Assembly: GCA_030704615.1 (NCBI GenBank)
Contig: CM060733.1
Span: 5,208,001 to 5,272,000, forward strand
Length of the DNA stretch: 64,000 nucleotides
Origin: Takakia lepidozioides
Lineage: Eukaryota; Plantae; Bryophyta
Reading direction: 5' to 3'
The position numbers and the translations under genes were made by a program. Positions 1 through 64,000 of the stretch are shown here, piece by piece. Below the pieces are notes generated by a model. It saw only the letters and a program-made list of their open reading frames with translations. It had not been told where the DNA came from and ran no database searches. The stretch's first letter is position 1; each line of letters opens with the position of its first letter.

Positions 1-3
1 ACA

Positions 4-703
4 GTGTGGCAGTCTTGTTTCTTCAGAGAGTTCAGCAAGGATGCTGGCATCAGTCGAACAAATGAGCTTGACCAGCAAGAGAAAGGAGAGGAAGCCTGGA
101 AACGATGCCTTTACAGGTGCGAAATGGACTGTGCTTCTTTGTTTTGCATAGACACAATCTCCTCCATCCAACCTGTTTTTGGCTGGCTCATATGAGTTTC
201 TAGTGGAGTGTAATGTGTCGCATACTCTTTTAGGGGGTCTTCGTGATGGGGTGGAAAAGCTGGGAGACAATATTTGCATTGCATAATGAGGTTGTCTTTG
301 TTCCTGCAGGTATATAAAGTATGTTCTCATGGCAGAGAACTGCTTGGACAAACATCCTGATTTCGTGGACCTTTGGCTTGTCCCTGCTGGCAACCAGACC
401 ATGTTTACTACGGGGATCTTGCATGACTGGGGCCCAGACCATCTCTCTGCTTGTGGTTGGTATTTGGATTGCCCTGCTTCAGAGACCCCAGCTCAGGAGG
501 TGTCTTTGAGGAGAAAGAATGAGCGTATAGCAGCTACCGCCGCAGCAACCGACCTCGACATTCATGAGAGAAATTTGAGGACTCTTGCAGAAAAGGAGCC
601 TCCCGCTCAGGATACACCGGGTAAAGGTAGAAAGGCAAAGGGAAAGGATGTTGCTGGTGGTGTGGGGAAAGGAAGGGGTAGGGGGAGGGGGGCACAAGGG
701 TAG
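4..703 (+). CDS. 3' end of a spliced ORF of unknown function (exons <4-116 and 310-703) with a Gly/Arg/Lys-rich C-terminus
   Basis: The AG|GTGCGA donor at 117 and TTCCTGCAG| acceptor at 309 join ORF 4..195 in frame to ORF 329..703 (WKRCLYR-YIKYVLMAENCLDKHPDF). No recognisable domain. Confidence 0.5.
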
Positions 704-1403
704 GTAGGTGGGTAGGGAAGTGTTGCAGATACTGGCCCTCTGGTGGTTGTCCAACAGACTCCACCGCATGGTAGGGGATCCGTATTAGGTGCCAGGAACG
801 AAGATCGACCTGTCAACTAGTTTGGAATAACAAGAGACTGCTAGAATATCGCCGAACTGACAGTTGCAGGTAAAATGAAGCAGGCTCGCGTGCACGAAGA
901 GATCCAAGACTAGGGATTTTTGAGGGGTGCTTGGAGATGGAAAGAGGGTTGAAGAGAGGATGATGGCGTACAGGCGTCTAGAGCAGATCTGCATCGACAG
1001 GAAAATCTGTATATAGCACGGCGTGGTGGCTGGGTGGACCGGAGGCTGTAGCCGGTGCTGTGCTTTTAGAGTGTAGGTTGAAGTTGGAATAGTTGACACT
1101 GGCCTTTGGTGCCTTGCAGCGGTAGGGACTGTGATTTCTCCTTTGTATAGAGAAATGATTTAGGCTTCATCAGGTGTTGATTTGAAGAGTGACAATGCAG
1201 ATTTGATTCTAGTTACTGTTTGGGACAAGAAAGATCTGCTTAAGGCTTGTGAATACACTTCCGTGAAGAACAGGGGTGAACGATCGTTGGACTGGTGTGG
1301 TCTCTGTTACGGTCTGAGTCAATGAACGGTGACTGGAATAAAAGAAGATGGTCACATGAGTCCATATTGACGTTGATTCAAGCAAGCAGATTTCTTGGGA
1401 TCT

Positions 1404-1676
1404 TGTGAAGCTGTGTCGGGCTATGACTGGCTGTGTAAAGCTGTGTCAGGCTGTGACTGGCTGTGCGAAGCTATGTCGGGTTGTGTCTGGCTGTGATAGA
1501 TTGTGATGGGCTGTGTAAAGCTGTGTCTAGCTGTGAGAGACTGTGACGAGCTGTCTAACCCCCTAAAGCCTGCTCCTGCCACCCCTAAGGCTCATGTTGG
1601 TCTCAGTCTGCGCAAAAAATTAAGGGTACCCCACAGAACCCGTAAAAGTGACTAAGTCCCAAGCAGCCCTCTAACA
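1404..1676 (-). repeat. Partial 3' LTR of gypsy copy 1 with a GGCTGTG-type 10-bp tandem array
   Basis: Ends ...CAGCCCTCTAACA at 1676 like the other LTR copies. Homology is lost to the left of ~1404. Confidence 0.85.
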
Positions 1677-1693
1677 TTACCCCTCCCCCTCTC
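1677..1693 (-). other. Polypurine tract of gypsy copy 1
   Basis: GAGAGGGGGAGGGGTAA immediately precedes the TGTTAG LTR start on the minus strand. Confidence 0.85.
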
Positions 1694-1714
1694 AAAAAGC
1701 CGTGTCCTCACGGT

Positions 1715-4700
1715 TTACTGCTTGGGATCAGCAAACCTTTGTGAGCGAGCATCCTTCAGTCGGTGAGAGTCTCGTGAAGGACTCCGTGTGCGAGCCCGAG
1801 TCCTGTCACTGGCTGATGGAGATGATTGAGCACTACCTGGAAATGTCTGACCCTCCTTTGGCTGATAACGAGGTAACCTCTCAGGCATAGGAGATCCCCG
1901 TCGTTTCTTCTCTGCCATCTGAAGTGCATAGTCCTCTGCCATGTCAAAAGAGTCCTCTGAAGAAATAGTAGTATCAGAATCCTCGTCCCCCCTTAGGTGT
2001 TTTAACGGCCGAACTTTAAGTGGCTTCTCGGGAATCCTGCGTGGCATACAATGTGGTCCCACCATGCCTGGAAGTTTAAACTGTACGACTTGCTGTAAGC
2101 GCTTGCAAGCAAAATTAGTGAACGCCCTGAACTCCTTAGCCGTATAGGTGAGAGGTGTGCCAATGACTTTGGAACAGTGTAAGTATTTCCAGGCTTCATG
2201 TCCCTTAAAGAAAATATCATCATGGCCGAATTTCTGTGTTGTCAAATTGTTCCAAGCCGAATTAAACCATGAACGAAGTTGGGAATCCTTCTGCATCATA
2301 ATTTTCGCATCATATAGGTACATATGAGGTGGCACTGAAGGTAAGACCCAATGATCCCCATTGGAATAACTCAGAAATCGTGATTGCATCTTCTGCTGCT
2401 CAATGTGATAACGTGCCATAAAACAAGCAGCATAGTATAATCCACAGCCCATGACAATACTAGATACCTCCTTGGTCTTGGTATAGATGTACCTATGTAC
2501 AACCTGGAAGGCAATTAATTCCTTCAGCATGGTACCTGCCTCAGACCAGTACCTTGCAAAGTGATGATCCTCAATGGGTCGATTGTTCGGAAGAACCTTA
2601 GTCCGAGTTGCCACTGGCAACCACATGCGCATGATCTGGTAGTAATGTGCCAACGACTGCGGAAGACTAAATTCCTTCCAAGCCAAATCCAACACAATGG
2701 GAATTTGGTTGAAGGGCATAATCATAGCCCGACTGTACTCCCGTGCAGCAGGAGTCCTAGGAGGGTTAAAAGCAGCATCCCCCCATACCTCAGGCTGTGG
2801 TTTGGCTGTAGTAGCAACAGGGTCAGCTACCTTCATAGGCACCTGCTGTGGTATTGGTACCACTGGCCCTTCTACCACTGGCATCTCCTGCACCCCCTGC
2901 GAAGAAGACTGAAAAATTAGAGTCATGGCATGTAAATAAGTAGTCATCAGCTGCTCCTCAGGAACAAAGACTCTCTTGTCAATATTTGAACTCAAGTCAT
3001 CCACTTGAGTCTGCAGGCCTTCCACATCCTCATGTAGTTCTGCTATCCTACTATAGACATTGTCTATAGTAGTTGTGGCAATGTTCTGCACCTGCAATCT
3101 GAGCTCATTCATCTCGCCCTGGGTGAGCTTTCTTGGTGCTTTGCCTTCTACCGGCCCTTGTGCTAACCAGACCTGCATAAGGTGGTTATCCACCAAGTCC
3201 TGTGTGGCACCCCTGAGAGTCTACTCCTCCGTGAGTCTGTACACATCTAACTGCTGCTGTAAAGCCTCCATGCGCTTCGCATGAGGTTCAACCAGGCCCG
3301 CATAGGCAGTAGCCAGATTATTGGCTTCCTTCCAAGCCTTGTTAGCCACAAAGAGTTCATTTCTTGACCATGACTGTTTGTTGCAACTCCAGGATGTACC
3401 TCTCCTGGTCAGCCTCAACCTGTCTGTACTGTTGAAAAGTATTCTCATTGCGACAGATTGTAGCCTGCAAATCAACAATGAGTTTCTCTTGCTCTATTAT
3501 CTCAGCTTCTGCCATCATACATCTCTCCCCTTGTCTGTTAACTTCTAATGCAGTTTGCTCTAGAGCAGTTGTGAGTGTAGCACATTGTATGGTCATCCTC
3601 TAATGTACTGCCTCCAACTCTGTATGTAGTACGTTCACTTCTTGCAACTTGCCCTCATGCTTTACCTGCAATTCGTATAACTGTTGCTTAAGTGCTTCAT
3701 GCAACTGGTCCTGCTCGAGACCTGCTTCAATCAAACGTCCATTAGCCAACTGCAAGGCAGGCTTTGTGTCCTCCAACTCTTGCTGTAACTTGAGATTGAC
3801 CTCCTCATCTACCTTGTTAGCACACTAAGTGGCAATTCGAGTCTCAAACTCCTTCTTGAGTTCCTCCCTCAAAGCTGCCAATTGGGTAGATGGAACATGG
3901 AATTTCACATAAGTGCCCAACAAATTAAGTGTCGTGCTTATGGAACTCATAAGCATGGCCTGCTGGGGGTCATCATGGTGAACTTGCTACTATTCCCCCT
4001 GATCTTCCACAGTGTGATGCTGCACCAACTATTCAGGCCATTGCCCCACCAGATCCTCTTCCTGAACCACCTCATCCTCCACAGGTGCTGCAGTGTCCTT
4101 ATATTCTACCCCTGGTACCTCCGTCACAGGTGTGGGTATTACATGCACAGAAGGGATTTCCCTTGACAAACTCTGCACCTCTGGAACCACTGATTCCCTT
4201 ACCAAGCCAGAGTTTTCATAGAGTCTCAATTTTTGCCACGACCTGCTCTGTAGTGGGAATGTCCAACCTTTCTCCGTCCAGAGCAATTGGGGGTGGTGTC
4301 ACAGCATGTTCTAACTGTGGAACCTCTGAGACAACTGAGTCAACTAGTTGTGGTGGCTGTGGTACCAAAGTGACTTCTTCTTCCCTCTCCGAAGGCCGTG
4401 CTTCCAATAATAACAACCCTCTGTGCTCATGTGCCCCATCCTGCACAAGAGCTTGGGAAACATCATCTTGCGATTTCCGTGAAGCCAGTGGATCCGCCAC
4501 TACAGTCATACCCCACTTCTGTCTCTTAGACTGGTGTTGCCCTGCCAGTCCACCCTCACTATGTGAAGAGCCCTGCTCTTCAATTGCAGTGGTTACTGCC
4601 TCAAACACTCCCATCTCCTTACGTTCCCAAATATCAAGTATGCAAGAGTCAAGAATGATTTGGGCAATGACTGGACCAGACACAATGATCGAAGACTTAG

Positions 4701-5475
4701 CAGCAGTGCCCTATAACCTCTTCATCTCGTCCACCAGACCATCGTACATTAACTCCGCCCAAGCTACATCATCTCCCCTCAAAGCTTTCAGGATCTCCTC
4801 TATGAATGATCTGCTCAAATATTGTTGGTTCTGTTTCATGGCAAACAGAATGTTCAATATTTGGCCAATTTCTCTGAGCCCTGTGTACTCAGCTTTGGTA
4901 CAAGCGTAACCTTGAGTCTTAAAGAAACTCCCTTCTTGGAACAAATTCCCTATCTGCAATCTTGCCCTGTGCTCATCCACATCCACATGACCCGATGGCA
5001 AATCAAACAATTGCTGCAAGTACAGGGGAGTAATTTCTATATCTACTCCCCTCACCTGGGTAACTCCCGTCCGAGGCTCAAAGTTCTGACGAAATTGAAT
5101 CATATACTGCCGATGATGCAAGGACCTGTCCTTGTGTAGCAGCCCCTCCAATCGCAACTCCCTCAGCAGCTGCACTGCCTGCGGTGTAACAATTGTTTGC
5201 TTCTGCAGAATCGTGGTGCTCTTCACCCTGATATCCTCCATTCCCCTCACTCTCTTCATTCTAGACAAACAAAAAGGCCTTGTTTGAAACAACTGTAGGA
5301 AAGCTTGTAGGGCACAGAGCATAAAGGTATGGTTGGCACATACTGGAACGGGTAAGTGCGTGTAAGCCTGTGGGGCTTGCAAGTATCGAGTGAGAGAGAA
5401 TGTACTCTCAACCCGTCCGTCCTTGTGCCACTGCGTGTGAAGTAAGGCGAGCGTGTAATCTGTAATATCCGCCAT
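1715..5475 (-). pseudogene. Large extra (env-position) ORF of gypsy copy 1, ~1200 aa when repaired. Plant-transposon-protein-like N-terminal domain plus coiled coil
   Basis: ORF pieces 4711..6018, 4216..4683, 4029..4286, 3357..3596, 3221..3478 and 1715..3196. The motif QFRQNF..GVTQVRGVDIEITPLYLQQLFDLP resembles extra ORFs of Athila/Tat-type elements. A paralogue lies at 24593-28313. Confidence 0.7.
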
Positions 5476-6024
5476 AGCTACAAAGCTATAGCTTTGATTG
5501 CCTCTCCTGCCGAGACGCTGGTTATTCGGAGCCACCCCGACTCTCGCGCTCATAACCCTGCTAATTTCTTGCTCTTGTTTCTTGGAGGAAACCACCTGCA
5601 TGTAGTTCTCGCTCGTGATTGGCTGTTGCCTCTTTGGGTAACTTCTTAATTTAACTCCCCTCAATGGACTTTCCCCCCTGGAATGTCCACTAGGATAGCA
5701 CATGCGGCAAAGATCCCCCTTTTCTGTACTCGTAAAGGGTTCCGTTACCCTTGCCCTGAATGCATTAATGGGCCCACAAATAGTTTGGGTTGATGTACCG
5801 GGTAGGTACTTTGACGGCCCAATTTGTCTTCTTGCATGATGACACCCGCTTTTGCAATATATGCACTGCGGTGTGCTTCGTCCTGGCGACCACGTGTTCG
5901 TTTCTAGACCTGCCTCCGTCTTTCCCTGTCCGCGTGGCACTTTCTCCGAGTTTAACTTCCAAGCTGTCTTTTCACCCGCCGGCCACTTTCCGGGCGCTAA
6001 CCCACGTCCACCTGTCACTGACCC

Positions 6025-6200
6025 TATGGACTGTGTAACCCGTGTGGGCTGTGTTGGGCTGTGTCAAACTGTGACGAGCTGTGATAGGTTGTGTGACATT
6101 GTGATAGGCTGTGTCACACTATGATGGGCTGTGATAGGCTGTGTCACACTGAGGTGGGCTGTGAAAGGTTGTGTCACATTGTGATGGGTTGTGATAGCTA
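6025..6200. repeat. Internal GGCTGTG(TC/AT)A tandem array between integrase and the extra ORF
   Basis: Same ~10-bp motif family as the array in the LTR. Confidence 0.8.
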
Positions 6201-6322
6201 TGCGAACACCTGTACTTCCCACCCTGGTCATACACGCTCGGCTTAGCGACAAGTGCTCCATACTCCGTTGGTATCACCGGCTCAGCCCGTGATTGTTTTT
6301 GTGTTTCAACATGCAAATCGTG

Positions 6323-9300
6323 CTACAATGGTTTGTCATGGATACCACTGTATCCCTTCAACTTATTGGCATTGACTCTTCCCAGCATTTTTTTGTTAAT
6401 GGTTTGTAACATGGGGGTGTTATTATCATACATCTTCTGTATGACATAAGGTCCTTTCCATAGTGATTTAAGCTTAGAAACTTTAATCTTCCCCTTCTTC
6501 TGCAACCAAGTACCAAATCTCCCGTCTGAAAAGTCTTTAATTTACCTTCATCAAACTGATCCTTCCTCTTCATCTGAATTATGGTCATGTTATCAGCTGA
6601 ATCAGCACGTACTTCTTCCACATGGTATAATTCATGTTTACTGACCTTAATTGAATCTTCCAATTCCATTCTCCTTCCCCATTCAGTTCTCATGGTAGGT
6701 AACAAGAATTCCACTGGAAGTAAAGCTTCCATACCATAAACTAATTGGAATGGTGTTTACTTAGTGGTGACTTTATATGAAGTCATGTATGACCACAAAG
6801 CTGACAGCAGCTTTGTATCCCAATCTGTTCTGTTTGCATTGACTATCTTAGCCAAGATAGTACATAGTATTTTGTTGGTAGCCTCTGCCTGCCCATTACC
6901 CTGTGGGTAATAAGTTGTACTCTTCCTATGCACAATCATGAACTCTTTAGTCAATAGTTCTATGGTCTCATTAATGAAATGACTTCCCTGGTCACTGATA
7001 AATTCCAGGGGACAGCCAAATCGTGTAAGTATGTTCTCATACAGGAACCTTGTTGTGGACTTAGCTGTGTTGTCCCTCAGAGCTTTAGCTTCCACCCACT
7101 TTGTAGTATAATCAGTGGCTGTGATTATATACTTGTTCTGTGTATTCTTGGCTGGTGGGTTAATTGGTCCAACAAAGTCTAGTCCCCATTTCTGAAATGG
7201 TTCAGTAGGCATCGTAGGATGCAAAGCCATCTTCCCATATCTCTACAATGGTCCTAGCCTCTGACACTCATCACAACTTTTACAATACTTGTGTACATCC
7301 TTGAATAAAGTAGGCCACCAGATAACCTGCAAGTAGTATCTTTCTACTGGTAGACTCCTCCAAAATGACCTCCAGCCACTCCTTTATGAACTTCCTCCAA
7401 AACTTTATTTACTTCATGGTGGTACAAGCATCGTTTAAGTACTCCATCAGGTCCTAGCTTATACCATCTGCCCCCTACCATAGTATAAGGTAAAGCCTTG
7501 ATAGCGATTCTCTTCCTCTGCTCCTTTCCATAACTAGGTGGGCACTGACCATGAATAAGGTAGTATCTGATTGGCCACTGCCAATCTAACCAGTCATCTG
7601 CACTTCCCTGCACCTCTACTGCAAATAAACTCGCATCAGGTAATTGGTCGTCTACTCATGTGGCGGGCTCTCCTGTTGATAGGCGTGACAAATGATCTGC
7701 CACAAGATGCAAACGGCCAGGCTTGTAAACAACTTCGAACTCAAACTCGTGCAAGATTATTAACCACCTTGCTATCCTTCCACTTATCAAAGGTTTTTTC
7801 ACCAAATATATCAGAGCCTGGTGATCCACATAAAACATAAAATTCATTCCCAATAGGTAATGCTTGAATTTCTTGACTGCATAAATCATTGCCGGTGCTT
7901 CTCTTTCAGTTGTGCTATAGTTCCTTTCAGCACTGTTCATCAACCTGCTAGCATAGTACACAGGTGAATCTATATTTCCTGTAACATTTTGGGCTAACAT
8001 TGCTCCCAACGCTTCTCCTGAGGCATCACAGTGAACATGAAATACTACATGCCAGTGAGGGTTAATCAGCACAGGTGTAGTTGTTACTGACAATGTAAGT
8101 TCCTCAAAAGCCTGTTGACATTCAGCTGTCCATGCAAACACTGCATCTTTCTTCAGAAGCTTGCTCAATGGCGCTGCTATTTGTGCATACCATCTGACAA
8201 ATCTTCTGTAATAATTGGTTTGTCCAAGGAATCTCCTTAGACTCTTAACATTTACTGGTGGTGGAGAGGCTTTAATGGCCTCTGTCTTTCTGGGATCCAC
8301 AAGAAGTCCCCTCTTACACACAATGTGTCCCAAAAGCACCCCTGAGTTCACACATAAAGTACACTTCTCTGGATTCAGGCCCAGACCTCTCATCCTGCAT
8401 CTGGCCAAACATAACTCCAATTTATGCAAGTGCTCATTCTTAGAGTTGTACACACTGAAATCATCCAAGAACACCTGCATGAAATCATCCAGATAATCAT
8501 GAAAAGATTCACTTGTCACTCTCTGAAAGGTTGTTGGTGCATTACAAAGTCCAAAAGGCATGACTTTGTATGCATAAGCACCCCAGTCTGTGATGAAAGC
8601 TATCTTTCCCTGGTCTTCTTCTGCCACTTGCACTTGATTATAACCATTGAAGCCATCCATGAATGAGTACATCTCATGGCCTGCCACAATGTCCAATACT
8701 GCTTCTGTGAATGGCAAAGGGAAAGGATCTTTCTTCGTACAAGCATTCAACTTCTTATAGTTCACACAAACTCTCAGTTTACCATTCTTCTTGGGAACTA
8801 TCACAATGGGTGACAACCAAGTTGTATACTCTATCGGGTATATAAACTTAGCCTCAGCCAACTTCTTGATCTCTTCTCCAACCTTCTGTGCATAGTTGGG
8901 ATTCATTTTGTACCTTGCTTGTTTGATTGGTACTGACCCTGGTTCCAGTTCAATCTTATGCTGACAGATCTCAGGTGGTATCCCTTTCAGATCCTCGTAG
9001 TTCCAAGCAAATACATCTCTGTATTCGATGAACAGACTTAGCTTCCTCAAAGAATTCTGACTCCAAATCAGCCCCTACCTTCACCATCCTCGGTTCCCCT
9101 TCAGTTCCCACATTCACTTCTTTGACCTGCTCATCAGCTGTGATTGTCCAACCAGTCACCACTTCATCCTGTAAACTCACAGTGGCTGGTTCCTCTAGGA
9201 TTTCCATTTCTCCCTCTCTTTCTTCGTAGAAATGTGGTGAGTAACTGCTTGTTTCATCCTCAATTGGTGTTGCTGTCACTACACCACAAACAGATACATT

Positions 9301-9410
9301 TTAAGCAACTTAGGCCTTCCAGTTGCATCTCTACAACCTGCTCCCACTCTGGGTGTTCAGCAAACAGGGTAGCTTCCTGCTCCTCATCAAGTCCTCCCCT
9401 CCAGGAGGTT
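6323..9410 (-). pseudogene. Gypsy pol: reverse transcriptase, RNase H and integrase (with frameshifts and stops)
   Basis: RT motifs WLSPIVIVPKKNGKLRVC, MPFGLCNAP, VFLDD. RNase H motifs HCDAS, NYSTTERE. Integrase motifs [24 protein letters not shown] and GPY. Confidence 0.95.
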
Positions 9411-9630
9411 AGCTATTTCATGAGCATGAGCGGCATGAGCAGCATGAGCGGAGTAGCAAGACAATCGGTTTTCATGAGCAGAAGTACAAATTTCGAAAAT
9501 AAAAAACATTATAAAACATTAATTTAATGAAATGTGTCAGAAAAAACAAATATATTATACGGCACCTTGAAGGGGAAATTGTAGTTTTGAGAGTTGTGCT
9601 CATGATATTTCGTCTTCCGCTCATGCCAAT
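9411..9630. repeat. Cluster of CATGAGC/GCTCATG motifs at the junction with gypsy pol (possible DNA-transposon subterminal region)
   Basis: About five direct copies at 9419-9480 and two inverted copies at ~9598-9625. Confidence 0.45.
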
Positions 9631-9682
9631 TCCCAGCGACATGTGCAAAAATGGCGCCGAATTTTGGTTAAGAATGTATCAC

Positions 9683-11786
9683 CTTTTCTGCACCATCCAC
9701 ACAAGATGTGGCTAGACGATAGAGCTTCTCCAATGTCATCGTGGGCTTCAGAGCGCGGGAGTAGTGCTTCCCCACCTCCACCAGAAGGTCGGCACCAAGG
9801 GCGGGATCAACTATGGCCACGTACTTTACCATCCGCGACTTGTACTTTATGCGGGCCCTCACCTCCGCAGCTTTGAGATACGATTCAAGTGCCGGGAGGG
9901 TTAGATTCTTCTCCTCTGACTCCATGTAGAACCTCCGCGCATGTGCCAAATCCTGCTGAATTTTCGTCTGTCAAGAATGTGCACATAAGATTAGAGATTC
10001 TGCTCAACACTTTTTCTTCTATTGGGGGAGGAGAGACAGATTAGCTCAACAAAACAGTCAGGAGCTTTACCCAAAATATGTAGTCCACCATGGCGTCCAT
10101 GCTCAGCCTATACCAGGTTCTGTCTACCTTTGCCTCCGACTTGCGCAGGAGGTCGGCACTGAGCGAATTGGCAAACTCTTGCACCCCCTGCTTCCTGACA
10201 TCCTTCACTCGGAAGAGCATATGGGACAAGTTGGTGGCAATGAAGGCATTCTCAGTCACCCTGCAATGCCACATTTCCATCAAACAATTCTGAAATGGGA
10301 ATTTACAACAAATATGAGGATTCGCAATGAAATGACTTACAATCGGATGGGTCCAAAAGCAAGAGGCGTTGTAACTTATGAGTTGATGTCCGCCATTGCA
10401 GCTTTGAGAAGACTGCAATCTTTGGGCCCCGCAACCTTCAGCACAACACACTCCACGGCGAAATGCCAATCGAGGTCGTTGGGGTGGGCTTCGGCTATGT
10501 GCTCCATCCATGCCAGGAGGCGATGATTGCCGTCCCACACGTAAAACATCTTTCCGGACAAGTGCTGGAAAAGAGGATCAATAACAATCGATCTCTCGAA
10601 CTCCTCATTTCGCCTTTGCCAATGGGGACCCCATTTGTCCACCTCATCGGAAGTGTGGGCACGGGAAGCTCCGTGGTCGTTCTCAATGGAAACGTAAAAC
10701 GCGGCAGACCCCATTCAATATCCATCCCGGAAAGAGAATTTCAGCTTGTCGATATCGCCTGGGAGGGCAGGTCTCACCACCTGCAAAGACACCAAGCGAC
10801 AAAGGGGAATTCGAAGCTTGGCCGGGTACACCATGCCCCCCAACACCCTGTCAATGTTGCTGTGGGTTGCCTCCAATATCTTGGCAGCGGCCAACTTCAT
10901 ATCCGCCTCCGACATGACGTCTGCTGCAGAGGGGTTCTCCGGCAGCCCACCAGGACTGCCAAATCCAGCCTGTATGCTGCGGGTTTGGGGCCTGCGGATG
11001 TTCGAGAGGATGTCATCCTGGTCAGAAAGCTTGGTGTCATCCTCCTCAACATGGTGAACCACCGGCGAAACCACCTTGAGCACTCTCCCTGTCTCTACTG
11101 CCATCTCCCCGGCTTCACCTCGAACTTGCACAATCCGTGCTCTTTGTGGTGTTCTTTCCTCTCCTCCACTCTCCACCGTATGGGTAATTGCGGGGGCTGC
11201 TCTTGTCCGCGATGGTGTAACCGGTGTGTTACTGCCTCTTTGTGGTGTCTTGGAGGGATCCACCGTCTCTGTGCGTCCCTCGCTTATATTGGCATCTGTC
11301 ATTTGGGCACCCCTGGCCTCTTCAGTGGCCTTTTCTCTTTCCTCCTGGCTAGCCTTCTGTCTCGCCTGTTCTTTTTCCCTCTCACGGGCTTTCTGTTTCT
11401 TACTAGGGCTAGCAGCAGGGGAGCCCTCCAAGGACGACCACCTTTGATTGAGGAGAAGGAACACCCTCGCGCGCACTGCTCACTCCCCCCTCCGCAGCCC
11501 GTGACGGCTCTCTCGCCGGGGATTGCATGTGCTTAGCTTTCTTCTTCTTCTTTGCGTGGGCGGGCCCTACTGCATGTGCATCAACAACCTCCATTGCCGG
11601 ATCTGCTGTCCTCACGTCCTCACGCCCTTCACCTGCCATGCCGCCTGCACCAACCTCCCCAATGCCTATTCTATCGTACCCTCGCTGCAGGTCCTCCCGT
11701 CCACCAACAAAAGGTTGAAGTTTGCCCTCTCGCCCCAAGTTGGGCGATTCAAACATGCGATTAGTTGGAGCGGTCGATGATACCAC
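9683..11786 (-). pseudogene. Spliced ParB/Sulfiredoxin-domain gene (exons ~11786-10380, 10260-10071, 9955-9683), 3'-truncated
   Basis: RIPLCRLVSLQVVRP...FYVWDGNHRLLAW fits the ParB/Srx GxxRxxA motif. Splice phases are compatible. There is an in-frame TGA at 10715-10717, a donor reading ATAAGT at 10379, and a KKKKK NLS-like run in the low-complexity N-terminus. Confidence 0.7.
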
Positions 11787-12709
11787 CAGCGTGCCGGGCT
11801 CGTTGTCACTCTGTCATTCTCAAAATCGTCAAAACCAACATCGGTGCCAAAACCAACATTGCAACGAGCAGCGCAACCACCATAGCAACAATCGTGGAAC
11901 AACAATGAAAACAAAACAAGTTTAGGAAGTATGGAGTGCCATGGAACAACATTGAAAACAAATCCAACCAATGCCTAAGAATGACATGCACAAGCAGCCT
12001 TCTCCAGAGCTGCCGGCTTTGCACACGCATTGCAAACTATCTAAGGTTCACTCAACCGGTAATATGAAACACGATGAACAAATGATCAGGAATTCCATAA
12101 GACGGGAAAACAGGGTGAAATGTTTTGAAGGCACTTCATCTTCTCAGCTCAGCATGGATTTCCTTAATTTTTAACCACTCAGACCTTGATCATTCTTCGC
12201 AACAGCTGCTGCTTTTGCGATGCAGCCATACGCTTCCAGCGATGCCAGGATGAAGATGCAAAAACAAAGCCAAAGCCAAAGCCAAAGCCAAAGCGAACAA
12301 AGCGAAAGCAGAAGTGGCTTGCCTGAGAGTACTCGGCTTCAGTTGGCGCGGGTTGTGAGCAAGACACTGGAATCTCCTGTTGGAGCTTAAGTTTGGCCAT
12401 GCGAGAGATTGGTCGTCGTCCATAGTACAAAGCTTTCAACTTCCGCCGCAGTCTGGATGTGAGGTCTCTCTTAGGAGAGCCACGTCCTTCAGGCGGCATA
12501 AGTCCCAGCCAAAATGGAAAAAGATCTCAGTTTTTTGGGGTACATGCCTCGAATAGAAGTTAATCCAAGATTAGCATCAGATTTAGGGTACGTATGAAGG
12601 AAGCCATGTGTCGCCAGCCCGAATAAAAACGGACGGCGGTGGACATTTAATGCCCATCTACGCAATTAAATGTCGGATAAAGCCCTCCCTATCGGATGAA
12701 ATATGACGC

Positions 12710-13320
12710 AACTCGGCCCGGAATTTCCAACGTAGAGGTAATTCGAAGCGCAGCAGAATAGAATTCCGGCGCCGGATTTCCATCCTGCAGGTAATTCGGA
12801 GCGCGGATGGATGGAAATCCGGCGCTGGATTTCCATCCGCCAGGTACGGCGGCGCGCAAAAATTCCGTCACGCAGGTAATTCGGAGAGCAGATGGAAATT
12901 TAGCGCCGAATTTCCATCCTGCCAGGTAGGGCCTCGCACGAAATTTCCGTCACGCAGGTAATTCGGAGCCGGATGAATGGAAATCCGGCGCCGGACTTCC
13001 ATCCTGCCAGGTAGGGCGGCGCGCGAAATTTCCGCCACGCAGGTAATTCGGAGCCGGATGGATGGAAATTCGGCGCCGGATTTCCATCCTGTCAGGTAGG
13101 GCGGCGCGCGAAATTTCCGCCACGCAGGTAATTCGGAGCGGATGGATGAAAATCCGGCGCCGGATTTCCATCCGCCAGGTTGGTCGGAGAACGGATGGAT
13201 GGAAATCCGGCGCCGAATCTCCATCCAGCAGGTAACTCGGATCGCTGGCAGATGGAAATTTGGCGCCGAATTTCCATTCGTCAGGTAAGTCGAAGCGCCG
13301 AATTACCTTCCTGCAGGTAA
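12710..13320. repeat. Tandem array of ~82-85 bp units, each containing the palindrome GGATGGAAAT(C/T)CGGCGCCG(G/A)ATTTCCATCC
   Basis: About seven palindrome copies visible directly in the sequence. Confidence 0.9.
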
Positions 13321-13429
13321 TTCTGAGTGTGGCCGCTTGGTTTTTCGGAGAAAAACAAACTAAACTGTTAGTTTTGTGGCTGAAGTCCACTTTTAGACAC
13401 GTTTTTTATGGAATCCTTGACTGCTAGAG

Positions 13430-13872
13430 GGAAATCCGAACGGCCTCGGACGGAAATTCGGCGCCGTTTTTCCATCCTGGGAGGTTTTTATATCGTCCAG
13501 TTTTGGGCCTCACCACCTGACCAGACTTCCTTTGAGGGGGCCCGGATGGAAATTCGGCGCCGAATTTCCATCCGGGGGATGGTCTCTGTCGGACAGGTGC
13601 CGGCCTCTCCGCTCGAGGCGACTTCGTCCGGGCGTCCCCTGTTGGATATTCGGTGCCGAATTTCCGTCCGGGGGTTGAAATGTGACGGCCAGGTGCCGGC
13701 CTCTCCCCCCTCCCCGACTGCATCCGAACCGCCCCGCACGGAAATTCGGCGCCGTTTTTCCATCCTGGGAGGTTTTTATATCGTCCAGTTTTGGGCCTCA
13801 CCACCCGACCGGACTTCCTTTGAGGGGGCCCGGATGGAAATTCGGCGCCGAATTTCTATCCGGGGGATGGTC
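13430..13872. repeat. Second block of the same palindrome (~96 bp spacing, 288-bp higher-order duplication)
   Basis: A perfect 36-bp palindrome at 13541-13576. The segment starting at 13434 is repeated at 13722. Confidence 0.9.
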
Positions 13873-14086
13873 TTAATCACTCCTTTCTCCAGACCCCACT
13901 CAGGGTCAGCATCATGCACTCTCTTAAGAATGTTTTCTTTACAACCGTCTGGCAATTCCAAGAACCTCTGAAAGAATTGTTTGGACAATCTTTCCTTCTC
14001 AGTTCCACAGGTCACATCAATCTTTAATTCTCCAACCACCATGATCCCACCAGATGCCTGTCACATCTGGTTGTTCATGACCCAGT

Positions 14087-14105
14087 TCCCCAAGTATGGT
14101 CGCCA
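14087..14105 (-). other. Primer binding site (tRNA-Arg-like, TGGCGACCATACTTGGGGA), followed by the gag start to ~13873
   Basis: Lies 2 nt inside the LTR CA end. A near-identical PBS occurs at 34109-34126. Confidence 0.75.
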
Positions 14106-14107
14106 AA

Positions 14108-15146
14108 TGTCGAGCGGCTTTTACTCACCCATCCCTTCGCTATCCGAGGTGGAAACTCCAAGATAGAAGAGTTGGATATCTCTAAGCACTCAGCCCGCTC
14201 AGAACAATCAGTCATGACCTACAACTAGTGAATCATGGTTGTGCTTCATATTTGTATTCATTCTTGCCTTCATGTTATCAATTTACCTTACCGCGTATAC
14301 TGAAGCATCAGATTGCTTCAGTATCTACTAAGTTCCAATTAATCATGCATTCATTCCACAACTTCTCTCATGTCTCTCTACACAATATGTTTGTATCGAT
14401 TCAATATCGGATTAAGATTAATCATGTATCATGCCTATGCCATGGTGTCCCTAATCTACCCTACTGTATAATTTTACAGCTTGCATGAATTAAGCCTCAA
14501 TCAAGTCATCGTCTCTTCTTCACTGTTTCTGCTCTCCGTTACGTCTCCTCCTCTCCTGAACAAGTTGCCCTCCTCAAGAAGTGATCCTCTTCATGTTGCC
14601 GCTCTGCCTAATCTACCCGCAAGCTGTTCTAACCACCTAACTAACTAACCGTCACCCCTAAAGTAACACGTTCCCTCTGCAGATGTCGTTCCCACACAGT
14701 CGTTCCCTGTCAATGATAACGGTTCCCCATGTACACTGTGACAGGCTGTGTCAAGCTGTGCCGAGCTGTGACTGGCTGTGTAAAGCTGTGTCGGGCTATG
14801 TCAGACTGTGTCTGGCTGTGATAGACTGTGATGGGCTGTGTAAAGCTGTGTCGGGCTGGGACTGGCTGTGCGAAGCTGTGTCGGGCTGTGTCAGACTGTG
14901 TCTGGCTGTGATAGACTGTGACGAACTGTGTAAAGCTGTGTCGGGTTGTGACTGGCTGTGCGAAGCTGTGTCGGGTTGTGTCTGGCTGTGATAGACTGTG
15001 ACAAGCTGTCTACCCCCCCTAAAGCCTGCGTCTGCCACCCCTAAGGCTCCTGTTGGTCTCAGTCTACCATTCATAAGTCCGCGCAAAAATTAAGGGTACC
15101 CCATAGAACCTGTAAAAGCGTCTAAGTCCCAAGCAGCCCTCTAACA
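14108..15146 (-). repeat. 5' LTR of gypsy copy 1 (1039 bp)
   Basis: TGT...ACA termini. Homologous to 23683-24554, 28715-29453 and 33276-34106. Confidence 0.92.
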
Positions 15147-16417
15147 AGAAGCAGCATCCAGAGCCGTACACAAAAGCACAATGGCTCGAAGTGAAGAAAA
15201 TGTACAAATTCAACAAGTTGGAGTTCGAGACATTCCGATCGAAACTGGGGGCCAAATACATGAAAAGCAAAATGAACATGAATATGAAGACCGAGAAAGT
15301 GAGTGACGCTTTCATCAAATACGTGCTTTCATGCAAGAAAAGGGTTGAAGACATAGAGAAGGAAATGGGCAACCTCAAGGATACCTTCAAGTCACATTAC
15401 CAGTGCATAGGAGGGAAGCGGAGGTTCACGGATGCAAAAACACAGTTGCAAATTGTGAGAAAGAGGGATTTTGATAACATCGCAATGGTGTTCGTCAACA
15501 TAGTCTATGACGATGATTCAGTTGTTTTCATGCAAAGAAATTACAAGAATATTTTTGATGCGTTCTTCGAACTGCAGCTGAGCCCTTATGCATTTGTCTT
15601 CTTCTCGACGCAGAGGTCCTCTTCCAATCTAGTTTTGTACATAAGGTTTGGCGAGGGGCGGGACAAGTATATCCTACTTCAAGGGTTGTATCTTCCTGGA
15701 GAGTTCGACAATCCTTTCAAGAGCCGGCCAAAGTCATTTTCAAGGCCACTCATGTGCCTTGATTACATATTTCCTGCTACAGCTGCCCAGATTGAGAACC
15801 ACGAGGAGCACCTGCAAGGAGTCTTGATGAGGGCAGGAGACCCACAGGCACAATGGCGAAGGAAATGACAACGATGATGATGACGATGAAGAGATCTGGA
15901 GACAAAGGAAAACCAGGAAGAAGGTGACGGAAACGAAACGTTGGACAAAAATGAAGAACTTGAGAGAGGTGAGGAAGACAAAGACGACTACCAACCCGAT
16001 GATGCCGTCAACAATTTCTTGCAAGATGAGACAAAACAAATTGAGCAAGGCAGAAATCCACGAGCTGAACAAGCAGGGAGGGTATTACCCGAAGAAATCC
16101 ACTATCCACAGGCCCTGACAAATACCGGTGAAGGAGACAATCTCGAGACAATTGTGCTGTCTTCCTCCACTAAAGAAGTGGGGGGAGACAATGTAAAGGA
16201 TAACGCCGATTCTAGAGACGTCTTCGATAAGGAGATTTCAGAAATAGACTCAAGGGTGGGACTCAGGCCTGTGGAGGGGGATATGCCATTACGGATGTCA
16301 CCATATCAAGGTTTTAGCCAAAGAGTTAGAGACATCGTTGATGGTCAGGCATCTAGGGCATTGGTTGGCAATCAAAATTCTGTTGACGTGAGTATTGCAA
16401 ATTATGAGCTGCCCTGA
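15147..16417 (+). pseudogene. Unknown ORF cut at its 5' end by the LTR, with a frameshift into an acidic tail
   Basis: The frame is open from the LTR edge (KQHPEPYTKAQWLEVKK...) through 15868, then continues as the D/E-rich ORF 15941..16417. Confidence 0.5.
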
Positions 16418-17953
16418 CACTTGTAAAACCCAATTTACAAACTTGATATAACATCAAAATATTTTACCAATGGAACTAATAACCTATTGTTCTGTGATAG
16501 TCTCGTCAAACAATCAAAATTTATACGGAAGTCTAATCACCAACATTTTCTGTAGATCCGTGAGTCCAATATGGAGGAAGTGACACATACCAGAACAAAC
16601 GACACACAATAGCGTACAATGAAGAAACAATACTATGTAAGTAAAAAGAATGGGCCTACAACCCATGACAATCCATCCAGTCAGTACACCATTATCCCAG
16701 GCTGCAGCGGAAGAGAAAACCTGGCACAATCGGAGATTCTTCATTGAGATTTGTCTAGACATATTGTTTGTCTTCTTTTATTATCATCCCTGGAGGGTGA
16801 CCCAATGCCCTTGAGTTTGTTACTTCATCCGCTTTCATCTCTGTGTTTGCATAGTGCACCAGTCGCACAAGGCCTGCCGTGATGCTTACTTCTGACCATC
16901 TCTAGTGTACATGCCTTGGTCCAGTATTAACATATGTGTCTAACTTGGCTTTGCAGAGAAGTGCATGGAGAAACTACTCTACTACATATTGGTATCAGTT
17001 CACTGTACTTAGTGCACAGCCGTATCGTGCATGCTAGCTAAGCCTGCGGCCTCTGTTTGTATCAATGCAAATCAAATGCTTCGATGCATGAGCCTTAGTC
17101 CCACAAAACACTTTAGCTAACCATCATCACACCACCTCTATGTTAATGGATCCATTCTACCTCACACCAGGCTGATTCTAGTGCTCACTTCCAATGATGA
17201 TAATCTCCATCCTTTACTCAAGAATCAACCACCTCGCACCAAAATCTGAGAGAGATGACTATCCGCAACCACTCGTCTTATACCTGACCTGATCATAAAC
17301 TTTGTCTTATCTATGCCGTCACTTCACGTGATCATTTAATAACTAGACCCAACAACATAATCAGCTGCAACCTTAGGCTTGAAGACTTAGTGGACACCGG
17401 GTATTATTCCCCTCTGTGCCACAGGCCTGATTGTTGTTAAATACATCTTAAGGCGACGTGTACCTCATTCCATCCACCCTTTATCTTAGTGTCACTAGCT
17501 AATATTATTGTGGCCACTCTACCCACTAAATCACCACTGAGTCCTTTGTCTATTTCTGCAGTATCATCCCCATGTGATGAAGAATCAACTTTTTTTATTG
17601 GTGCTTTCATCGCCCTGTCATCCTGCTAGCTCGTCATCCATCCACTAATGCCAATTAGTGATCTCATCCCTGCCTGTCATCCAATTTTCCCACCGTCCAT
17701 CCGCTGATGAAAATTTGTCAATTTCATCCTGTTCACTCTAATGATAAATCGCGATCTCATCTAGTTAGCCCGCCATCGTTCCTTAAGCACAAACCCCAAT
17801 TTCCTTGTCTTGCTCTTGGGGTTCTCCCGTGTTTCCCTCATTACCTCCATTTGACTCACAGATGTAAGTTCTCCCTTCTTTAGCTGGCTGGCCCTCTAGC
17901 CAACGCTTCACTCACATATTCAGGTGCTTCACGTCTCGCCTCACTCTGTTCCA

Positions 17954-20900
17954 TCATTTTCCTGCTGCGTCTTCCAGAATGCATACTCGTTCACCTTCCT
18001 TCTTAGTACAGTCAATGTGCTTGTCTACATAGCCTTGAAAGGAGTATGGACCTTCCCAAGATGTCTCCATGTTCTTCTTTTTGCCAGGCTTGAGCATCAT
18101 CACCGATGCGCCTTCCTTCAGCTCAGTGAGTGCTTTCCCTCTTGATTTCCTGGTTGCATAAGCTTTCTGTTGTGCCCTTTGTGCTACATCAACATTCTCT
18201 CTCAATGTGCCCTCCAGCTCATGTATGAATGCCATCTTCTCCTCAATCATTCTGTGCTTTGCTTCCTGATCGTCAGTGAGCTCCACTAGTTTGGAAATTT
18301 GCCAGAATTCGTTGTCTGCTCCCAACCTCATTGCCCGTCCTGTCATCACCATGTATGGTGAAAAATTGGTTGAGGCTTGTATGCCCACTCTATACCCAAA
18401 CGCCGCCTTGTAAAGAGCTCTGTCCCACTCTTTATTTTCCTGTGTACTCAGCGTGATCATGCTTCTTTGAGTGATCGAATTAATCTCTCCACCATCCCGT
18501 TGCACTGAGGCCAATAAGGGGCTGATCTCTCATGTTTGACCCCAAACTTCTTGCAGGTGTCTTCGAAATCTTTTGTCCACTCCAACCGGTGGTCTGTGAG
18601 CACCGAATTTGGTACCTCGTAGCGGTACATGACCTGCTCTTCAAAGAAGCGAGCTGCCAATTTTGAGGTATGATCTGCTACTGCACTTACCTCTATCCAC
18701 TTTGAAAAGTGATCCACTGCGATCAATGCGTATTTGTTGCTCGTCTTCTTCCTGTGACTGCATCTCCTCTCCTGCTTCATCGCTGTATTTGGACTCCAGG
18801 GAGCATTCTTCCCTTTGCCCCTGCCCCCATTCTTCATTTTCTTCAGTGTCATCATGATCATCCCTTCCACTGATTTGTTCCTGCCTATAGTTCTCATTGT
18901 CCGTTTCCTGCTCATGTTCACTTTCTTCCTTGTTTTGTTCTCCATCTTGGTCTTGTGCTTCCATCCCCTGACTCCTTGTCATCACCATGTTTATTCTAGG
19001 TGTATCATCCCCCATCCTGATGTCAAGCAATCTCTGCAACACTTGGTTTTCGTCCATTTGGGTCTGGCATTGTACCCCTTGGTGGTTTGGTCGACAATAC
19101 CAGTAGGCCCTTCGCTGATCTGGCTTCTTTGGTATGACAGGGTTTGGCTCTTCTTTTGGAGCTTCGTTACTGCTGCATATCCCTTGTTGTGGCTTCCTCC
19201 ACACTCCGTTTACCTTGGTAAGTTTCCACCCATCCGGCTGTCCATCACCTTCTTCTCCTTCCATTTGAACTACCCACTTCAGCCCTGCTCTTGATGGATC
19301 GTGTCTCTCCTCATCAGCCCATTCCCAGCATTGTGGTTTCACAGTTTCCTTTCGCATTTGCTGCTCTTGGTGCTTGTTGTCTGATCGAGGCAGCTCAAGT
19401 TTCTCTTCCATCTTCCCAGTCTGTTTACAATTCCCATTCTTTGTTGGTACCTTGGTGGTTGTATGCTCACATGGGTTCTCTCCTGTCCTTTTGTCATCAT
19501 AACTGTCTGTCCTGGCTTTGTCTGTAACCTCACTTTGCTGCATATGTACTGTGTGCAGATTCAATCCTTTCTCGCTATCCTTACCGAGCTCAAAAAAAAC
19601 TGAGTACTCTGACTTTCTTCCCTCAATTCTCTTACCCTCAGTCCCTCTGATTGCTGCCAACTTTTCTCTCTCCTGATTTCTCTCCCGTGCTGTCACTCTT
19701 GTTAGTTTCTGACCCTTCATCGTGGTTGCACACTCCATTTCCTGTTGATCTTCCCTTGTTTTTTGCTTGTGTTGACACCCCACATTTCTCCTTTCACCAC
19801 TTCTCTCTCTTGCACCACTCTGCCCTGTTCTTGCTGATGGTGTCTTTGTTTGTGTGACAACAGGTTGGTACTTTTCCTGTCCAGCCTCTTCCCATCGATG
19901 GCTGCCTCTCCCACTCTCTTCTTTCTGCAGATAAGATGGGTCTAGCTTCGTTGTCTCAATCTCTTCTGCATTCAATCCTCCCTTTGGATTACTGCTTTCA
20001 TACTTCAACCGCCCCAAGGCTGTGGTGCACATACTCTTGCTGTTCTCATATAGTCTGAAAAAAGATACGTCTCCCATTTCTGCTTCTTTGATAGTGTTGC
20101 TGCTCATCTTCATGTTGTATGCATGCTTCAGGCAAAGCTGGTCCTGCCTTGACCTTACTTTCTCGATATCCATACCAACTGCACTTCCATGATTCATCTC
20201 CTTTTCCTCAGATTATTCCATGCTTAATGATCGTGTCTGTCTTGTTGCATTTGCAGGGCTGGTCTCCTGTTCAGCTCCATTCACTTGCAACCCCGAAAAA
20301 GATAAATCTGCCCTCTCCCATTCTCTTCTTAATTTCCCTTCATCAGTGCCTTCAAGTGTTCTCTTGGAACCTCTCATGCCCTCAATTTGGATTAGATCTT
20401 CTTGTTGTGCTTGGTCTGTAGTACTGAGTGGCAGTCTATACTTATAGTTGTAATCAATTTCAGTTGTCTGCCCCACAATGTTGACCCCAGGTAGTAATTC
20501 AAACCTGACCTTCTTCTGCTTCAGTTTCCTTTCAGTCATTTTGGATGCAGTTGGAATGACATCTACTACTGTTTCCTTGATGACCTCAAAGTCAAACCCA
20601 ATGGTCAAGTTGGTGCCCTTAATATTTCCCAGTTGTTTCCACTCAAGTGGATTTAGACTTGTCCTAACCTTGAAGGCTACCCCAGTTAGTTCCTTCTCGA
20701 ATTGCCACAGGGCCCAAACAAAGAGATAGTAATGTACCTCACTCATCTTTGATTTATCATCGCTGACTTTCCTCTCATGTACCCCCATGACAGTGCTATC
20801 AGTCCTTTCAAATTGGATTAGTGTGGCACGAGCAGTCACTACAACAGATTCCGGCTTTAACGTCTGCCACATTTGCCCAGTCGTAGCATATATGTCTACA

Positions 20901-21151
20901 AAATGCAATGGGGCAGTCCTGGTTGCCATTTGTGACCAGCAGAAGTCGTATATGCCACCTTGTACCTCCACCACGTCAGGATCTACGGTCAAACACGTTT
21001 GACCAGATAGGGGAAGATGGTAGATACGACTAGGAGTCATGGCCAAAACTGCAACAGGATGACGTGGGCATGGGAATGTATGACTGCCAGTATTCACAAC
21101 TGCACGTGGCGATTGCCGGTTGCCCAAGGAGTGTCTACGTGGACGATGCAA
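17954..21151 (-). mobile_element. Remnant of a second gypsy family: integrase core plus long upstream ORFs with a degenerate RNase H-like segment
   Basis: YALIAVDHFSKW, VLTD, PQCNGMVER, FSPY and WEGPY in ORFs 18457..18945 and 17954..18514. No LTRs found. Confidence 0.75.
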
Positions 21152-22529
21152 ACAGAAATGGATGAAACATATGCAGGATGTGATTGCAAATGACGACGTG
21201 TCAATCTATCATTGCTCGTAGGGTTGGACATTCAGGTGCATTGGATGCAAGTGCATCTAACGGTTGCACACGATGCATGTTACTAATGCATGGGCTTGGT
21301 GAAGAACAGAGACAAGTCCCGAACATGCGTATGAGAGGCGACCATGCAGGTTCTATGATGGTTGAAGCGGTGCACTGCATTTAAAAAAAATCGGCAACAC
21401 AATTGAAAGACAAAGGCTTGAGAGAAGACGAAACGATGCATTCAGTGGATACGCACCTTGGTGCAAGACACCGGCCAGTCATTCTCATTCACAGTGATGC
21501 AAAATATGTGAAGACAAAAAGACCCAGCGGGTAGTTCAGGGCACCCAAAAACGAGCGGTGTTCGCTATACCGCAATCTGCAAATGCACTGGCCTACTCAG
21601 AATCATGGCACATTGTGTGCGCAATGACTCTCATTAAATTCACCTATGCATTTGATCCTCTTAGTGGTCTCCATCATATGTAATGTCTTAGAGATTCAGT
21701 CTTCAACGTACATGCGGAAGAAGCATGTACGCATCAAAGTTGGAAACAGTCAGTAGCTAGAGGAACAGAATACATCTCTTAATGTCAACGATTCACCCAA
21801 TGCTACTCCTTCGACCAAGTGCATCCTAACTTCTGCCGATTCCTGCTATCCTAGTTGCAAGTGCTGGGATAGGAGATTACAGGATGCCTTCACACACAAG
21901 AGTAGCAACAAACTTCATGACTGACATCCTCTCACAACTCCTCTACAGGGAGAACCCAATTGGACAGGGAAGCTTAGTGATGTGGTACCACGCCGCGTAG
22001 CCATATAGGTAGGGGTACCGATGCCCACAGGCGTCCAGCCTTTTGCTGCAAGCAGATAGGCAGAAAAATTGAGGCACGGCCTCCCTTCGGTGAATGCCGC
22101 TGGTTCCAAGCCACTGAAGCACAATTAAACAAGCCTCTTCCGCATGACGGCTAATTCGCTGTGCTTCTGCCTACTCTGCAGCATACTGAATTGCCTGCTC
22201 CCTTCGAAGGCGCTCCATGCTGCGGTGCCATTGAGTTGTGTGTGCAGTTCTTCTGAAGCGGGATCGCATGGTAGTCGTGTGATGATGGGGCGAGTTGGCC
22301 CACAACGATGACCACAGCAAATGCGTTCGCATGCTAACCGTGTGATGCAAGGGCGACTTGCCAAACGACGAAGTGAACAGGGACGACGTAGACACTGCAA
22401 AGAAGCAAGAGCGATGAAGAGCAAGCAAGAGCAAACAAAATGAAAGGCAAGTGGAGCGAAGTGGAGATAAAATCCAAGCTCCCGCCAACCTGCTTCCCGC
22501 CAAATTCTAATGGAGTGGCAAAACGGGGG

Positions 22530-22730
22530 CACCGGGATCTCTTGGCTACCCCACTGCCACTTAAGATCACTTCCTCCCTCTCCTCTATCGTTGAATGCTA
22601 CCACTGCACATTTGCTGTCATTAGCCTCTAGCCCCCAAAGATCAAAGTATCTCTTCGCGCAATCAATCAACTCCTGGAGATTGGTTGGAGTCTCCCCTAT
22701 ACCTGCGAAGTCATCTGCAAACATAAGGGC
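22530..22730 (-). pseudogene. Non-LTR (LINE) reverse transcriptase fragment
   Basis: LMFADDFAGIGETPTNLQELID...WGLEANDSKCAVV. Confidence 0.8.
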
Positions 22731-23682
22731 TGTTTAGGCCACAGAATAGGCTACTAGTTACAAGCCTAACGCTGGATTACAGCCAGTGTTCGCCATGGGT
22801 ATGACTTGTGCACAAAGACGAATTACGACTATGTGAGTGTAGCATGCATGATGCAGCAAAGTAAGAAATTGCAGATTGCTTCTTCTGAAAATTGAAGTGG
22901 AGTGGGTACTTCTGCAAAGCCTCCATACTGGTGGCATCGTGACATGGAAACATCATCCGACAAAAATGAGGGGAATGGGTTAGGGTTCTTCTCAACAATA
23001 GCACAAAATTGCATAAGACATGGTGGTGGCTTGCCAGAAGTTCAAACCAGCATTAACAGTCATGGTAATGGCGTGCTAGTCATAGTGTAGCCTGCAAGAA
23101 ATCTTAGCCCCTCTACACTACAGGTGAACTTCACTACCATCCATGGACCTCTTGAAATCTGGATAGCAGTGAACAAGCATGCTGCCATAAAAGCATTACA
23201 CATCGACGTCCGGTAGCTCGTCCTCGCTGTCATCTTCTTCCTCATCGGTACTGTCATTCTCCACCACAATGGGGGCTTTGTTGCGCACATCCCTGTATAG
23301 TGAGGCAAGAACTTCGGGAGTCACTTCAATTGTCTGGCCCAAATTCGGGCCTGCAACATGTGTCTCTTCGACTCGTTCAGGGGCTAAGAGGCCTTCCACA
23401 CTACGAAGATCATCATTACCAATTGACACATCACAAACCACCCGAGAAGATCTGGGGCTTTTCTCAAGGACCACATTCCACCGAGGTTCATGTACACAAG
23501 TGCTGAAAAATACCTGCTCCACTTATGACAGCAGCATGAATGGCTCCTCTTGTGGAGCCAACATTTGGGAGAAATTCACCAATGTGAACCCACAATCATC
23601 CTGCTTCATGGATGTAGGCTGATTGCGGCTCCCCTTCTTTGCCCGAACCCAAGAACACAACATCACAATGGGCCTTGTCTTC

Positions 23683-24554
23683 TGTCGAGCGGCTTTTACT
23701 CACCCATCCCTTCGTTATCCGAGGTGGAAACTCCAAGATAGAAGAGTTGGATATCTCTAAGCACTCAACCCGCTCAGAACAATCAGTCATGCCCTGCAGC
23801 TAGTGAATCATGGTTGTGCTTCCTATTTGTATTCATTCCTGCCTTCAAGTTATCAATTTACCTTACCGTGTATACTGAAGCATCAGATTGCTTTAGTATC
23901 TACTAAGTTCCAGTTAATCATGCATTCATTCCACAGCTTCTCTCGTGTCTCTCTACACAGTATGTTTGTATCGATTCAGTATCGGATTAAGATTAATCAT
24001 GTATCATGCCTACGCCATGGTGTCTCTATTCTATCCTGCTGTATAATTCTACAGCTTGCTTGAACTAAGCCTCATTCAAGTCATCATCTCCTCTTCACTA
24101 TTTTCCGCTCTCCGTTACATTTCTTCTTCCCTTCCATAAGTCGCCCTCTCCAGAAGCGATCCCCTTCCCGTTGCCGCTCTCCTAATCTACCCGCAAGCTG
24201 TTCCACCTAACTAACTAACCGTCACCCCTGAAGTAACACGTGCCCTCTGCAGATGTCGTTCCCTGTCAATGATAACTGTTCCCCATGTACTGTGACAGGC
24301 TGTGTCAAGCTGTGTCGAGCTGTGACTAGCTGTGTAAAACTGTGTCGGGCTGTGACTGGCTGTGCGAAGCTGTGTTGGGCTGTGACTGGATGTGCGAAGC
24401 TGTGTCGGGCTGTGTGAACTGTGTAGGGCTGTGTAACCCTCCTAAAGCCTGCTCCTGCCACCCCTAAGGCTCCTGTTGGTCTCAGTCTGCGCAAAAATTA
24501 AGGGTACCCCACAGAACCCATAAAAGTGACTAAGTCCCAAGCAGCCCTCTAACA
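23683..24554 (-). repeat. 3' LTR of gypsy copy 2 (872 bp)
   Basis: TGTCGAGC...CTCTAACA termini with an adjacent PPT. Confidence 0.92.
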
Positions 24555-24592
24555 TTACCCCTCCCTCTCTCAAAAAGCCGTGTCCTCACGGT

Positions 24593-27500
24593 TTACTGTT
24601 TGGGATTAGCAAACATTTGTGAGCGAGCACCCTTCTGACGGTGAGAATCTTGTGAAGGACTCCGTGTGCGATCCCGAGTCCTGTCACTGGCTGATGGAGA
24701 TGATTGAGCACTACCTGGAAATGTCTGACCCTCCTTTGGCTGATAACGAGGTAATCTCTCAGGCATAGGAGATCCCCGTCTTTTCTTCTCTGCCATCTGA
24801 AGTGCATAGTCCTCTGCCATGTCAAAAGAGTCCTCTGAAGAAACAGTAGTATCAGAATCCTCGTCCCCCCTTAGGTGTTTTAACGGCCGAACTTTAAGTG
24901 GAATCATGTGTGGCATACAATAAGGTCCCACCATGTCTGGAAGTTTAAACTCTACAACTTGCTGTAAGCGCTTGCAAGCAAAATTAGGTGAGAGGTGTGC
25001 CAATAACTTTGGAACAGTGTAAGTATTTCCAGGCTTCATGTCCCTTAAAGAAAATATCCTCAGGGCCGAATTTCTGTGTTGTCAAATTGTTCCAGCCGAA
25101 TTAAACCATGAACGAAGTTGGGAATCCTTCTGCATCATAACTTTTGCATCGTATAGGTACATATGAGGTGGCACTGAAGGTAAGACCCAATGATCCCCAC
25201 TGGAATAACTCAGAAATCGTGATTGCATCTTCTGCTGCTCAATGTGATAACGTGCCATAAAACAAACAGCATAGTATAATCCATAACCATGACAATACTA
25301 GATACCTCCTTGGTCTTGGTATAGATGTACCCATGTACAACCTGGAAGGCAATTAATTTCTTCAGCATGGTGCCTCAGACTAGTTACTCGCAAAGTGATG
25401 ATCCTCAATGGGTCGATTGTTCGAAAGAACCTTAGTCCGAGTTGCCACCGGCAACCAAATGCGCATGATCTGGTAGTAATGTGCCAATGACTGCGGAGGA
25501 TTAAATTCCTTCCAAGCCAAATCCAGCACAATGGGAATTTGGTTGAAGGGCATAATCATAGCCCGACTGTACTCCCGTGCAGCAGGAGTTCGAGGTGGGT
25601 TAAAAGCAGCATCTCCCCATACCTTAGGCTGTGGTTTGGCTATAGTAGCAACATGGTCAGCTACCTGCACAGACACCTACTGTGGTATTGGTACCACTGG
25701 CCCTTCTACCACTGACATCTCCTGCACCCCCTGCGAAGAAGACTGAAAAATTAGAGTCATGGCATGTAAATAAGTAGCCATCAGCTGCTCCTCAGGAACA
25801 AAGACTCTCTTGTCAATATTTGAACTCAGGTGGGTCTGCAGGCCTTCCACATCCTCATGTAGCTCCGCTATGCTACTATAGACATTGTCTATAGTAGTTG
25901 TGACAATGTTCTGCACCTGCAATCTGAGCTCATTCATCTTGCCCTGGGTGAGCTTCCGTGGTGCTTTGCCTTCTACCGGCCCTTGTGCTAACCAGACCTG
26001 CATAAGGTGGTTATCCGCCAAGTCCTGTGTAGCTCCCCTGAGAGTCTGCTCCTCCGTGAGTCTGTACACATCTAAATGCTGCTGTAAAGCCTCCATGCGC
26101 TTCGCATGAGGTTCAACCAGGCCCGCATAGGCAGCAGCCAGATTATTGGCTTCCTTCCAAGCCTTGTTAGCCACAGAGAGTTCATTTCTATTGACCATGA
26201 CTGTTTGTTGCAACTCCAGGATGTACCTCTCCTAATCAGCCTCAACCTGTCTGTACTGTTTGAAAGTATTCTCATTGCGACAGATTGTATCCTTCATATC
26301 AACAATGAGTTTCGCTTGTTCTATTATCTCAGCTTCTACCCTCATACATCTCTCCCCTTGTCTGTTAACTTCTAATGCAGTTTGCTCTAGAGTAGTTGTG
26401 AGTGTAGCACATTGTATGGTCATCCTCTGATGTACTGCCTCCAACTCTGTATGTAGTACGTTCACTTCTTGCAACTTCACCTCATGCTTCACCTGCAATT
26501 GGTATAACTGTTGCTTATGTGCTTCATGCAATTGGTCCTGCTCGAGACCTGCTTCAATCAAATGTCCCTTGGCCAACTGCAAGGCAGGCTTTGTGTCCTC
26601 CAACTCTTGCTGTAACTTGAGATTGACCTCCTCATCTACCTTGTTAGCACGCTCAGTGGCAATTTGAGCCTCAAACTCCTTCCTGAGTTCCTCCCTCAAA
26701 GCTGCCAATTGGGTAGATGGAACATAGGATTTCACATAAGTGCCCAACAAATTAAGTGTCCTGCTTATGGAACTCATAAGCATGGCCTGCTGGGGGTCAT
26801 CATGGTGAACTTGCTGTTGTTCTCCTTGATCCTCCACAGTGTGATGCCTCACCAACCATTCAGGCCATTGCCCCACCAGATCCTCTTCCTGAACCACCTC
26901 ATCCTCCACAGATGTTGCAGTGTTCTTATATTCTGCCCCTGGTACCTCCGTCACAGGTGTGGGTATTATATGCACAGCAGGGTTTTCCCTGGATAAACAC
27001 TACACCTCTGGAACCACTGATTCCCTTACCAAGCCAGAGTTTTCATAGAGAAGGTCACCCTTCTCAATTTCGGCCACGACCTGCTCTGTAGTGGGAATGT
27101 CAAACCTTTCTCCATCCAGAGTAATTGGGGGTGGTGTCACAGCATGTTCTAACTGTGGAACCTCTAAGACAACTGAGTCAACTAGTTGTGGTGGCTGTGG
27201 TACCGAATTGACTTCCTCTTCCCTCTCCGAAGGCCGTGCTTCCAATAATAACAGCCCTCTGTGCTGCTGTGCCCCATCCTGCACAAGAGCTTGGGAAACA
27301 TCATCTTGCGGTTTCCGTGAAGCCAGTGGATCCGCCACTACAGTCATACCCCACTTCTGTCTCTTAGACTGGTGTTGCCCTGCCAGTCCACCCTCACTAT
27401 GTGAAGAGCCCTGCTCTTCAATTGCAGTGGTTACTGCCTCAAACACTCCCATCTCCTTACGTGCCCGAGTATCAAGTATGCAAGAGTCAAGAATGATTTG

Positions 27501-28313
27501 GGCAATGACTGGACCAGACACAATGATCGGAGACTTAGCAGCAGTGCCATGTAACCTCTTCATCTCGTCCACCAGACCATTGTACATTAACTCCGCCCAA
27601 GCTACATCCTCTCCCCTCAAAGCTTTCAGGATCTCCTCTATGAATGACCTGCTCAAATATTGTTGGTTCTATTTCATGGCAAACAGAACGTTCAATATTT
27701 GGCCAACTTCTCTGAGCCCTGGGTACTTGGCTTTGGTACAAGCGTGACCTTGAGTCTTAAAGAAACTCCCTTCTTGGAACAAATTCCCTATCTGCAATCT
27801 TGCCATGTGCTCATCCACATCCACATGACCTGATGGCAAATCAAACAATTGCTGCAAGTACTGGGGAGTAATTTCTATATCTACTCCCCTCACCTGGGTA
27901 ACTCCTGTCCGAGGCTCAAAGTTCTGAAGAAATTGAATCATATACTGCCGATGATGCAAGGACCAGTCCTTGCGTAGCAGCCCCTCCAATCGCAACTCCC
28001 TCAGGAGCAGCACTGCCTGCGGTGTAACAATTGTTTGCTTCTGCAGAATCGTGGTGCTCTTCACCCTGATATCCTCCATTCCCCTCACTCTCTTCATTCT
28101 AAACAAACAAAAAGGCCTTGTTTGAAACAGCTGAAGGAAAGCTTGCAGGGCACAGAGCATGAAGGTATGGTTGGCACAGAATGGAAAAGGTAAGTGCGTG
28201 TAAGCCTGTGGGGCTTGCAAATATCGAGTGAGAGAAAATGTTCTCTCAATTTGTCCGTCCTTGCGCCACTGCGTGAGAAGTAAAGCGAGTGTGTAATCCA
28301 TTACATCCGCCAT
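24593..28313 (-). pseudogene. Extra ORF of gypsy copy 2 (paralogue of 1715-5475)
   Basis: ORF pieces 27669..28547, 27000..27656, 26232..26975, 25677..26213, 25380..25676 and 24593..25039 are highly similar to copy 1. Confidence 0.75.
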
Positions 28314-28714
28314 AGCTACAAAGCTAGTGCTTCGATTGCCCCTCCCGTCGAGACACTGGCTATTCGGAGCCACCCCGACTCTTCCGCTTATAACACTTCC
28401 AATTACTTGTTCTTGTTTCTTGGAAGGAACCACTTGCATGAAATTCTCACTCCTGATTGGCTGTTGCCTGCTTAGGTAACTTCTTAATTCCACCCCCTCC
28501 GTGGACATTCCCACCTGGATTGTCCAGTAGGACAGCACATGTGGCATAAGTCCCTCTTTTCTGTACTCGAAAAAGGTTCCGTTACCCTTGCCCTGAATGC
28601 ATTAATGAGCCCACAAATAGTCTTAGCTGATGTACTGGGTAGGTCCTTTGACGGCCCGATTTGTCCTCTTGCATGATGAGACCTACTCCTGCAATTTATG
28701 CAGTGCGGTGTGTT

Positions 28715-29453
28715 CTTTCCTGCCTTCATGTTATCAATTTACCTTACCGTGTATACTGAAGCATCAGATTGCTTCAGTATCTACTAAGTTCCAATTAATC
28801 ATGCATTCATTCCACAGCTTCTCTCGTGTCTCTCTACACAGTATGTTTGTATCGATTCAGTATCGGATTAAGATTAATCATGTATCATGCCTACGCCATG
28901 GTGTCTCTATTTTATCCTACTTTATAATTCTACAGCTTGCATGAACTAAGCCTCATTCAAGTCATCATCTCCTCTTCACTATTTCCCGCTCTCCATTACG
29001 TTTATTCCTCCCTTCCACAAGTCGCCCTCTCCAGAAGTGATCCCCTTCCTGTTGCCGCTCTCTTAATCTACCCGCAAGCTGTTCTAACCACCTAACTAAC
29101 TAACCGTCACCCCTAAAGTAACACGTTCCCTGTGCAGATGTCGTTCCCTCACAGTCGTTCCCTGTCAATGATAACTGTTCCCCATGTACTGTGACAGGCT
29201 GTGTGAAGCTGTGTCGAGCTGTGACTGGCTGTGTAAAGCTGTGTCGGACTGTGACTGGCTATGCAAAGCTGTGTCGGGCTGTATGAAGCTGTGTCGGGCT
29301 GTGACTGGCTGTGTGAAGCTGTGTCGGGCTGTGTAACCCCCCTAAAGCCTGCTCTTGCCACCCCTAAGGCTCCTGTTGGTCTCAGTCTGCGCAAAAATTA
29401 AGGGTACCCCACAAAACCCATTAAAGCGTCTAAGTCCTAGCAGCCCTCTAACA
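28715..29453 (-). repeat. 5' LTR of gypsy copy 2, lacking its inner (U5) ~150 bp
   Basis: LTR homology begins at TTCCTGCCTTCATG (~28717). Confidence 0.88.
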
Positions 29454-31672
29454 TCTTCCCATAGTCAGTTTCCAATATCTCCCTAATGACACCCACGTAT
29501 CGCAGGCTTTCTACCACCTCCTTTCTTGCACTGTTTGTAGATACATGGTGGAAAAGAGATGACACCCCTGAGTCATATGACACTCTACTTGTGCCAATAT
29601 TGGTTGAAGACACCCTGTAGTGGTTTCCATAAGCTGACATGCTATTGTATGAAGTTGCAATGATCGAGGGAGGTCTGGACAGGTCCAACATTTGGCAATA
29701 CATGGGATCAGATTCGGAATTGGGAATTCTTGCCACATGTGAGCGCACAACATCAACCAGCCAGTCTGCAAATTTGGGAAGAAGAGCCAAGTCAGGTGGG
29801 TACTCATAGTCCTCCCCATGAGCTGCCCTCCCTTCAGCACGTTCTTCTTGCAGAAACAACCAGCGACTTGCCTCCACACGTGCTCAAATTGTTTCATACA
29901 TCCTGACATATATGAATGTGTCCCTCCCTGAGAACCAACACGTGCACATAATGCAATTACATGACAACCAACAACTACAAACAGGCATAAACATCAACAA
30001 TGAACTGTTGCATTGACACCATTGTTAATGAGCTTCTCACTTACTCGAACATGGTGCGCATGCTAGGATAGTTTTCAATGATGTACTGGTGGAGAACTGA
30101 ACACAGGTCTGCCGTGAATTTGCGGGGTTTCCCTGCTCCTTCCAACACGCAGCCAGACACGGATTCCTCCTCTCCTGCATCCCACACTCTTCGTCGAGTA
30201 GCATCAAAACTGGCCATGTACTCTGTGCAAAAGCCAAGAGCCTCCTCAAACATGTAGCCCTTGGCCATACTGCCTTTGGGCTTTGCCATGTTGCGAACGT
30301 ACCCTCTGTAATCCTTCATAGCCCGCTCCACATGGTACATCCACCGGGAGGTCACAGGGCCACACAAATCCAGCTCGTCAACTAGGTGAATAAGCAAATG
30401 CGTCATTATATCAAAAAAAGAGGGTGGGAACTCTTTTTTAAGGAGGTAGAGTGTGACAGTCACCTCCTTCTTCAGCTCTTCATGCTCGCTGGGATCAACC
30501 ACTTTTGCACAGAGTTTGTGAAACACTCGGGATACTCGCAATATGGCATTTCGTACGCCCTTAGCCATTAAACCACATAGATCAAGAGGGAGAACTTGCT
30601 GCATAAGCACATGGTAGTCATGTGAGAGAACATGTTTTTTAAAGGCAGATGCATACCCCGTTGGCACTTTCAGCTTTGTGATTGTGTTCAGGAACACCCT
30701 CAACTCATCTCCTGTGAGCACATACGACACTGCGGGCATCACGAATGTGTTCTCCCTCGTGGGATGCCTTTGCAACCACAGGTGGGGACAAATGCCTTGT
30801 AGCTCAAAGTCACGACGCACCTTCATGGTATCCTTTTCCCCAAAAATTGTCTTGATGATATTTTCTGTGACAGTCTTCTCGCAAAGCATCATGTCAATGG
30901 TGTGGCAGATTAGTAGGTGCTGCAATTCATGTGCCAAAACGATTCACAATAAAGTCAAATGGTGACACAAATATGCCAACACACTAACACACATCTGTGA
31001 ATAAAAAACAGATGCACAAATATGCGAAATAGACAAGCATGAGTGAGGAGTCCCCGTACCTCCCAATAAGGCAGACGATACAGAATGGACAGCCGCTTGA
31101 CACCATAGATTTTTGAGGGATCAGCCTCTGCGATTGATTCCTCATCCTCAACCCATTTTGAGTATTCCTCAGCACGCGTCTTGATTTCACTGCCTGTCAG
31201 GAGCAGTGGAGCATGTCTCATTTCTCGTTCGCCATTGAAGAGCCTAGATCTCCTGTATGCATGGTCGGTGAGAAGAAATCTCCGGTGCCCCTGGAATATA
31301 ATTTTGTGACAAGCTGCCGAATACCAACTCCAGAGCCACATGCACGGCAACCTACATAGCCTTGGTGAACTTGACCTGCTAGCAGGCCGTATGCAGGGAA
31401 GTCACAAGAAAGTATCCAAAAACAGGTAATAGATATGAGGAGAAGCTGTGGGATGAATACTCTGCTGACCCCAGTAAATGGGGGGACAACCGAGGCAAAA
31501 AGGTGAATGCTTGTCAGATTACAGAGAGTAGCAGATGTAATTGACCATAGGCACTAGTGTGATTAGTTGAGTTGGGTGCAATTACTCTCCCTTTCCTCTT
31601 TGCTTCTGTTTGTTATTCAAAGGTAGGATCCCTGCCCTGAGTTACATTAAATCAGTCTGGTGAGCAACTGTT

Positions 31673-31987
31673 GTGCAAAGGGTGAAGCCCAACCACATCA
31701 CGTTTGTTTGTGTTTGCAATGCGTGTGCAAGGCTGGGAGCTCTAGAAAAGGGGAAGGAGGTCCATGGTGACATCGTCAAAGCTGGATTTGTACCAGATGT
31801 CATTCTGAACCCTGCCATGGTGGACATGTATGCCAAATGTGGGTGCATTGAGGATGCCAAGGGAGTGTTCAACACTATGGTTGAACGAGAAGTGGTGTCG
31901 TGGAACGCGATGCTTGCAGGATGTGCAGAGCAGGAGCGCGAGATGAGGCTTTGGAGACCTGAAAGAAAATTATGGGGGAAGGGGTGA
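31673..31987 (+). pseudogene. PLS-class pentatricopeptide repeat gene fragment
   Basis: KPNHITFVCVCNACARLGALEKGKEVH...AMVDMYAKCGCIEDAKGVFNTMVEREVVSWNAML. Only about 2-3 repeats remain. Confidence 0.85.
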
Positions 31988-33275
31988 AGCTCGACGATGA
32001 GCAATAGACAAGAATGAGCAAGTCAAAGTGGTAGTGGGATGGACGGCAGCTTGGGTGGTTGGGACAATGCAGTTGGGCAGTCTCGCGCCTAAAGAGTCGC
32101 AGTACTTATAACCAACAATGAGCGTCTACAGAGTGCTGGATCCCGTCATCTATATATGTGCCATGGTGTTTTGAAATGTGGGAAGTTGGATGTAGTCTGA
32201 TGGGAGGACTAAAATTGGTTCACTTGAAAGTCTAGGCAAGTCAATGGATCAATTCATGGAAAGCACCAGCATGAATTTGGGCTTTGTCACGCCTGTTTTT
32301 ATTTCAGGTTGATCGAAGCTTGCGGGGAATGGAGCCATCAATCGTGGCGTCATTTCCATGCATAAAGTACAACCATTCAGTCTTTGCTTCGAAGGAAGAC
32401 ACACAGTAAGCATCATGACCTCCGCTGTTCCTCTTTCTCTCATCCCTCCTCCATAGCTGCGTGATATTAGAAATATCGTTCCTATAATCCCTGGTGGTTA
32501 TATTGGGAGCCAATGCCCCTTACGCGGAACATTTTCTCTAATCAGCCAGTAGTTGTGTTTGTTGTGCTGCTAAGTACTTTAAGTTCTCAAATGTACAGGG
32601 TAACTCGGGGCTTCCTTATTGATAAAAGCTTCGTGATACTTGAGAGAGAATTTGTGTAAGTGCCATAAAAATGGGCAGTCAGACAGTTTGGGGCAGGAGA
32701 GGGCTAACATGAATTAAGTGTAGTGAGCTCTCATCCAACAGTACTAGCATTTGCTGGTGTTAGCTGTAGTTCAGTGAAGAATTTCATGCTACTGTTCCCT
32801 ACCTGCAATTTTCCATTTTGCACACATCAAGTTTGTGTAATGGTGCTTAGACATATTCTTAGCGATGTTAGTTTGTTTCACATATGTCAATGTTGTTGTT
32901 GCTATATTGCCTGAAAGCTTGCTCATGTATCTTCTGGTGTTTTCGGGTTGGATGGCAGTTGAAGGTGGGTGACCAAGTCCGGCCAAGCCAACGTATACAT
33001 CTTTTGCTCAGGCATTTGGAAGTCTACTTAGACTTTGCAGCTTTGTGCATTTTTGTAGCAGCACCGGATTAGATTATGGAACGGGTCTCTTAACATTAAG
33101 TCACGTTGTATTTGAATCGATGTTCCAATTTCAAATGTGTTTTCATGTTTCAATGGTGTTTTCGTATGCTTTCAATGGTGCTTTTGTGTTTCAATCTACG
33201 GTCATGTACACGACTACCTCCCATCCACAGAGCCTCCGCCACGTGCCACTTTCACCCCTCGTGTTCGCCCATACT

Positions 33276-34350
33276 TGTTAGAGGGCTGCTTGGGACTTAG
33301 ACGCTTTTACGGGTTCTGTGGGGTACCATTAATTTTTGCGCAGACTGAGACCAGCAGGAGCCTTATGGGTGGCAGGAGCAGGCTTTAGGGGGGTTAGACA
33401 GCTCGTCATAGTCTATCACAGCCAGACACAGCTTTACACAGCCAGTCATAGCTCGACACAGCTTGACACAGCCTATCACAGTACATGAGGAACAATTATC
33501 ATTGACAAGGAACGACTGTGTGGGAACGACATCTGCAGAGGGAACGTGTTACTTCAGGGGTGACGGTTAGTTAGTTAGGTGGTTAGAACAGCTTGCGGGT
33601 AGATTAGGCAGAGCGGCAACAGGAAGGGGATCACTTCTTGAGGAGGGCGACTTGTTCAAGGGAGGAGGAGACATAATGGAGAGCGGAAACAGTGAAGAGG
33701 AGATGATGACTTGATTAAGGCTTAATTCATGCAAGCTGTAAATTATACAGTAGGATAGATTAGGGACACCATGGCGTAGGCATGATACATGATTAATCTT
33801 AATCCGATACTGAATCGATACAAACATACTGTGTAGAGAGACATGAGAGAAGCTGTGGAATGAATGCATGATTAATTGGAACTTAGTAGATACTGAAGCA
33901 ATCTGATGCTTCAGTATACACGGTAAGGTAAATTGATAACATGAAGGCAAGAAGGAATACAAATAGGAAGCACAACCATGATTCACTAGCTGTAGGTCAT
34001 GACTGATTGTTCTGAGCGGGCTGAGTGCTTAGAGATATCCAACTCTTCTATCTTGGAGTTTCCACCTCGGATAGCGAAGGGATGGGTGAGTAAAAGCCGC
34101 TCGACATTTGGCGACCATACTGGGGAACTGGGTCATGAACAACCAGATGTGATAGGCATCTGGTGGGATCATGGTGGTTGGAGAATTAAAGAATTTGATG
34201 TGAATCAAATTCCCTGTGGAACTGAGAAGAAAAGATTGTCCAAACAATTCTTTCAGAGGTTCTTGGAATTGCCAGACGGTTGTAAAGAAAACATTCTTAA
34301 GAGAGTGCATGATGCTGACCCTGAGTGGGGTCTGGAGAAAGGAGTGATAA
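33276..34350 (+). mobile_element. Gypsy copy 3: 5' LTR (33276-34106), PBS (34109-34126) and gag start, truncated
   Basis: Reverse-complement homologue of 13873-15146. Confidence 0.9.
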
Positions 34351-34972
34351 AGATTTATCAGGCGGCCTGTAGAGGAAGAGCATGTTGGTTACCAACACTG
34401 GTTTATGTGATAGCATTGCTATCCATTAAGCGAGTAGAGTTTGAAGGCTGGGAGGAAATGAAGGTGAATGTTTATACTCATATGCATGAGGAGCTTGTAC
34501 TGGTGAAGAATTGGATTCCAAAGGATATTCTGTGGATCAAACTCACACCAAGAACAACTTTTCAGACTTGTTTGCCATATGGTTATATGGTAACGGAGAC
34601 TTCTAGTATAGCCCTTGACTCGTTAAACCTTTCAACCAAATTTCAATCATGAATCATTTAATAGGGAAACTATGGTTCACCCTTAGAACCATTTTAGATT
34701 GACCTCATACTTGTCCGGTAACTTAAAGAGGGCATGTACAACACACTCCCAAAGTTTCAAATCAATCTAAAATCATTTGGCAGGGGAACGATTGGTTCAC
34801 CCATTGACCCGGTGTACACTGTCACTCTTCAAGATTCGTGGGTGTGGTGCTTGATTATCCCATATGATGGACCCAGGTGCCATGGCCAAGTAACAAACCA
34901 TTAAAACATTATGGTACGAGACAAACACGATTGAAAACAACATTTATTCAAACATGATGTAGCGTCAGAGGT

Positions 34973-36648
34973 CTACAAGTTTCTATCCATCCTCCAACAA
35001 TTTTTGGGCTCAGGCCAATTGAATAGCCCCGTCATGAAACGCTTCACAATATTTTCTAGTTTGTACCACAACTCTACTGTGTCTACACACAAGTTTTCCA
35101 GAGCGGAAGCAAAACAGGTTCCAGTAGACATATCGTTGAATAGGCTTGCATCGAACGTGTTACCCCCATTTATTGCCTGGGCTATCTTCCCAATTGCAAA
35201 GGTCTCTGATGGCACGGTTAGAGGGGGCCTACGAGGTGTGCCATCTGACTGGTTGTTGGCTACATTATGAACAATTACAATTTCAGGTGCAATCCACCAT
35301 CTATGTGCGAGAGTCTTTATCATCTTGTCTCTGCTCTCGAAAATGTACAACGTGGTTTTTGGGTCATCCGTCGTGGAGGCCATCCCCCAATCGCATACCC
35401 CGATGTACACATCTTCAGACCCTTGTGGAAAATGCAACAAGATGTTGTCGGGGGACATGTCGTTGTGCAAGAGGTGGTGATTATGGACGTTGAGCATGAT
35501 GTGCAAAAGCGCCCATGCCAATTGGGTGCGATTCTGTCGGAATCGAACCAGTCGGTTGACCTCTTGCATTTCCTGCTCCGTCCTCCGTCGTTCCATTAAC
35601 TCCCTGTTATCCCGATCATTCCCCCATTTTCTGTCAATACTCAACCATGATCGTATGGTCCCCCCATTCCACCAATGTGTATAACCTTTATTTCGACGTG
35701 GATGCAATGCAAAATACTTTATGATGCCGAAATGATGGAACTTTACAGCCAACGCCTCATTGTTATGTTGGACTTTGGCAAGCTCAGCATTTGTTTCCCT
35801 AGGCGTTTTCCCTGCTAGCTCCCAAGATGGAGGAATGAATTGATCCCCAACAATTCTAACCCTCCGAATTGTACCATACCCTCCCTGTTTGGGCGCGTCG
35901 AGTTGTTGTACATGTGCGTTTGTGGATATGTATCTCACGTTCAATGCCGCATCCGCGGACGAGGACCCTGCCTTCCATGGGAGTGGTTTTGTACGTCGTT
36001 TGGCGTGGGCCTTTGCCATGTCAGACCGCCAATCCACAAGCATAAAGAACTCCTCCTCCGAAGTTGGCATGCGATCTTCAGCTACATGTGTTCTCGTAAC
36101 AAACTTGTCCATGGTTTGCCTCAGATTCCATGTGGCATCATGGGCCCGGTCCTCCATCCATTTCGTGAACTGGAACTTCGCCCTGTCCTCCTCCCATTCA
36201 TCCCCGGCCAAAGCCTCCTTCATTCTCATCTCCATATTGTGTTGGAATCTAAGAAACCCCTTATTCCTATGTCGGACATACAAAAGATTCAAACGCATTA
36301 TGTCATCGTCCTTCAAATAATCCAGCACTACTTGCTTCACCACCTTCGTGGCCTCTACGCTTGGATAGTCTTTTTTGTTGACCTGACTATCCCGTTAATG
36401 TGCATGTTTACGCTTCCTATCTTTACGCCCACTTCCCGAGGAACCCCCTGACACTGCGTTCGAAGCAACGTTTCCGGACATGGTGAAAGTAGTCGGGGAA
36501 TAGACGCGGCTTTGTAACGGAAAACTAAACCCAGACTATTGATAACCTTATATACTAGCATACCAATTTCCTCACCCTCTATTGGTATAGTACCCAAAGC
36601 AAACTCTCCCGCAGTCCGAGGAAAAAAAGGCAAAAACTCCTCCCCCAC
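34973..36648 (-). CDS. Intronless protein kinase (456-aa ORF 34973..36343, with a probable frameshifted N-terminal extension to ~36648)
   Basis: KQGGYGTI (Gly loop), LAGK (beta3 Lys), NNEALA (alphaC Glu), HNDMSPDNILL (catalytic loop), DWG and APE. Confidence 0.85.
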
Positions 36649-36769
36649 ACAAATCCACTATCTCCCCCCCCCCACTCTCAGTCCTCGCCACCGAAGTTCA
36701 AACTCCAAGAAACCCTAGAACTGCACTCACAGAGAGGGAAAAAAGTGGGTTGGGAATGAGGGGTAGGTC

Positions 36770-37950
36770 TGGCGTGCGACCGCCTCTGCTGCCCATTCAC
36801 GCCTCGTCACGTGTCCAAGGAGCGGTCGCACCTAATAACAAAAAAGAAAAAGTCTGCGATCACCACCGGCTGGTGGTCGCACCCATTTAAAAAATAATTA
36901 AAAATGTGCGACCATACCCTGCTGGTGGTCGCACCTATTTAAAAAAAAAGAAAAAGTTGTGACCACCACCTGCTGGTAGTCGCACCCAATTTTTTTTTAA
37001 AAAAAAGAATGTGCGACCACCCTCTACTTGTGGTCGTACCTATTAAAAAAAATGAAAATGCTGCGACCACCACCTGTTGGTGGTCGCACCCATTTAAAAA
37101 ATAAGAAAAAATGTGCGACCACCACCTTCTGGTGGTCCTATTTAAAAAAAATAAAAAATTGTCCGACCAACCTTTGCTGACGGTCGCATGATTGACAATA
37201 TAAATCATAATATATGAATTTTACAGATAATTAAAGAAGTCCACGTAATGAGGCCACATCGGTTGCCACGTCGGTTCTCATAGTAATTAATCAATAGTAA
37301 AGTAAAAAAATAAACATATTTATGTACAGTAACGTCGGTTTAGGACGTGACCTGACGCACGTCCGTCGCTGACGTCAGACATGTCGCTGACGCGTCAACG
37401 CCACATCACGTCCAAATTTGCAACTAAGATTGGCGGTCGCCTAATTTAAAAAAGAAAACAAGCGACTACCGTATTGGTGGTCGCACAATTTTGTAAATAT
37501 GTACAGAACAAGTGACCGCCATATGGCGGTCGGATAATTTTAAAAATATATTAAAAAAACAGCGACTGCCATTGGGCGGTCGCTTAATTTAAAAAATATA
37601 TAGAAAAACAAACGACCACCATAAAATATAAAAATAAAAGCGACCGCCTTACTGGCGGTCGCGTTTTTTTTTTTAAATATTAAAAATAAAAGCGACCACC
37701 ATATTGGCGGTCGCTTTATTTTAAATATATTAACAAATGAAGCAATCGCCATACCGGCAGTCGCATTATATTTTGAAATAAAAAACAATAGCGACCGCCA
37801 TACGGGCGGTCGCTTAAATTTAAAAATATACAAAATAGAAGTGACCGTAATATTGCACAAAATAAAACGAAATAAAAGCGACCGCAGTAATGGCGGTCGC
37901 TTGTTTTTCATTTAAATAAAAAAATAACGACTGTAGTATTAGCGGTCGCT
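36770..37950. repeat. Two blocks of palindromic GCGACC(G/A)CC-Nx-GG(C/T)GGTCGC repeats with A-rich spacers, separated by an ACGT-rich segment
   Basis: Blocks at ~36770-37190 and ~37430-37950 with ~50-bp periodicity. Confidence 0.9.
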
Positions 37951-38399
37951 TAATTTCAAAATTACAACAAATATGGTTGTACAACCTTTTTCAGGTGGGC
38001 GCTATTGGTTCGTCATTTATTCATTTCACTTTCATCCCTCTTGGATCATATATAAGGGAGGAGGGTCACCAAGCTCCTCACTTCTTTTGGCGCAAACACT
38101 TGAGGTTGCTTTGAATATTCTCTTCCATTGAACGAGAGTGTAGCCCAAGAGGAGGGTGCGCACATTTTGCCGTTGTGGCTTCCATCAAAGCCACTTCAGC
38201 AGATTGTGTATAAGCTCAACACTACAACCCACATCGACCCACTTGGGTTACTGACAGGTATAGAAGTGTTAGGCTATTGCATTGCACTCTATATTCACAA
38301 CACGTTCATTTATAGATGACTGTTTTTTGTTGCTTACATCGCTAGGTCCCAACGGAGTGGATATTGGGTGAAGATGAGGGAGGAATGAAGCCCTTGGTA

Positions 38400-40791
38400 T
38401 ACGGCAATCCCGAACATTGTCAGTGTCATTGGTAGTGTTGAGTGCAACCTATGTGGATTAAAGCTTTCTTATCGTAATGATCGGTTGCTCGCTCACCTCG
38501 GCTATAAAGGTGTGAAAAGCGCTGGGGTGGGTTTATGCCTCAAAACATCTATGCGGGTAAAAAACCACTTTGCCCAGTGTGGAGGCAATATTCCAATGTC
38601 TTTGGATCTGAACATGACCTCTGAGCAGAACACTCCATCTTCCCGTCAGGATGCCCCGATTAGTACCCAGGGCGACTCTTGTGAGGCTTCGGGTGTCCTT
38701 GGACAAGTGGATTGTGCCGGAGCAACACCTGCTTCAACACCTCTTTGTACCCCTATACTTCAACGGAGTAGAGGATTACGACAGCAATCCATGCAAGAAG
38801 GTCTTAACTTGTCTGCGAAAAGACAGTTGGATAAAAAATGGGCGCAATTTTTCTTCGAGGCCAACATATCATTTAATGTGGCAAGGCTTCCGGCATTTGT
38901 TTCTGCCGTTAGAGCAACCTCGGAGTCCAGATCCACGTACGTGCCTCTGACTTATCACAATCTCCGCACAAGATTGCTAGAAGACGCCATGACCGAGCTT
39001 ACCCAAAAGGTCAACGATAGGATGGGCTAGTGCATCAGAAAATATGGAAGCACTATATGTGCCGATGGTTGGAGTTCTGTCACAAACAGACCGTTGTTCA
39101 ATGTCATGCTCGTATGTCCAGCTGGGGAACAATTCTTGGGACCGGTCGACACTAGCGGCGAGAAGAAAGATGGACGTTATCAATGCCAACTATTGACGGA
39201 CTTCATCGAACAGGTCGGAAGTGATATAATCGTGCAAATATGCACAGACAATGCCGCTAACATGAGAAACACTGCAGACATGTTGTTGGCACGTTATCCC
39301 TATATGTACTATCAAGGTTGTGCTGTTCATATCCTTGACCTTATTTTGGAAGATTGGGGAAAAGAACAGTGGGTGAAACAACTTGTCAAGCGAGCGAAGA
39401 CTGTTGTGTTGTTCATCCGCACACACCACATCCCTTTGACAATATATAAGAGGTACGAACCCAAATACAGCCTCCGCAATCCAGGCGAAACTCATTTTGT
39501 CACTATCTTCTTGATGGTGGATCGGTTGGTGACGGTGAAGAGCAGTCTGGAGCACACCATCATCGATCCTCAATGGAATGCATACACACGGACATTGTGG
39601 GACTCCAGAAAAGCCAAGTCATTGGGCAAAAGTCGAAAAGTTCGAAATAACATTCGCAGCGATGATTTCTGGAAGAAATGTGAAAACTTTGTTTATATGG
39701 TTGAGCCGGTGTTAATCGTCTTGCGGGAGTTTGATGAAAAGCAACCAGTAATGGGCAAGACATGGTTACTAATGCAAAATCTTGAGAAGCACGTCCAATC
39801 CTTGAGACATCATCCATTCTCCTTGGAACCTGAACTTGCGGACAGTGCTGATGATACATTTTACGACCGTCGTTCGATGGTTCGAACGGACTTGCATTAT
39901 GCGGGGGCTTTGCTCAATCCATTCTTGCTCGACAATACCATGCTCCGAGATGACGCTGATACCAAGGCCGGCCTCGTGCGAGTGCTCATGCGACTGGCTT
40001 CGCCGAACCATGCAGAGAGAGCTATATCCGAGTACCAATGCTTCTTAGATCGCCGCGACCCTTTTGAGGACATTCCAGATCCAAAAGAGCTCAATATGTT
40101 GCCACATGAATGGTGGGATCTGATTGGAGCTGGAGCAAGAAAATTGGCTCCCATTGCGAAGCGTATTCTTGCTCAAGTGTGCTCTGCCTCATCTTGCGAA
40201 CGCAATTGGAGCAGTTACTCATTTGTTCACAACAAGATTCACAACAGGTTGAATCCCGCGAGGGCTGACAAATTGGTGTATGTGTATACCAATTGCCGAC
40301 TGCTACGTGAGAGGGCAGCGGCTGATGCTGCAGCATGGTACGAGAGGAATTTGCATTCCGAAGACTCTGCTTCTGAGGCTGATTCGATGAGTGACGATAC
40401 TGAGCCTCAGAGAGAATCATCTCAGAGAGAATCATCTACCTCCGATAGTGAAGATGGATCCGATGATGCTCCCGAAAATGCATATGACCCGTTTACATCA
40501 ACAGATGATGATGCTTATATCCAGCCGACCTTTGATGACTTTCTTGAAGAAGTGCGTATCGCAGATGAAGGTGAAGCTGCAATTGTGTCATCCCCAGAAC
40601 ATGGTCCTCAAAATGAAGTTGGGGTCGACCCTCGCCCCCCACTACACGCTGAAGCCACCGGTAGTGCCCCAATGGAGCTTAGGGGTGATGTACTGCCAGG
40701 ACCGATCGACGTACGCAACCCTGTTCATACAAATGATGGTGTCGAACCCATTGTACAGTCGACGGGACGGGATCATGTCTCACCGATATGA
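38400..40791 (+). pseudogene. hAT-superfamily transposase (BED finger, DUF659-like core, C-terminal dimerisation domain) with one in-frame stop at 39028-39030
   Basis: CNLC..LAHL, FFEANISFNVA, ADGWS, CTDNAANM, CAVHILDL and WW..SASSCERNWSSYSFVHNK..NRL. TATA-like TATATAAG at ~38049. Confidence 0.92.
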
Positions 40792-41619
40792 CCAGCTCCA
40801 CCACAATGCCAAAACCGATCCAGCTCCCCATCAATACAACGGGCATTAAGGAGCAACATGGTTGATCTGTTTTCCACACGCATGCATCATTCTGCTGCAT
40901 TGGACTGGGCGGAAGTTCAAGCCTCGGATGATGACAACCTGCCACTACAATTCCACCTTAACCGACGTGTTGCGCAGCAGACCCGTGGTTCCTCACATGC
41001 CGGACCATCTAAATGCCGGTCCATCTCGGGCAGTCCCCCCTCCGGTACCTCCTTCAAGACCATCTTCGATTGCGTCCCAAGTCCATAAACGACAGATCGA
41101 CCCACAAACAGGCCAGATACCGTGGATGGTAATCAAGACCGGAGCGAGAGTCGACCTCAGAGAGAACTAAATGTGGTTCGAGGTCGCTTGCAGATTCAAA
41201 GGCCTGGACATATGAGGTCGGATAAAGAGGACGATTCCAGCACTGATCATGGCAACAGTGGTGAAGTCGAGGGTGACCCGGATTTTCAACCCACCGGAGC
41301 ATTATGATTAGGATCTTCTTCGTCCCGCCGTCGAAGCAGTAGAAGGAATTGAAGTAAAACAGCTGTAGACATGCATCGGCATTTTTTAGTGGACATGTTT
41401 ATATTTCTGTACTGAAGTAATACCAATGTGATCATTGTCACTATGAGTATTTGTATTGTTGTTGTGTATGTGTTGGAAAATAAAAGATGTTGCCCATGTG
41501 TATATCAGCCAAAATATCGGCCAAAGGCACCGTCACTCGCTCATGTTTGTGTTCGGTGATTTACTTGTGGAATGAAGAACAATTGTGCCATGCTTCCAAC
41601 TGTGCATTCATTTTTATTT

Positions 41620-43340
41620 AAATGGAGCGACCGCCAAGGTGGCGGTCACTTCTACGAGGTCTGCCCTCCGCGTGGAGCGAGGAATGAGGGGGGGGGGGGG
41701 AGGCATATAAGCTCCCAGTTATTAATTTGGAAATGAAGCGACCGCCGTTACTGGTGGTCGTTTTTTTGTTTTTTTGGAGCAAAATGGAGCGACCGCCATT
41801 ACGGGCGGTCGCCGTTATTGTTGTTTTTTGTAATTGCAGCGACCGCCATTAGTGGCGGTCGCTTTTATTGAAATTTGGTTGGAAATGGAGCGACCGCCAA
41901 GGTGGCGGTCACTTCTACAAAGTGTGTCCTGCGTATGGAGCGAGGAGTGAGGCGGGGGGGAGGGGGGCATATAAGCTCCGGGACATTCTCCCTTTACTTC
42001 TCTTGTTTTTATAAATGCAGCGATTGCCATTATTGGCGGTCGTTTTTTTTTTTTTTTTTTTTAGGCGAAATGAAGTGACCGCCATTTGTGGCGATCGTTT
42101 TTTTTTGTTTTTAAATGGAGCGACCGCCATGGTGGCGGTCGCTTCTACGAGGTCGGCCCTGCGCGTGGAGCGAGGAATGAGGCGGGGGGGGGGGGGGGGG
42201 GGGCGCATGTAAGCCCCCAGTCATTCTCCCTTCACTTCCATTACTGGCAGTTTTTGTTTTTACAAAATGCAGTGACCGCCATTTCTGGCGATCGCTGTAA
42301 TGGTTATTTTTTAAGATGCAGCGACCGCCATTACTGGCGGTCGCTTTTATTTTAATTATTTTGGAAATGAAGCGACCGCTATTATTGGCGGTCGCTTTTA
42401 TTTTAATTATTTTGGAATTGAAGCGACCGCCATTATTGGCGGTCGCTTTTATTTTAGTTATTTTGGAAATGAAGCTACTGCCATTACTGGCGGTCGCTTT
42501 TATTTTAATTATTTTGGAAATGAAGCGACCGCCTATGTTGGTGGTCGCTTATTTATTTTAAAGTTTTTGAAAATGAAGCGACCGCCTATGTTGGCGGTCG
42601 CTTATTTATTTTAAAGTTTTTAAAAATGAAGCAACCGCCTATGTTGGCGGTCGCTTATTTATTTTAAATGTTTTGAAAATGAAGTGACCGCCTATGCTGG
42701 CAGTTGCTAATTTTATTTATTTATTTATTAAATGAAGCGACCGTCTATGTTGGCGGTTGCTTATTTATTTTAAAGTTTTTGAAAATGAAGCGACCGCCTA
42801 TGTTGGCGGTCGTTTATTTATTTGAAATATTTTTCAAATGAAGCGACCGCGTGGCGGTCGCTTATTTTTTTTAATTTTTTTTTCAAATGAAACGACCGCC
42901 TATGTTGGCGGTCGCTTATTTTTTTTCAAGTTTTTGAAAATGAAGTGACCGCCTATGTTGGCGGTCGCTTATTTATTTTAAATTTTTGAAAATGAAGCGA
43001 CCGCCTATGTTGGCGGTCGCTTATTTATTTTAAATGTTTTTAAAATGAAGCGACCGCATATGCTGGCGGTCGCTTATTTATTTTAATTTTTTTTTAATGA
43101 AGTGACCCCCTATGTTGGCGGTCGGTTTTTTTTGTTTTTAAAGTTTTTGAAAATGAAGCGACCGCCTATGTTGGCGGTCGCTTATTTTTTTTATTTCCGG
43201 AAAATGGGGCGACCACCTGTTCTGACGGTCGTTTTTTTTTTTTTTTTTTTTTTTTTTCGGAAAGTGGAGCGACCGCTGGCGGTCGCTTATTTTTTTATTT
43301 TTCCAGAAAATCGAGCGACCGCCAATTTGGCGGTCGCTTC
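41620..43340. repeat. Long array (~25 units, ~51 bp) of AAGCGACCGCC-TATGTT-GGCGGTCGCTT palindromes with T-rich spacers
   Basis: Directly visible. Spacer polarity is inverted relative to 36770-37950. Confidence 0.92.
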
Positions 43341-43694
43341 TAGAAGATTCGCCCTGCACGTGGCCCGAGAAATGATGGCGTGGGGGATATAAGCCAAGGA
43401 AGGCTTATTGTCTCATCACTTCCTCTCCACACAACTTGTGTGTGCGTGACATTTCATTATTCTACGACACGTAGTCACGTGGAGAATGAAGCCATTGGTT
43501 GGGTATGGGGTATTTTTTGTCGCGATTTCTGTGAGGTCATTGCAGAATGCTCCTATAGGCCCACCTATTTTATTCTACAAAATTAGCTTTTAGGAACTAT
43601 TTTGACACCTACTCAAAATCTACTTAGCGGGGGAAAGGTTTAGAGTTACGTCTTTTTAGAAAACCTCGTTTAGTGTTGCTCCGATTGTTGTAGA

Positions 43695-44458
43695 ATGACA
43701 GAGGGCCAGGACGATGACCGTCATGGAAGAGATGACCCCAATGAACATGGACCGCCTCCTAAAAAAATCAAAGGGTCAAGGCAAGACTTGAATTGGGAAG
43801 TATTTGGTGACCCTAGCATACTAGCAGAAGAGGGCTGGAAGGATGTTCTGGAAAAGTTCTGGTGGCCGATGGCAAGATGCAAAAAATTCGTGAAATGGTA
43901 CCACATCAATCGATTGTGGCCTTTGAATAGGCATTACATGCAAACCCGAAACAATTACGCAGAGTCCAGGTCTTGCACGAACTTGCATTTCCAGCATATG
44001 GCGAATGAGGTACATTGCACATTGTGGGGTCAACCTCTCTTAAAGGGTCAAATCTCTTGCGTCCAGTGTATTGGCAAACTGCTAGTAGGAGGAACGCAAG
44101 GTTGCTATACGATTTGGAGTACATCCCGGACACATTCGGAATACAACCGGCTGCAACGTTAGAGGAACAACTAGCGGAAAGAGACCAGCGAATCAGGACC
44201 CTGCAGGACCGACTAGACTGGCAAACACTGCGCATAGCCGAGTTGGAAGCTAAATTGCAAGACATGCCTCCAAACAATGAAAGCACTGTTGTCCACAATG
44301 AGGATCGAACAAACGTCGTGGACATGGACACGGAGTTTGCGGTACCCGATCGCAATATTGACCTCATCATTCATGAAGTTACGGACGTCCTTGACCATGT
44401 GGCCGATGAAACCATGGTTGAGGAACAGCGAATTGCGGATGAGAGAAGGAGGAAATGA
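43695..44458 (+). pseudogene. Unknown ORF with NLS-like PPPKKIK and a coiled coil, one apparent frameshift
   Basis: ORFs 43695..44162 and 44015..44458 overlap. LEEQLAERDQRIRTLQDRL..IAELEAKL heptads. G-box and TATA-like motifs at ~43357-43392. Confidence 0.5.
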
Positions 44459-46681
44459 AAAGAACCAGTACTGGACCACAAACCACCCATACCAACCACC
44501 CTTATAAACCACCATACAAACCATCAGCAGAGAAGCAGCAATGAATTGAAATACCTAAACAGCTTTAATCAATTCAAACTAATTGAAACAGCTTTGGAAC
44601 CAATGAATTGAAATGAGATACTCCGCATCAGACAAGACTGCACACTCACGAAGCGTGACATACAAGAAACAAATGGTGCTCTATAACCTCTGGAACGAAA
44701 GCGAGTGAGGAAACATAATCAAACCAACAGCGTTGTGGGCGATGTTGACCAACAAAACCAACAATAAAACAAAAACAAAAGCAAATCAACAAATAGATCA
44801 ACAAGTACAGGAACAAACTGAAACAACACAAAAATAGCAAACCAACATAATAAAACAAGCCAGAGCGAGCCAGAGAGAATCACATCAAACCAGATAGAAA
44901 CTGTAAACAAGAACATTACCTGCTAGATGCCTAAGCAATTTCGGTGCCCTGTTGCTGACCTGAAATGCCTGAGCCTTAAGCTTCCACCGCTCTCCCATCC
45001 GCTCTGCTTCCTTCCCGTCTTCTGTCTGCACTTGAATCCGTTGTCTGCTTGCTTTCCTCCAAGGCACTCTCACGCTGCACTGAACTGCAAGCTCTATTCT
45101 CTCTGCTCTCATGGCACCCTGCACAGCACACTCTCTGCTCTTCACGCCCTCCCCTCTTCAAAACTCTTTCTTTTCTAGCGCTAGTCTCTCTTAGCACTTC
45201 TGCAGCGCTTTTGCATACACAATGGAGTGCCGAAAGGGTGGGCTGAATGAGCACACCCCTTATATGGTATCTGAACCATCCTGTCTTTTCAAAATCGAAC
45301 GGTCACACATGTTCCATCCAACATCCATGCAAATATCATCAAATTCATCCTTTCCATTCTGTCCATCCATTTAACGAATGATTAGATGAAATGAAAAAAC
45401 GGATGAATGAACGAGAAAATATGACGTTAATGATCCCTTGCACAGGATCATCAATTATAACCCCACGGGATATTTCCCACACCCCACACATGACGATAAA
45501 TGAAATGTACAAGTCAGATCCTCCTGCGGCATTTTGCCGCTTGGAATTATTGCTCCTGACAATGTCTACATTCGGCGGATTAAGGCGTGGAATATTTCCT
45601 CTCTCACTCATTTACGCCCGCCGCATTCTCGGCCGAGTGTCATAGCTGCACGATTTCATGAAACGCTTATCAACGGCGTCAGGCCTTGATCCATTTGGAC
45701 AGCATTGAATGCGAAATACGTACTGCTTTATAAGCACGAGTACGAAACCTTTGAACCACCGTTATCGTTTTGGCATCATAATTGTGACATAGGGTTCTAC
45801 CAGTAAATGACACTCATTTCCGAAATCGCTCAAAGAGTGCACTCCTGCACCCTCTAGAACCGTTCGATTGTGGCCATATCGATATCAACGGCGCCGGAAA
45901 TCGATCCGCGAGACAATGTATCGCACTATTCCATTGGAGGGGTTCCAACGGGCAACCTGGTTTCCACCTCTATATAAGGTCTGAGTGCAAACTGTTCAAA
46001 CTTCTATCTCCATACCTCTCACTCGCAGATTGTGTTTCCCACACCTCTCTAGTCATCTCCCACCTCACTGCCCATGGCCATAGTGCACCTCTATGAGCAT
46101 CCTGTACCTCTGTGGCCATCGCAGGTGTACCTCTCTGAATTTCCATGATCTCTCGTGTGAACTTCATTTTCTCCCGTAGGAAATGTTATGACATCCGTGT
46201 ATTTTTGATAGTCTACATGTAAATCTACTTATTTCTCATCTGCGCGTTTAGAAATTACGGTCCAATACTCTCCTTTCGCTGTATTTGTCCATCTATCCAA
46301 TTTCCATATTCCGTCATCCATCAAGTCGTGAACCTCCACTGGACAGTCGCGTCAATGCTCACATTCATCCGTCATTACAATTATTCATCCACTAATATTC
46401 ATCCGTCCGAAATTTTTCATCTGTATCTCATGCAACCTCCACTGTACAATGGAGGTTATATAATTAGACTCAATCTTCACATGACATGTTCCAGACCAAA
46501 CAATAATTCCATTTCTATTCTACTTCTCTGAAACGTTCATACGCAAGGGCATTTCTTTTTTTTGTATTGATTCATCTCTGAATAGAGTTTTAACTCATAC
46601 TGCCTATTACTGTGAGTAAGGTTGTTACGGAGGGGTTTTCAGTTTCTTGAACCTTGCATGTGCAGTGGAGGTTCCGGTGAT

Positions 46682-47330
46682 CATGAGCTTAGAAACTGGT
46701 CAAAGAGTGTTTCTTACTCTTCCCGGATCTTCATCTCCAGTAACAACTGGGGACTGCCTTAATGTCTCCGGGGTTGGGACCTGTCATGGACACCAATTAT
46801 CTTCCTCAACCATTTCAGTGGTTCTCATCTCCTGTGATGAAGCAAACTCATTATGTCCTCTTCCTTATGGACATATGGATGCTAACACCTTGAAGGAGGC
46901 CATGGGGACCCCGGTGGTGTGGAATGTTGGCGAAGTTCATGCAGAGAATAACGAGTATCAAGGAGGGCATGACATGAATCCTGATTTTACGCCGGAGAGA
47001 AGGTATACTGCCGAAAATTCTGACATCGACGAGGATGAATCAATCCACATACCATCGAAGAGTTCTGAAAATCCGAGCGGAGGACTTGGAAGAAACAACT
47101 GGAGAAACTTGCAGTACGTACTGTTGGGTGATGATGGGGGTGCACTATTTGAGGGGAGGATTCAAGCCTGCATTCCGGACGAGGTGATCCTCAATGACAA
47201 ACTGGGAGAGGACGATGTTGGAGTTCTTGTCACCAGAATACTTTCTGGAGGATCTGGATCTTTGATGTCTCTTGTAAAATGACCTTTAATAAAAACACGA
47301 CTTTTGGAAAGTGGGAGACTACTCTCAAAT
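46682..47330 (+). pseudogene. CACTA TnpA-like fragment with two Tnp1/En/Spm (Transposase_23)-like repeats
   Basis: TCHGHQL..PLPY..TLKEAMGTPVVW and EGRIQACIPDEVILNDKLGEDDVGVLV resemble this domain's pattern. Confidence 0.5.
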
Positions 47331-47974
47331 GATCTGGAGAATTTTATTAGATCTTCTACATTGTCCTTGACCTTATGTCATGACCCATGGAGACCTGCTA
47401 GCAGCTGACACCCCAATTCTGAATTGCATCTGTTTCTCTCTGTAGTCCAACCACTACGATGCAGCTAAGCAGGCAGAGATTGAAACACGACCTGCTAAGA
47501 CCAAGCTAAATCTCCCAAGAACCTTGTAAACATCAGGAAGAAATAACAAATCATGGTACTAAGAGCCCACATTTGCAGGATAGACAAAGTTCTTCACATC
47601 GTGCATTAAGAAAAGCCACACCCTGCGATTGCGCTTGTCCCACCATCGTGAGAGCTCCTGCTGTGTACTCAAAATCTGTGAACGTCTCCATTTGCGAATC
47701 ACATGTGAAACCCCTCCTGCGCTTCAAGAAGATAAAAAAAAACGGGCAGTTTGGGCAGTCTCGAAACACTTTGTACGACGACTTCTATTGGCGATTTTTG
47801 GACGGGCAGTCTGGCAGATGGACTAAATTTGACGACGAAACGTGGCGACGATGACATGGCAACGATGACGTGGCACTTTGGCACCCTATTCTTGCTCTAC
47901 ACTAAACTAGCTTCCGACCTTCGGTCGTCGTTAGAATATGAAGATTTCCTTCAAGTTCCTTCTAGGGGGTCCAT

Positions 47975-48514
47975 TTCGTGACGCTTGGGAGTTGCAACCT
48001 CCACAGCCTTAATGCCCAGCCCCCGCCCTAGCCCCAGCGTCGTCGCCGTTGTTGCACCCCCCCACCGCCAGATGCCCTAAGCGACGTCCTTGTGATGACC
48101 TAAGCTGACTGCAACACCATTGCAACCCCCTATGGCGACGCCGTTGTGACCCCCTGGCGTCGCAACATCGGCCGTCCCAGCATGGGGCGCCCTCAGCGAC
48201 GCTTTTGTGAAGTTGAAGGCCGCAAAGCCCCAAAAAAAAAAAAAAAAAAAAACTCTCGTTGTGGTGATGCTGTTGCGACGCCAGACGCCCTCAGTGACGC
48301 ACGGCGTCGCAAGAAAAAAAATCCATCGCAGCGAGGGCCCTCTTTCCCCCTTCATGCCACCTTGCGATGGCTGGGCGTCGCAATGGTGTCACAGCAGGGG
48401 ATTCCGATGCCGAGACATCGCAAAAAAATGCCGCAGGCTCGGCATCAAGGGTCGGCGCCGCGCGGGGTGTGGGGGCGTGGCTGGCGTCGCAAAACCCCCC
48501 CATTTGCTGTAGTG
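47975..48514. mobile_element. CACTA element terminus with GCGACG/CGTCGC subterminal repeats
   Basis: Ends CCCCCCATTTGCTGTAGTG, the reverse complement of CACTACAGCAAATGG. The partner end was not found. Confidence 0.8.
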
Positions 48515-49709
48515 TTAGTATCAGATTCATAACAAAATACAGTTATAGTGTATACTTCCATGAAAACATCCTAGAAATGCTCTCGGTTTGAGTACTGCAA
48601 CATATGGGAGATGATAGGGGCTCATGCGACAAGGCTGTACTTGCATTGATGAGTTAGCAAGGCTAAGTGACACCATGTACTCTTGGTATTATGAGAAGGA
48701 GAAGGAAGGAAGATCTGATGTATACGAATTAGGGTCTGGAGTATTGGGGTGAAGTAAAGGTGAATGACATCACTTCTGTTCAAATCAGTACTTAGTGTAA
48801 GAAGTAGGTAATCAAGGGAAGGAGAGAAGAAGATAAAACAGAATGGGAGAAGAGAGAGTTGCCTGGTAAAAGGGGGAAATGAGGGATATCATAGTGAGGT
48901 AATTTATGATAAAACCCTGAGCTGACTTGATAGAAAACATTTTAGCTCATCTTTTGTGTGGGTATTGGCTTCTCATCATCTTTGTCCATCGAAAATGTAG
49001 GTACAAATGAAGAAAAATTGCGTCCCAATCCTCATACTCTATATCCTTTTGAGGTAGGTTGTATGTGATGCCAATTCAGGAGAGGGTTCTTTTCACGATA
49101 GGTGTAGGCCTATTCACGGTTTGGGTGTTGAGGGAGGCTAGATCGATATTGAGGGATAGTGTGAGGGAGGGTATAAGATTAGCTGACGGGGTAAGAGAGA
49201 AGGCTACTGGAAGTATCCAGGATTTTAGGGACACGAGTTTTAGGGATGGGTTAGGATGTCTTACAAATTGCAATGACACAGTGAGGGAGGTACTGAAGGA
49301 GATTAGAGAGTCAGTCCTTGTTTGTGATAGGATAGGTCTTGAGAGTGTTAGGTGTAGTGTAATGAGAAGATAAACATTAGAGAGTAAGACCCTTTTTCCA
49401 TTCCCCTTATTTTTCAGAGGAGCGATGCTTAGCGTCGTTCTTCCAAGGAGACCGAGAGGTTTTACTGCTCAAGCACTTCCTACAAGATGAAGGTGAGCTC
49501 TTCTGCTCGACCACTTCGCATATAGAGGAGCTGGAAATCCTGGAAATCTCTTTTATTATGTAAGGCTTTGCAATTTCTGTGCAATATCTTCCAATTTTTT
49601 AGGATACAAGTTGTGTTTCCTAGGTTTATGACATGCCTAATAGGTCAACAAGTTGAAGTTCAGACCAAGAATGGCACAGTGTTTTCTGACATCTTCCATG
49701 CTGCCAACA

Positions 49710-50350
49710 TTGACATTCAAATGTGAAATCAAGACGTCTTCTTTGAAGAAAGTTTGTGAGTAAAGCTGCAGCTTGAAATAGATTGTTGAACTTTGGTTTT
49801 GTAGAATCAAATATCTTCATTAGACGTCTCTACTTGCGCTTCAGACCACCAATTCCCCACTCCACTCAGACTCGGTAGCCAACATGTATCTTGTTATAAG
49901 CCTTAACGGCTGACTGATCAGCACCTGGAGCTAATTCACGTCTCCCAATCTTACGCATTGTGAACATCTCCTCACCCATGTAGCTTAGATCTCCCAATAA
50001 GTTCTTGAAGTATTTTTATTTTTTTTGTTAACTCGTCCTCATTCTTGGCCAAACTCGGGGGTACTTGTCGGATAAGATTAATGTCTACCAAATGTTTTCA
50101 CTAAGATCTCAATGTGCCAGTGTAACCTACCTACATGGATCCCACATCACAAAAAAACATGTCATATTCTATGGTCTCCTGAAAATTCCCTTGCATCGAA
50201 TAAGTGTGTCTAATTACTAGATGATATGCATTGTCAGGATCTGGCTTGGTAAGCAAGAACTTAGCTCAACAATTTGGACCTGTCGACCAAATTTTGATTT
50301 TTTTCAAGGTGATGTAGCCAATCATTTCTACATCCATATGATTTGTCTCA
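49710..50350 (-). pseudogene. PIF/Harbinger transposase remnant (DDE_Tnp_4-like)
   Basis: LGDLSY..., AYNKIHVGYRV*VEWGIGGLKRK*RRL and AAALLTNF. Confidence 0.75.
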
Positions 50351-51513
50351 CGATATGAGCATCTTGTTGTAAATTGACGTCGCCACATGCACTACCTAGC
50401 CTGACATTTCAAAAAATAAACCCCTGCTCTAGTGTGGCTGATTCATTCCAAACTTCAACCCTCTATATGTCAGGCTAGTCAGATGATTGCTTTCCCGCAT
50501 ACTTGCCTCTCGTTTGTGGTTTGCAACACTAACAATAACGGAACACCATACAGATTGAGACATGTCTACCACCTTCTACTTCAGAAGCTGCTGTTGTTGT
50601 TGAACTGCATACTTTGAAGGACAATAAGCTCAGTTCTATCCAGCAGAAAACAGTGCGATTTGGGCTACAAACTACAGCAGCTTTCAGGAAGAGCCCAAGC
50701 TGGTGGTGGCACCTGACATGGATGCAGTGAGCACTATTTCTAATCTAGATCGTATACAAAAGTTATTTGTTCAGAAGTCTTAGACTGCAGGGTCTGATGG
50801 GTTGTGCCAAAACTGTCAACTCTACCTTTGGAAAATACTAATGGAAGAAGAGACATCAATCACCTTATTTAACACGTTTATGATCTAGTCTATGATTTAC
50901 CTCTACTATCCTTAAGCCTAAGAGGACAAGTGCATCACAACGATGTAATCCGCCAAAGAGCCATTGCAAGAGCAATGACAATGTGTGCGACTCGTCAATT
51001 TCAAAGGCGATGACTTCGTAACAATCTGAAAACAAAGAGGCACCCATATGTTCCATGATTATTATCTAGCTCCATCTGTTGTCAGGTCAATAAATCCAAC
51101 AGAGAAGAAAAAGAGATTGTAATTGCCCGATGTAGGGGCAGCCTGAAGACAATAACAATTTTCTGATTCATTGTCCAGGATACTCTCACCAGAGAGTGAC
51201 CCTCTTCAGGAACATCCAGAACATTGTTCCCGCACCTCTATTCACTGGCAACTTTGAAAATCTTGAGGCTGAGCCTAAAGCCATGGCCCTGTTGGGGTCT
51301 AATTGCTGAGCAGCTCCCACACAACAGGTTGATGCTTGTGTGAAGGGCTTTCTTATCTGGAAAACCCAAACTTAATTGACTACTGGAGTGAGCCGCTCAC
51401 CAAGCTTCCCGCCCCGAGTTTAAATTTCATTCTGTTGCCGAGGGTTAGTAGGCCCTTGAGATCATCCTTACGGTCCTCGCCCATGTCACAAACTAGAGAC
51501 ACGTTAAGGAAAG

Positions 51514-54500
51514 TGTTAGAATTGAGCAAGAACATGAACAAGAACTAAAGTCTTAGACTAAAGCTAAAACTAAAGCTCTCCTCCCAACCATAGAAACCAC
51601 CATCATACTCTTACCCTTAGACTAATGGCTTCACCCCCGAGCTTGTACAAGAAGGTCTCTAGAAAGTCCTACTTGGTCACTTCCACTTCCACTATGGTGA
51701 GCATCCACCTTCTAGCTATTCACCTTCCAAAGGTGAGTTAAACAAGATAGTCTCTTAGACTTCTAAACCTTTAGCCTTCAAGACTCTTAGTCTTCTAGAT
51801 ATGTTTAATTACTTCCAACACTCCCACTCAATTAAACCATATTATTGAGCTACTTCGTTTGTCTTTGGAGAAGAGACACCAAGTAAGGCTGAACACTTCA
51901 TGTGTTTTGTTTGTGGTAGACTCTTCGCCAAAACATCCGCAACCATATCTCTTGTAGCACAATAGATCATCTTGATCTCGCCCTTGCATACAACTTCCTG
52001 TATGTAGTGATGTTGCACTTCAATGTGCTTCGTCCTTGAATGATACTTCGGATTCTGACTTAGTGCAATCGCACTTTGATTGTCACAATAGAGAGTCGTA
52101 GGTAGTGATTGGAGATGATCCAAATCTCCAAGCAACTTCCATAACCAAATAGCCTCCTTTGCTGCTTGTGTAATGGACATGTACTCAGCTTCTGTTGATG
52201 ACAACGCTGTTGCAACTTGTCGTTTGCTAGACCAATATACACCTCCACCTGCTAGGAGAAAACAATGGCCTGAAGTTGACTTTTTACTATCAACGTCTCC
52301 TGCCCAGTCAGCATCAGCAAACCCCAACAAACTTGGATCTTTCACTCTCTTGTAGAGTAGACCAGAGGTTGATGTTCCTCTTAGATATCGAAATATCCTC
52401 TTCACTGCTTTCCAATGGGTTTGTCCGGGATTTGAAAGAAATTGTGAGACCACTCCCACTGAATGTGCAATGTCTGGCCTAGTACAAACCATGCAATACA
52501 TCAAACTGCCGACTGCGCTTTGATAAGGAGTTTTCCTCATATCCTCTTGCTCTTCTTGAGTCTTAGGTGCCATATACTTCGTAAGTTTCAAACCAACTTC
52601 AAGAGGAGTTGATGTTGGCTTACTCATCTCCAACTTAAACCTTTGTAGAATTGTCTCAATGTATTGTCGTTGATGCATGAATACTGAATGGTTCACTCGA
52701 TCTCTGCTGATTTGAATATCAAGACAGAACCGAATCTCACCCATGTCAGTCATGGCAAACTCAACACTGGTTTTTGGCAACAACCTGTGATGATCGTTGG
52801 TGACAATGATTGTGTCATCCACAAATAGAGCTATGACCACAAATTGCTCTCCCATCTTTTTCACATAGACGTTTGTGTCAGCAATGCTTCGCTCAAATCT
52901 TGCTTTTAAGAGGTAAGCATCGATCCTGGCATACCTAGCTCGAGGACTTTGTTTGAGTCCATACAAACTCTTTTGCAGCTTACACACAATAAAACTTCTC
53001 CTTGTACAAACCCTTCAGGTTGTCTCATGTAGATCTCTTCTTGTAGTTCTCCATTCAGAAATGCGGTCTTAATGAACTTCGTGATCATGTTGAGCTGCAA
53101 GAGCTAACAACACTCTGATAGAATAAATCTTCACCACTGGTGAGAAGGTTTCATTGTAATCCACTCCTTGAATTTGTGCATAGCCTTTAGCTACAAGACG
53201 AGCTTTGTACCGGTAAATAGATCCACCAGCTTTGTACTTCAACTTGAAGATCCACTTGCAACCAATGGCTCTTCGTCCTGTAGGTAACCTAGTGAGTGTC
53301 CATGCTTTGTTTTGCATCAATGAATCCAACTCAGAGTTGATTGCTTCTTCCCATTGTAGTTTGTCTGGAGAGCGCATCGCTTCCTCATATGTAGCAGGCT
53401 CAACCACTTGTGATGCTTCTTCCATAGCTTCAATGGCACTCATAGATGTAATCAGCCTACTAGGAGCTTTTCTTTCCCGCTGAGATCTCCTTAGAATTGG
53501 CACATCTTCAACTTCATCTCTAGAGTCCATATCAACAAGTGGTTCACCAACTTCGACTCCTTGATCAACTCCATCAAGTTGAACACCTCCATCATTTGCT
53601 TCAGCCATCTCTTGTATTGGCTCCTCATAAGACTCCTATTGGAAATGGTGTAATGGCTCTAAGGTCATTCCCATGTCATCTTCTCCCACTACCAAAGAGG
53701 GTATGAAGCCTTCATCAAACACTACGTCCCTACTGTGTTTGACAGCCTTAGTTGTCTTATTGAACAACTTATATCCCTTCACACCTTCTGTGTAGCCAAT
53801 GAAGATGCATCCTTCTGATTCGAAGTCAAGTTTCCTTCGCTTCTGAGTAGAGATATGGACATATACATGACATCCAAAAAAATCCTACAATGAGCCATAC
53901 TAGGCTTTTGACCACTCCATACCTCTTCTGGTGTTTTTCCCAACACTGATTTGGTAGGTATTCTGTAGATATGCTGCAGTGCCAACAGCTTCTGCCCAAA
54001 AATGATTTGAAAGATTCACTTCTTTCAACATACTCCTTGCAGATTTTTGTAGTGATCTATTCATCCGTTCAGCTACACCATTCTTCTCAGGTGTATATGG
54101 AACAGTAAGCTGTCAAGCTATTCCATTCTCTTGACAAAACTGATTGAAAGCCTTTGAGATGTACTCACCACCATTGTCAGATCTCAAAATCTTAAGAGGC
54201 TTTCCAGTTTGTTTTTCTTCAAATACTTTGAACTCCTTGAATTTCTCTAGCACTTGACTTTTCTGCCTTAGGAAATTCACTCCAACCCTCTTTGATAAAT
54301 CATCAATGAATGTCACAAAGTACCTTGCTCCTCCAAGTGATGTGGTTTGCATTGGCCCGAACATATCAGAATGTACAATCTCCAATATACTTGTGGCTCT
54401 TCGTCCACCATCCTTAGGAAATTGATCTCGATGTTGCTTCCCTTCCAAGCAACCTTTGCATAGACACATATCGCTCATCTCCTTCAATGGTAGTCCTTCC

Positions 54501-56271
54501 ACAAGATGGCTTAAGAGTTGCATCTGTCTCAACTTCTTAATACTCACATGACCTAACCTTCTATGCCACAACTCTGTTTCTGACATGACATGTGTAGATC
54601 CCAACTGTGGTGAAAATGTGGTAAGAGCACTAGAGACATGATGTTGTAATCTATACAAGCAATTATCAAGAATAGCTCTTGCTACCACAACTCCTGAGCT
54701 ATCTCTGATAGTACAACTCTTATCTTGGAATACCACTCTGTATCCCTTTGCAACAATTTGCCTTACAGATAGCAGATTTTTTGTTAAAGTACGAACATGT
54801 AGGACATTTTCCACCTCTATGGTTTCCCCTTCATTGAGCATAAAAGAGACTGAGTCTTCCCCACCAATGACATGCTTGCTATCATCTCCCAAAAGAACAT
54901 ATTGTGTAGGTGAAAGAGATCTATATGATAAGAAATGCTCTCTCTCTGAACTCATATGTTGAGATGCTCTAGAATCAACATACCACACATGCTTCTGTCT
55001 CGTAGTGGCTGAGAGAGACACAACAAATAGAATAGCATTTCTCTGATGAGTAGCTATGTTCCCTTGACTCTCTCTGCTGCTCTCATCTGCAATGCGCTTT
55101 CTACAATCCTTGATCATGTGACCAAGTTTCTTGCAATAAAAGCACCTCACTTTGGCCTTTTTGATCTTTGAGCTAGATTGAGGTTTCTGAAACCTCTGGG
55201 ACTTCTGAGACATATGTGAAGGGAGTCTTCTATTCAAGACTACTCCAGTCTTGCCTGTGAACAAAACTCTGTCTACCTCTATAGACGTACCTTGACCTTT
55301 TCTTCTTGTTTTCTCCTTGAGGAGAAGTCCTATGACAACATCAATAGTTAAGTTGGTTTGTCCTGCTAGAGACACCACAAAACCATCATAGGATTCAGGT
55401 AAGGTTGCCAATAACACCACTGCGGCGTGTTCATCAGTCACATTAGTTCCCACAGAGACTAGTTGATCTCGCAACACACAAAACAAATTCAAGTGTTGTT
55501 CAACTGAGTCTGACTCAGTCATCTTCAGACCATAGAACTTTTGCGTCGCATACACTTGCGATGTGACATCCTTCGTCTCATATATGTTTGCTAGCTTATC
55601 CCAAACATCCTTAGCAATCTTAGAACTTATAATGAGATGCAACTGATTGTCTCTCAAGCTTGTGATGATGCTAGCTCTTGCTTTCTGATCTTTCCTATCC
55701 CATATGGCTTGGCCAACAATAGTGTCAGGTCTTGGGACTGATCCATCAACCACTCCCCATAGATCTTTGTCTAGAAGGACCATCTCCATCATAAACTTCC
55801 AAGTTTGATAGTTAGCTCCATTGAATCGATCTTCCACTCTCACATCTAATGCACTCGTCATAGACATAGAAGGAGGATTGCTAGAAGACGATGCTCCAGC
55901 CATAATCAAGTTCTCTCAATCTCAACTACCAACTCTCACCTAGAGAAGAATGGCTCTGATACCATGTTAGAATTGAGCAAGAACATGAACAAGAACTAAA
56001 GTCTTCGACTAAAGCTAAAACTAAAGCTCTCCTCCCAACCATAGAAACCACCATCATACTCTTACCCTTAGACTAGTGGCTTCACCCCTGAGCTTGTACA
56101 AAAAGGTCTCTAGAAAGTCCTTCTTGGTCACTTCCACTTCCACTATGGTGACCATCCACCTTCTAGCCATTCACCTTCCAAAGGTGAGTTAAACAAGATA
56201 GTCTCCTAGACTTCTAAACCTTTGGCCTTCAAGACTCTTAGTCTTCTAGATATGTTTAATTACTTCCAACA
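51514..56271 (-). mobile_element. Full-length Ty1/copia LTR retrotransposon
   Basis: 307-bp LTRs at 51514-51820 and 55965-56271 (~9 mismatches), PBS TGGTATCAGAGCC (tRNA-iMet), PPT TGAGTGGGAG and TSD GAAAG/GGAAG. Confidence 0.97.
51842..55909 (-). pseudogene. Copia gag-pol (gag, zinc knuckle, protease, integrase, RT, RNase H) with frameshifts and stops
   Basis: CFYCKKLGHMIKDC, WYVDSRAS, LWHRRLGH, RSDNGGEY, YKARLVAKG, LFVDD and ADADWAGD. Confidence 0.96.
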
Positions 56272-56878
56272 GGAAGTTTTATGCGTAACTTCATTTGCCT
56301 CTCAAAGAAAATGTACTCGGAAGACTTTGTTTGCCGTAGCCTTGTCAGACAGAGACCCCGCGCCCAATTTGGACGGAAACAGGGGAATAAACATTACCTT
56401 GGTGAGGGGCTGACTCCAGTAGTGGGACTTACCTTGAAATAAACAATGCCAATTAGTTCGGGCTTTCCAGATATCCTCTAGATAACCCTTCACACAAGCA
56501 TCAATCTGCTGTGTGTGCAGCTCAAAAGTTAGATCCCAACAGGACCAGGGCTTTAGTCTCAGCCTCGAGATTTTACCTCTCAAAGACAGAGGTGCACTCA
56601 TTCATGCTCATTTGGGGTTGGCTCCAATACTACCTGTCCTCAATTTGGGTATTGATCCACCAGGGTATGAAACTCAGCCTGAATTTGTAAAAATCTCTTT
56701 AATAGTTGAGGACAACGGTTGGCAATGACTCCCTACTAGAAAGCATGATCTCAGGACCTTTGTCTGCAGAGTGAAAATTCGGATGGTTGTTTTATGAATC
56801 CATTTTCTTCCTCTCTCTCAGCAGGAGCTTCGATATTATACCAAAACAACAAACAGCCTGTCAGGTTAAAAGTGAGAC

Positions 56879-56998
56879 TTGCATGCAAGTTTCAACCCAA
56901 TCATGAGCAAACCGAATAACCACGGCGCGCTCCTCCTCAGCCAGAATGGCTTGGTCCACGGCCCATCCGGAATGCAAATGCGGCAACAAATACGACAT
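56879..56998 (-). CDS. YLS8: Exon 1 of thioredoxin-like U5 snRNP protein DIM1/YLS8 (TXNL4A); possibly a pseudogene
   Basis: MSYLLPHLHSGWAVDQAILAEEERAVVIRFAHDWVETCMQ followed by a GT donor. Too short for the ORF track. Exon 2 was not found in the window. Confidence 0.88.
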
Positions 56999-57465
56999 CT
57001 CCTCGACCCTCCTGAAATCCACACACAATCAAGTAGCCCAAACTCTTCCCTTGTTCAACACTCACTTTCCCCAGAACCCAACCCCTTCTCTCCCTTCTCA
57101 CCTACCCTCTTTTCCCAACTTGACGCCTCCACACTTCTTGCTTACCCACCTTCCACAGCGACAATCTCACTAGACATGATCTTGAGCACTGCAAGCTCGT
57201 CTTGTCTTTCTCTCTCGCCTTCTGCGCTGCTGCGCCAGGAGGACGATGAGGGTTTGGCGGGCTTTACATATATAACGCTTAGGAAATAGGGCATACTGAG
57301 GTCGAATTCAGCCAGATATGATGGTCGCCACCAGTATCCAGGCGAAGAATCATATATAGAAGATTTGAAAGTTATGAGCTCTGCGATTGGAAAGTGGTTG
57401 ACCTTCGGAACACGTTGCCAAGTGAAGAGGTCCATGCGCTATCGATCTCGCGAGCATAAGTCTGG

Positions 57466-57639
57466 CATGCAGATTGCGACTTTGCCATGCTGCGCTTTGT
57501 ATGGAGTAAGCAGCTCATGGGTAGCTCACAGATGTGACCTGTACCTCCATGCTCATGCAGATTGCGACTTTGCCATGCTGCGCTTTGTATGGAGTAAGCA
57601 GCTCACAGGTAGCTCACAGATGTGACCTGTACCTCCATG
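57466..57639. repeat. ~88-bp near-perfect tandem duplication
   Basis: CATGCAGATTGCGACTTTGCC...GTACCTCCATG occurs twice with about two mismatches. Confidence 0.92.
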
Positions 57640-57829
57640 TTGTTGAGGCAGGCGGTGGGGAGTGTAGTATAGATTCATGAGGACGACGCTCATTCAATCA
57701 CACTTCAGCTGGCAGCTTGTCTAGTGATCTCGGTCGACGCTTTCTGCCGCCCACCCTTCTGAGATTGAAGCAGTTAAATTATTTCTGTCTCCTCAGTCTC
57801 TGCGAATTGGTCCGACAAGTCAGTAGGCA

Positions 57830-58168
57830 ATGGAAACAAAGGCTTTATTAATGGCCATGTTCCTGTTCGCCACGGTTGTGGCGCTGCCTGTGAAGGCTAT
57901 GCACATGTGCACCATTGAGAATAAGTCTCAAGTCGACTTCATGATTAATAAGGATATTTCATGTAAAGCGGGTGAGACCATTCTTATAGAGATTGATGGT
58001 TTCTGCAGCTTCCATAACATGTTCTGGAACTCTGATGCCCATGCAGATTTCACGAAAATTCACCGCTGTACGATCCTGGATATGTACGATGGGCGCCACA
58101 GGCACCACCACCACTGCAAGTTCGTCGATGACGCTTTCAATCCCCCCAAGGTCCTTTTCGAACTGTGA
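57830..58168 (+). CDS. Small secreted Cys/His-rich protein, 112 aa
   Basis: Signal-peptide-like N-terminus METKALLMAMFLFATVVALPVKA, five Cys, HRHHHH motif, intronless. Confidence 0.72.
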   Translation: METKALLMAMFLFATVVALPVKAMHMCTIENKSQVDFMINKDISCKAGETILIEIDGFCSFHNMFWNSDAHADFTKIHRCTILDMYDGRHRHHHHCKFVDDAFNPPKVLFEL

Positions 58169-60401
58169 AGGTGGGTCGATCCTCCAAACTACATATTTGT
58201 CTTAAGCTGATTTCGAGCACACTGCCATCTTGCTCTTTAACGAGGAGTCAACCGTTGTGCAGGGCGCAGTGCAGGCTGCGATAGTGCACCATAATTAATC
58301 TAGACAAACTCGGAAATATATCGTGAACTTGGTGCGATTATCATGTTATCTAACGTGTGAGGTATATCATTCCAGCATGAATGCGAACCAAGCTCTTCCT
58401 GAAATCTGTATAACTGTTGAATCCCAAGTCTATCTCAATCTTATATATGTACATGTGATCACTAAATTTCTGTCTTAACTATGCCGTGGAAGTGAATGAA
58501 GCAATGACCCAACGGATTTTCAGTAAGCTTCATTCACAAATCTTTGTTGAGCTTATCCTGTTCCTTTCTCTTCTTATGATCTGACAGGCCACAAGAACAA
58601 GCGGAATCCACGACAACTTTGTGCAGGATTTCATGTACAGCCATCGACAGATACGGAGGTCGAGGTTGACTGCAAATTGAGACAGGTCCATACTGAATAT
58701 GGATTGGTCAGTTAAGAGTAACCTCATATATTCGACGGATGGGCAGTCAGGCAGCAGATCATAGACTTCAACTCCAGGATGTAGATCCACGGGTGTACAT
58801 ACATAGACTTTAAGCTCACTTCAGTGAGCACTTCTGGGGAAGATAGACAAATCCTAGGCAGTTTTTGTCGGTCAGACTCGCTAGAGTGCTTCGAAGTAAA
58901 GAGCAGTCGACCTGTGCAGGAAGGTAGTTGCGACCAAACAACTCATGTACATATCGTTTTGTGCTAAATAATAAATTCTGGTGAGGTATGATCTCCTCGA
59001 CTGCCATATAAAGGTCCAACTTCTCAGCGGACTACACAGAGAAGTGCAACAACTTGTCCGCGAGATCTGAACTGCGAAAGACTTCTGACTGTGCATAAGT
59101 CTTGAACTGAGATGCTTGATAGCCACATCTACATCGGAAACTGAACGGAAACTTGTATCAAGCTTTCTCAAGTCCTTCGACCAGCTCGATCTCTAGAGCT
59201 GTCTCTCTGCCGTAGCAGCACAATACTGGAGCCATGCTTGTTATCCTACTATGTCTGCAAGTATGATCCAGGTTTTAGAACCAGCTCTAATACACTGTCC
59301 CAGGCAGTTGATGATCTGCTAGTGGGAATGTGCTTGTGTGTTTCATACCATCCATTAATTAATTGTGCCGGCAACCTTCAAGTAGTTGGCGCGCGGGACT
59401 CCACGCAAGCAGGAAAATACAACCCCGTTGGAAAACATTTATCCCATATCGTTTTCCCCAAACTTGATCGCATAGTAGTATATAATGCTACTCCTCTCTC
59501 ACCTTTCTTCACAGTCGCGTGCTCAGCACATAGCGAACTATTCTTTCGCCTTTTACTAAAGAATACCGTGCGCGGGGCACAAACAGCGACATACACCAAT
59601 TTTTTGGCTGCCCCCTCCCGGGGCCCTCCAAATAAATCAAGAAGGACATTGTCCGGTCTCTACAGACGAGTATTTCTACTTTAGATGTTCAAAAAAATAA
59701 CAAGCCGGTTCCATGTTTTAAGAGTGTACACAAAATTTTAAAATGTCGGTACTCAACAAACTCAACAGACGCAAGAGTTAGGATTTGCAGACGGTGATCT
59801 GCACCAACCCTGATTTTGACTGGCGGATTGTCGTATGGTATGTCTTCGTTTTCGCCTTGTACCCTGAACCCTTCATAGGACCTATAATATATGCAAGCTA
59901 AATAAATGCCAGAAAAAAATTTAGAAGTGAAAAGAACTTGGTAGGGGGACAGACACAGTGTGCCACTTCAGTTGATATTGGCTTGGAATTTTCTACACAA
60001 GGTTCAAGTAGGAGTGTTTCATGCAAAATTCCTCCCAAAGAGCAATCTACATATGAAGCTGATTACAGCTGTAATGTAAACAGGTTATCATGTGAATGGC
60101 GGCAGCACCATTCACAGCACCTTCAACAGAATCTGTTCTTCGCCCATATATTGTCTGATATGATGAATAGATTCACAAACGTAATCAGATGATCAACCCA
60201 GCATGATCTCTTTACTACCAAGAGGGAGCTCCAGTTTTCTTTGTATAGATAATAGTATCTGTCAACTACCTATCTTACACCTTAAACTTAGCCTTCTCAG
60301 GCACTCTGACATTGCCATGGCCGTTTACCGACATCAGCGTAAGGTAAGCTCTCGCCTTTTCATGATTGTCTCCCTCCTTTGCCTCCAACGAGAAAAATGA
60401 A

Positions 60402-63400
60402 CTAAGAGCTTCTGGGCAGACGCTGCAACTCCAACCCAGCACTGATAGCAGCCTCAGCCACCTGAGGCAAACTGGACTTCCGTAGTCGGATCACAATATT
60501 CTCCAGGGAAATGAAGTTGGAACTTGCGAAAAAGACGGAGGTGGGTAGAGATTGCTGGTTGGTAAGGGCAGCCCGCTGCTCTTTGCAGGCCACTGAGAGG
60601 GCAAACAGCAGTCGCCGTTGCAGCAGGGCCAGGAGAGAGGGGCTGTGATTTTGTGCACAGGTTTCAAGTACACTGGCCAGGCGAGCCATGTTGGAAAGCA
60701 CAGGCCCTGCCGCCAAGCGGGGGGCAGCCTTCACCACCAGCACCAGACATTCAGCAGCAGTCTCTGCAATCCGGGGCTCATGGCTCCCACAAAGCTCTAA
60801 GAAGATGCCCGCATGCATTGCCATGTCTCCTATGTCCTGTATGGCTGTTTTGTAAAGCAAACAGACATTCTGGTGTTAGGGTACACAAGTGCAGTGCAGA
60901 TTCATAGATCCATCATAATTGTTTCCTCATGCGTTTACGGTTTTCCATGAAAGTAAAGCAATTGCAAGATCCTTGTTGAATCAATATGACACTCACCTGG
61001 GGCAGACGGATCACCACCATTAGCAGAACCTGTTACATTTGTGTTGCCACCAAACTCCCTGCTGTTGCCAGCATTTCGGACAAGAAAAAACCGACAAACT
61101 GAAAGAACCGGGTCCAGAAAGTCCTCCATGCCTTTAACATGCACAAAGTCTAACAGTGACCCCACACTGCCCACAACCCGTAGCTCTGACAGAACCCTGG
61201 TCTCAACCTCCGGTGAAGATGCCAAGAAGAGACATAGGCGTACATTGTGGAGGTTGATGCTGGAGAGTTCCCCAAGCAAGGATTCAAAGAATTGGGACAC
61301 CAGTTTCAGCTGCAAAATGTCTGCTATGTGAATGCACTTCAAGTCAAGTAGCATAACCAGTAGCTTCTGAGCATACATGGGAATAGGGTCCTCATCATCC
61401 ACCAGTGCTGAATACATGGGTAGAAAATGCTGCTTGATTATTGCCTCCAGCTTTTCCCTGCAGACCAGAGCTAATTAAGCACTATGTAGTCTACAAATTC
61501 CTTGTAGGATTGCATAAACAAAAAACACACCAGAACCATTATTTCAACCTGCTTAAGCAAACCTGATGTACCTGCGTGTAGAGCCCACGCCCTTCATTGG
61601 TGCCTGGGGGTTATCCAAAGAGCTGGCAGCTGAGATTTCATCGAGAAAGACAACCAGTATATCAAAGAAGATTTTCAGGCAGAGGAATCGCATGTCTCCA
61701 TCGGTATTCTTTTTGTATAAAATAGCCAGACTCGGTAGCACTTGAGTAATGAAGGTATCAGGGTGGGCAAGTAAAATCCCTGACTGCTGCGACAACACCT
61801 CCACTATTTGCAGCAACGTTGACTGGAACTCTTCCTGCCCCTGCATGCCTCATGTATACAGCCTTCCATTCAACTACCGTTTCACACATAGAAGGCCACA
61901 TACACGATGGGAAACAGATATCAAAGTGCTCCAAACCCTTGATATCCACATGACAATTAACCTACAGGATTAGGATAAACCTCATGCTTTCCAATGCCAA
62001 TCAATACAGCAATACTCAACTCCATCTAACAGATTGATGGTCAGCAGTGCACGATATTATGGCAATTTCAGGTGAGTTTCATAGGGCTCGGATTATATAA
62101 CCAATCCAGGAGTATTAGCATCATGCAGACTTGCCCATGTTTGCAGGGAACCCTCTATGTGTTGGGGACGGAATCTAAGCTTTTTCAGGCAAAGGATGCG
62201 ACTGTCACCTGGAAGGAGGAGACCTCCAAACGCTTGAGGAAGGATGCAAGTTGGGTCAAAACGGGCTCATCTATGACCCGGTCTCTGAACATGGGAGATT
62301 TAATCAGAACAAGCACAACTGGAAATAGAGGAACAGAACTCCGCCCCACTCCTCTTCCTGACAATGGCGATGCACCAGGCAATGGAGTAGTTGAGGGTGT
62401 ACGCTTCCCACTGGCCAGATGGGCAATGTCTGTCGATATACTATCCAGAATCCCTGGGACAACAGTCACAATAGTTTGAACCAGAGCCTCCATACACTGC
62501 TGTACATACACATCTTTTTCCTTGGTCAGTCTCTCAACTGCTGGCAGCAATTTGGCATTGCAAAGGGAGGGGAGCCATCGGCGGTTGATCTTGCAGAGAA
62601 GAGCGGCACAAACGAATGCCTTGCCACGCAAAACCTCTGGTCCCTGTTCCACATTCCACACCATAAACATAAGAGTAATCAAACAATCACCTGGTCTTTG
62701 GTACTGCTTGACTCAATTTGCTTTAACAAAACTTAGGGTCTTACCTGGTCAGCAAATTGCCAACAATCCACAAACATTGCCACCAGGGCTTGTGACAGTC
62801 ACACGTCAACATCCCACACAGACCACCACACCAGAAGTAGTACATGCAAGGTATCCTACGCATGTCATTGCCACTGCAGCAGATAGCTGTACCATGCAGC
62901 TGTAGTACTAGGGCAAAGAATCAAACGGAAAGGCTGGATCCTGTATTTAGAAGATATGAAAGTAAGAGATAAATAACTGCAACCTGGCAAACATACAGAT
63001 GGATTTGGTTGCTAAAGACTCATTTAAAGGACAAGGTCTATTGAACTGCAGTGAGATCAATCTCCCCTCCGCAACATAACATTGTTACAATGTCATCAAT
63101 AGGCCAAATAACAGAGATTGTCTCGTAAGTCAATTTTTGTCAGAGTATGTCTAGGTCACCACTACTCTTGTGATGTGACTCCACCTCAATATAGTATCAC
63201 TAGTATTGCATGGAACACTTGTGCAAATATCTGTTTGTGAACTCTGACCTGCTCCAGCATAGCAACCACGCAAGGTACAAGGCTCCTTTCCTCCAAGAGA
63301 GCCAGTAAGTACTTGCCCATATTGGTGATTACACTGCTCCCAACAAGTGCCATATTCAAGAGGTTGATGTTAACTTGTTGCTCTCTGGCACTCCCTCTTG

Positions 63401-63701
63401 CCAGACCTGCCACCAACTCTTTGAATGTGAGCTTTTCGAGAACGACTGGAATGGTGGAGGGGCTGAACCGGACTAAGCGCACCAGGCAGGAGCCGGCAGT
63501 TGCCCGGAGGTTCTCGGGTTTTGCTGAGGCTCGAAATGTGTGACAGAGATTCTCGAGGACTTCATGGCTGGTGAATCGGGTGGCCCACTCCCCTCCTTGG
63601 CTTGCAATATTTTCGATGGTTTTTAAAGCATAGTGTTGGGTCACATCATCCTCACCCTTGCGAAGAATGGAGGCCACCAGTGCAACTGTTGAAGTGGGAA
63701 T
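60402..63701 (-). CDS. RUK: RUNKEL (ULK4-like kinase/HEAT-repeat microtubule protein), last five exons: 63701-63249, 62643-62209, 61840-61572, 61457-60997, 60844-60402. The gene continues beyond the window
   Basis: LRKGEDDVTQHYALKTIENI, EVLRGKA, RFLCLKIFFD and DEDPIPMYAQKLLVML. GT-AG introns have compatible phases. Confidence 0.9.
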
Positions 63702-64000
63702 CTGCCATGGCCAGGAAGTCAGGAATTTGCAGGAGAAAAATGAGATTGGAAGACAGACAATCTGAATGACTTGGTCTTTTCAATTTGACGTCTTGCAACC
63801 TCAAAAGAAGAACAAAGCTGGTGCTGGGATCCATACGAATGGACACAACCTTGTTCTACACCTTACATGCCTACAAATAATAGAATAGATAGATCAGTAT
63901 GATCAGTATACTTGACAAACCCACCACTTTGGAAGACATTTGTTCAGATTTAATCTCTTCTGCAGCTCTTTCATTCTATCAGTCACAAGCCTCCAAAATA

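Follow-up and report, generated by a model that had tools for sequence, protein, structure and literature searches.

Anatomy of a decayed locus that probably belongs to a multi-gene hAT transposon family of moss-like plants

We report the analysis of a 64-kb stretch of DNA, here called the window, in which the region from 34617 to about 44460 is probably a decayed copy, with no detectable ends, from a family of hAT transposons that carry several genes in moss-like plants. The gene set of this family comprises a transposase, a divergent protein kinase and at least one gene that opens with a common N-terminal domain, which we call the X domain; the long form of the X-domain genes additionally has a RING-H2 finger. 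The genes are linked in related loci, canonical hAT ends enclose all three of them in one relative and motif arrays precede the genes. The window copy, of about 10 kb, is dead and adds only anatomy: it cannot work, since all three of its genes are interrupted and its kinase promoter has no TATA box. A preliminary description of this DNA had proposed one multi-gene mobile unit, which is supported at the level of the family, where linkage, the ends of locus L015 around all three genes and similar contig depth speak for it, but not for the window copy, with its three broken genes and no ends found.

hAT elements are textbook one-gene transposons, and two-gene DNA transposons of plants include En/Spm (TnpA, TnpD), MuDR (mudrA, mudrB) and PIF/Harbinger (a transposase and a Myb-like ORF). 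The latter resemble the present family in having an accessory protein beside the transposase, but they belong to other superfamilies, and what accompanies their transposases either binds DNA or has no known function, rather than being a kinase or a RING protein. With the classical plant hATs (Ac/Ds, Tam3, Tag1) the locus shares a transposase with an RNase-H-like core (Pfam DUF659) and, at its C-terminus, the hAT dimerisation domain, and its relatives share short TIRs beginning CAGGG, repeated motifs just inside the ends and, in the case of L015, an 8-bp TSD (7/8). The classical elements, however, have one gene in about 4.5 kb as against two to four genes in 11-16 kb here; the motif arrays of the present family stand before every internal gene and not only near the ends, and the window copy has no detectable ends. 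In fungi, hAT7 elements carry a TET/JBP dioxygenase gene and IS3EU elements an alpha-kinase gene (PMC12730594), so to say that hATs encode only a transposase is too strong, hATs with accessory genes having already been reported. These fungal elements likewise move by cut-and-paste and have, next to the transposase, a gene for an accessory enzyme that in some cases is oppositely oriented; they differ in host and cargo, the IS3EU alpha-kinase is of another, unrelated class than the eukaryotic-type kinase of the window, no shared promoter arrays are reported and their cargo genes move between transposon superfamilies (PMC12730594), whereas the window's kinase was found only with this hAT lineage. 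The Lanisha elements of Ceratodon, considered as a candidate, were dropped as EnSpm-like (PMC12730594). We found no published description of a hAT family with its own kinase and a second accessory gene behind palindrome arrays.

If a long-lived hAT lineage does keep a kinase and a ubiquitin-ligase-like gene, each preceded by the motif array of the element, plant cut-and-paste transposons can hold signalling enzymes as standing equipment rather than as accidental captures, and one cis-code can organise several transposon genes. Such a family is a testable system for studying self-regulation by a transposon or its countering of host silencing, since the dyad motif is defined, the protein domain is new and the kinase has its catalytic residues intact.

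Linked genes and their condition in the window

Ten independent related loci were compared, five anchored on the kinase (L001, L002, L003/L017, L013 and L014) and five on the transposase (L007, L008, L009, L015 and L016). An X-domain/RING gene lies within 10 kb in all five kinase-anchored loci and a RING gene is present in all five transposase-anchored ones; kinase, RING/X gene and transposase occur together in four (L001, L015, L016 and L017). The proposed co-occurrence of kinase, transposase and right-gene family is thereby supported, but a constant gene order is not, and since order and orientation vary between lineages the expression 'one fixed unit' is loose. Pairwise identities across the four loci holding both genes are flat, at 35-46% for the kinase and 44-48% for the transposase. 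L017 has four genes in the 15,757 bp between its TIRs, its kinase and transposase lying at opposite ends and both reading inward, each behind a TIR, an ACGTC cluster and an array. Moss or moss-associated data are the source of all the kinase homologues (33/33), and at each locus examined the kinase is linked to the element. We encountered neither unlinked kinase homologues nor hAT copies with TIRs and TSDs at the arrays that exclude the flanking genes, the two outcomes that the preliminary description had named as contrary to it. The exact window proteins were not found in the protein collection searched. hAT elements are enriched on the sex chromosomes of Ceratodon purpureus (PMC8245031). Two kinase loci from Ceratodon were examined here, and one of them is on the V chromosome.

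Features of the window copy (positions in the 64-kb window)
Feature	Position	Strand	Basis or content
3' flank of kinase gene, still repeat family	34617..34972	-	sequencing-run contigs
Protein-kinase gene, intronless, 502 codons	34973..36481	-	Pfam, homologue alignment, model
Kinase leader and promoter	36482..36775	-	alignment with L012; extra letters in X1 contigs
Kinase-proximal array	36776..37169	.	terminal dyad with CACGTG and ~7 units of the variant GCGACCACC / GGTGGTCGC, 52-bp period
AT-rich spacer and ACGTC-motif cluster	37170..37431	.	cluster 37332-37408
Transposase-proximal array	37432..37960	.	~10 dyad units, 49-52 bp period, A-rich spacers
Transposase promoter and leader	37961..38373	+	read from sequence
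hAT transposase pseudogene, 805 codons	38374..40791	+	Pfam and colinear homologues
Right array block	41611..43400	+	~29 dyad units, T-rich spacers and four 93-bp modules
X-domain ORF	43695..44162	+	N-terminal domain common to the family's RING and other accessory proteins
Coiled-coil ORF, other frame, continues X-domain gene	44015..44458	+	frameshift near 44150

The transposase reading frame matches DUF659 (9e-25) and Dimer_Tnp_hAT, the hAT dimerisation domain (1e-5), and is colinear, at 41-51% identity, with homologues of 838-985 aa that carry both domains. It had been called nearly intact, a description to be amended: it has no frameshift but two in-frame stops, at 38386-38388 (W in the homologues) and 39028-39030.

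The intronless kinase to the left of the arrays and reading outward is as previously described: the ORF gives a Pfam Pkinase match of 9e-9, scoring 35.5 bits where the cut-off is 31.7. The true start codon lies at 36481, and translation would stop early at a TAA at 36395-36397 (codon 29), with the remaining 456 codons open. Alignment of 11 family members shows K179 (the ATP-binding Lys), E196 (helix C), D295 and N300 (catalytic loop, HNDMSPDN) and D318 (the Mg-binding Asp, in DWG in place of DFG) to be invariant or nearly so, and these five catalytic residues are kept across the kinase family at 28-37% identity. The AlphaFold model (mean pLDDT 68.7) predicts a bilobal kinase fold and matches at least 500 kinase chains of the PDB at E<=0.001, with TM-scores by target of 0.55-0.66; RAF and MET lead among the matches listed, among which no specific kinase group is prominent. 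The sister copy L012 has 23 bp extra near 36770, including the TATA box absent from the window copy, and X1 contigs carry extra letters between 36767 and 36771.

The right gene is retained only as its X-domain start followed by a coiled-coil tail. The outward-reading right ORF of the preliminary description is real but split by a frameshift, after which the coiled-coil ORF continues it in another frame; in the X-domain ORF several near-invariant residues are altered. We rejected the reading of the right ORF as an orphan, as it is the N-terminal domain of the RING and other accessory proteins of the family. With the broken genes searched as separate pieces, the match to the 1039-aa RING protein covers only residues 13-119 (43731-44048), the whole 64 kb give no match to the well-conserved C-terminal portion that includes the RING finger, and for the coiled-coil ORF no relative was detected either among X-domain proteins or in related loci. 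The structure model of the X domain is confident; compared with known folds it gave at best a Foldseek E-value of 7, a VIA Z of 2.8 and an Atlas TM of 0.46, and it matched no known fold, DNA-binding folds included.

Ends of the element and repeat depth

In L015 a relaxed search, confined to just outside the outer arrays, found the 10-bp TIR CAGGGTTGTC at 1873 and 13225 with the TSD tctatagt/tctgtagt (8 bp, 7/8), enclosing all three genes. This was the only match among ~415,000 position pairs, for which an analytic estimate of chance gives ~0.02. The same string or a variant of 1-2 bases, followed by GGACG/ACGTC repeats, stands at the predicted ends of L001, L002, L007, L008, L009, L016 and L017, and in seven related loci ACGTC clusters lie just inside a TIR, their only position among the relatives. 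The TIRs of L017 have no matching TSD, a strict search (12/14, 7/8) on L008, L009, L013, L014 and L015 returned nothing, and comparison of the related loci as DNA gave no ends of homology because the loci are too diverged.

That TIRs and an 8-bp TSD could not be located in the window was borne out by several searches. An exact 8-bp seed gave no matches for TIR plus TSD, a looser search (TIR 11/14, TSD 7/8) gave only low-complexity matches inside the arrays, and the family TIR with up to 2-3 mismatches matched no more often than by chance. On the left, homology to other copies begins at 34614-34617, where 41 contigs have loose ends at 34613 and others at 34617, a 600-bp X5 contig matches from 34617 onward and contig depth drops from >1,000,000 to ~30,000. 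Nothing like a hAT terminus stands at this limit, 34617, and its boundary string is unique; as the consensus sequences of the loose ends in the reads do not recur elsewhere in the window, no scenario of insertion into a repeat could be rebuilt. Depth in run X1 stays flat (~12,000-51,000) across the kinase, the arrays and the 5' part of the transposase; kinase and transposase are therefore equally repeated.

Arrays before the genes and their possible reading

The 9-mer GCGACCGCC has 40 exact matches in the window, all within 36776-43337, against 0.07 expected, and builds palindrome arrays of ~50-bp period on both sides of the transposase. Tandem Repeats Finder places arrays at 36824-37169, 37479-37847, 41727-41914 and 42306-43339, all with periods of 50-53 bp, and a unit scan resolves 40 dyads, each of GCGACCGCC, a 4-7 nt loop and GGCGGTCGC. 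The earlier claim of one palindrome on both sides with opposite spacer polarity agrees with an AT skew of +0.17 to +0.20 in the left array and -0.24 to -0.32 in the right, and with left and right units that match each other better inverted (73-79%) than direct (61-68%); so, too, the promoter-like segments with CACGTG described at the distal side of each array are there, at 36808-36813 and 43357-43362. The right block includes a 93-bp module (dyad, G-run, TATA-like) in four copies, at 41611, 41874, 42104 and 43299, of which the last faces the right gene with ATATAAG at 43387-43393 and the second CACGTG; the transposase promoter has a TATA-like TATATAAGG at 38049-38057. The dyad precedes kinase, transposase and X gene in the window, and a lineage-specific motif array stands before each gene in six related loci (L001, L003/L017, L008, L014, L015 and L016). 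The ACGTC-motif cluster of the window is its only one and is central, between the two left sub-arrays.

From this layout we infer that each gene may be its own transcription unit, running from array to TATA box, ~300-bp leader and ATG, and that the arrays are candidate binding platforms for a sequence-specific factor. That factor would most likely be encoded by the element, as the transposase N-terminus, by analogy with the subterminal repeats of classical hATs, or as an X-domain protein, for which a DNA-binding role is only a guess as its model matched nothing. It could couple the expression of the genes and perhaps recruit the transposase, while the kinase and RING proteins might modify the transposase or host silencing factors. 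TnpA of En/Spm, which binds repeated subterminal motifs and regulates its element, is the model for this mechanism. A wider proposal, speculative and rather unlikely, is that a hAT lineage widespread in moss-like plants is a self-contained regulatory system: the X domain or the transposase N-terminus would read a fast-evolving, lineage-specific motif arrayed both at the element's ends and ahead of each of its genes, the kinase and RING ligase would act as effectors on the transposase or host silencing factors, and the terminus-type ACGTC module at the centre would record new gene orders arising by end-to-end joining of elements.

The arrays might instead be clusters of host transcription-factor sites that make the element genes inducible, for instance by stress, rather than sites for element proteins, a reading we hold to be possible though somewhat unlikely. 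Motif cores contain CCGAC or CGCG in several lineages, and we take such cores to resemble the plant DRE/CRT (CCGAC), CGCG-box and ACGT/G-box elements; CACGTG recurs beside arrays in the window and in L003, and each array lies directly upstream of a TATA-like box. Yet the motif differs by lineage while remaining the same before all genes of one element, which a co-evolving, element-encoded reader fits better than a host factor; moreover, the strict dyad with its 5-6 nt loop in the window lineage suggests a dimeric binder, and arrays also adjoin TIRs, where hAT transposases bind. That the transposase is a plain single-gene hAT between unrelated host genes, the kinase and an orphan ORF, with the arrays as its subterminal repeats, is extremely improbable. 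The arrays do bracket the transposase and outer TIRs were not found in the window, but linkage and depth already contradict this account: the kinase is repeated to the same degree as the transposase, kinase homologues of other species are found in linkage with this same transposase and with RING genes, the TIRs of L015 enclose all three genes and the right ORF holds the N-terminal domain of the element's RING proteins.

A different division of the block would see in it not one element but the ends of two, joined head to head, with a kinase-end terminus (cluster, array, leftward kinase) abutting a transposase-end terminus (array, rightward transposase), formed from two truncated copies or as a composite from aberrant transposition and later amplified. 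The arrangement in L017 favours it, as do the clusters just inside the TIR in the seven related loci, the position of the window's single cluster exactly between the two left sub-arrays and the weak TIR-like strings (6/10) that flank it at 37327 and 37428. These strings are, however, no better than chance, runs X5 and X1 cover 36800-37600 at gene-level depth with 30-50 contig variants, and no strongly supported loose end is listed in that interval, so we judge such a junction decidedly unlikely.

Transcription and decay of the copies

In two runs that are probably RNA, a label that is the tool's guess, contigs cover the coding parts of kinase and transposase at 93-96% identity while 36000-38600 is empty; members of the family are thus probably transcribed. 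Between the window copy and a sister copy pN/pS is 0.58 (17 nonsynonymous and 8 synonymous changes), not clearly different from neutral. Compared with the contigs of other copies, the window copy has A/T where the others have G/C more commonly than the reverse, the substitutions from window to contigs being A>G 64 and T>C 64 against G>A 41 and C>T 23.

Linkage of the genes and ends of the family elements

We have taken from public assemblies the sequence around homologues of the kinase and of the transposase and set it beside the window copy (34617 to ~44460), which holds a kinase on the minus strand and a transposase and an X gene on the plus strand; the X domain is an N-terminal domain common to the family's RING proteins and other accessory proteins. 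Kinase, RING/X gene and transposase lie at one locus in L001, L015, L016 and L017, and further linked loci are listed in the table. L017, a complete contig of 17.1 kb, carries an element of 15,757 bp between its TIRs (445-16201) with a kinase, a 343-aa X-domain gene, a RING gene and a 966-aa transposase. Co-occurrence of the homologues in the same order had been proposed as a check in the preliminary description; the genes are indeed linked in the related loci, although their order and orientation vary from lineage to lineage. In L001 from Ceratodon purpureus (9279-21491) two different elements adjoin: the first has a kinase behind CGACCG motifs (9279-9780), and the second, from its TIR onwards, has a RING-like gene, a kinase and a transposase, all behind GCGCGAGCGGG arrays.

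At L015 two CAGGGTTGTC termini (1873 and 13225), whose flanks tctatagt and tctgtagt form an 8-bp TSD (7/8), bound an element of 11,353 bp in which kinase, RING/X gene and transposase all lie. Termini and TSD together were the sole match among ~415,000 position pairs, with an analytic chance estimate of ~0.02. This 10-mer, unaltered or with one or two changes, stands at predicted ends of L001, L002, L007, L008, L009, L016 and L017. The family TIR consensus is YAGRGTTGTC and GGACG/ACGTC repeats follow it within 100 bp, as they follow the 10-mer in nearly all of those seven loci. A clear TIR was not found at the left end of L009, and the flanks of L017, compared for a TSD, did not match. The earlier proposal of one multi-gene mobile unit thus holds for the family, by the linkage of its genes and the termini of L015, but the window copy, judged by its sequence, is dead and is probably a truncated family member.

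In the literature we found no hAT lineage reported to carry kinase and RING genes. Precedents for accessory genes in cut-and-paste elements are the fungal hAT7 families, which carry a TET/JBP dioxygenase gene, and the IS3EU families, which carry an alpha-kinase gene (PMC12730594); the Lanisha elements of the same report are EnSpm-like and hence unrelated to this hAT family. Elements of the hAT type are enriched on the U and V chromosomes of Ceratodon purpureus (PMC8245031), and L002 is located on the V chromosome. Added here are the exact lesions of the window copy, its left limit as placed by reads, its flat depth, the recognition of the X domain as a common module with no matching fold, the family TIR, a relative whose three-gene element is flanked by a TSD, the motif-array rule and a cluster of terminus type in the centre of the window copy.

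Features of the window and of related loci (window positions unless a locus is named)
Feature	Position or locus	Detail
Tandem array	36824-37169	50-53 bp period (Tandem Repeats Finder)
Tandem array	37479-37847	50-53 bp period (Tandem Repeats Finder)
Tandem array	41727-41914	50-53 bp period (Tandem Repeats Finder)
Tandem array	42306-43339	50-53 bp period (Tandem Repeats Finder)
93-bp module, right block	41611, 41874, 42104, 43299	4 copies; dyad, G-run, TATA-like
Transposase TATA-like box	38049-38057	TATATAAGG
X gene TATA-like box	43387-43393	ATATAAG
Transposase pseudogene	ATG 38374, end 40791	805 codons
Kinase-anchored loci	L001, L002 (both Ceratodon purpureus), L003/L017, L013, L014	all with X-domain or RING gene within 10 kb
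Transposase-anchored loci	L007, L008, L009, L015, L016	RING gene in all
Array motif	L003/L017	GGCCGACCGCC dyads
Array motif	L008	GATCGGACGG
Array motif	L001, second element	GCGCGAGCGGG
Array motif	L014	GGCAGTCGG
Array motif	L015	GTCGCGCGC
Array motif	L016	AGTCCGACCCCC
Further family TIRs	L001 12242; L008 14068; L016 8706	

Palindrome arrays and the centre of the window copy

The palindrome arrays described as bracketing the transposase are real: besides the arrays reported by Tandem Repeats Finder, GCGACCGCC has 40 matches in the 64-kb window, all of them within 36776-43337, where 0.07 would be expected. A window scan with GCGACCGCC, a loop of 4-7 nt and GGCGGTCGC gives 40 dyad units, spaced mostly by 49-53 bp, whose deviations are mostly CG to TG or CA. 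The opposite polarity ascribed to the spacers is confirmed by the sign of the AT skew, which is +0.17 to +0.20 in the left block (36776-37960, A-rich) and -0.24 to -0.32 in the right block (41611-43340, T-rich), and by the better match of left to right units when inverted (73-79%, against 61-68% direct). The CACGTG sites described near both outer ends are likewise present, at 36808-36813 and 43357-43362. Each window gene follows one plan, in which an array, a TATA-like box and a leader of ~300 bp precede the gene. In the kinase-side array (36824-37169) every unit is the symmetric variant GCGACCACC / GGTGGTCGC, in which the CpG is altered in both arms and the dyad is kept; selection for symmetry could explain this, as could paired CpG decay with subsequent amplification.

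In seven related loci ACGTC clusters lie just inside a TIR, and L017 has them at both of its ends, the exception being a small extra internal cluster in L008 (5887-5907). In the window there is a single cluster of this kind (37332-37408), and it separates the kinase-side from the transposase-side arrays. Kinase and transposase occupy opposite ends of L017, each behind TIR, cluster and array, so that the centre of the window copy resembles a head-to-head joining of two such ends. This likeness would suit a chance head-to-head junction of two insertions, but coverage by contigs of X1, a DNA sequencing run, and of X5, a plant metagenome run, is continuous across the centre, and we consider such an accident improbable. 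Because of this coverage, we prefer to read the central cluster as a terminus that became internal and that the family in this genome has inherited.

The related lineages likewise have their own motif ahead of each gene, often adjoining the termini too, and the rule, as far as these sequences tell, is one lineage-specific motif array ahead of every gene. Since there is one motif per element and the motifs differ between lineages, we infer that the arrays would be read by a co-evolving, element-encoded factor. A rival explanation is that they are clusters of host transcription-factor sites, in favour of which several of the motif cores seem to resemble plant DRE/CRT, CGCG-box and G-box elements.

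Genes of the window copy

The transposase had been called nearly intact. It is colinear with homologues of 838-985 aa from 38389 to ~40700 and free of frameshifts, but two in-frame stops interrupt it, at codon 5 (38386-38388; W in homologues) and codon 219 (39028-39030). The ORFs 38485-39030 and 39094-40791 share one frame and match Pfam DUF659 and the hAT dimerisation domain; here as in the other interrupted genes, searches were made piece by piece.

The kinase ORF (34973-36343, minus strand) scores above the Pfam Pkinase threshold. Comparison with L012, a sister copy from X5 (protein P0001) with a kinase 97% identical to that of the window, places the start at ATG 36481 and reveals a TAA at 36395-36397 where the sister has GAA. 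A further 23 bp, which hold the TATA box in L012 and in X1 contigs, are absent near 36770, leaving the window kinase without a TATA box. The sister has its own, different stop (CGA to TGA), and by their reading frames both kinases are dead, by different lesions. Between the two there are 17 nonsynonymous changes against 8 synonymous ones, and the resulting pN/pS of 0.58 is not clearly non-neutral. The catalytic residues (Lys, Glu, Asp, Asn and Asp) do not vary, or hardly vary, among 11 family members of 28-37% identity. The predicted structure is a generic kinase fold of no clear group; the nearest solved kinases by sequence are CK1 and VRK, with the match confined to the catalytic loop.

Two proteins encoded in related elements match the right-hand ORF (43695-44162): a RING protein of 1039 aa, over its residues 13-119, and a protein of 343 aa, over its start. 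A full HMMER search found the X domain in 53 cluster representatives (P0114-P0166), at or near the N-terminus in every one; these proteins measure 70-1077 aa and the long ones have RING fingers. The domain spans ~150 aa, in which W, W and H are fully conserved and C, R, E, L and W almost fully; the window has the complete domain, with several near-invariant residues altered. Near 44150 the frame shifts and a coiled-coil tail follows, to 44458, for which no relatives were detected among X-domain proteins or in the related loci, and the well-conserved, RING-bearing C-terminal part has no match anywhere in the window. The AlphaFold model of the X domain, from 29 sequences, is very confident (pLDDT 94.9) and found no convincing match among solved (PDB) and ESM Atlas structures; the domain may represent an undescribed fold specific to these transposons.

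Sequencing-run evidence and limits of the copy

Contigs of four runs were aligned to window positions 33000-38999. In X1, the best DNA run, summed depth is very high over 33200-34600, falls at ~34600-34800 and from there remains at ~12,000-51,000 across the kinase and both left arrays into the start of the transposase, depth here being a sum over contigs and not a copy number. Were the kinase a single-copy host gene next to a repeated transposon, a large step would be expected at 36776, and none is seen. Loose ends cluster at 34613 and 34617, and an X5 contig matches the window from 34617 on with a different left flank, so the family sequence in this copy starts at 34614-34617. Six X1 contigs concur on the sequence that precedes 34617 elsewhere, which suggests that other copies extend leftward and that the window copy is truncated.

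Two runs, putatively of RNA, have contigs over the coding parts of kinase and transposase at 93-96% identity, and none over 36000-38600; these contigs would fit transcripts of other family members. At positions where the window copy and contigs of other copies disagree, A/T in the window copy against G/C in the others is the more frequent case, a bias that would fit C-to-T decay of a silenced copy.

The stretch 33200-34613 is a very high-copy repeat (X1 summed depth up to 1.9 million, ~40x that of the hAT part) that stops at 34613, where 41 contigs go on into other sequence; both probable RNA runs have contigs over it, and its ORF 33999-34652 (217 aa) is without Pfam match. The window is rich in transposable elements, with a reverse-transcriptase/RNase H ORF at 7656-9050, an ORF with DUF4218, a domain known from transposon-associated plant proteins, at 30041-30937, and a copia-type gag-integrase-RT element at 51842-55909.
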